Below are positions 1 through 36,582 of a DNA stretch of 36,582 nt, in pieces. The stretch's first letter is position 1, and the number at the start of each line of letters is the position of its first letter. A program made the position numbers and the translations under genes. The notes beneath the pieces were generated by a model, which saw only the letters and a program-made list of their open reading frames with translations, was not told where the DNA came from and did no database searches. Source of the stretch: Nitrospinales bacterium (GTDB taxonomy: Bacteria; Nitrospinota; Nitrospinia; Nitrospinales; JAJDAT01); contig JBHHYO010000019.1 of assembly GCA_046757665.1 (NCBI GenBank), forward strand, positions 1 through 36,582, read 5' to 3'.

Positions 1-69
1 CGAAGGACAACGTCAACGCCACTTGAGTTTTATAAGGTTTCAGGTAACCTAGTACGCGGGTCAGCGATT

Positions 70-753
70 TCATGACTGATTTTTTTGATGAACAAATTTT
101 TTTAATTTTTGCAGGTATTCAACCAATTGATAAACCTTGGTAGACGGGTGGTTGTCCGTGTCGCTGGTTCTATGGTATTTCTCGACCTTTTTGGCATTCG
201 CAATTGCTGTAGGGAGCTTGCCTTTCGTTTTGGTAAAAATACCTTCCGATCTCTTTTGGTAATTCGGAATGTGTTTTTTAAGCTTGGAAATGAGTGTGTC
301 GCATGCCGATTTATTACCTGTTTTTGGAAATTTTCCTGTTGTATATTGAAAATGGAGAAGTAGCCAGAACTCAAAACAGGGAATCGACGTGATGGCATTC
401 ATGCTGTGGCCTTTTTTCAGGCGCATGTTTCTTATTTTTTCCAATGCTTGATTATATGATTGGTGAGAATCTAAATCGAACACACAATAAACGCGGTCAT
501 AGTCCCGGTCTTTATCATACAAATTTTTTGCAAAATTTACGACAGACACAGGAGACGAGTCGCATTCTCTCCCATAGACCTCAACATTTACTGAGGTTAG
601 GTTCAAAGAGCGCATCAGTTCTTTTAAATAATTAGGTTCGGTTTTGGCTCCCTCGCATACGATTAAAACCCGATCACGAGGGTCTCGCTGGGCTGTTCTA
701 CGCCTTAAGGACCCTGTTCCCCGGAATTTGTCTTTGTGGGGTTTTCTGGCCAT
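70..753 (-). CDS. rloB: RloB-family (TOPRIM-like) protein, AbiLii-like
   Basis: Motifs RVLIVCEGAKTEPNYL, YCVFDLD and SIPCFEFWLLLHF, with C-terminal PSTKVYQLVE, are typical of RloB. Starts 2 nt after the ATPase stop. AT-rich. Confidence 0.88.
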   Translation of the reverse strand: MARKPHKDKFRGTGSLRRRTAQRDPRDRVLIVCEGAKTEPNYLKELMRSLNLTSVNVEVYGRECDSSPVSVVNFAKNLYDKDRDYDRVYCVFDLDSHQSYNQALEKIRNMRLKKGHSMNAITSIPCFEFWLLLHFQYTTGKFPKTGNKSACDTLISKLKKHIPNYQKRSEGIFTKTKGKLPTAIANAKKVEKYHRTSDTDNHPSTKVYQLVEYLQKLKKFVHQKNQS

Positions 754-755
754 TG

Positions 756-2021
756 TTAGATTTTAAAATCGCCTATGAACGGCAAGGCCCCATAACGCCC
801 TTGGAGATAGCCCTTCGCAAGAGCCTCCCCTTTGCGGGGTTTGAAGTCGGATAGCGGATACAACTGGGTAGAATTGTGTTTATCTTTTTCAACGAACCAT
901 ACCTGGTCGCGGCGAAAAATTTCTTTATCCAACAAAGAGGTATCATGTGTTGCAAAAATAAGTTGCGAGTTTTTATTGTTAAGTTTGGGGTCATGAAAAA
1001 AGTTGATTAGGTACCGAACTAACAACGGGTGCAGACTGTTGTCAAGCTCGTCTACAACCAAAACATTTCCTTGAGCCAAAGTGTTTAATATAGGGCAAGC
1101 AATGGAGAATAGTTTTTGAGTTCCATCTGACTCATGACCAAAATCTAAGCCGATATTTTTTGTGGAACCTTTTACATTATGAAAAAAAATTATCTTCAAG
1201 TTTTCCTGTAAATCCGACCTGATTTGTTCTTTAATTTCTCTGGGCATACCTTTGGGTAAATATTTAAGGGAAAGTTTGTTTTTTTCCAAAGAAATATTAG
1301 CGATGCTTAAGTCCGCTTCATTCATAAACTTTATGACAAGGTTTTTCCCAGAGCTTTCCTCGCATAAACCTACCGTATAATCCGGTTGGAGAGTATGAAC
1401 TGAGGAAAAAATATTAAAAGCGCTATTAAACCAGTCGAACACCGGCATTAATTGTTCGTTGTTGAGTTGAATGGCTGTAGATAAAAACAGAGCGTTGTCT
1501 CGGGTAGCTTCTTGTAGGAATCGCTTTCTACTTTTGAATTTACTACCAAATTCCCACTTATCTCTTTGTGTGTTTGGATTAAATTTACGTTCAAACCAGC
1601 GTTGCGCCTTTCCTAGCGGATAAGCTAAAAGCCACTCATGGATAATACGACGAACATTGATTGCGAAGCCATATTGATAACGAATTCCTTTATGAATAAA
1701 AATAATTTCGAACTCACTAGGATGGGATTTTCGTGTCCTATCAAATAAAAAAGGTGTTGCGGGGATTTCATCCCCAGCTTGCTTTTCCTGTGCGGAGTTT
1801 ATTACAAATAGCCGCATAAACCACATTGCATGACAAAGGTTGCTTTTTCCCGCTGCGTTCGGACCATAAATTACGACGGAGCGCAACAAACGAGGAAATC
1901 CTTTTATGCCGGTATCAAAGGTATTTTCCTCTAACAATTCCTTTGAAGAATTAGCCACCAAACTGAGCGTCTGGGTCTCTCTGATTGATCGAAAATTAGT
2001 GACCTTGAATTCAATTAGCAT
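756..2021 (-). CDS. AAA_21/ABC-type ATPase (RloA/AbiLi-like)
   Basis: N-terminal MLIEFKVTNFRSI, Walker A GPNAAGKS, signature ESDGTQK, Walker B VLVVDELDNSLHP, ATHD, FRRDQVWFVEK and C-terminal YLQGRYGALP. Confidence 0.9.
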   Translation of the reverse strand: MLIEFKVTNFRSIRETQTLSLVANSSKELLEENTFDTGIKGFPRLLRSVVIYGPNAAGKSNLCHAMWFMRLFVINSAQEKQAGDEIPATPFLFDRTRKSHPSEFEIIFIHKGIRYQYGFAINVRRIIHEWLLAYPLGKAQRWFERKFNPNTQRDKWEFGSKFKSRKRFLQEATRDNALFLSTAIQLNNEQLMPVFDWFNSAFNIFSSVHTLQPDYTVGLCEESSGKNLVIKFMNEADLSIANISLEKNKLSLKYLPKGMPREIKEQIRSDLQENLKIIFFHNVKGSTKNIGLDFGHESDGTQKLFSIACPILNTLAQGNVLVVDELDNSLHPLLVRYLINFFHDPKLNNKNSQLIFATHDTSLLDKEIFRRDQVWFVEKDKHNSTQLYPLSDFKPRKGEALAKGYLQGRYGALPFIGDFKI

Positions 2022-2193
2022 GATTTAAACTCATAATTTTATTTATTAAAGTAATATTTTTGCAGAAAAACAGCAAAAAATCAATTTAAATTATAATTTT
2101 ATTAATTGAATAAAGATAGCGACATCTTGTGGGTGTTGCGGATAAAATATTTGCTATCATAAAACAAAACTTGTAGATGAAAGGACGAGACCC

Positions 2194-3144
2194 ATGGAAT
2201 ATCGACAACTCGGAAACAGCGACCTTGAAGTTTCGGCGCTGGGTTTCGGCTCCTGGGGCATCGGCGGCGCTCCCTTCTGGAACAACGAGGGCGACGCCGC
2301 GTCAACACGCGCCATCCGCAAGGCCTTCGACCTGGGGATCAATTTTTTCGACACCGCGCCGGTGTACGGCTTCGGCCATTCGGAAGAGCTTTTGGGGAAA
2401 GCGCTCAAACCGGTGCGCGATAAAGTCATTCTGGCGACCAAGTGCGGCTTGCGGTGGGAGAAGAAGGCCCTCGGCTCCATTCAGAAAATCGCCACCAAAA
2501 AATCCATCCTTGAGGAAATCGACCAAAGTCTGGCGCGATTGCAGACCGACCGCATCGACCTTTACCAAGTGCATTGGCCGGATGCCGGCACGCCGCAGGA
2601 AGAGACCATGGACGCCCTTTTGACGTTGCGCGAACAGGGCAAAATCCGTCACATCGGCGTCAGCAATTACACCGTGGGCATGATGGAGGAATGCCTGAAG
2701 TTCGGCCCCCTCGTATCCCTGCAACCCGAATACAGCCTGTTGCAACGCTCCATCGAAAAAGCAACCGTGCCCTTTTGCCTGAAAAACAATATCGGCATCA
2801 TCGCCTACAGTCCCCTGGCATCCGGCGTCCTCACGGGGAAATATGATGCAAACACCCGCTTCAAGGATTGGCGGAGCAAGGGAATACTTGGAGAGTTCAC
2901 CGGCGAGGCGTTCGCCAACAACATCGCCAGGGTCAACCGGTTGAAGGAAGTCGCCGACGCGGCGGGCAAAACCTGCGCCCAAGTGGCGATCAACTGGGCC
3001 ATCCACCAGCCGGGGCTGACCACGGCCCTGATCGGCGTCAAAAACGAACGCCAGATGGAAGACAACGCCAAGGCCGCCGGGTGGCGGCTCGAACCTCGAC
3101 ACCACGCCCGGCTCGAGGAAATTTTTGAGGTGGCCCCGGGTTGA
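2194..3144 (+). CDS. Aldo/keto reductase
   Basis: MEYRQLGNSDLEVSALGFG, FDTAPVYG, ATKC, IDLYQVHWPD, GKIRHIGVSN, YSPLASGVLTGK. Confidence 0.95.
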   Translation: MEYRQLGNSDLEVSALGFGSWGIGGAPFWNNEGDAASTRAIRKAFDLGINFFDTAPVYGFGHSEELLGKALKPVRDKVILATKCGLRWEKKALGSIQKIATKKSILEEIDQSLARLQTDRIDLYQVHWPDAGTPQEETMDALLTLREQGKIRHIGVSNYTVGMMEECLKFGPLVSLQPEYSLLQRSIEKATVPFCLKNNIGIIAYSPLASGVLTGKYDANTRFKDWRSKGILGEFTGEAFANNIARVNRLKEVADAAGKTCAQVAINWAIHQPGLTTALIGVKNERQMEDNAKAAGWRLEPRHHARLEEIFEVAPG

Positions 3145-3231
3145 TCCCTTGTTTTTTAAGGTCGATACAGTATAAAATTGTCCCTTGAATTTCGGCAGAC
3201 ATTCCAACGCTCATACTATGAGGCAATTTCC

Positions 3232-3675
3232 GTGAAAAACAACCGTGGATCCACCGCTTACCGAATTCTCATCTTCGTGGCGATTCTGGCCGCGGGCTAC
3301 GCTTGCAAAAACAGTAACGATACGCCAACCGGCCCAACCACCCTGCGACCGGGAAACAATACCAAAATGGTCATCATGACGAGCGTCGATTCCGTCAACT
3401 CCGTTGTGATCGACACAACGACGATTTTCACTCAAGACGTTAACCAGCCCATTTCCAAGGTCACGAAAGACCTGGAACTGACCTTGGGAAAGCATACGCT
3501 GAAAACCCTGTGCACCAATTCCGATCCGACGTTTGAATGCATGTTCAGCATTACTTTCACGGCGCATAACAACGACACCGAATACACGCCGTCCAGTTTT
3601 TCCATTACCTTGACACCTGCCGACGGCACGCAGAGCGACGATTTCGTCGTCAGCGTCAAGGCGGCCACGCTGTAA
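3232..3675 (+). CDS. Hypothetical lipoprotein, Thr/Ser-rich and beta-rich
   Basis: In-frame GTG at 3232 preceded by GAGG is preferred over the track start at 3178. Basic n-region, hydrophobic stretch, then AGYAC lipobox-like cysteine. Confidence 0.7.
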   Translation: MKNNRGSTAYRILIFVAILAAGYACKNSNDTPTGPTTLRPGNNTKMVIMTSVDSVNSVVIDTTTIFTQDVNQPISKVTKDLELTLGKHTLKTLCTNSDPTFECMFSITFTAHNNDTEYTPSSFSITLTPADGTQSDDFVVSVKAATL

Positions 3676-3681
3676 AAGGCA

Positions 3682-3966
3682 ATGTGCAAAAGCCGAACCT
3701 GCACGGTACTGCTTGCGCTGTGGCTACCCGCCTGCGCCGGACTCGACGCAAATCTGGAAAAAACCTATGCGGCGGGGTACAGCCCGGAGAAGTGCATCGC
3801 CAAGGCAAACGCGCTTATAAAGAAGAAGGAACTCGTATTCACCAGCGAGGACGTTTACCTGGGGCATTACGGCCCGCCGCGGCGGATGTACAAAAAGCGG
3901 GCGGAGGCGGAGCGTCGTTGCCGCCAGGCCGGACAAAACAAACAGCCGCGCAAACCCTCCAGCTAA
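3682..3966 (+). CDS. Small hypothetical lipoprotein
   Basis: ATG 6 nt after the previous stop; hydrophobic VLLALWLPAC lipobox-like motif; two further cysteines. Confidence 0.6.
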   Translation: MCKSRTCTVLLALWLPACAGLDANLEKTYAAGYSPEKCIAKANALIKKKELVFTSEDVYLGHYGPPRRMYKKRAEAERRCRQAGQNKQPRKPSS

Positions 3967-5054
3967 TCCCGGTTTAAAAACGCATAACCATTGGAGTGGC
4001 CGGGCACACGGATTTCCGCTCCCTTGGAATATCCCTTGAAGGTGCGAATCTCCTGGCCGGTCGCCACGTTCCAAAGCTTGACGCTTCTGTCTTCACTGCC
4101 GGAGAGGATGCGATTTCCGTCAGGGGAAAAGGCCAGGGTATTGATCCCGCCCTCATGCCCGATGAACGTACGAATCTCCTGGCCGGTCGCCACGTTCCAG
4201 AGTTTGATTTCACCGTCTTCCGCCCCGGAAAGCGCCTGGCGTCCGTCCGGAGAAAAGACAACGGCCTTGATGCCATCCAGGTAGCCGCCCGAATGCCCGA
4301 TAAAATCGCGGACCTCCACGCCGGTCGCAAGGTTCCACAGCTTGAGCTTATTGTCACCGCCGCCGGAAAGCGCCTGAACTCCGTTGGGCGAAAAAGCCAC
4401 GGAGGAAACCCGGCCGCTGTCCGCCTCCCAGGTACGCACCATTTCCCCGGAAACCATATCCCAAAGCTTGAGAGTATGATCCCAACTAACGGAAACCGCC
4501 TGCTTGCCGTCCGGAGAAAAAGCCACCGCGAGCACCTGGCCGGAGTGACCCTCAAAAACGCGGATCTCCTTGCCCGTGGCAACCTCCCAAAGCCTGAGAG
4601 TATGATCCAGGCTCCCGGAAAGCGCCTGGCTTCCGTCCGGAGAAAAAGCCACCGAATGCACCTTGCCCAAATGTCCATGGAAGGTCCGTATCAGCTTGCC
4701 CGTGGCGATATTCCAAAGCTTGACCTTCCTGTCCCCGCCTCCCGAAAGCGCCAAATGGCCATCCGGCGAGATGGCAATGGAAGAAACCCGGCCGATGTGC
4801 CCCCGGAATGTGCGTAACCTCGTGCCTGTCATCACATCCCACAGCTTCAGGGTATGATCCCAGTTGCCGGAAAGCGCCTGGCGTCCGTCCGGAGAAAAAG
4901 CGACCGACCCCACCCACGAGATCGGATAGTCCCGGAATTTTTCTGACGACCCACACCACCCCTCCGTGGGCAAGATAAGCAAAACTCCGAAAAGCAACAC
5001 CATGGGAACTACCGAATACAGGCTTCGTTTTCTTTGAACATTTAAATTTCCCAT
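3963..5054 (-). CDS. Exported WD40-repeat protein (7-blade beta-propeller)
   Basis: Seven repeats of GHxxxVxSVAFSPDGxxALSGxxDxxxKLWN/D. ATG at 5054 is preceded by AGGAGGA. Hydrophobic signal or anchor VVPMVLLFGVLLIL. Confidence 0.9.
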   Translation of the reverse strand: MGNLNVQRKRSLYSVVPMVLLFGVLLILPTEGWCGSSEKFRDYPISWVGSVAFSPDGRQALSGNWDHTLKLWDVMTGTRLRTFRGHIGRVSSIAISPDGHLALSGGGDRKVKLWNIATGKLIRTFHGHLGKVHSVAFSPDGSQALSGSLDHTLRLWEVATGKEIRVFEGHSGQVLAVAFSPDGKQAVSVSWDHTLKLWDMVSGEMVRTWEADSGRVSSVAFSPNGVQALSGGGDNKLKLWNLATGVEVRDFIGHSGGYLDGIKAVVFSPDGRQALSGAEDGEIKLWNVATGQEIRTFIGHEGGINTLAFSPDGNRILSGSEDRSVKLWNVATGQEIRTFKGYSKGAEIRVPGHSNGYAFLNRD

Positions 5055-5150
5055 GGCCCTTCCTCCTCTTAAAAGAGAACCCCTTGTATTGGGTTTCAAA
5101 CCTGCCCTTTCAGCGCACAGGTCAAAAAGCGGAGAATCCGGTTCCCCGCC

Positions 5151-5165
5151 GCAAAAGCCCTTCCA
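5151..5165 (-). promoter_or_regulatory. Possible sigma54 (-24/-12) promoter for the WD40 gene
   Basis: Minus strand TGGAAGGGCTTTTGC has correct GG-N10-GC spacing and 2 mismatches to TGGCACGNNNNTTGC; about 97 nt upstream of the ATG. Confidence 0.35.
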
Positions 5166-5212
5166 TCTATTTTACTCCACGAAAAATCAGGAAAGGAAAA
5201 ATAATCTCAATC

Positions 5213-5260
5213 CCGCACTTTTATGCGGATAACCCGTGAGATTTCCATCTGCTCTCACGG
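5213..5260 (-). terminator. Tandem hairpins downstream of the sigma54 activator gene
   Basis: CCGTGAGA(5234-5241)/TCTCACGG(5253-5260) and CCGCA(5213-5217)/TGCGG(5224-5228) lie just after the stop at 5268. The U-tract is not immediately adjacent. Confidence 0.35.
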
Positions 5261-5267
5261 TCCCGGA

Positions 5268-7982
5268 TTAATCGAAACTGTGGCGCACCAGATCCTCAAC
5301 CGAGGCGTGATATTGAATGGGAAGGTTTTTTGCCCGCTTGAGGGCATCCATGACAGCCTCCTCCGCCGTTGTAAACTCCCTGGCGGTCTGGATCAGGTTG
5401 TCATGGTATTCGGCGATTCTCTGCAAAACCAAATCGTAAGAGTTGCCGCCGCGGCAGATTTCACGCGCCGTTTTTTCCCGGTCCAGCCGGTTTTTCACCA
5501 GCAAATCGAAACAGATGCCCTTGAACCGGGACGCCACGGTGTTGCGGCTCATGTTAAGCCGCACGGCGGTTTCCTTGATTTCGAAACGGTTCTCCCTCAG
5601 GGCGCCCAACAAAATCTCGTCCCCTTCCCGGCCCGTAACCGTTTTGCGCGATCCCGCCGGGACGCCATTCTCCGCTTCCAGCCCCAGGTCTTTTTCCCGG
5701 ACCAACTCGGTTTCGCAAAGCGTGATGCCGCGCTGAACGATGTTTTCCAGTTCACGAATGTTGCCGCGCCAGGGATGATTCAACAGCGTCTCCATCGCCC
5801 GGTCGGAAATGCCCTGGATGTTCTTGCCGTATTCGGCCCGGTACCGTTCCATGAAATGCCGCACCAGGATGGGGATATCCTCCTTCCTCTCGCGCAACGC
5901 CGGCAAGGTCACGGTGATGGTGTTCAACCGGTAGTACAGGTCATCGCGGAACCGGCCGGCGGCGATTTCCTCCTGAAGGTTTTTGTGCGTTGCGGCAACG
6001 ATGCGGACATCGACCTTAAACGCCGTCCCGCCCACCGGCTGAACCTCCTTGTCCTGCAACACCCGCAACAGCTTGACTTGAATATCCTTGCCGACGTCGC
6101 CGATCTCGTCGAGGAACAGGGTGCCCTCGTCGGCTTCGGCGAATTTTCCCTTTTGGGTGGAGACGGCGCCGGTGAACGCGCCACGGGCATGACCAAACAG
6201 CTCGCTCTCCACGAGAGCCTCGGGAATCGCCGCCATGTTGACGGCAATGAACCGCTTGTCCCGTCTGCCGCTCAACTGGTGCAAGGCACGGGCGAACAGT
6301 TCCTTGCCCGTCCCCGACTCGCCGAGAATCAATATAGCCGACGTCACGCCCGCCGACTGCTTGAGGGTGCGGAACATTTCCAAAACCTCCCGGTTTTGCG
6401 TGATGATGCCGAATTGCAGACATTCCGCCCTCAACCGCTCAAGCTCGCCTTCCATCCGCACTTCGTCAAAGGAAATATGGACGCGCAAATCCAGTACCTT
6501 GTTTTCCAGTTCCCGGCGCTCTTTTTGCAATCTTTCCTTGTCTTCCAGAACCAGTTGCAGATTGTGTTGCAGGCCGGCGATTTTTTGCGTCTGCTCCTCG
6601 CCACGCCGGCGGCCCTTTTCGATGCCCTCGCGCATCTCATGCAACAGCAGGCCGATTTTTTCCAGCTCCTCCTCCTTGCGCGACAGGTTCGCCGAAATGG
6701 ATTCCAGATGCGACTCCACGCGGCGCTTTTCCTTCAGGAGAACGTCGGAGATGCCTTTTTCCTCCTCCGTCCGGTAAACGGAAACCAGCAGGGCCGTCAG
6801 CGCCATGGCAAACAGGGGCGTAAACAGCGGCGCCACCCATCCCGCGTTGAACAGCGCCAGATTGACCGCCGGATACCCCGCGGCCAGCGACAGAAACAAA
6901 CCAGCCTGGGAAAAATAACTCCGCCGCCCGAAAACCGCCGCCGTCGCCAGACACAACAATAAAATCAGCGTATGATCGGTGGACTTGTGAGTCTCCCTTA
7001 AAAAGTTGCGCGTCAGCAGGGTGTTGATGATGTTGGCGTGAATGCCGCCGCCGGGAAAATCCTTTTCGATGGGAATGGGTTTGATGTCGTGCCCGGATAG
7101 CGTATTGGACACCAGCACCAGCCTGCCGCGCAAGTCCTCGCCCCGGTCGGACGGCCCGTCGGCAAGAACGGACGCGAAGGAAGCGTGCTTGAAAGTTTCC
7201 GTCCAGCGGCCGGCGTAGTTGATGAGCATCTGCCCCTTGTCGTCGATGGGGATGCGAAGATCGACGCTTTCCCCCGTTTCCGGAAACCGCGCCCGCTCCA
7301 ATATAATGTATCCCTTGACCACCCCGACACCGGACGCGGGAACGCTCAAGTAGTTCAAAACCGCTTGCAAGGCCAGCGACGGCATCAGCTCTCCCCCATA
7401 GCGCACGAGCAGGGGAACGCGGCGCACCACGCCGTCGGCGTCGCGGTTGGCGGCAATGTGGCCCAGCGCTCCGGCCTCCAGCGCCAACTGCGGCAGAGGC
7501 AGGATCGCATCGCCCACGGCAAAAAAATCCGCGGCGGCGGGGGACGAGGAAATACCGTTTTTCAAGGAAAGCCCGTCGGCCCGCGCTCCCACCGTGTCCG
7601 CTGACTCCGACAAACTCACGGCGGCGGGAAAGATCACGTTGCCGGCGCTTTTCACGGCGCCGACCAGGGCCAGGTCGGAATTATGGTCGTCGGGCCGGGC
7701 GAACAAGATATCGTAGGCGATCACCCCGGCGCCCCGGCTGTTCAGAAAGTCAATCATCGCCGCGTGCACGGAGCGGTCCCAGGGCCAGCGGCCATAGCGC
7801 GCCGCGGCGGCATCGTCGGCATCCACCATCACCAGCGCCGGGGCGGTCTCGATGGCGCCGCGCAGGCGGAGCCGGAAATCGTAGGTCTTCAACTCCCACG
7901 ACCGGAACAGATCGTCCAGCCCGGCGGCCAGCACAATCGCAATCAACGCCCCGCCCAGTCCCAGCAATAATTGTTTTTTCAT
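5268..7982 (-). CDS. Membrane-bound sigma54-dependent activator with CHASE2 sensor domain
   Basis: N-terminal TM; CHASE2 motifs ([50 protein letters not shown]); three TM helices; coiled coil; Walker [48 protein letters not shown]; Fis-like [16 protein letters not shown]. Confidence 0.92.
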
Positions 7983-8010
7983 AATGCAGTTGACAGTGAC
8001 CGGTTCTTGT

Positions 8011-10128
8011 TCATTCCAGTTTCTCCTCTTTACCGAGGGTGCCGAGCATGTCGATGGGTTTTTTGGGTTTTAAAACCAGCGGCACTTTCCGCGACCCGCG
8101 GAAGTAGGTTTTTTCCCTCTCATAAATAAAAATTTCCGTGTAGGCCTGCGCCCAGGCGGTGGCGGTGTCCGGCGAAAACCGCTCCGCCATGACCCGGATA
8201 TCGCGGTTGCCGCGCGTTGTGCCGCGCTCGATGCTGTGGAATCCCTGTTCCAGGTCAAGCTCGATGGGCGAACCGGGGGTCAGCGTCGCCACCGCCTTGA
8301 TGCGCTCCAGCCCCGGCGGCCCCTGAACGTCAAACCTGAATCCGTAACCCGGACTGGGAATCTGGTACACGATCCCCGCCTCCACGAAATTGTCGCGCCG
8401 GTACTTGTTGGGAAAGATCACCGTTATATTGCCGTCGGCGCCGATGTCCAGCAGTGTCAGGTAACAATCCCGGTCCGATTTAATATTGAACGTGATGGTG
8501 TCGCCGATGCGGTAGTCGGTTTGATCGACCCAGACTTTCACGTTAAACGCGGGATGGGACGGCCGGGCAAAGATCAGTTGGTTCAGGTCGGCGTCGTAGC
8601 CGCCGGCGAACGGTTTGCCCTGCAATGCCGGGTTCTCCAGCGCGGCCAGGTCGCCGGGATAAATTTCGCTTCTGGCGATCCGCGCCCGCGCCGAGGACAG
8701 GATGTGCCCGGTCGCCGTTTCGGTCAACTGCGCCCGAAGTTCCAATCCCCGATTTTCCATGCGGTAGGAACCGGAGATGTAGAAATCCAGTCCGGCGCTT
8801 TTGGCAACGTCGCCGAGGGACTGGTTTTCTGCGGGCGGCGGGGCCTCCTTGACCGTCAGGTTTTCCGCCTGTACCAGGATGGTTTTGAAATCCTCCCGCA
8901 AAATCCTGCTGAAGGGCACGACCCGGTTCAACCGCAAGTCCCTGAACTCGACGATGCCGACGGTGGGACTGCCGCCGGGCGGGATGTTGCGGATAACCTG
9001 GTTGACCATGTCGGTGACGCCTCTTTTCCAGGCGAGGGTTTTCCCCGGGCCCCATTCCGGAGTTTTGACGGAAAAATGAAACACCGTCCTGGCGCCGCGC
9101 AGGGGAACCAGGAATTTTTCCGCCGGCCCGACCTGCAAGCGGGAAGCAATCTGGTCATAATCGAAACGGGCGGAAACCTGCTGGTTCTTTTTCTCCAGGT
9201 CGCGGATGTTGCGGACAGTGGTTTGCGCCGTGCCGTCGGCGGCGCTGGTCTTTTTCGCCTCCAACTCGCCGTCGCCCCGGTCGAACTGAAACACCACGGG
9301 AATGCCGTGGACCGGTTTTCCCTTGAAACTCACCCGGACGGCGAGAGGTTCGGGCAGTCCGCCGATGGACTGGACGACCTGCCCGTCGCCGGAGCCGACG
9401 GACAAGTCCAGGCTGTGCACGACCTCGTCGATACGGTCGGCAAAATCCCTGGCGCCGAGCGCACCACCGCCCGGAATTTCCGACGCCCGAATGATGACGC
9501 GCCGGGCGCTTTTCAGCGGCAGTAACGGCAAGGCGGCGCGGTAGCCGAAAAGATAATGAGACAACGCGCCCACCACCTCGCCCGCCGCCTCGTGTTCCCG
9601 ACCCTGGCGCATGATCTCCGGCAGACGCGATTCAATCCCGGCGATCCGGTCGCGTATCGCCGCCGCCGCAAGCTCGCGGCGCAAAACCGCAAACGAATAA
9701 TAAACTCTTTTCGCCGCGTCGTACCATCCGTCCTTGATCTCCACACCCTCGAGAATGGTATCGACCTGGGTCTCCACCACCAGGCGAAGCCGGGTGCTCT
9801 CCTCGGTGGATACGTCGCGCATTACCGAGCTGATTTTGACCTTCAAGGACTTGGCCAGTTCCGAGCGGGCGGACTCGTTGGCGGATACGGCGTTTTCTCC
9901 CGAAACCCCCACCCCGGTCAGATAGCGGCTTGCGGGAAAGCCGGGATGGCCCTTGCCGATGACCCAGGCAGGTGTTCTGGGAGGGAGCGGCTTCTCGGTG
10001 CGCACGGCCGGAGCAACGGGCGCCGGGCCTTTTTCGCGGGCCGCCCCGCTCCATCCCGCGCAACCGGACACCAAGCCAAGAATGACCAGGAAAACCGTGG
10101 GCCGAATCATTATTCTCATCGTATCCAT
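8011..10128 (-). CDS. Multidomain lipoprotein: LPP20 + Ig-like + FlgO/TolB-N-like + DUF4384
   Basis: Lipobox LVSGC; LPP20-like PAWV..RYLTGVG..ARSELAK; Ig-like GDGQ..LPEPLAVRV..GIPVVF..AADGTAQT; FlgO-like VGIVEF..ISGSY..TATGHILSSA; DUF4384-like VWVDQTDYRIGDTITF..CYLTLLDIGADGNITVIFPN. True start is an ATG at 10128, 10119 or 10110; the track start at 10203 lies inside the predicted promoter. Confidence 0.82.
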   Translation of the reverse strand: MDTMRIMIRPTVFLVILGLVSGCAGWSGAAREKGPAPVAPAVRTEKPLPPRTPAWVIGKGHPGFPASRYLTGVGVSGENAVSANESARSELAKSLKVKISSVMRDVSTEESTRLRLVVETQVDTILEGVEIKDGWYDAAKRVYYSFAVLRRELAAAAIRDRIAGIESRLPEIMRQGREHEAAGEVVGALSHYLFGYRAALPLLPLKSARRVIIRASEIPGGGALGARDFADRIDEVVHSLDLSVGSGDGQVVQSIGGLPEPLAVRVSFKGKPVHGIPVVFQFDRGDGELEAKKTSAADGTAQTTVRNIRDLEKKNQQVSARFDYDQIASRLQVGPAEKFLVPLRGARTVFHFSVKTPEWGPGKTLAWKRGVTDMVNQVIRNIPPGGSPTVGIVEFRDLRLNRVVPFSRILREDFKTILVQAENLTVKEAPPPAENQSLGDVAKSAGLDFYISGSYRMENRGLELRAQLTETATGHILSSARARIARSEIYPGDLAALENPALQGKPFAGGYDADLNQLIFARPSHPAFNVKVWVDQTDYRIGDTITFNIKSDRDCYLTLLDIGADGNITVIFPNKYRRDNFVEAGIVYQIPSPGYGFRFDVQGPPGLERIKAVATLTPGSPIELDLEQGFHSIERGTTRGNRDIRVMAERFSPDTATAWAQAYTEIFIYEREKTYFRGSRKVPLVLKPKKPIDMLGTLGKEEKLE

Positions 10129-10198
10129 CCCGGTGCCAGGGAATAAACGGAAACCGCAAAACCGTTTCCGGAACCACGAACGTCTGGAAAACGTTATG

Positions 10199-10215
10199 AG
10201 CAAAACCCGTGCCTA
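10199..10215 (-). promoter_or_regulatory. Sigma54 (-24/-12) promoter of the leftward lipoprotein/activator operon
   Basis: Minus strand TAGGCACGGGTTTTGCT has one mismatch to YTGGCACGNNNNTTGCW. Confidence 0.7.
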
Positions 10216-10329
10216 AGTCCGGTTCTCGAGTCAAAAACCACCGCCACCCCGGACCTTTTGGCTCCTGCCGGGCCCACGGGCCCCAATCGCGACAGACAAG
10301 GGCCGCCCGCCCGGAATCCGAACAGCCCC

Positions 10330-10375
10330 TTCCATGCATGGTTTGGCATTCAATACCATGCATCCATGCATGGAA
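10330..10375. promoter_or_regulatory. Nested palindromic cluster (3x CCATGCAT), candidate enhancer/UAS
   Basis: TTCCATGCATGG (10330-10341) and CCATGCATGGAA (10364-10375) are inverted copies. ATGCATGGT (10334-10342) also pairs with ACCATGCAT (10355-10363). Lies between two divergent sigma54-like promoters. Confidence 0.5.
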
Positions 10376-10522
10376 CCGGGCATGAATACCCGCGAACGAC
10401 ATCGCATCGACGCACCGAACAAGGAAAAGGTATGGCGGAACGCGGAAAATTTACCTATAATTTTTGTGTAACCGCTTTTAATCCCTATTCATCGGCATTT
10501 TCCCGGATTGTGACGACAGTTT

Positions 10523-10538
10523 TGGCATCCAAATTGTA
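10523..10538 (+). promoter_or_regulatory. Sigma54-like promoter of the rightward LPP20/trypsin operon
   Basis: TGGCATCCAAATTGTA: good -24 element and correct spacing, with TTGT instead of TTGC at -12. Confidence 0.5.
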
Positions 10539-10644
10539 TCAACAATAGTCAAGCGATCTCAAACAGAAAAGCAAACGGCGCCCGACGGACTGCCGCAACT
10601 TTGCTTACCGATTGAACTCACAAACTTTTTCGAGGAGAAATTCC

Positions 10645-11247
10645 ATGTCACAGCAGAAAAGCTTATGGGCCGTCGTGGGAGGGATTTTAATTGTATCGCT
10701 GTTCAGCGCTTGCGCCAGCACTCCCCCGCTTCCGCCCCAGCGAGCTACGTTAAAGGATGTCGAACCGCCCGATTGGGTTATGCGCGGCGGCGGGGCTTTC
10801 GAGGACTCCGACGGCAAGGCATTTTACGGCATCGGGTCGGCGGCCGGCATCAAAAATTATTCCCTGCAACGAGTCGCCGCGGACGACCGCGCCCGCAACG
10901 ACTTGGCCAAGGTGTTTGAGTTTTACACCAAATCCCTCACCAAGGATTACATGGCCAGCACCACGGCCGGCGATTTCGAAGCCAGTTCAGAAGAACAAAA
11001 CGTCGAGTCGGCCATCAAAACCATCACCTCCGCGACCCTCAACGGCGTCGTAATCATCGACCACTGGGAGCACCCGCGCCGGAACGAACTGTTTTCCCTG
11101 GCACGCCTGGACCTGGAAAAGTTCAAGCAAAATCTGGATCACTACAAGGAACTGTCGCAGGAAGTCCGGGACGCCGTTAAAAAGCGGGCGGACAAACTGC
11201 ACGAGGAACTGGAACGGGAAGTCCTGAAAAAGGAAGGGAAGATTTAA
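10645..11247 (+). CDS. LPP20-family lipoprotein
   Basis: ATG at 10645 after GAGGAG; lipobox FSAC; PPDWV..GKAFYGIGSA..AADDRARNDLAK..LNGVVIIDHW..LFSLARLD. Confidence 0.85.
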   Translation: MSQQKSLWAVVGGILIVSLFSACASTPPLPPQRATLKDVEPPDWVMRGGGAFEDSDGKAFYGIGSAAGIKNYSLQRVAADDRARNDLAKVFEFYTKSLTKDYMASTTAGDFEASSEEQNVESAIKTITSATLNGVVIIDHWEHPRRNELFSLARLDLEKFKQNLDHYKELSQEVRDAVKKRADKLHEELEREVLKKEGKI

Positions 11248-12233
11248 TGCGAATCCTGCCGTTCCTGGTTATTACCCTGTTGACCCATACCTCGCTGTCG
11301 GCGGCGGCGCTGGATTTCGACCCGAAACAGGTTTACCGGGAAACCGCTCCGGCCGTGGTGCTGATTGCCGCTTTCGATCCCCGGCAACCAAATCAGAGCC
11401 TGGGTACCGGCGCCATTATCCGCTCCGACGGGCTGGTGCTCACCAACGCCCATGTCATTTTCAGCGACAAGCTCGGCCGGCCTTACAGCAAGTTGCGGGT
11501 CTTTCTCAAACCGCGCCACATCACCGGCAACATCAAAAAAGACACCACACGCAAACACAAAGCCCGGCTACTCAATTATTCGACCTCGCTGGACCTGGCG
11601 CTACTGAAAATCCAGGGAGGAGCCTCTCCGTTTCCGCACCTGGAATTTGCCGACTCCAGCCGCATCGAAATCGGCGAACCGGTACTGGCCATCGGCCACC
11701 CGGAACAGGGAGGACTCTGGACCCTGACCACGGGGACGATCAGCAGTCAGATCGAAAATTTTCAGGAGATTGCCGGGAAGAACGTGTTCCAGACCGAAAC
11801 CAGCATCAACAAGGGAAACTCGGGCGGCCCCTTGATCGACCGGTACGGCGCCATGGTGGGCATCAATTCCAATATCGCCCGCGAGGGCAAAGGCGGGCTG
11901 GTCATCACCGACATCAATTTTTCCATCAAATCCAACGTTGCCCTGCGCTGGTTGGATTCCCTGGGTTATTCGTTCGTTCCCGCCGTTCCGGGAGCCTTTG
12001 CGGCGATGCCTTCCCTTCCGCAGGAGGCGGGCATCGTGCCCATGGAGGAGCCGCCGTCCGCCAAGCCACGCACCGCGGTCCCCGGCGAGCCGCGCATCCT
12101 GACCGACCGCCACCCCTACAAGGCGGAGGACCTGCGCCAACAGGTGGAAACGGAAATGGAAAACATGATGGAAGAAATGCGAGGCAAGATTCGGAGCGGC
12201 CGGCCGGCGGCAAAAACCCAAAAGACGAACTGA
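11247..12233 (+). CDS. Exported trypsin-like (S1C-like) serine protease without PDZ
   Basis: Signal peptide; catalytic triad motifs LTNAHV, DLALLK, INKGNSGGPL; TAATG overlap with the upstream gene. Confidence 0.92.
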   Translation: MRILPFLVITLLTHTSLSAAALDFDPKQVYRETAPAVVLIAAFDPRQPNQSLGTGAIIRSDGLVLTNAHVIFSDKLGRPYSKLRVFLKPRHITGNIKKDTTRKHKARLLNYSTSLDLALLKIQGGASPFPHLEFADSSRIEIGEPVLAIGHPEQGGLWTLTTGTISSQIENFQEIAGKNVFQTETSINKGNSGGPLIDRYGAMVGINSNIAREGKGGLVITDINFSIKSNVALRWLDSLGYSFVPAVPGAFAAMPSLPQEAGIVPMEEPPSAKPRTAVPGEPRILTDRHPYKAEDLRQQVETEMENMMEEMRGKIRSGRPAAKTQKTN

Positions 12234-12282
12234 ACGCCGCGTTTTCGGCAACCGGCGCTCAAACGGATAACGTCCACCGATT

Positions 12283-12798
12283 ATGATTCGACCGCTCACA
12301 ATTTTTTTGTCGCTCGTCCTGCTTCCGGCCGCCGTTTCCGCCGGCCAGGTCAAAGTGTACCTCGACAATTCCCGCACACGTTATATCATGATGGACAAGC
12401 AGGATTGCTCCGTGCATAAAAACAAGGACGGATACATCTCTTTCGGCTTTAAGGCCGGACTGCTGTTTTTCGGCGTGGGCCCGGAGGTTTCGTTCGGGAA
12501 AAAAAGCGGGATCGACTGGAACCAAACCACCCAGAACCTGATAGCCCGGTACCAGGAGCTGTGCTCCCGGTTCAATACCGGCAGTCTCACCAAGTCGGAA
12601 TACGACAGGCGTCTGGAGGAGATCGAAATGATGGACAAAAAAGTCTACGAACTGCGCATGGCGATCCGCCGGGAAAAAGCCAGACACAGGCAAGACCTGT
12701 TCGACGAACTGGACCGGGAAACAAACCGGCTGGAATCTTTAAGAAACTCCTTCGACGAAATCAATAAAAAGCTTGGCACTTCTCCCTTCAAAAAATGA
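12283..12798 (+). CDS. Hypothetical exported protein with C-terminal coiled coil
   Basis: Signal peptide ending AVSA; two cysteines; charged helical C-terminus; co-oriented 49 nt after the protease. Confidence 0.75.
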   Translation: MIRPLTIFLSLVLLPAAVSAGQVKVYLDNSRTRYIMMDKQDCSVHKNKDGYISFGFKAGLLFFGVGPEVSFGKKSGIDWNQTTQNLIARYQELCSRFNTGSLTKSEYDRRLEEIEMMDKKVYELRMAIRREKARHRQDLFDELDRETNRLESLRNSFDEINKKLGTSPFKK

Positions 12799-12834
12799 CC
12801 GGCCGGTTTGCCAGCCCCTTTCCGCGCAGAGCCG

Positions 12835-13755
12835 ATGCCGTCTGACATAAAAACCGCTTACCTGGCGGCGAAAGGATTTGAAGATCATCTCGTCCGCGAA
12901 CTCGAGGGCGTTCGGGAAGTTCGCGGGCGGCTGGTTCTGACGGACCAACCGGTGAGGCGGGTTTTCTGGGCGCAAAACATCTGGCTCAACCCCGTCGGCA
13001 TTCCAATCCAATCCATTGCCGACGGCGTCCGCAAGCTTAAGGCGATCCAGCGGAACTGGCGCCTTTACTCCACCCGCCTGCACCGCCGGGCGAGCCTGAT
13101 ACAGGATCAATTGCCGCACGTTTCGGCCAGGCCCATGCGCTTCCCGTGCCCTCCGCCAAAGGCGCCGCTGGGGTCGTGGACCTTGTGGGACGCTGACACG
13201 ATTTTGGCTTCCGCCCGCTGTTCGAGTCCCTTTCCGAACGGCGAGGCGGCGTTCGTGGAGGACCGGGACGGCCCGCCCAACCGGGCCTACTTAAAGCTCT
13301 GGGAGGCGTTGACCCGTATCGGCGACTTTCCCCGCCGCGGCGAGTTCTGCATTGACGCGGGAGCCGCTCCCGGCGGCTGGACCTGGGCGATCCACAAGCT
13401 CGGCGCGCGGGTCTTGTGCGTCGACCGCTCCCCACTGCATCCCAAAATCGCCGCTCTGCCGGGCGTGGAATTCCAGAAACGCGACGCATTTTCCCTGAAA
13501 CCCGATGAGTTCAAAAACACAGGCCAGGGCATCGACTGGCTGTTCAGCGACGTCATCTGCTATCCGGAAAAACTTTACGACTGGATTTCGCTCTGGCTCG
13601 ATTCCGGGATATGCAAAAACATCGTCTGTACTTTAAAATTTCAGGGAGATTACGATCGCGGGATCGCCGACCGGTTTGCGTCAATCCCCGGTAGCTGGCT
13701 GATCCACCTCTACCACAACAAACACGAGTTGACCTGGCTCTTCCGCAACCGCTGA
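12835..13755 (+). CDS. RlmM/FtsJ-like SAM-dependent RNA 2'-O-methyltransferase
   Basis: PPNRAYLKLWEAL, CIDAGAAPGGWT, WLFSDV, CTLKF, LYHNKHELT. ATG at 12835 preferred over the track start at 12808. Confidence 0.85.
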   Translation: MPSDIKTAYLAAKGFEDHLVRELEGVREVRGRLVLTDQPVRRVFWAQNIWLNPVGIPIQSIADGVRKLKAIQRNWRLYSTRLHRRASLIQDQLPHVSARPMRFPCPPPKAPLGSWTLWDADTILASARCSSPFPNGEAAFVEDRDGPPNRAYLKLWEALTRIGDFPRRGEFCIDAGAAPGGWTWAIHKLGARVLCVDRSPLHPKIAALPGVEFQKRDAFSLKPDEFKNTGQGIDWLFSDVICYPEKLYDWISLWLDSGICKNIVCTLKFQGDYDRGIADRFASIPGSWLIHLYHNKHELTWLFRNR

Positions 13756-13762
13756 CTTCTGA

Positions 13763-15622
13763 CTACTTGCGCAAAAACCTTTTCAGAATATCTTCCATGT
13801 CGATGAAGAGCGCGATGGGCCGGCCATGGGGGCAGGTATAGGGCATCTCGGTGCGTTGCAGGTCGAACAGGAGTTTGCGGATTTGGTCCTTGTCAAGGGG
13901 ATGATTTACCTTGATGGCATTGCGGCACGACATCATGACGATGATCTCTTCGTATTTTTCATCAACCGTTTCGACCTTGCCGGCGCCTTGCAGTTCTTCC
14001 ACAATATCGCGGAGCAATTCGGCGTGTTCATCGTTCTTCAGGATGGCCGGAACGGAGCGCAACAGAAAGCCGTTGTCGCCGAAGGGTTCCAGCTCCAGGC
14101 CAAGCCCGGCAAGCAGTGGCAAATGATCGGCAATCAATTGCGCTTCACTGGGCGAAAATTGCGCCGCCAGGGGAAACAACAATTGCTGAACCTCCACGCT
14201 CCTGTTGCGCGCGGCGAGGCGAAACCGCTCGTAAAGAATGCGCTCGTGGGCGATGTGCTGATCAACGATCACGATGCCTTTACTGCCTTGCAGGACGATG
14301 AATGAATTGTCCAACTGGCCGATCGGCTCGAACTCCGAATAAATCAGGCTTGAGACCGGCGTGAGTTTTTTATCGAAACCGGCAAAATGGTGGTTCGCAT
14401 CGGCTTGCGCGGCCAGGGCGCCGTCCGCTTTTTGATAAAACAAATCCGCCGCCTGCTTTCCAGAGATGCCTGGGGGGGATGAAACGGGCGGCGCGGTATA
14501 ACCCGCGCCCCGTGGCGAGGCCGGGGAAACCGATGGCGGACCGGACGGCGACGGCGCGGCCTTTCCTGCCGGCGCGGACTCCGGCGCGGACACAACACGC
14601 GACGACTCATTTTTGCTCAGGGCAGAGCGGATCGCCCCGCTGACAAACTGATGCACTTCCTGCTGAAAGGCAAACCGCACCTCCGCCTTGCAGGGATGAA
14701 CGTTGACATCCACCAGGCCGGGGTCCATGGACAAAAACAAAAACAGTACCGGATACTGCCCCTTGGGCAAAAGATGGCCATAGCCCGACTGCGTGGCGTG
14801 CAGGATCACCTTGTCACGGATGAACCGCCGGTTGACGTAAAAATATTGCGCCGAGCGGTTGGAGCGGGTGTAAACGGGATTGGAGACGTAGCCTTCCAGC
14901 CGGTACCGTCCGTTGTCCTCTTCGACGCGCACCAGTTCCTTGGCAAGTTCCGTCCCGAAGAGTTCCGCGACGCGGTACAACCCCTGCTCCGCCGGCAGGG
15001 TTTTAAAAACCTTGCGGCCGTTATGGGTCAGCGTAAAATGAATGTGCGGATTCGCCAGTGCCTGCTGGGTGGCCGCCTGGGTGATGTGCGAGGATTCGGT
15101 GGTGTCGCCTTTCAAAAATTTTTTCCGCACCGGGGTGTTGAAAAAGATCTGGCGCACTTCCACGGTCGTGCCTCTTGGCCGCGCCGTTTCCCTGGCCTCG
15201 CGGACCACCCCGCCGTCCACCAGCACCTCCGATCCCGCTTGCCCTTCATCCCGCGCCGTGGTAAGCCGCACCTTGGCGATGGAAGCGATGCTGGGCAGGG
15301 CCTCGCCGCGAAACCCCAGGGTGCGGATCGACGCCAGGTCATCGGCCTGGCTGATCTTGCTGGTCGCGTGTCTCTGAAAAGCCAGCCGTGCATCTTCCGG
15401 AAACATACCGCATCCGTTATCGGTCACGCGGATGAGCTGTTTGCCGGCGGACTCGATTTCGATGCCGATTTGCGTGGCGCCGGCGTCGATGGCATTCTCC
15501 AAAAGTTCCTTGACGACGGAGGCGGGCCGTTCGATCACCTCGCCGGCGGCGATTTTGTTGGCCATGTCCTGGGGAAGAACCCGGATGCGCGAATCGTTCA
15601 TTTCGGTCGATAAAGAAGGCAT
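13763..15622 (-). CDS. mutL: DNA mismatch repair endonuclease MutL
   Basis: NKIAAGEVIERPASVVKELLENAIDAGA, TLGFRGEALPSI, VDVNVHP, endonuclease motif DQHIAHERILYE, CPHGRP. Start may be 15601. Confidence 0.98.
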   Translation of the reverse strand: MPSLSTEMNDSRIRVLPQDMANKIAAGEVIERPASVVKELLENAIDAGATQIGIEIESAGKQLIRVTDNGCGMFPEDARLAFQRHATSKISQADDLASIRTLGFRGEALPSIASIAKVRLTTARDEGQAGSEVLVDGGVVREARETARPRGTTVEVRQIFFNTPVRKKFLKGDTTESSHITQAATQQALANPHIHFTLTHNGRKVFKTLPAEQGLYRVAELFGTELAKELVRVEEDNGRYRLEGYVSNPVYTRSNRSAQYFYVNRRFIRDKVILHATQSGYGHLLPKGQYPVLFLFLSMDPGLVDVNVHPCKAEVRFAFQQEVHQFVSGAIRSALSKNESSRVVSAPESAPAGKAAPSPSGPPSVSPASPRGAGYTAPPVSSPPGISGKQAADLFYQKADGALAAQADANHHFAGFDKKLTPVSSLIYSEFEPIGQLDNSFIVLQGSKGIVIVDQHIAHERILYERFRLAARNRSVEVQQLLFPLAAQFSPSEAQLIADHLPLLAGLGLELEPFGDNGFLLRSVPAILKNDEHAELLRDIVEELQGAGKVETVDEKYEEIIVMMSCRNAIKVNHPLDKDQIRKLLFDLQRTEMPYTCPHGRPIALFIDMEDILKRFLRK

Positions 15623-15733
15623 GATGAATTATTTCGTCGGATCCGCCCGCCGGTGTGCCGCGGGCGGCCAAATCAAATTTCGATTATAACAGGATGATGG
15701 TACGATAAAACGAACAGATTTCAAACGGGGCCG

Positions 15734-17143
15734 TTGATGAACAATTTTTTCGACAAAAATATCGCCGTTTTAAAGTCCCGCAACCCGGAGATAGAGCCGC
15801 TGGAGAACCGTTTGGCGGAAACCCTGTCCGTGCGGGAAACCCCGGCTGGAGCGGTCACCGCCCAATACGGCGGGCTGTCGATTCACAGTTCCCGCGACCC
15901 CGTCAAGGAGGGCCTGGCGTTTGCCAAAAGCGTCAAGCCCGGTAGCCGGGTTTTTTTGTACGGCTTCGGCCTGGGTTATCACGTCGAACCGATTCTGGAA
16001 CGCATCGGCGATGCGGGCTCCCTGCTGGTGGTTGAGTTGAATCCGGAAATCCTCGCCGCCGCCATGATCCTGCGCGACCAGACCGGTGTGTTGTCGCATC
16101 CGCGGTTGCATTTGATTTTCGGGCGGGAGGAATCGCGGGTCGCCGCCGAAATCTCCCGGCACATGAAGCACTTCCGGGAAACAGCCGGCGGACCGGAGTT
16201 GCAGGTGCTGTTTCATTCGCCGTCGTTCCAGTGTATCCCGAAACAGTTTGAGCGCCTGACCAACGCCCTGGAGGTTCTGTTAATCGAGCGCCGGGCGCCC
16301 GCCGTCCTCGGGGACCTGGAGGACCGGAACTATTCGCTTAACAAGGATATCGTCAGCCGAAGTCCGGGGATCAAAACACTGCGCGGCAAACACCGGGGAC
16401 GGCCCGCCGTTCTCATCGGCGCCGGGCCGTCGTTCGACAATGCCCTGCCCTACCTGGAAAAAATCCGCGACGGCGCCCTGCTGGCCTGCGTGGATACGGC
16501 CCTGCCGGTGTTGTTGCGGCGGAATATTTTTCCCGACTACATTTTTTCCCTCGACCCGCAGGACGAAAGCTTCGAGCATTTCGTGGACTACCTCGAAACA
16601 CCCCTGAAACTGGTTTACACCCCCACCGCCAATTGCAAAATCGTCCGCCACTGCCGGGGAGAAAAATTCGTGGTCTTCAAGGAAAACCATTCCCTGTTCG
16701 CCGACCACGACCCGCTCATGCGGGAAAAGGGAACCACCCGCGCCGGCGGGTCGGTATCCTGCCTCGGCCTCGACTGCCTGATCCAACTGGGTTGCAACCC
16801 GATCATTCTGGTCGGCCAGGATTGCGCGTTTTCCGGCAACCGGACGTACTCCCGCGACACGGTCGGCGACGAACAGTTTCTGCAAATCGTCAACACATCG
16901 AACACCGTCGCCACCGTGCATCAGGAAAAGGCGCGGGAGAAAAAACGCATCCGTGTCAAGGGCTACAACGGCTCGCAACTGGTCACCAATCAGGTGCTGT
17001 ACAGTTACCTGCGCAACATCGAACAAATCGCCGAGGTTTCCCCGGAAACCCGGTTGTATAATCTGTTTCCCCACGGAGCGCGGATCGAACACGTGGCGCC
17101 CCTGGGATCCATAAACGAAATGTTGAAACTGTTGAGCCGCTGA
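15734..17143 (+). CDS. Maf/MptE-like (DUF115, motility associated factor) family protein
   Basis: IHSSRDPVKE, LYGFGLGYH, AVLIGAGPSF, CVDTAL, PDYIFSLDP, GGSVS, GCNPIILVGQDCAF. Confidence 0.85.
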   Translation: MMNNFFDKNIAVLKSRNPEIEPLENRLAETLSVRETPAGAVTAQYGGLSIHSSRDPVKEGLAFAKSVKPGSRVFLYGFGLGYHVEPILERIGDAGSLLVVELNPEILAAAMILRDQTGVLSHPRLHLIFGREESRVAAEISRHMKHFRETAGGPELQVLFHSPSFQCIPKQFERLTNALEVLLIERRAPAVLGDLEDRNYSLNKDIVSRSPGIKTLRGKHRGRPAVLIGAGPSFDNALPYLEKIRDGALLACVDTALPVLLRRNIFPDYIFSLDPQDESFEHFVDYLETPLKLVYTPTANCKIVRHCRGEKFVVFKENHSLFADHDPLMREKGTTRAGGSVSCLGLDCLIQLGCNPIILVGQDCAFSGNRTYSRDTVGDEQFLQIVNTSNTVATVHQEKAREKKRIRVKGYNGSQLVTNQVLYSYLRNIEQIAEVSPETRLYNLFPHGARIEHVAPLGSINEMLKLLSR

Positions 17144-17724
17144 TGCCGAAATTCATGACTTGCCGAATCTGTCGAGCCATTGCCGTTTTGCTGGCCGCCG
17201 CGGCGTGCGTTTTTCATGTCGCCTGCTCGCGCGAGCCCGCCGCCGACCGCGCCGCGCCCGCCGCGATGAACATGGGCCGCGACCATGAAAAACCGCCGGA
17301 GTTCGACCACAGCGATCCCGAAAACCAGCGGCGGATGGGCATTTACCATTACAACGAAGGCAACAAGTTCCTGCGCAAAAACGATCCGCTGGAAGCCATC
17401 CGCAATTACAAAATGGCCCTGCACCACTCGCCGGATTTCCCGGAAGCCTCCATCAACCTCACCACCGCCTATTTGCAGGCCAAGCAGTTCGACGAAGCGC
17501 ACAAAGTCTTGCAAACCCTCCAGGAGAAAAATCCGAAAAACCCCATGCTGTTTTATAACCTGGCTTGCTATTATTCGCTGACATCGAAGGCGGACGCCAG
17601 CCTGGAAGCGCTGCAAAAAGCCGTCGCCCTGGGATACAAGGATTTCCGCTCGATCCGCTCCGACCCCGACCTGGCAACCCTCCGCAAAGACCCGAAATTC
17701 ACTGCCTGGATCAAGAGGTTTTAA
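17143..17724 (+). CDS. Exported TPR-repeat protein (possible lipoprotein)
   Basis: Hydrophobic N-terminus ending VACS; TPRs YNEGN..AIRNYKMAL..PDFPEA and YNLACYYSL..ALQKAVALGY..DPDLATLR; TGATG overlap with the upstream gene. Confidence 0.85.
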   Translation: MPKFMTCRICRAIAVLLAAAACVFHVACSREPAADRAAPAAMNMGRDHEKPPEFDHSDPENQRRMGIYHYNEGNKFLRKNDPLEAIRNYKMALHHSPDFPEASINLTTAYLQAKQFDEAHKVLQTLQEKNPKNPMLFYNLACYYSLTSKADASLEALQKAVALGYKDFRSIRSDPDLATLRKDPKFTAWIKRF

Positions 17725-17840
17725 CAAAGACTCTCTTTTTGATCGTTTAAATCCGGCCTAAATTATTTTGCTCACCCCTACCGGAAAATTCCTTGGCTTC
17801 AAAGCATCTTATGAGTTATTCTTCAAAAAGAAAGTGTTTG

Positions 17841-17860
17841 CTGGCGTTGCACTTGCAAGT
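17841..17860 (+). promoter_or_regulatory. Possible sigma54 promoter with overlapping 10-bp palindrome
   Basis: CTGGCGTTGCACTTGCA (GG-N10-GC) at 17841-17857; palindrome ACTTGCAAGT at 17851-17860; RBS GGAGGT at 17875-17880. Confidence 0.35.
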
Positions 17861-17886
17861 TAAATCCGCGCATTGGAGGTTCAGCC

Positions 17887-18801
17887 ATGTCTGGGAAGTG
17901 GAAGGAGGTTGTAAGATTGCGCTTTAAGGGCGACCGCTATCGGGATCATGCTCTTGATTTGACCGCCTTGAAAAAATTAGGACAATTCCAGAAAATGGTC
18001 GCGGAAACTGCCAAGGAGTTGTGGCGATCAGCTAACCCGGATCGGGAAAGATTACCCAGACATTTTGACGAGCGAACCCGGTTGTGTCTAAGAAAAATCG
18101 AGGACGGAAGTGCAACGGCTCCGCTGGAAGTTTTCATTGACGAGGAAGATCAGACCTCGTTCCTGGACCCGGAAGCAAAGGAAATTGAAGAAGCGATTGA
18201 GCTGACATATGGCGTTTTCGAGGCAGTGGATAAGGAACAACCATTACCTAAAAGCTTCCCTCAACCCCTGGCTTCGGAATATGCCCGGTGGGCGCAGGAA
18301 ATCGAGGAAGGAGAGGAAATCGAAATCCAGCCACCTCAAAAAAAACAAATCAGGATAACCGCCGAAACGGCTCAACGTCTTGCCGTATTTTGCGAAGAAT
18401 CCCATGAGGACTATGTGGACCTGATTGGAGAAGTACTTGAAGCGGATGTCCGGCAAAAACAGTTTCAATTATGGATCGATGACAAGGCCAAAGTTTTGGC
18501 AAGTTTTACCGAACATCAGGAAACTGAGGTAACTACCGCGTTAAGAGATCATAACTCCGTAAGGATGAGGATAAAAGGAACCGCCGAAATCAACTCCCAG
18601 GGGAAGGTGCTCAGGATAAAAACGGTTGAGGAGTTGACTATTTCACCTGCAAAGGAAACTGACTTCGATACCTCAGCCAAACCTATCGGGCAAATACTGG
18701 AAGAACTTGGCAAAGAGGTTCCGCAAGAGGAATGGGATAATCTTCCTGGTGATTTGACGGATAACCTTGACCACCATATTTATGGGACACCAAAACATTG
18801 A
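17887..18801 (+). CDS. Large hypothetical protein with C-terminal VapB-like antitoxin tail
   Basis: Strong RBS; AT-richer than the flanks; ends KPIGQILEELGKEVPQEEWDNLPGDLTDNLDHHIYGTPKH; stop overlaps the PIN gene start (TTGA). Confidence 0.75.
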   Translation: MSGKWKEVVRLRFKGDRYRDHALDLTALKKLGQFQKMVAETAKELWRSANPDRERLPRHFDERTRLCLRKIEDGSATAPLEVFIDEEDQTSFLDPEAKEIEEAIELTYGVFEAVDKEQPLPKSFPQPLASEYARWAQEIEEGEEIEIQPPQKKQIRITAETAQRLAVFCEESHEDYVDLIGEVLEADVRQKQFQLWIDDKAKVLASFTEHQETEVTTALRDHNSVRMRIKGTAEINSQGKVLRIKTVEELTISPAKETDFDTSAKPIGQILEELGKEVPQEEWDNLPGDLTDNLDHHIYGTPKH

Positions 18802-19217
18802 AGACGGTTTTTGTTGACACACTCTACTGGGTCGCCCGAGCAAAAACAAATGACCCTTGGGCTGATTCGGCTAAAAAAGCTGAGCAAAATTTGGGTAATG
18901 CTTTATACGTTACTACGGACGAAGTATTGACCGAATTTCTAACCCTTTTGTCGAAAGGAGGAAAAAAATTACGAAAAAAAGCCACCTTAATGGTGCACGC
19001 TATCCTGAATAACCCAAATGTCAGAGTGGTTCCTCAATCCCGCAATTCGTTTTTGAAAGGTTTGGAGTTTTATGAAGAACGAAATGATAAGGAATATAGC
19101 CTGACCGATTGTGTTTCGATGAATGTCATGAAAGCTGAGAATTTAAAAGACGTTTTGTCCAACGACCATCATTTTGAGCAGGAAGGATTTTCAATTTTGA
19201 TCAAACAAAAAAGCTAA
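18798..19217 (+). CDS. vapC: PIN-domain (VapC-family) toxin
   Basis: VFVDT, TTDEVLTE, YSLTDCVS and SNDHHFEQEGF supply the acidic PIN tetrad. Confidence 0.92.
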   Translation: MKTVFVDTLYWVARAKTNDPWADSAKKAEQNLGNALYVTTDEVLTEFLTLLSKGGKKLRKKATLMVHAILNNPNVRVVPQSRNSFLKGLEFYEERNDKEYSLTDCVSMNVMKAENLKDVLSNDHHFEQEGFSILIKQKS

Positions 19218-19231
19218 GACACACTTAGCTT
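19211..19231 (-). terminator. 8-bp hairpin over the vapC stop, with T-tract on the minus strand
   Basis: AAGCTAAG-ACACA-CTTAGCTT, followed on the minus strand by TTTTGTTT. Confidence 0.35.
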
Positions 19232-19301
19232 GATGTGCATGAAACCTCCCGTGAAAGGGTCTCCAAGGCCCGTTGCCCAAAACTATTAAAGTCCGTTTAC
19301 A

Positions 19302-19388
19302 TGTCATTCTGAACGAAGTGAAGAATCTCATGTTTTGATTTGTAGAGAGCAAGAGATTCTTCGTCGCCTTCGGCTCCTCAGAATGACA
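19302..19388. repeat. Palindromic REP-like element
   Basis: Perfect 11-bp terminal inverted repeat TGTCATTCTGA/TCAGAATGACA plus inner 10-bp inverted repeat GAAGAATCTC(19320-19329)/GAGATTCTTC(19353-19362). Confidence 0.8.
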
Positions 19389-19466
19389 CCCTTTTGAGAA
19401 CACTCCCATGCCACTGTCGGGGGTACCGGGGGTCAGGCTTGGGTTAATCTTTTTTCCATACCTCTA

Positions 19467-19532
19467 TGGCGGGTTTGCTTCAAGTGGCGGAACGGCTCTG
19501 CCTTTGATGTTGAAATCGTGGATTACCATTAA
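19467..19532 (+). pseudogene. higB: 3' remnant of HigB (RelE/ParE, plasmid maintenance killer) toxin
   Basis: Translates WRVCFKWRNGSAFDVEIVDYH*, the canonical HigB C-terminus, 17 nt before higA. No start codon lies between the in-frame TGA at 19395 and the remnant. Confidence 0.85.
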
Positions 19533-19549
19533 ACATAGGGAGACAAAAT

Positions 19550-19852
19550 ATGGCCAAACAACTAACCCCCATCCCACCGGGGGAAATCCTCCTGGAAGAG
19601 TTTATGAAGCCGATGGGAATCAGCCAGAACAAACTGGCCCGTGATATCGACGTCTCCATTGCCCGGATCAACGATATTGTCCACGCCCGCCGCGGCATTA
19701 CCGCCAACACGGCTTTGCGTCTGGGCAAGTATTTTAAAACCACCCCGGAGTTCTGGATCAATTTGCAGGGGAGGTATGACCTGAAAATTGCCCGGCGGGA
19801 TGTTTGGCCTTCCATTGAGAAAAATATTCGCCCGATTCAGCGGGTGGCTTGA
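19550..19852 (+). CDS. higA: HigA-family addiction module antitoxin
   Basis: PPGEILLEEFMKPMGISQNKLA..RINDIV..RGITANTALRLGKYFKTTPEFWINLQ; RBS GGGAG. Confidence 0.95.
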   Translation: MAKQLTPIPPGEILLEEFMKPMGISQNKLARDIDVSIARINDIVHARRGITANTALRLGKYFKTTPEFWINLQGRYDLKIARRDVWPSIEKNIRPIQRVA

Positions 19853-19913
19853 ACCGGGATGGAAGCCGAGAGTTATCTTGTGGTTCCGGAATTCAGCCAA
19901 TGCCCGTGGGCGA

Positions 19914-21092
19914 TTACTCGTTTTCTTTTTTGTCGGTGGGGATCAAGCGGATTTTGCCGTCCTGGCCGACGGCCAGTCCCATGCCGCCTTGCAGGATCGA
20001 CGCCAGGGAGGAGCCGATCAAATCTTTTCGCCATCCTTTCAGCAGGCCGTTGCCGTCCAGCTTCTTGTTTTGCTCATAATATTTGACGAAATCGCGGATT
20101 TGCCCGCGGTCCGCGAGAACGGTGGGTTCGATTTTCAATTCCTCGGAGCGGCTCTGGATATAGGCGACAAGAAGCCCCTCGACGCCGGGGTTGGTGGAAT
20201 AGCTGGCCGTTTCCGGTAAAACGGGGAATTGATCTCTCGGAACAGCCAGGCCTTTCTGCACCACCCGCAAAATCTCTTCCCCGCAACGGGAAACTTCTTT
20301 GCGGTGGAATCCGCGAATGGAGGCCAGGATGGCAAGGTCCCTGGGCAAAAGCCTTGCCACCTCCAGCAAGGGTTCGTCGCGAACGACGCTTTTGGGATGG
20401 CAATCCCTCCGCATGGCTTCTTCCTCCCTCCAGGCGGCAAGCTCCACAAGCACGGCGAGATTTTTTGGTTTTAAACCGCGGATGTTTTTTATTCTGCGAA
20501 ACTGTTGCCGCGGTTCCGGAGGCATGTAGCTTTTCGGGTCTTCCAGCGACTGGAATTCATCCCGCACCCAATCGAGGCGGTTCAGTTTTTTCAGGCGCGC
20601 CAGAATATTTTCATAAACGGGAACCAGGAAACGCACATCGTCCAAAGCGTATTTGATCTGATTGTCGCTCAAGGGTCTGCGGCACCAATCGGTATAGGTT
20701 TCGGTTTTATCGATTTTCTTTCCGGTGGTTTTGTAAACCGCCTTGGCGAAGGAAATCTGCGCCCCCCAGCCCAGCAGGGACGCCGCCACCTGGGTATCGA
20801 AAACGGGTTTGACCGCGGCCCCGCACAACCGGTACAGGATTTCCAAGTCCTGTTTTCCGGCATGGAAGACTTTCAATATTTCGGGGTTCTTGATGATTTC
20901 CAGAAGGGGATCGATGCTTTTGACGGCAATGGGATCGATGGCGGCATAAACGCCGTTTCCACCAACCTGGATAAGCCCCAGGTGGATGGAGTAGGTTTTC
21001 TCCCGCATAAACTCGGTATCAATAGCCAGCCATTTGCAACCGTCAAGTTGCTTGCAAAAATCGACCAGATGGTCTTCGGTTTTTATATACAT
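19914..21092 (-). CDS. rnd: Ribonuclease D
   Basis: AIDTEFMREKTY, KVFHAGKQDLEI, FDTQVAA, DWCRRPLS, YALDDV; HRDC region; C-terminal GWR. Confidence 0.96.
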   Translation of the reverse strand: MYIKTEDHLVDFCKQLDGCKWLAIDTEFMREKTYSIHLGLIQVGGNGVYAAIDPIAVKSIDPLLEIIKNPEILKVFHAGKQDLEILYRLCGAAVKPVFDTQVAASLLGWGAQISFAKAVYKTTGKKIDKTETYTDWCRRPLSDNQIKYALDDVRFLVPVYENILARLKKLNRLDWVRDEFQSLEDPKSYMPPEPRQQFRRIKNIRGLKPKNLAVLVELAAWREEEAMRRDCHPKSVVRDEPLLEVARLLPRDLAILASIRGFHRKEVSRCGEEILRVVQKGLAVPRDQFPVLPETASYSTNPGVEGLLVAYIQSRSEELKIEPTVLADRGQIRDFVKYYEQNKKLDGNGLLKGWRKDLIGSSLASILQGGMGLAVGQDGKIRLIPTDKKENE

Positions 21093-21231
21093 AACATGCG
21101 GTTTTCGGGAATCAGGAACCGGAGGCCAGCATTCAGACTACAAAGGACGCCCTCGCACCGGGCGATTTTTGGCGCTCTTTGCATTTTGTGGGCTTAAATT
21201 TTGGCGATCTGTCCTTAGAGGCATTCGGTTT

Positions 21232-21260
21232 AAAATAAATCCCAACCCCGGTTTTGTCAA
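21232..21260 (-). promoter_or_regulatory. Sigma70-type promoter for rnd
   Basis: Minus strand TTGACA-N17-TATTTT. Confidence 0.55.
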
Positions 21261-21413
21261 GAAATTAGAAACTTCTCTCTACTACTGTGGAATAAATTTC
21301 AGTCAAAGCATACATACTATTCTAAACGGATTATCGCCCAAGGTCGAATTTATTGCTGAAAATCGTTTATTAACAAGGACTTTTTTACCGATCTTTTTAA
21401 TCGCCGAAATTAT

Positions 21414-21442
21414 TTGACTTTTCCCTCACAAAAACCTATCTT
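21414..21442 (+). promoter_or_regulatory. Sigma70-type promoter for tsaB-ydcH
   Basis: TTGACT-N17-TATCTT, 76 nt upstream of the ATG at 21519. Confidence 0.55.
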
Positions 21443-21518
21443 GATTTTTAGAAGGGTTTTGCAATTGAGGCGCAAATCGCATCCCATTCGACTTTCATTA
21501 CAGCCTATTCTCTCAAAA

Positions 21519-22211
21519 ATGAGAATTCTAAGTATCGATTCATCCAGTCCCAGCGGCAGTATTGCCCTCCTTGAAAATCACCGGATAACAGCTCAAACAA
21601 CTCTGAAAAAAACTTCGACATTCTCCAACAGCCTGCTGTCGCTGATAGACGAGGTGCTGGTTGAAGCGCGGCGCGAGTTGTCCGCAGTGGAGGGATTCTG
21701 TCTCACCACCGGGCCGGGTTCTTTCACCGGTTTGCGCGTCGGGGTGAGCTTGGTGAAAGGATTCGTTTTGTCCACTCAAAAACCTTTTGTCGGAGTCAAT
21801 ACGCTGGAAGCGCTTGCCGCACTGGTGGAACCTGCCGGCTATCGGATTTGCCCTCTTCTGGACGCCCGGAAAAAGGAAGTCTATTCCGCCTTTTTCAAGT
21901 ACGACGGCGCACAACTCAAACGTCAATCATCCGATTGCGTCCTGCCGCCGCAAGTTCTGGTGGAAAAGATAACCGAACCCACAATTTTTATCGGACCCGG
22001 ATTGGAAAGCTACGGCAAATATCTGTCGCAAAGTCTGGGGCCGATGTTCGTCAAAACCGCCAGGATAAAAAATTATTCCACGGCCGCGAGCGCCGGGTTG
22101 ATTGCGTATGCGCGATTCGACACGGACAGGAACGCGGACCTCGACTCTTTAAACATTCACTACCTCCGCAAACCGGAGGCGGAACTCAAATTAACACAAG
22201 GAACTCTTTGA
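21519..22211 (+). CDS. tsaB: tRNA threonylcarbamoyladenosine biosynthesis protein TsaB
   Basis: MRILSIDSS, GPGSFTGLRVG, LDARKKEVY, YLRKPEAE. ATG at 21519. Confidence 0.96.
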   Translation: MRILSIDSSSPSGSIALLENHRITAQTTLKKTSTFSNSLLSLIDEVLVEARRELSAVEGFCLTTGPGSFTGLRVGVSLVKGFVLSTQKPFVGVNTLEALAALVEPAGYRICPLLDARKKEVYSAFFKYDGAQLKRQSSDCVLPPQVLVEKITEPTIFIGPGLESYGKYLSQSLGPMFVKTARIKNYSTAASAGLIAYARFDTDRNADLDSLNIHYLRKPEAELKLTQGTL

Positions 22212-22223
22212 AAAGGGGACATT

Positions 22224-22451
22224 ATGGACATTGATCCGGAATTGCTCGCAAAAGTCAAAAATGAAAACCCGGAATTCAAAAAGTTGCATGAGGAACATAT
22301 CCTTTTGAATTCCAAGGTTGACGACCTGAACAAGCGAAAGTTTCTGACGCCGGAACAGGAAATGGAAAAGAAAACCATCCAAAAGAAAAAATTGAAGAAT
22401 AAAGACCGCATGGCGGAAATCCTGAGCGAACACCACGCCGGCCTGAGTTAA
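22224..22451 (+). CDS. YdcH/DUF465 family protein
   Basis: ENPEFKKLHEEH..L..KV..L..LTPEQEME..KKKLKNKDRM; RBS GGGGA. Confidence 0.85.
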   Translation: MDIDPELLAKVKNENPEFKKLHEEHILLNSKVDDLNKRKFLTPEQEMEKKTIQKKKLKNKDRMAEILSEHHAGLS

Positions 22452-22474
22452 TCAAAACCCGCAATGATCCCGGT

Positions 22475-23053
22475 CTAACGATTTGTTTTGAGTTTGATGA
22501 TCCGCCGGATATGGCGCTTGACCTGCAAGGCCTTGGTGATGGTAAGCCAATCTTGCGGGGAATGGATTCCGGCGAGGCGGAACAAGGGTTGGTAGGCGGG
22601 CGAGCGGAACACGTTTTCAGGCAATGGTTTTTTGAAGGTCAGCCGTCCCAGCTTCCGCAGTTCGGACACACTGAGGTCCATGCCGGGTGAAGGGGTGTCT
22701 TCCGGGAAGGCCGTTTCTCCGTCCGTGCCTAAAAAGTAAACCGTCGAAAGGTTGCCGCCCTCATCCCAAACACCGATAATGCTGTATTCACGCAGTAACC
22801 GCCAAAGAGCGGCGAACCGGTCGGATGCCTGAAAGCGGGTCGAGATGCGGACTCGTTGCACGCTGGATGGGCAGGTAAAGCTTGCCGGATTGGAAAGTTC
22901 CCGCAACAGGGTGCAAAGAGATTTGTCCTTGACGTTGACCTGGACTTTGCTTTCATAAACCGTCACACCGGTGACGTTGCCGGCGAGAGCCGTTTTCCCC
23001 GCCAAAAAACAGACGATCAAAATCAATAAGACGCTCGTTTCTTTTATTTGCAT
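22475..23053 (-). CDS. Hypothetical exported protein with secretin N0/STN-like segment
   Basis: Signal peptide ending TALA; VNVKDKSLCTLLRELS..ISTRF..AALWRLLREY resembles a secretin N-terminal domain (inference). Start uncertain. Confidence 0.55.
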   Translation of the reverse strand: MQIKETSVLLILIVCFLAGKTALAGNVTGVTVYESKVQVNVKDKSLCTLLRELSNPASFTCPSSVQRVRISTRFQASDRFAALWRLLREYSIIGVWDEGGNLSTVYFLGTDGETAFPEDTPSPGMDLSVSELRKLGRLTFKKPLPENVFRSPAYQPLFRLAGIHSPQDWLTITKALQVKRHIRRIIKLKTNR

Positions 23054-23071
23054 CGTTCAATCCATTCGCGG

Positions 23072-24988
23072 TCAGCCATCGACACACGGCGCCGTTTTCT
23101 GGCGTCTGGAGTGTTGGACGTTGGCAAAAGCATAACCTGCGTCGTCAAAGCGAATGCCCAGTTCGGGCGACTCCACCAAAATATGATATTTCCCCGCCCT
23201 GGGGAAAACAAACTCGACCATGAACAATCCCTGGCCGATGGGTTTGGCCCACCGGCGGGCCTGCCAGGTTCCGTTTTGCAGGAAACTCAGAACGCGGACG
23301 TTCCTGACGTTTGTCGCCGGTTCCCGAGTCTTTGCCGACAACAGTTTAAACTGCACCCTGGAAATATCCCCCGCGCAAAACACCCCATCCTTGAGCAGGC
23401 TGAGGAAGACGCGCTGTGGATTCGTTTCTTTCTTTTCTCCGGGAGCGCCTTCCACTTTCAACTCGAAACAGGTGGCCACACGGGGAGAAGCCATCAGGAA
23501 ATAGACATCGTACATTCCACCTTCCGCAAACCGGGTGGTGGTATGGTAATGCCCCGCGGTAGCGGACTCGTTCAGCCGGTGATCGTAAACCAGCAGTCCC
23601 AGCGGCGGCGCCGTGTAGGATTTGAACGAATTGGAAGGCGCCAACATACCGCTTTCCATATAAAAATAGATCACCTTGTCTGAGGGATCGACGACCAGCG
23701 CCTTGCCGCCTTGCGGCAGAATTGCGATGGGAGAAGCGCCTGTCCGGTCCGCCAGTTCCCCCGGCCCACGGAGGCCCATGGGGATGTCGGCAAACGGCGG
23801 CGCTTTACGGCCGGCCAACGCGGAAAGCTGGATCAGGCCTACGTTGGGACTGTCCTTGTACCGAAGGTAAGCAAATGTCCGGCTGAACTCCACATGATAG
23901 GGACGGCCCCAGGTTTTGAAGCGATGCACCGGCTGGTTGACCGCCGTATCGATGATCTCCAATGAATCTTCCGTCTCGCTGACAACAAACAGAAACCGGC
24001 CGTCCGGCGTGACTTTCAGTTGTTGAATACCCGGAGACAGCCGAAGTGTTTTCATTTCCCGACCGTCTTCGTGGAACAGAACGATCAGTTCGCCCGTTAC
24101 CCGGTAGGCGACATAAAGCGCCCGGTTCAAGGGCGAATAGGCAAATCGGATATCGCCCGGAGCGATGGAAAAGGTCCGGATTTTCTGGAGACCGGGCGCA
24201 TCAATGACCGTGATTCTGCCTTCGCCGGACGCAACCACAAAGATAAGGCGCCGCGCGGGATCGAACGCAAATGCCAACGGCCCGGAGCCGACCCGGATGT
24301 TCTTCACCATTTGCCGTTTGGAACGGTCGATAGCACTGACCGTGCCGCTCCCGTCATTGCCCACCAAAATATAGTCGCTATCCGGGACCAGGTGAATGGC
24401 CGCCGGGCCGCGTCCGACTTTGATGTAACCTTCCAGTGTGTGGGAAAAAATATCGACGACGGCGACCCGGTTGTCGTCCGGCATAGTGACGTAAACCCGT
24501 TGCTCATCAAACAGCCATTGTTTTGCGTTGCCTCCCAGGGGAATCAACGCCAGCAGGTTGGACGTCGCCAACTTGACCGAAGGATTCAAGACGGCAACGC
24601 TGTTATCCTGGTTCAGGGTCAGGATGTAATAATTGTTCAGGTTGCCTTCCGCCTGGACGCTCACCCCGCCGCGGGCAAATTTTTTGATGTCGTGCTCGCA
24701 GGTTTCCTGGTCCGGACGCCCCTTTCCCCTGGCACGGGGATAAATCCAGCCGGCAGGACGGAGGTTGGAGATGCCGCGGCCGGATTGGCTGTCGGTCACC
24801 TTGAATCCAACCCGGACAGGCTGGTTCGGCTTTATCGCGGCATCCCGGGAGGTTACGGAGGTAGCAAAAAATTCAACGCTGAGGTTCCCGTTGCTCCATC
24901 GGTCCGTTGCAGGATTCGCCGACGCCGTCGAAAAGTTTAAAAAAATCAGATAGAAAACAACCGTTAAAACACTTCGCAAAACAAACAT
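23072..24988 (-). CDS. YVTN/YncE-type beta-propeller protein with C-terminal YtkA-like Ig domain, multicopper oxidase partner
   Basis: Signal peptide; repeats RVYVTMPDDNRVAVVD..IKVGRGP, VGNDGSGTVSAID..IRVGSGP, VTPDGRFLFVV; C-terminal GLFMVEFVFPRAGKYHILV. Confidence 0.85.
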   Translation of the reverse strand: MFVLRSVLTVVFYLIFLNFSTASANPATDRWSNGNLSVEFFATSVTSRDAAIKPNQPVRVGFKVTDSQSGRGISNLRPAGWIYPRARGKGRPDQETCEHDIKKFARGGVSVQAEGNLNNYYILTLNQDNSVAVLNPSVKLATSNLLALIPLGGNAKQWLFDEQRVYVTMPDDNRVAVVDIFSHTLEGYIKVGRGPAAIHLVPDSDYILVGNDGSGTVSAIDRSKRQMVKNIRVGSGPLAFAFDPARRLIFVVASGEGRITVIDAPGLQKIRTFSIAPGDIRFAYSPLNRALYVAYRVTGELIVLFHEDGREMKTLRLSPGIQQLKVTPDGRFLFVVSETEDSLEIIDTAVNQPVHRFKTWGRPYHVEFSRTFAYLRYKDSPNVGLIQLSALAGRKAPPFADIPMGLRGPGELADRTGASPIAILPQGGKALVVDPSDKVIYFYMESGMLAPSNSFKSYTAPPLGLLVYDHRLNESATAGHYHTTTRFAEGGMYDVYFLMASPRVATCFELKVEGAPGEKKETNPQRVFLSLLKDGVFCAGDISRVQFKLLSAKTREPATNVRNVRVLSFLQNGTWQARRWAKPIGQGLFMVEFVFPRAGKYHILVESPELGIRFDDAGYAFANVQHSRRQKTAPCVDG

Positions 24989-25005
24989 GAGACACCACTA
25001 GCTCA

Positions 25006-27126
25006 TCAAGGAGTTCCGGGTTTCACAACGAACTGCCCCCACACCCCCCCGGAGAAGAACAGGCTGGGGCCATCCCGGTAAAGCCAGGTTCCCTCATGAG
25101 TGGCCGTCAGCTTGGCGGTGAGCCCCTTGCCTATGGTGATCAAGCTGGCGTGCGGGGTTCCAAAGTCGGGGATTCCAAGATCGTTGTAATCGTGACCGTA
25201 AACCAAAAAGGTGCGCTGGCGTGCGCGTCCATGAGGTTGCAATACGCGAAAACGTACCTTGTCTGTAGGCTTGGCGTCGAACACCGGGGTTTCGATGGTC
25301 TTGAACGTGTTGAGAAAAAAGTCCGGCGGATACAGGCTTGCATTGGTATCGGTATTCGTTGGAAGCAGACCCAGCCGCGCCCAGAACGGCTCGGTGCGAT
25401 AATTGACGGCTTTTTCACCCAAATCATAGGAATCGCCGCAAATGGGACAATCCGGGATATCATTAGACAGATGAAGCAGGTTCAAACCATCCTGATACAC
25501 CAGCACAAACTCACGGAAACAGTTTGTCGGCGATTGCGGATCGTTCACGTCCACCGGATAACAGACCGTAGCCATTGTCTTGGTAGTCGGATCCTCGGTC
25601 ACCGTGGCCTTTTCCGGCTCGATGATTAAAGCTCCGACCAAGCCTTGGGCGCCCTGCTTGATGATGTCGCCGTAAGAGTTCAGGTTGATGGCCCCGTACT
25701 CTTCCGGGAGAAATCTGGTGATCAGCTTGTCCGACTTGGTGGGGTGCGGCTCGAAGTCCAATCGGCCCGCGTACCACATGTAATCCGCGATCTCGCCCGG
25801 CCCCACCGTTTGGTCCGGGTTGATGCCGATATTGGCGCCGCCCTGCCGGAAGGAGTCGTGCTCCACCAGTTGCGGCATGAGGGAAACCTGGTTGGACGGG
25901 CGGAAATCGTCCGCCGACAATTCCGTAATTCGCGGCAGGCCGGCATCCCCCAAATGATCCGGAACATTTACGGGCAACATGTTTTTCAAGTGCACGAGGA
26001 TACATTCTCCAGCGTTCGCCCTCAACACCAGCGGCTCTACGGGCTTGTCGGCAAAGGAAGCGATGATGTCATCCCGCGTCAACGCATGGTCTGCCACCTC
26101 GATAAAAAGCAGTCCGCTGGGGTCTGCTATGCCTTCGCGCTCGTTGTATACGACACTTCCGCCGGGAACAAGGTCTGCCGCCGCCCAAGCCTGGACATTG
26201 AACTCCCGAGTGATTTGCCCGTTCGGGTCCGGAGGGCAAACACTTTTGAACTCCGGTTCGATGAGGCGATCCTGACTGTCGAATGCGGAATGTTCTTTAA
26301 GTTCCACAAGCTTCTTTTTGTCGTCGTCTTTTTTGCTTCGTTCTTCTTGTGGGTCGGCATAACGGATAACCCCCCAGGCGCCATTCCACATATCATCCGA
26401 AGAGCCAAAATGGTACAAGTGGTCCATTTCAGGGTCAACTTTCACGCCGTTGACGGTTTCGATCCGGTTGGCCATCCTCGGCAACTCGATTTCAAAGTGC
26501 TCTGAGATTCCGAGTTCCTGCACGCCGACAAGTGGGGAGTTCGGATCCCATATGTTGCGCCGCCACCGCGCCCCTTGAACAGCGAATTCATGTTGCACCT
26601 CCTGAGCGCCCTGAATCAGCTTGATTCGAACCCGATCACTCTCAAAAGCGTGAAATATTTCCGTAAACGGGTCGCCATGAACTTTGGAATCGAACACGTG
26701 CGCCATATCGCCGGCGGGCCCGGTTTTAAGAACCGTTTGTCCATTGGCGTCTTTCGTCGCGATACGCAGTGGAATGGGCTCGTTTTTGTAGTTTATCAGG
26801 TAGGGATTGTGGTGCTCCGCCGAAATGGCTTCCGGTAACAGCGGCGGATCGACCGGGTTGTTGACGAGGTCATAAAGTAACGCAAAATCCGCCACGGCCA
26901 TGGCAAACTCCCGATGATCCGGATGAAGAATTGGGTCGTCGGCGTTCTGAATGATCGCCTGGGTTCCAACACCCTTTTTCAGCGGTTTCCCGTTGGGTTT
27001 CAACCATTGGGAGCCCGCGGGCTCCACCAGCATCGCGCTGTAGAAACCGTGTTGCTGGATGAGAGGAAGGCGCAAAGTGGTCGTGGGTAAACACCGTTCC
27101 GATCGTGCGGTCCGCGCCGGAAGCAT
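25006..27126 (-). CDS. MnxG-like multicopper oxidase, C-terminal part (homologous from 27060; frameshifted)
   Basis: IQQHGFYSAMLVEP continues the THDHF motif; INYKNEPIPLR, IQGAQEVQH, GISEHFE, WNGAWG, EPLVLRANAGECI, VNYRTEPF, GGVWG. Confidence 0.8.
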   Translation of the reverse strand: MLPARTARSERCLPTTTLRLPLIQQHGFYSAMLVEPAGSQWLKPNGKPLKKGVGTQAIIQNADDPILHPDHREFAMAVADFALLYDLVNNPVDPPLLPEAISAEHHNPYLINYKNEPIPLRIATKDANGQTVLKTGPAGDMAHVFDSKVHGDPFTEIFHAFESDRVRIKLIQGAQEVQHEFAVQGARWRRNIWDPNSPLVGVQELGISEHFEIELPRMANRIETVNGVKVDPEMDHLYHFGSSDDMWNGAWGVIRYADPQEERSKKDDDKKKLVELKEHSAFDSQDRLIEPEFKSVCPPDPNGQITREFNVQAWAAADLVPGGSVVYNEREGIADPSGLLFIEVADHALTRDDIIASFADKPVEPLVLRANAGECILVHLKNMLPVNVPDHLGDAGLPRITELSADDFRPSNQVSLMPQLVEHDSFRQGGANIGINPDQTVGPGEIADYMWYAGRLDFEPHPTKSDKLITRFLPEEYGAINLNSYGDIIKQGAQGLVGALIIEPEKATVTEDPTTKTMATVCYPVDVNDPQSPTNCFREFVLVYQDGLNLLHLSNDIPDCPICGDSYDLGEKAVNYRTEPFWARLGLLPTNTDTNASLYPPDFFLNTFKTIETPVFDAKPTDKVRFRVLQPHGRARQRTFLVYGHDYNDLGIPDFGTPHASLITIGKGLTAKLTATHEGTWLYRDGPSLFFSGGVWGQFVVKPGTP

Positions 27127-29602
27127 TGACCAGGGGATCGGCCCACCAGCGTTGAACGGTCGTCTGGTATACCGGATGGCCCTCGTGGTCCACCTTGGCT
27201 TCCAACGCCGGCAGGGTGTTGCCCTGCCAGTCGACTACGGCTCCCAGGTTGCCGGCCAGGATTCGCTCTTCCACGGCCTGGCGGGAGAACGTACCGTCTT
27301 CATAATTCCAGCCGTTGGCGGAACCGTCGGAGGAGGTCACGTCAAACTTGACCAGATGAATGTGCTGGCCGATGGTATCGGTCGGGGTTTGAACCTGGAA
27401 GTCGTCCACCTCCAGTTCCGCCGGCGTACGGTTGGTGTGAAAAAACCGTACGCATTCCCCGGAGAGTACGCGGAAGAAAAAAGGATTGGCTTTCTTCAAT
27501 CGGCCTTCGAATTTTTTTACTTCTTTATCCAACACGTTGATTCGCGCCTGGGGGTCATGCCAGCCGGCGGCATTGACCAGCAAGTCCAACTGAATGGCGG
27601 AGACGCGGTAATCGCGGGTCGTGGTTACCGAACCAAAATCGTCGCTGATACAGGGATCGGCAAAAGGAGATCCGGGTTGCGCCGGGCGGCCGTTAACCAA
27701 CATCCTGTCCGGGTCACCCTCCGGTGTAACGTCGGGATATCCTCTTTTCCCGTCCGCGAATAACTGAGCATCACTGCCGTGATATTTCATGGCCGCCTGC
27801 TCCAGCGGCGTGCCGTTTTGTGGAAGCACCTGGATCGTGGCCGTATGCAGTTCCGTAGAAAAATCCGCCGCCGCCAGGTCTTCATGAGTTGTCCGGCTAC
27901 CGTTCAGAATCACGTGACGAGGCAGGCCCGCATCTTCCTGAATATCCATGGGCGCTTGAGGCGCCCGATGACCGGCCTTGCCGGCAATGTAAAACGGATA
28001 CCCCGGCATGGCCGTTTCACCGGTTGCGACAGTGGCCGGATAAGTGGGCGGAGGCGCCATGCCTTGATTGGGCATCGGAACAATTGCCGGAATCGGAGTT
28101 CCCCCGACCGTCTCGCCGGTTTGGGGGTCCGTGCCGGAACCCAGTTCGCCGTCCGGCAATCGGCGCGATCCATCCTCGAAAACGTCATGCACCCGCCACA
28201 ACTCCCACATGCCCTGGGCGAAATGAGGATACAAATGACAGTGGAAAATGGAGTCGCCCGGAGTCAGATTGCGGTTGCCGCCCCCACCGTAAAAAATATT
28301 GTAGGTGAAACCCTGCTGAGGCCCTATGGTCTGCGAGTCGAGATAGGTTCCCGTACCGGCTCCGGGACTTTGCGAAATCCACTGATGGGCATGAAGGTGA
28401 AAAACGTGAGTCTCCTTGGGCCCGGCATGGATATTGCGAAAGCGGACGTTATCGCCCAAATAACTGTGATGCACGTTGGAGGGATCATCCTCATACTGAG
28501 TCAACAAGGCGGGGTCTCCATTGGCCCAGGATTGCAAAAAGAATTCCTCATACAAACATTCCACGCAATCCTTGGCCGGTCCGGTCTGCAATCGGTTGGC
28601 AAAAAGAATCGTGCCCAGGCCGCTGGCGCCATAGTTGATGCCGAACCCGTCGCGAATACCCTGCAACTGGTCCTCGGTGCCCAGAATTTGAAATGCGTTC
28701 TGGTAAACCGTTTTCAGTTCGCCGTGAAAAATGACGCTGAATTCACGAAACCAGTCCAGAGATTCTCCCGTACCGCTGTCCGGAGGCACCGGGAAACCGG
28801 TGATCAATGCGTTCAAGTCGCCGTGGCGAATTTCCAACCGTTCCGTGCCGTCGGCGTCCTGGCCAAGGGATTGCAGGATGTTCAAAACAGGAACGCCTGC
28901 AACGTCAACCGCCTCGTAATTCAAAAAAGCCGGAGCGACGGCCTGTTCCCGCGCCATCAGCATCTCCGCTTCGGAGACCTGGCTACGATAGTACTTACTC
29001 CCCTGGGGCTCGGCATTGATGGCGCCAAACAAACCATGAACGATGCTACCGCCGTCCCCCTGGCCGCCTGCCGGAGCGGCGTTGCTGAAAAAAAAGTAAG
29101 TCCCTTCCCGCTCGATTTTCCATCGATAAGTGATCGTTTCACCAGGCGCAACTCCGGAAATCCCGGTGTTGGATGAATCGTGATTGTCTCCAGTCACAGG
29201 TTGGGAAACAAGGCCGGAAGCCACGATGGAAGCCAGGCGAGTGGCGGGCCAGTCCGTTCCCGGCGTATCGGCGGCCAACAGATTGGTGAACCGGACTTCC
29301 AGAATGTCCCCGACATTGGCGCGTAGCACCAGCGGCCGGGGGCGTTTGCCCGCCCGCAACCGCACTTGACCGGGCACGCCTCCCTGCTCGTCGATAGGAG
29401 TCCCCAACTCGTCCACCACGTCATGGCGGAGAGCGTAAATCATCCCATAAGGATTAAAGGATCCAAAACGGTTGTAGGTAATGACCTGGTCGAGAGCAAC
29501 CACGTCGGCAAAAATGATCCGACCCTGGCTTTGTTGCGCGTAAAGCTTCGTTGGCGAATACTCCGAGAGACCGGCAATTAAGCCCAGCACAAAAAAAAGC
29601 AA
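26870..29602 (-). CDS. MnxG-like giant multicopper oxidase, N-terminal part (homologous to 27062; frameshifted)
   Basis: ADVVALDQ..YNRFGSFNPYGMIYAL, RPRPLVLRANVGD; Cu motifs HVFHLHAHQW, HCHLYPHFAQGM, QHIHLVKFD and THDHF. Removing one base at about 27061 joins the two parts into a 1531-aa ORF (25006..29602). Start codon uncertain. Confidence 0.85.
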   Translation of the reverse strand: MLFFVLGLIAGLSEYSPTKLYAQQSQGRIIFADVVALDQVITYNRFGSFNPYGMIYALRHDVVDELGTPIDEQGGVPGQVRLRAGKRPRPLVLRANVGDILEVRFTNLLAADTPGTDWPATRLASIVASGLVSQPVTGDNHDSSNTGISGVAPGETITYRWKIEREGTYFFFSNAAPAGGQGDGGSIVHGLFGAINAEPQGSKYYRSQVSEAEMLMAREQAVAPAFLNYEAVDVAGVPVLNILQSLGQDADGTERLEIRHGDLNALITGFPVPPDSGTGESLDWFREFSVIFHGELKTVYQNAFQILGTEDQLQGIRDGFGINYGASGLGTILFANRLQTGPAKDCVECLYEEFFLQSWANGDPALLTQYEDDPSNVHHSYLGDNVRFRNIHAGPKETHVFHLHAHQWISQSPGAGTGTYLDSQTIGPQQGFTYNIFYGGGGNRNLTPGDSIFHCHLYPHFAQGMWELWRVHDVFEDGSRRLPDGELGSGTDPQTGETVGGTPIPAIVPMPNQGMAPPPTYPATVATGETAMPGYPFYIAGKAGHRAPQAPMDIQEDAGLPRHVILNGSRTTHEDLAAADFSTELHTATIQVLPQNGTPLEQAAMKYHGSDAQLFADGKRGYPDVTPEGDPDRMLVNGRPAQPGSPFADPCISDDFGSVTTTRDYRVSAIQLDLLVNAAGWHDPQARINVLDKEVKKFEGRLKKANPFFFRVLSGECVRFFHTNRTPAELEVDDFQVQTPTDTIGQHIHLVKFDVTSSDGSANGWNYEDGTFSRQAVEERILAGNLGAVVDWQGNTLPALEAKVDHEGHPVYQTTVQRWWADPLVNASGADRTIGTVFTHDHFAPSSHPATRFLQRDAGGARGLPMVETQRETAEKGCWNPGDHSERRRPNSSSGSSGVCHGRGGFCVTL

Positions 29603-29708
29603 TCCGATTTTTTGTGCTTTCGTCGCGCCCCTGACTCCTCGATTGGAAAAAAAAAATTTTTGGCCCCCCTCAGAAGTTACGCCGTTTGTTTTTCCATGGA
29701 GAGTTGAA

Positions 29709-29728
29709 TTTACAAATCAAATTGTAAA
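29709..29728. promoter_or_regulatory. Inverted repeat upstream of the multicopper oxidase, candidate operator
   Basis: TTTACAA-ATCAAA-TTGTAAA. Confidence 0.3.
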
Positions 29729-29966
29729 AAGATGTTCTATTTTAAACAAAAAGGCACCGAGAGAGGAATCATTGCAACTTTGTTTTTTTGTAGACATAAT
29801 TGGGTGACAGCTTGTCGTTGTTTGTTCGACAAAAAAGAGGCCGATCCCCTTCATTAGGTAGGTCTTTATACATAAGTGAAGAATCTCCGCTTATGCAAAG
29901 CTCTCTTCTGGAAAGGGGACTGAGGGGGGGGATTAGTTCGATTCGATTATTGACGTGCGCGCCGGG

Positions 29967-31250
29967 TTACGGTCTCAACCCTTTGCCGGAAAGTTGCAAA
30001 CGGCTTCTCCACGCCGTTGAGCCTTTTCGCCGCGGCAAGATGGCGCCCGCAACAAGCCTCGCCAGAAACTTCACCGACACCACTTCCGCCGCCGGGAGAT
30101 AATCGCCGATCACCCCCACCAACCGTTTGGCCAGGGACGGATTTTCGGCGAGGGTTTTCACTACCCGTACGCAAAGGCGCGGTTTGTAAATCAACTTTTG
30201 CAGGATTCGGCTCAGCACAAACTTTTTGTGAAACTCGGTCTGCCGGACAGCCTCGTACCCGGCAAAACGCCGCCGGGAAAAATCCGAGGTTTTAAAAGCC
30301 GAATCGACGGTTTGCGCCGCCAGTTGCGCGCTTCGCAGGGACAGGTAAATCCCCTCTCCCGTAAACGGGTCGATAAACCCCATCGCGTCACCGACGAGGG
30401 CCAATCCGCCGCAACCGGGACTCTTCACCGCATAGGCAAGCGACTCGACGGTACGCGGTTTTTCCGCCGGCACGGCATCCGCCAGCAATTGTTTGCGCCG
30501 CGGGTCTCCCAAAACGGTGCGGACATAAAAATCCCCGGCCTCCCGGCCCTTGAGCAAGTGCGAATCCACGACAAGAACGACATTGACCGAGTCTCCGCCG
30601 ACCGGCGCGATGCCCGTATAACCGGGCCGGCTGACGTGCATACAGCAATAATTTTCCCGAAACCGCGTTCCCCGCCAATGCGCCGCGATAGCCATTCTGC
30701 CGGAACCTTTCACGGGTTTTTTCAGGTTGAGCCTGCGAATCGACACGCAGTTTCTTCCGCCCGCGTCCACCACCACGCGAGCTTTCAATGTGAAAGGCGT
30801 TTTTTGATTGTCCCAACCCTTGACGCCGACAACCCGGCCGTCTTGAAAAAGCAAGTCATGGACCTTGTGCCACTCGCGGACCTCGACACCCATCTTTCGC
30901 GCCTGCTGCAACAGCACGTTGTCCAACACCATCCGCGGAATGGAAAGGCTGGTCATCCGCTCCGTCCGGCCCGGCATTGGCGGGTAATCAATATAAACCT
31001 CACTTCTGCCGTAGGCGGAAATATACACCCCGTTCAACCTCAAGGGCGATTGCGCTTCCAGGGACGGCAGGACCCCCAGCTCGTCTAAAATGGCATCCGC
31101 CGCCGGACTGATGAATTCGCCGCAAACCTTGTCGCGGGGAAATCCCGCCTGGTCCAAAACGACCACCCGATACCCTTTGTCGGCCAGAAACAAAGCCGTT
31201 GCCGTACCCGCGGGGCCAGCGCCAATGATTACCGCATCAAAAGGTTTCAT
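29967..31250 (-). CDS. FAD-dependent oxidoreductase (geranylgeranyl reductase/FixC-like)
   Basis: FDAVIIGAGPAG, FPRDKVCGEFISP, VVVDAGGR, LVGDAMGFIDPFTGEGIY. ATG at 31250. Confidence 0.92.
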   Translation of the reverse strand: MKPFDAVIIGAGPAGTATALFLADKGYRVVVLDQAGFPRDKVCGEFISPAADAILDELGVLPSLEAQSPLRLNGVYISAYGRSEVYIDYPPMPGRTERMTSLSIPRMVLDNVLLQQARKMGVEVREWHKVHDLLFQDGRVVGVKGWDNQKTPFTLKARVVVDAGGRNCVSIRRLNLKKPVKGSGRMAIAAHWRGTRFRENYCCMHVSRPGYTGIAPVGGDSVNVVLVVDSHLLKGREAGDFYVRTVLGDPRRKQLLADAVPAEKPRTVESLAYAVKSPGCGGLALVGDAMGFIDPFTGEGIYLSLRSAQLAAQTVDSAFKTSDFSRRRFAGYEAVRQTEFHKKFVLSRILQKLIYKPRLCVRVVKTLAENPSLAKRLVGVIGDYLPAAEVVSVKFLARLVAGAILPRRKGSTAWRSRLQLSGKGLRP

Positions 31251-31266
31251 GAGTTTTTTGACAAAA

Positions 31267-31986
31267 TTATTTTTTCCCCACCAGGGCAATTCGGTAGGGG
31301 AAGTGGCGGTGCACCTCAAAATGCTCCACCTCGGCCTCGCGCGCCATGTCGCGCATCTCTCCGGGAGTAAAAGCGTTCATGACCGAGACGGGAGCATCGT
31401 AACGGGTCAACCGGTTGCCGGTGAACAGACGAGTCAGCAGAACGATCGAACAATAAGCCACGCGGCTCCGGTGGAGATCATTAACGATAAATCCACACCG
31501 ACTCAAGGCATTCATGGATCGAATAGTCCGCCCCGCATGTTCCCGGGTAAAATGATGCAGTGAAAGCGAATTGATCACCAGGTCAAAACATTCCGGGCGA
31601 AACGGCAACGACAGAACATCGCATTGCACCAGACGGATTTCCGGGAACCGGGCTGTTTCCTCCCGGGCAAAGTTCAGCATCTTCCGATTGATGTCGATGG
31701 CCAGAATCCTGACGGGAATTTTCAGCCGGCGCGCCATCCGAACCACCGCAACCGGCTGGTCCGCCGACCCCGTCGCCACATCAAGAATCGTAAAAGGCCG
31801 CTTGTCGGGATATTCCCTGAAAAACCCGGAGACATAATGCAACAAGACTTTGTACCCGCTCAGATACTTGTTGACCCGGCGGACATCTTTCAAGCTCTCC
31901 CGCACTTCCTCAAAAGGGGCCTCGTCCAGGTCCAAAAGTTCTGCCCGCAAGTTTCGCGGCGGCGCAGGGAAGAAAGTCATATCCAT
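31267..31986 (-). CDS. Class I SAM-dependent methyltransferase
   Basis: ELLD..SLKDVRRVNKYLSG, ILDVATGSAD, FDLVINSLSLHHF, VNDLHRS, TRYDAPVSV..AFT. Confidence 0.92.
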   Translation of the reverse strand: MDMTFFPAPPRNLRAELLDLDEAPFEEVRESLKDVRRVNKYLSGYKVLLHYVSGFFREYPDKRPFTILDVATGSADQPVAVVRMARRLKIPVRILAIDINRKMLNFAREETARFPEIRLVQCDVLSLPFRPECFDLVINSLSLHHFTREHAGRTIRSMNALSRCGFIVNDLHRSRVAYCSIVLLTRLFTGNRLTRYDAPVSVMNAFTPGEMRDMAREAEVEHFEVHRHFPYRIALVGKK

Positions 31987-32029
31987 CTTGTCTGTGAGTT
32001 CCTCGCAACAGATCCGGAAAACCGTCCGG

Positions 32030-32425
32030 TCAATCCTTGAAGAAAAAGTAAACCTCTCCCCGGGAAATTTTCTTTTTGACCAGGGATAACGTGATTTCCT
32101 TGAAAACTCCCCGGCTGACGGGAAAAAGGATCAAGACCCCCAGCACATCCGTTATGATTCCGGGCGTAATCAGCAAAACGCTGGCGATGGCCATCACAAC
32201 CCCGTTTAATGTTTCGTCACCGGGAAGGGTTTGGGATTTCAAATTCCACTGTAATTTTTCGAAATACTCCTTTCCCCATGAGCGCCCCGCCACCCAGCCC
32301 AACAAAAAGGTGAACATGCAAAGCGAGATGGTATTAACGATCCCGATAACCTGGCTCAGCAGTGACAACAGATAGAGTTCTATTCCCGTGCCCGCCGCGA
32401 AACATAGAGTCACATTGAAAGACAT
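32030..32425 (-). CDS. fxsA: FxsA-family membrane protein
   Basis: IELYLL..IG..T, LLITPGIITDVLG..LFP..R; RBS GAGGTGG. Confidence 0.85.
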   Translation of the reverse strand: MSFNVTLCFAAGTGIELYLLSLLSQVIGIVNTISLCMFTFLLGWVAGRSWGKEYFEKLQWNLKSQTLPGDETLNGVVMAIASVLLITPGIITDVLGVLILFPVSRGVFKEITLSLVKKKISRGEVYFFFKD

Positions 32426-32613
32426 CCGAATTCCACCTCATGGCTTTAAGCGGTTTAAATCGTTACAAACCTGCAACAATCAGGAGGTAAAGCATTACAT
32501 CCAACATTATGCACACCGGCTGAGGCAAATCAAAACCTTTCGGCATCAACATCTTCCGCAAACGAGGCAATGGGATTTTTCATCGTCATGGAGGAAAACC
32601 GAATGCTCCGGAT

Positions 32614-33417
32614 TTATGGAGAATGGCTGGCGGCCCGGAGAAATCGTCCGATTTCCCGAACCTCCTCGCTGGTCACAAACTGCTCCAAATTCTGCTTGTC
32701 CGCATTGTCTTTTCCGTGGAACGCAAAAAAATCCGCCCGAAACCTGTCCCGGCCAAGCGCTCCGGAAAAATTGTAGGTATCCAGCAATCGAACCCCCTTG
32801 TTGCCGCCGACGCCTCTCAAGGAATGGCAAAACAGGCAATTGTCTTTGAATGCCCGGAGGCCCGATTCCACTTCCGGGGCGGTTCGGACAATGTTTTTCA
32901 AGGGAGCATAATAGTCTTCCAGACGGACGAATTTGATTTCGCGGATATTCGCCGTTACAAACCGCTCCCGATAAGGCACACGGCCGCCATCAGGCACAAT
33001 AATCATGAGAGGGTTCAGCCAGTCCGGTTTTTTGAACTCCGGCGCAATTTCAATTCGCGTCGCCAGTTGCAGGTCATAGCGCCGGATATCTTCCAGCGAA
33101 ACGATTCCCTGGTAGTCGTCGAAACAGTTCAACAACACCGCGTCAGCGCCCATTCCCCCGTGGTACCGGGCCACCAGCCCGGCGAATGATATGACATGCA
33201 AACGTGAATTTCGATAATTCAACGCCCAGTCGAAATAGGCGCTGGCGATGACCCGGACCCCTGCCGCCTCTTCCAGTTGAGAAAGCGAAAAGTAGTTTTC
33301 CGTTTCAGGCACGCCGCCGATTATCTTATATTTCAAGCTTTGCCCGGCATGTCCGGTTTCCCATGCGAGGAACAACAAAAGCATCCACAGCCATCCACAA
33401 ACCGTTCCCTTCCGCAT
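32614..33417 (-). CDS. Exported monoheme c-type cytochrome domain protein
   Basis: Signal peptide ending GHA; C-terminal GLRAFKDNCLFCHSLRGVGGNKG with a single CxxCH; RBS GAGGGTGG. Confidence 0.8.
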   Translation of the reverse strand: MRKGTVCGWLWMLLLFLAWETGHAGQSLKYKIIGGVPETENYFSLSQLEEAAGVRVIASAYFDWALNYRNSRLHVISFAGLVARYHGGMGADAVLLNCFDDYQGIVSLEDIRRYDLQLATRIEIAPEFKKPDWLNPLMIIVPDGGRVPYRERFVTANIREIKFVRLEDYYAPLKNIVRTAPEVESGLRAFKDNCLFCHSLRGVGGNKGVRLLDTYNFSGALGRDRFRADFFAFHGKDNADKQNLEQFVTSEEVREIGRFLRAASHSP

Positions 33418-33570
33418 ATGCCACCCTCAAGAAACGGGGAAAACTTTTCCATGCCCGGAAAAGGTGATAAACTCTCAATGTCAGGCATTATAGCATTCCG
33501 GCGATTTGAGCCTGCTGTTTAATCCAGACTCGAAAGCCTTTTTCCAATTTAACGTCAAACCCAACTCATC

Positions 33571-34911
33571 ATGGAAATTTCGCGGACCGAACCGGAAGTC
33601 AAAACCGACACCATGGATTTCAGGGCATATTCCATTTCCTGGAACCTTACGAAAAGGTGCAACCTTAATTGCGCTCACTGTTACCTGGATGCCGATTTCC
33701 GGGGCGGGCTCCGCACCGACGAGTTGAATACGCAAGAGTGTTTTCGAGTCATCGACCAGATCGCCGAAGTCAATCCCAACGCATTCTTGATACTGACCGG
33801 TGGAGAACCCCTGTTGCGTCCGGACATATACGAAATAATCCGCTACGCCGCGGACAAGAAATTCATGGTCGTTCTGGGAACCAACGGCACCATGATCAAC
33901 GACGTCATCGCCAAGAAGATCAAGGCGGCGGGGACGCACGGGGTCGGCATCAGCATCGACTCCATGGACCCGGCCAAGCACGACACGTTTCGCGGCGTGG
34001 ACAAGGCTTGGAAAAATTCCATGAAGGCTTTCGACATTCTAAATGAGACGGGCGTCGATTTCTTACTGCAAATGTCTGTATCCGACATGAATTACACGGA
34101 AATCCCGGAAGTCGTCGCTTTCGCGGAAAAAGTGGGCGCCATCGCTTTCAATTTATACTTTCTCGTTTGCACCGGGCGGGGCCAGGGCAATACCGACATT
34201 TCCAACGAAGCCTATGAACAAGCGTTGAAAACCCTTTACCGCCTGCAAATGGAGTATAAAGGCCGGTTGATGATCAATTCCAAATGCGCGCCGCAATACA
34301 AACGGGTGGTTTATGAAAACGATCCCGACTCGGTTTACACCCGCACCTATTCCGGAGGTTGTCCCGCGGGCACCCATTACAGCAGAATTTCACCCGAAGG
34401 CAATCTCACTCCCTGTCCGTTCATCGCGGAATCGGTGGGAAGCCTGAAGACTTCCACCTTCAAGGAGTTATGGACGGAAGCCCCTCTCATGCGCGAACTC
34501 CGTAACCGCAAGAATCTCGAAGGCAAATGCGGTACCTGCGAATTTTCGTCCATGTGCTCCGGTTGCCGCGCCAGGGCTTTTGCCGAAACCGGGAATTATA
34601 TGGCCGAAGACCCCTCCTGCGACTACGAACCCGGCAAATACGGCAACAAGGAAATCACCCTGAAAATTGAGGATACGCTGGGCTTGGAAGTGGAATTCAA
34701 AACCTCATGGACCCCCGAAGCCAAAAAAAGGCTGGAACGCATTCCCTCCTTTGCCCGCGGCATGGTCGTAAAAGGAATAGAGAACTTCGCCGAAAAGCAC
34801 GGATTTTCCGTAATCGACCAGGCGGTGGTCAAGCGGTCGCGCGAAGAAATGATCACCAAACGCGGCGCCATGTTCCCTTTCCTCAAAAAATTCATTAATC
34901 GTGAAGAATAA
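33571..34911 (+). CDS. Radical SAM/SPASM protein, AhbD/NirJ-like, with C-terminal PCP_red-like domain
   Basis: SWNLTKRCNLNCAHCY, LTGGEPLLRPD, LVCTGRG, CAPQYKR, GCPAG, PCPF, GKCGTCEF..CSGCRARA..DPSC, then WTPEAKKRLERIPSFARGMV. Confidence 0.88.
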   Translation: MEISRTEPEVKTDTMDFRAYSISWNLTKRCNLNCAHCYLDADFRGGLRTDELNTQECFRVIDQIAEVNPNAFLILTGGEPLLRPDIYEIIRYAADKKFMVVLGTNGTMINDVIAKKIKAAGTHGVGISIDSMDPAKHDTFRGVDKAWKNSMKAFDILNETGVDFLLQMSVSDMNYTEIPEVVAFAEKVGAIAFNLYFLVCTGRGQGNTDISNEAYEQALKTLYRLQMEYKGRLMINSKCAPQYKRVVYENDPDSVYTRTYSGGCPAGTHYSRISPEGNLTPCPFIAESVGSLKTSTFKELWTEAPLMRELRNRKNLEGKCGTCEFSSMCSGCRARAFAETGNYMAEDPSCDYEPGKYGNKEITLKIEDTLGLEVEFKTSWTPEAKKRLERIPSFARGMVVKGIENFAEKHGFSVIDQAVVKRSREEMITKRGAMFPFLKKFINREE

Positions 34912-35129
34912 TCACTCCTCGCCATCTACCCGTCAGCAGTGAGCATAACCTGCCTGATCTACCCATAAACCGCGGTTTCGTACCTCCCCCGGCAATCTTT
35001 AACCTCTTCATTACTTTAGAATACCGAAAGCGCTGTTCAACGCAACGGTACATTAATATTTAAAATTAGTTCACCCTATTTCAGACCGTCAATCTTGTCC
35101 AATATTTTCATAAAATCGAAAATCGCGTC

Positions 35130-35158
35130 TTGAAGAAAAACACTTCTTCTGATATGAT
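35130..35158 (+). promoter_or_regulatory. Sigma70-type promoter for the sensor kinase
   Basis: TTGAAG-N17-TATGAT with extended -10 TG. Confidence 0.45.
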
Positions 35159-35224
35159 GAAACGCTTTGAATATCCAATTCCTCCAGCCATACTGCGGGG
35201 GGAAAAATCGTATCCAAAAGGTTT

Positions 35225-36582
35225 ATGGAAGACAAAGCAAAACCCATAATTCCTTTTTTCTGGATATATCTGCTTGTCGGTATTCTGGGTAGCGCTGTAT
35301 CCGGCATGTTGATCTATAGTTATACTATAGGCGCCAGGATGAACACTCGATATACCTCTCAATTGATCGCCTCGAAAGACATAAGACTGAATATAACGAC
35401 CGCCCATCTCTGGTTCGAGGAAATCCTGAGCAATGACAAACATGAAAGCATGGAAAAAGTCTGGTCTTACTTGGACCAAGCCGAACAAGAAGTAAAAACG
35501 CTTTCGGCAGAAGAAAGCAAGACCGAAAGTTTTTTCCCCTTCAACAACCCGCAAATACGCCAAAAAACCCTGCGATTGCGGGAAAAACTCCTGGATTTCA
35601 AAATAGTTGCCCGGAAAAGATTTTCCGAACAAGAAATATCGCGGTCCGGCTCGGACATCGACCAGCATCATGACGCCATATTCATGGATTTCACCCGACA
35701 GGCCAAGGACATTGAAACCGAAATCCAGAAAACCCTGGAGAAAGCTTTAATCCGCTTTAAGTTTATACACACACTATTGATCGCAAGCTGTATCTTGCTG
35801 TTCACGCTTGGCTGGCTTGTCATCCGCCGTTTTCAGCTCCTGCAGATGAAGCATTTTCAAATGCTCCAGGAAAACAATGAGCTGTTGCGAAAAGAGGTTG
35901 TCGAACGCAAAAAAGCGGAGGATGAAACAAAAGTTTCGCGCAAGAAATTGCGGGACCTCAACACCCGTCTTCAATACATACGAGAAGAAGAAAAAGCCAT
36001 TCTCGCCCGCGAGATGCACGACGAGCTGGGCCACTCCCTCAGCGTCATCAATCTGGACCTGGTTTGGATAAAAAACCGGCTTCCCGATAATGCCGAACTC
36101 GTCAAAAACAAAATTGATTCGATGTTCCAGTTCATCGAATCCATTGTTCAAACCATCCAAAAGATCGTTACCGAACTGCGGCCGGAAATTCTGGATGCCT
36201 ACGGCCTTCTGGAAGCCTTGAAATGGCAAACGACGCAGTTCCAGCAACGAACCGGCATTCAATGCGAACTGTCGTGTCCGGACCACATCAACCTGGATCC
36301 GAGTCGTTCGACAATGTTTTTCCGTATCTACCAGGAATCCCTGACCAACATTGCGCGTCACGCAAATGCAAGCAAAGTACGGGCGCATTTCAAGATCAAC
36401 AAAAACGGTCTGGAATTATTGGTCAAGGATAACGGCGTTGGAATCGAGAAAGAACAGATTCTTGGGGAAAAATCCTTAGGACTTATGGGAATGCGCGAAC
36501 GCGCCCTGACCTGGGGAGGTAAAGTCACGTTTCGCGGCGAAAAGGGCAAGGGAACCACCATATCCGTTAATATTCCCACAAC
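35225..36582 (+). CDS. Membrane sensor histidine kinase, HisKA_3 (NarX/UhpB-type); runs off the window end
   Basis: Translated by hand; absent from the ORF track because there is no stop in the window. MEDKAKPII, TM, periplasmic AHLWFEEIL, TM, H-box EEEKAILAREMHDELGHSL, ELRPEILD, FRIYQESLTNIARHA, DNGVG, GLMGMRERA, GKGTTI. Confidence 0.93.
   Translation, partial: MEDKAKPIIPFFWIYLLVGILGSAVSGMLIYSYTIGARMNTRYTSQLIASKDIRLNITTAHLWFEEILSNDKHESMEKVWSYLDQAEQEVKTLSAEESKTESFFPFNNPQIRQKTLRLREKLLDFKIVARKRFSEQEISRSGSDIDQHHDAIFMDFTRQAKDIETEIQKTLEKALIRFKFIHTLLIASCILLFTLGWLVIRRFQLLQMKHFQMLQENNELLRKEVVERKKAEDETKVSRKKLRDLNTRLQYIREEEKAILAREMHDELGHSLSVINLDLVWIKNRLPDNAELVKNKIDSMFQFIESIVQTIQKIVTELRPEILDAYGLLEALKWQTTQFQQRTGIQCELSCPDHINLDPSRSTMFFRIYQESLTNIARHANASKVRAHFKINKNGLELLVKDNGVGIEKEQILGEKSLGLMGMRERALTWGGKVTFRGEKGKGTTISVNIPT

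Follow-up and report, generated by a model that had tools for sequence, protein, structure and literature searches.

Genes A and B form a two-gene cassette on the forward strand of the window, which is the whole stretch of 36,582 nucleotides that was analysed, taken from a contig of a Nitrospinales bacterium (GenBank assembly GCA_046757665.1, contig JBHHYO010000019.1). The product of gene A is a multidomain protein that resembles an antitoxin at its C-terminus, and the product of gene B is a PIN-domain protein. The features of the locus are as follows.

17501..19500, no strand: AT-rich islet with the A-PIN pair, flanked by a TPR gene and a higA-like gene

17875..17879, + strand: Shine-Dalgarno-like GGAGG, 7 nt 5' of the ATG of gene A, read from the sequence

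17887..18801, + strand: gene A, ATG start, 304-aa ORF, multidomain antitoxin-like protein (N domain, OB fold, tail)

17887..18396, + strand: N-terminal alpha/beta domain (N domain), residues 1-170 of A, without a match to a known fold

18400..18657, + strand: OB-fold domain, acidic, residues 172-257 of A, assigned by fold searches

18658..18798, + strand: C-terminal tail, residues 258-304 of A, predicted PIN-binding element with a conserved motif

18798..19217, + strand: gene B, TTG start, 139-aa ORF, VapC-type PIN ribonuclease, predicted toxin

The two frames share the four nucleotides TTGA at 18798-18801, where the start codon of B overlaps the stop codon of A. The same junction reads ATGA or GTGA in relatives: a first set of 12 loci contained 11 ATG starts and one GTG, and a second set had ATGA in 43 cases and GTGA in 11. 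The GC content of 17501-19500 is 0.43-0.49, compared to 0.55-0.63 on either side. The neighbours of the pair in the window, as judged from ORFs and Pfam, are a Maf/MptE-like gene, a TPR gene, an XRE/HigA-like gene, an RNase D-like ORF and mutL, and Pfam revealed no defence or restriction-modification (RM) gene among the flanking genes. The window copy is a solo pair in a small AT-rich islet, outside any RM operon. The higA-like gene adjoining the pair is the remnant of a second toxin-antitoxin (TA) module, and the higB-like frame near it is down to 44 codons. Within this genome the PIN subfamily, A and the tail are each present as a single copy. No sigma-70-like promoter was found 5' of A in 17725-17886. 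A single 18-nt imperfect inverted repeat, with arms 80 nt apart, is present upstream of A and is uninformative.

The PIN domain of B was recognized by Pfam above the cut-off (PF01850, E 4.6e-8). Its closest solved relative is the 23S rRNA endonuclease VapC20 (PDB 5wzf, E 1.7e-6). An alignment of 13 members of the family shows no variation at the acidic residues D7, E46, D104 and D123. With this acidic tetrad intact, B is a VapC-type PIN ribonuclease and is predicted to be the toxin of the pair. PADLOC gave no match for B at E<=1.

The tail of A is linked to the PIN subfamily to which B belongs. A PIN profile search gave 243 confirmed loci, the best 80 of which were taken for an analysis of the upstream DNA, and in all 80 the tail is encoded directly upstream of the PIN gene. 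What precedes the tail is variable. Forty-one of these 80 loci have the N domain and the OB fold (N+OB), as in A; 7 have the OB fold only (two of these being cut by the end of the contig), 30 carry a head of a different kind, and 2 are unclassified. Pfam was run on 20 of the 30 other heads and on a small ORF at L030, a separate locus. Small AF2212-like heads were recognized twice above the cut-off (E 5e-6 and 7e-8) and twice weakly; the AF2212-like proteins carrying the tail are 104-106 aa long. A MarR winged helix is another head joined to the tail, and a T5orf172/MUG113 head was found with the tail in six proteins, one of the T5orf172 scores being just below the cut-off. At further loci the same tail terminates minimal proteins of 60-83 aa and a 525-aa N6 DNA methylase, and small ORFs of 60-113 aa with the same terminal motif precede PIN homologues. 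The motif reads EEW..LP.DLTDNLDH(H/Y)(I/L)YG, and its residues W283, P287, D289, L290, L294, D295, Y299 and G300 do not vary among 33 sequences. The tail of about 45 residues is a portable partner of the VapC20-like PIN subfamily and belongs to the PIN instead of the head. Among short proteins, a word-based search for the tail yielded one candidate, P0121, which is 119 aa long and combines a different head with the same tail.

The complex of the tail (residues 250-304 of A) with the PIN protein was modelled, each partner being represented by its own alignment. The ipSAE was 0.91 in three runs, while that of the best control was 0.00. The runs agreed in at least 95% of the contacts, and the pLDDT of the partners was at least 82. 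The ipSAE mark that was applied is reached by 58 of 80 solved complexes, compared to 2 of 110 mismatched pairs. In the model, residues 258-299 of the tail contact residues 8-9, 11-21, 46, 49-58, 61-75 and 101 of the PIN protein. The predicted interface covers E46 together with the residues adjoining D7 and D104. Because VapBC complexes have been solved, the tail-PIN model may pass by its likeness to known complexes. The model thus supports the pairing by resemblance to a known binding mode and falls short of proof. Overall, the in silico evidence lends good support to the tail as an antitoxin.

The remainder of A has little resemblance to the head of an ordinary antitoxin. Neither Pfam nor NCBIfam contains a family for A, and no DNA-binding family scored above the Pfam cut-off, RHH_10 reaching 13.8 bits (E 0.072) against a cut-off of 27. 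An AlphaFold2 model of A, calculated with 33 homologues (pLDDT 79.6), consists of an alpha/beta part (residues 1-170), a beta-barrel (residues 172-257) and three short helices (residues 267-299). Both Foldseek and VIA find that the barrel resembles the OB folds of RPA, SSB, MCM and LysRS. The best Foldseek match is RPA (E 9.6e-4). VIA superimposes the barrel onto many OB proteins with Z values of 8.7-6.9 (rmsd 3.0 over 72 aligned residues for the top match); these values fall within the 'common' range of the tool, and the matches are uniformly OB proteins. The N domain, when folded alone, has a pLDDT of 86.5, and no known fold was matched convincingly, the best hits being E 0.029 in the Foldseek search of the PDB and Z 5.6 in the wide VIA search. 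In the ESM Atlas, the N domain leads to hypothetical clusters and to one structural neighbour with a TM of 0.66, which is a lead only. DUF7946 occurs in 39% of the members of that neighbour and DUF7947 in 23%; neither name was found in a full-text literature search.

All three parts of A are acidic. The pI of the OB domain and of the whole protein is 4.9-5.3; the OB domain itself has a pI of 5.18, and the family median is 5.31. This acidity speaks against nucleic-acid sensing by the OB domain. It is an indirect hint, which does not favour nucleic-acid binding.

The earlier note, which had been made before any of these searches, described a 304-aa gene that overlaps a PIN gene by 4 nt in DNA richer in AT than its flanks, and the ORFs, the TTGA junction and the GC content agree with it. 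It placed the tail at 18679-18801, which is the correct position, and likened it to the small antitoxins of this PIN subfamily, a likeness now seen in the ORFs of 60-113 aa that precede PIN genes and end in the same motif. The division of the rest into an alpha/beta part and a probable OB fold is reproduced by the AlphaFold2 model and by the Foldseek and VIA matches at residues 172-257. The tail is indeed joined to about 255 residues unrelated to the DNA-binding domains of ordinary antitoxins. The binding of the tail to the PIN protein, for which the note had looked to an AlphaFold-type model, is predicted by the modelled complex with its high ipSAE.

A word-indexed protein search with A gave 476 homologues (E<=1e-3), of which the best 120 are 298-374 aa long and are 54-66% identical to A with 98-100% coverage; those that have a name are called hypothetical. 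A profile search, run exhaustively, gave 2444 cluster representatives at E<=1e-3, 223 of them with E<=1e-30. Among the 150 matches listed, the best stretch of 137 extends to at least profile position 297, and therefore those 137 listed matches include the tail. Seventeen loci were taken from the MAGs of Desulfobacterota-type bacteria, Planctomycetota and Gammaproteobacteria. A PIN gene lies directly downstream of A in 15 of the 15 loci having downstream DNA, and 2 of the 17 are cut inside A. The A-PIN pair is not unique to this assembly, and full-length homologues number hundreds.

Of 120 genomes from the phylum to which the window belongs, 2 contain the family. Samples of 401 genomes from each of three other phyla contained it in 6, 6 and 14 genomes, counts that take in the seed genomes and matches to any part of the profile. 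It is a rare family with a patchy distribution, such as mobile accessory genes have. A search of plasmids returned only three weak partial matches, all of them PDC-M32-like hypothetical pairs, and two pattern scans of viral contigs, which constitute a weak test, found no relative of A.

The N domain and the OB fold together have relatives of a different kind. PADLOC matches residues 6-253 of A to positions 4-253 of the 375 positions of the PDC-M32A model (E 4.8e-44). A genuine PDC-M32A matches positions 4-370 of the same model (E 7e-101). Over 255 residues, A shares 30% identity with a true PDC-M32A of 385 aa. The true protein has a different C-terminal domain of 120 aa, and PDC-M32B follows directly after it. 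PDC-M32B is unrelated to the PIN protein of the window, there being no sequence similarity between them, and the idea that PDC-M32B is a divergent PIN was rejected on sequence. An assignment of the window pair to PDC-M32 was also rejected, because PDC-M32B is absent and A matches the model only in part. In the Pseudomonadota sample, four of the five non-seed matches are PDC-M32 pairs situated directly after an HsdM-like ORF. This ORF is presumably HsdM, its C-terminus having been judged by eye. The PDC systems are described as 145 untested candidates, nominated because they lie within systems of the BREX, DISARM or type I RM kind (Payne et al., preprint 10.1101/2024.01.29.577857). PDC-M32 itself is named, as far as the indexed literature text extends, only in a listing for a rhizobial prophage (PMC12429752).

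In another relative, an MNT nucleotidyltransferase domain replaces the tail, and the gene sits between the mod and res genes of a type III RM system. Pairing of this MNT-fused relative with a HEPN gene was considered and rejected, there being no HEPN gene at its locus (L022). The N+OB unit, which is conserved down to about 26-30% identity, is portable, being joined to three different output parts.

Some relatives of the window pair are embedded in RM operons. At two loci (L001 and L008) the order of genes is MTase_III (E ~1e-163), A, PIN and ResIII helicase, separated by gaps of a few bases. The mod and res proteins of the L001/L008 type were used in tblastn searches over all loci. The protein with N+OB and the tail is carried by 44 distinct contigs, 27 of which are covered by only 1.8 kb per side. 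Genes for mod and/or res of one type III family, intact or cut by the end of the contig, directly flank the pair in 7 of these 44 loci (L001, L006, L008, L015 with L061 from the same MAG, L081, L086 and L080). The mod gene is downstream in L081, L086 and L080, and the match at L080 is just 28% identical. At 3 of the 44 loci (L002, L004 and L016) a remnant of the C-terminus of mod, 37-81 aa in length, lies just before A. At the other 34, the examined flanks, which for 27 of the 44 loci amount to only 1.8 kb per side, contain no homologue of the type III RM genes. A short form, consisting of the OB fold and the tail, occupies the same slot between mod and res at L059 and L050. Other neighbours of the pair in relatives are a type I HsdR (L007) and a protein combining HKD and Snf2 (L004).

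In the embedded copies, the start of A is no more than about one base from the stop codon of mod. There is consequently no room for a promoter or an operator belonging to A in these copies, and this argues against a purely autoregulatory head. The genome of the window contains an RM system of the same type III family on another contig (C5), the mod of which is 65-72% and the res 67% identical to those of L001. The slot between its mod and res is taken by an MNT gene (NTP_transf_2, E 1.4e-12) and a HepT RNase gene (E 2.8e-24). The presence of A-PIN in relatives and of MNT-HepT on this contig makes the mod-res junction a recurrent site for RNase TA cassettes. The RM embedding of relatives hints at a role in phage defence.

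The earlier note had proposed that the pair is linked to defence. The match to PDC-M32A and the embedding of the relatives' pair in type III RM operons support such a link. A survey of the effectors that accompany homologues of the N-terminal part, which the note had in view, uncovered PIN, PDC-M32B and MNT outputs in RM settings of type I and of type III. The note had also allowed that the fusion might be unique to this assembly, and the 476 homologues, the 2444 cluster representatives and the PIN gene at 15 of 15 loci speak otherwise. As for the question whether the pair belongs to a catalogued family, A does match part of the candidate PDC-M32A, but the partner encoded by B is different. 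Nothing in the modelled complex contradicts a neutralisation of the PIN protein by the tail.

Comparison with known systems places the pair between several of them. It resembles VapBC in that the PIN protein of the window has the D-E-D-D tetrad and is detectably similar to VapC20, and also in that A is upstream of B with a 4-nt overlap and has a modelled toxin-binding element at its C-terminus. It differs from VapBC in the size of A, 304 aa, and in having alpha/beta and OB domains in place of an AbrB, RHH, PHD or HTH head. The pair is not a canonical VapBC, because its putative antitoxin is devoid of a DNA-binding head. With PDC-M32 it shares the N+OB match, and both are two-gene cassettes that occur within RM systems, A-PIN in relatives of the window pair. 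However, PDC-M32A has a C-terminal domain of 120 residues where A has a tail of 45, the partner is PDC-M32B instead of PIN, and true PDC-M32 was seen beside type I hsdM, whereas the A-PIN variant, where embedded, is in type III RM.

MNT neutralises its HEPN toxin by nucleotidylylation. The HEPN-MNT (HepT-MntA) system is similar to A-PIN in that it occupies the same type III mod-res slot and in that MNT replaces the tail in a relative of A, but the fold of the toxin and the mode of neutralisation are unlike those of A-PIN. Panacea (PanA) is a portable antitoxin domain, and CapRel is a fused sensor antitoxin that reads a phage cue. Their likeness to A is in concept only. Compared to both, there are two portable pieces here, the tail, which goes with one PIN subfamily, and N+OB, which goes with several outputs.

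PrrC is the paradigm of a latent RNase that resides in an RM operon and is freed once a phage disables restriction (Anantharaman et al. 2013, PMC3710099), and in function it is the closest analogue of A-PIN. Relatives of A-PIN share with PrrC and RloC an RNase effector inside an RM operon and, by analogy, the concept of a second defence that acts when restriction fails. They differ in that the RNase is HEPN in PrrC/RloC and PIN here, and the window copy is not embedded. Furthermore, PrrC/RloC has a fused ABC ATPase whereas A is a separate antitoxin-like protein, for which contact with the RM proteins is hypothetical. Neither the fusion nor a type III RM operon with a PIN pair placed between mod and res was found described in the full-text literature, the supplementary tables of the PDC preprint aside. 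A-PIN is a real, widespread and unnamed TA variant linked to defence, which combines parts of VapBC and of PDC-M32.

On balance, and with some reserve, we favour a TA-like pair where A holds the PIN protein by its tail and has in N+OB an input or regulatory unit, operating most likely in RM-coupled phage defence. Gene A would be the antitoxin, with only its last ~45 residues engaged in neutralising the PIN protein. The three short acidic helices of the tail would wrap the PIN protein beside its active site, as they do in the model. The first ~257 residues would constitute a conserved accessory unit that has replaced the small DNA-binding or AF2212-like head of VapB and would serve as the regulatory or input part, deciding when the tail releases the RNase. 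Release would most likely occur in RM-coupled phage defence, where the RNase might act as a back-up in the manner of PrrC. The ligand of N+OB would probably be a protein rather than a nucleic acid. In silico analysis shows the gene pair and its conservation, the link of the tail to the PIN subfamily, the predicted interface and, in relatives, the RM embedding. We infer the sensor role of N+OB and, likewise, the toxicity of B, its neutralisation, the release step, the trigger and a phage phenotype.

The significance of the pair lies in its two separable and portable parts, a tail of 45 residues that goes with one PIN subfamily and a unit of 255 residues that recurs within RM systems, both of type I and of type III. 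If N+OB is an input domain, the pair would be a simple system in which to study TA switching by infection or by the loss of restriction, and a function would be given to the PADLOC candidate PDC-M32. At the least, this is a nameable family of 2444 representatives (E<=1e-3) that has no Pfam or NCBIfam model.

A bolder version of the same idea is possible, and we advance it tentatively. N+OB may read the state of the RM system, or a phage counter-measure against it, and signal to interchangeable outputs, namely the tail holding the PIN protein, the C-terminal domain of PDC-M32A with PDC-M32B, and the MNT domain. The mod-res junction of the one type III RM family would then be a docking slot for latent RNase back-ups of this kind, and the window pair a free-standing member. 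If this were true, these genes would represent a new family of RM-guarding abortive-infection systems.

TA modules are often found in defence islands, and may lie in RM operons, merely as stabilisers. The pair could likewise be an ordinary addiction or stress TA, an explanation that we regard as less probable. The tail would neutralise the PIN protein as before, and N+OB would be only a scaffold for oligomerisation, for stability or for operator binding, and the RM placement would stabilise mobile operons. The gene order and the overlap are indeed TA-like, but the embedded copies of A, starting next to the mod stop codon, have no operator of their own to bind, and A is an acidic protein in which no DNA-binding family was detected. 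The PIN subfamily is found also with small AF2212-like and MarR-headed antitoxins, so that a head as large as that of A is not needed for the pair. Nevertheless, the conservation of N+OB and its three outputs suit an input module better than a scaffold, and this reuse counts against a plain autoregulatory head. The genomic setting leans the other way: the window pair is beside a higA-like TA remnant and not beside a defence gene, and the 34 of 44 loci without a type III RM gene in the examined flanks are also as expected of an ordinary TA.

It is improbable that A is a working partner of the RNase instead of its antitoxin, with the OB fold bringing the RNase to its substrate or activating it, and the complex being the active form. 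The pairing of A with PIN is strict across phyla, and nucleic-acid binding is frequent among OB folds, but the OB domain of A is acidic. Moreover, the tail is carried without an OB fold by minimal proteins (60-85 aa) and by small AF2212-like ones (104-106 aa). The modelled interface, with E46 inside it and D7 and D104 next to it, suggests that the active site is occluded and not presented to a substrate.

That the pair is a decaying, non-functional remnant in this genome is most unlikely: although B starts with TTG, compared to ATG in 11 of 12 relatives, and the neighbouring higB-like frame is so short, both frames are intact and of full length, the four invariant catalytic residues and the eight invariant tail residues are all kept, TTG can serve for initiation, and the overlap of 4 nt has been retained.

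The tail that ends A, the 304-aa antitoxin-like protein of the window, also occurs on proteins with quite different N-terminal parts. Among the loci in other genomes that encode this tail or a tail-like motif are the following two:

L142, 1073-3066, minus strand: locus of an N6 DNA methylase-domain protein (PF02384, E 6.9e-11) of 525 aa that carries the tail motif at its end
L141, 1105-2901, minus strand: gene for HsdS of a type I system (Methylase_S, E 1.6e-15), with a 180-aa ORF after it

The 525-aa protein is followed by a PIN gene of the same subfamily as that of the window; the predicted toxin-holding tail is here borne by a methylase itself. In L141 the tail-like motif lies at the start, rather than the end, of the 180-aa ORF, and no PIN gene was recognised near it and the HsdS gene. 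A second large partner class of the window's PIN subfamily is made up of proteins in which a T5orf172/MUG113 (GIY-YIG-like) domain, identified with Pfam, precedes the tail; these are encoded by upstream ORFs of 164-296 aa in L054, L056, L072, L075, L078 and L079. Additional heads of about 276-327 aa, outside the Pfam scan, are found in L064, L065, L070, L077, L087, L097 and L109.

Three further loci concern the restriction genes and relatives of the N-terminal and OB-fold (N+OB) unit of A:

L022, 3001-4110: an N+OB unit with an MNT nucleotidyltransferase joined to it, between mod and res
L121 (G000:C5:42000-57000), 5195-11634, minus strand: in the window's own genome, a type III restriction-modification operon of the family that flanks A-PIN elsewhere
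L133, 2650-3074: a PDC-M32B-like gene, apparently split into ORFs of 64 and 68 aa

The L022 fusion has type III restriction-modification genes on both sides, a mod of 908 aa and a res of 925 aa; no HEPN gene was seen beside it. The gene order in L121 is mod (1001 aa), MNT (102 aa), HepT (115 aa) and res (932 aa), and the genes overlap where they meet. The L121 mod contains an inserted DUF559 (Vsr-like) domain (residues 590-696), which is absent from the 863-aa mod of L001, where A and PIN lie between mod and res. The split gene in L133 comes after a PDC-M32A-like gene, and the split could be due to a frameshift or an assembly error.

Next to A-PIN, the window contains a short open frame, with which two intervals were grouped:

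19254-19394: interval on the 5' side
19398-19532, plus strand: 44-codon open frame, ending ...WRVCFKWRNGSAFDVEIVDYH
19550-19852: interval on the 3' side

By eye, the frame resembles what is left of the 3' part of a HigB-type toxin gene; a Pfam scan of it gave no match. It terminates shortly 5' of an intact XRE/HigA-like gene (HTH_3, Pfam), and nested inverted repeats with arms of 11-13 nt lie shortly upstream of it. Elsewhere in the window the GC content dips to about 0.37-0.46, compared to a background of 0.52-0.63, at 1-2500, 21001-21500, 29501-30000 and 35001-36000.
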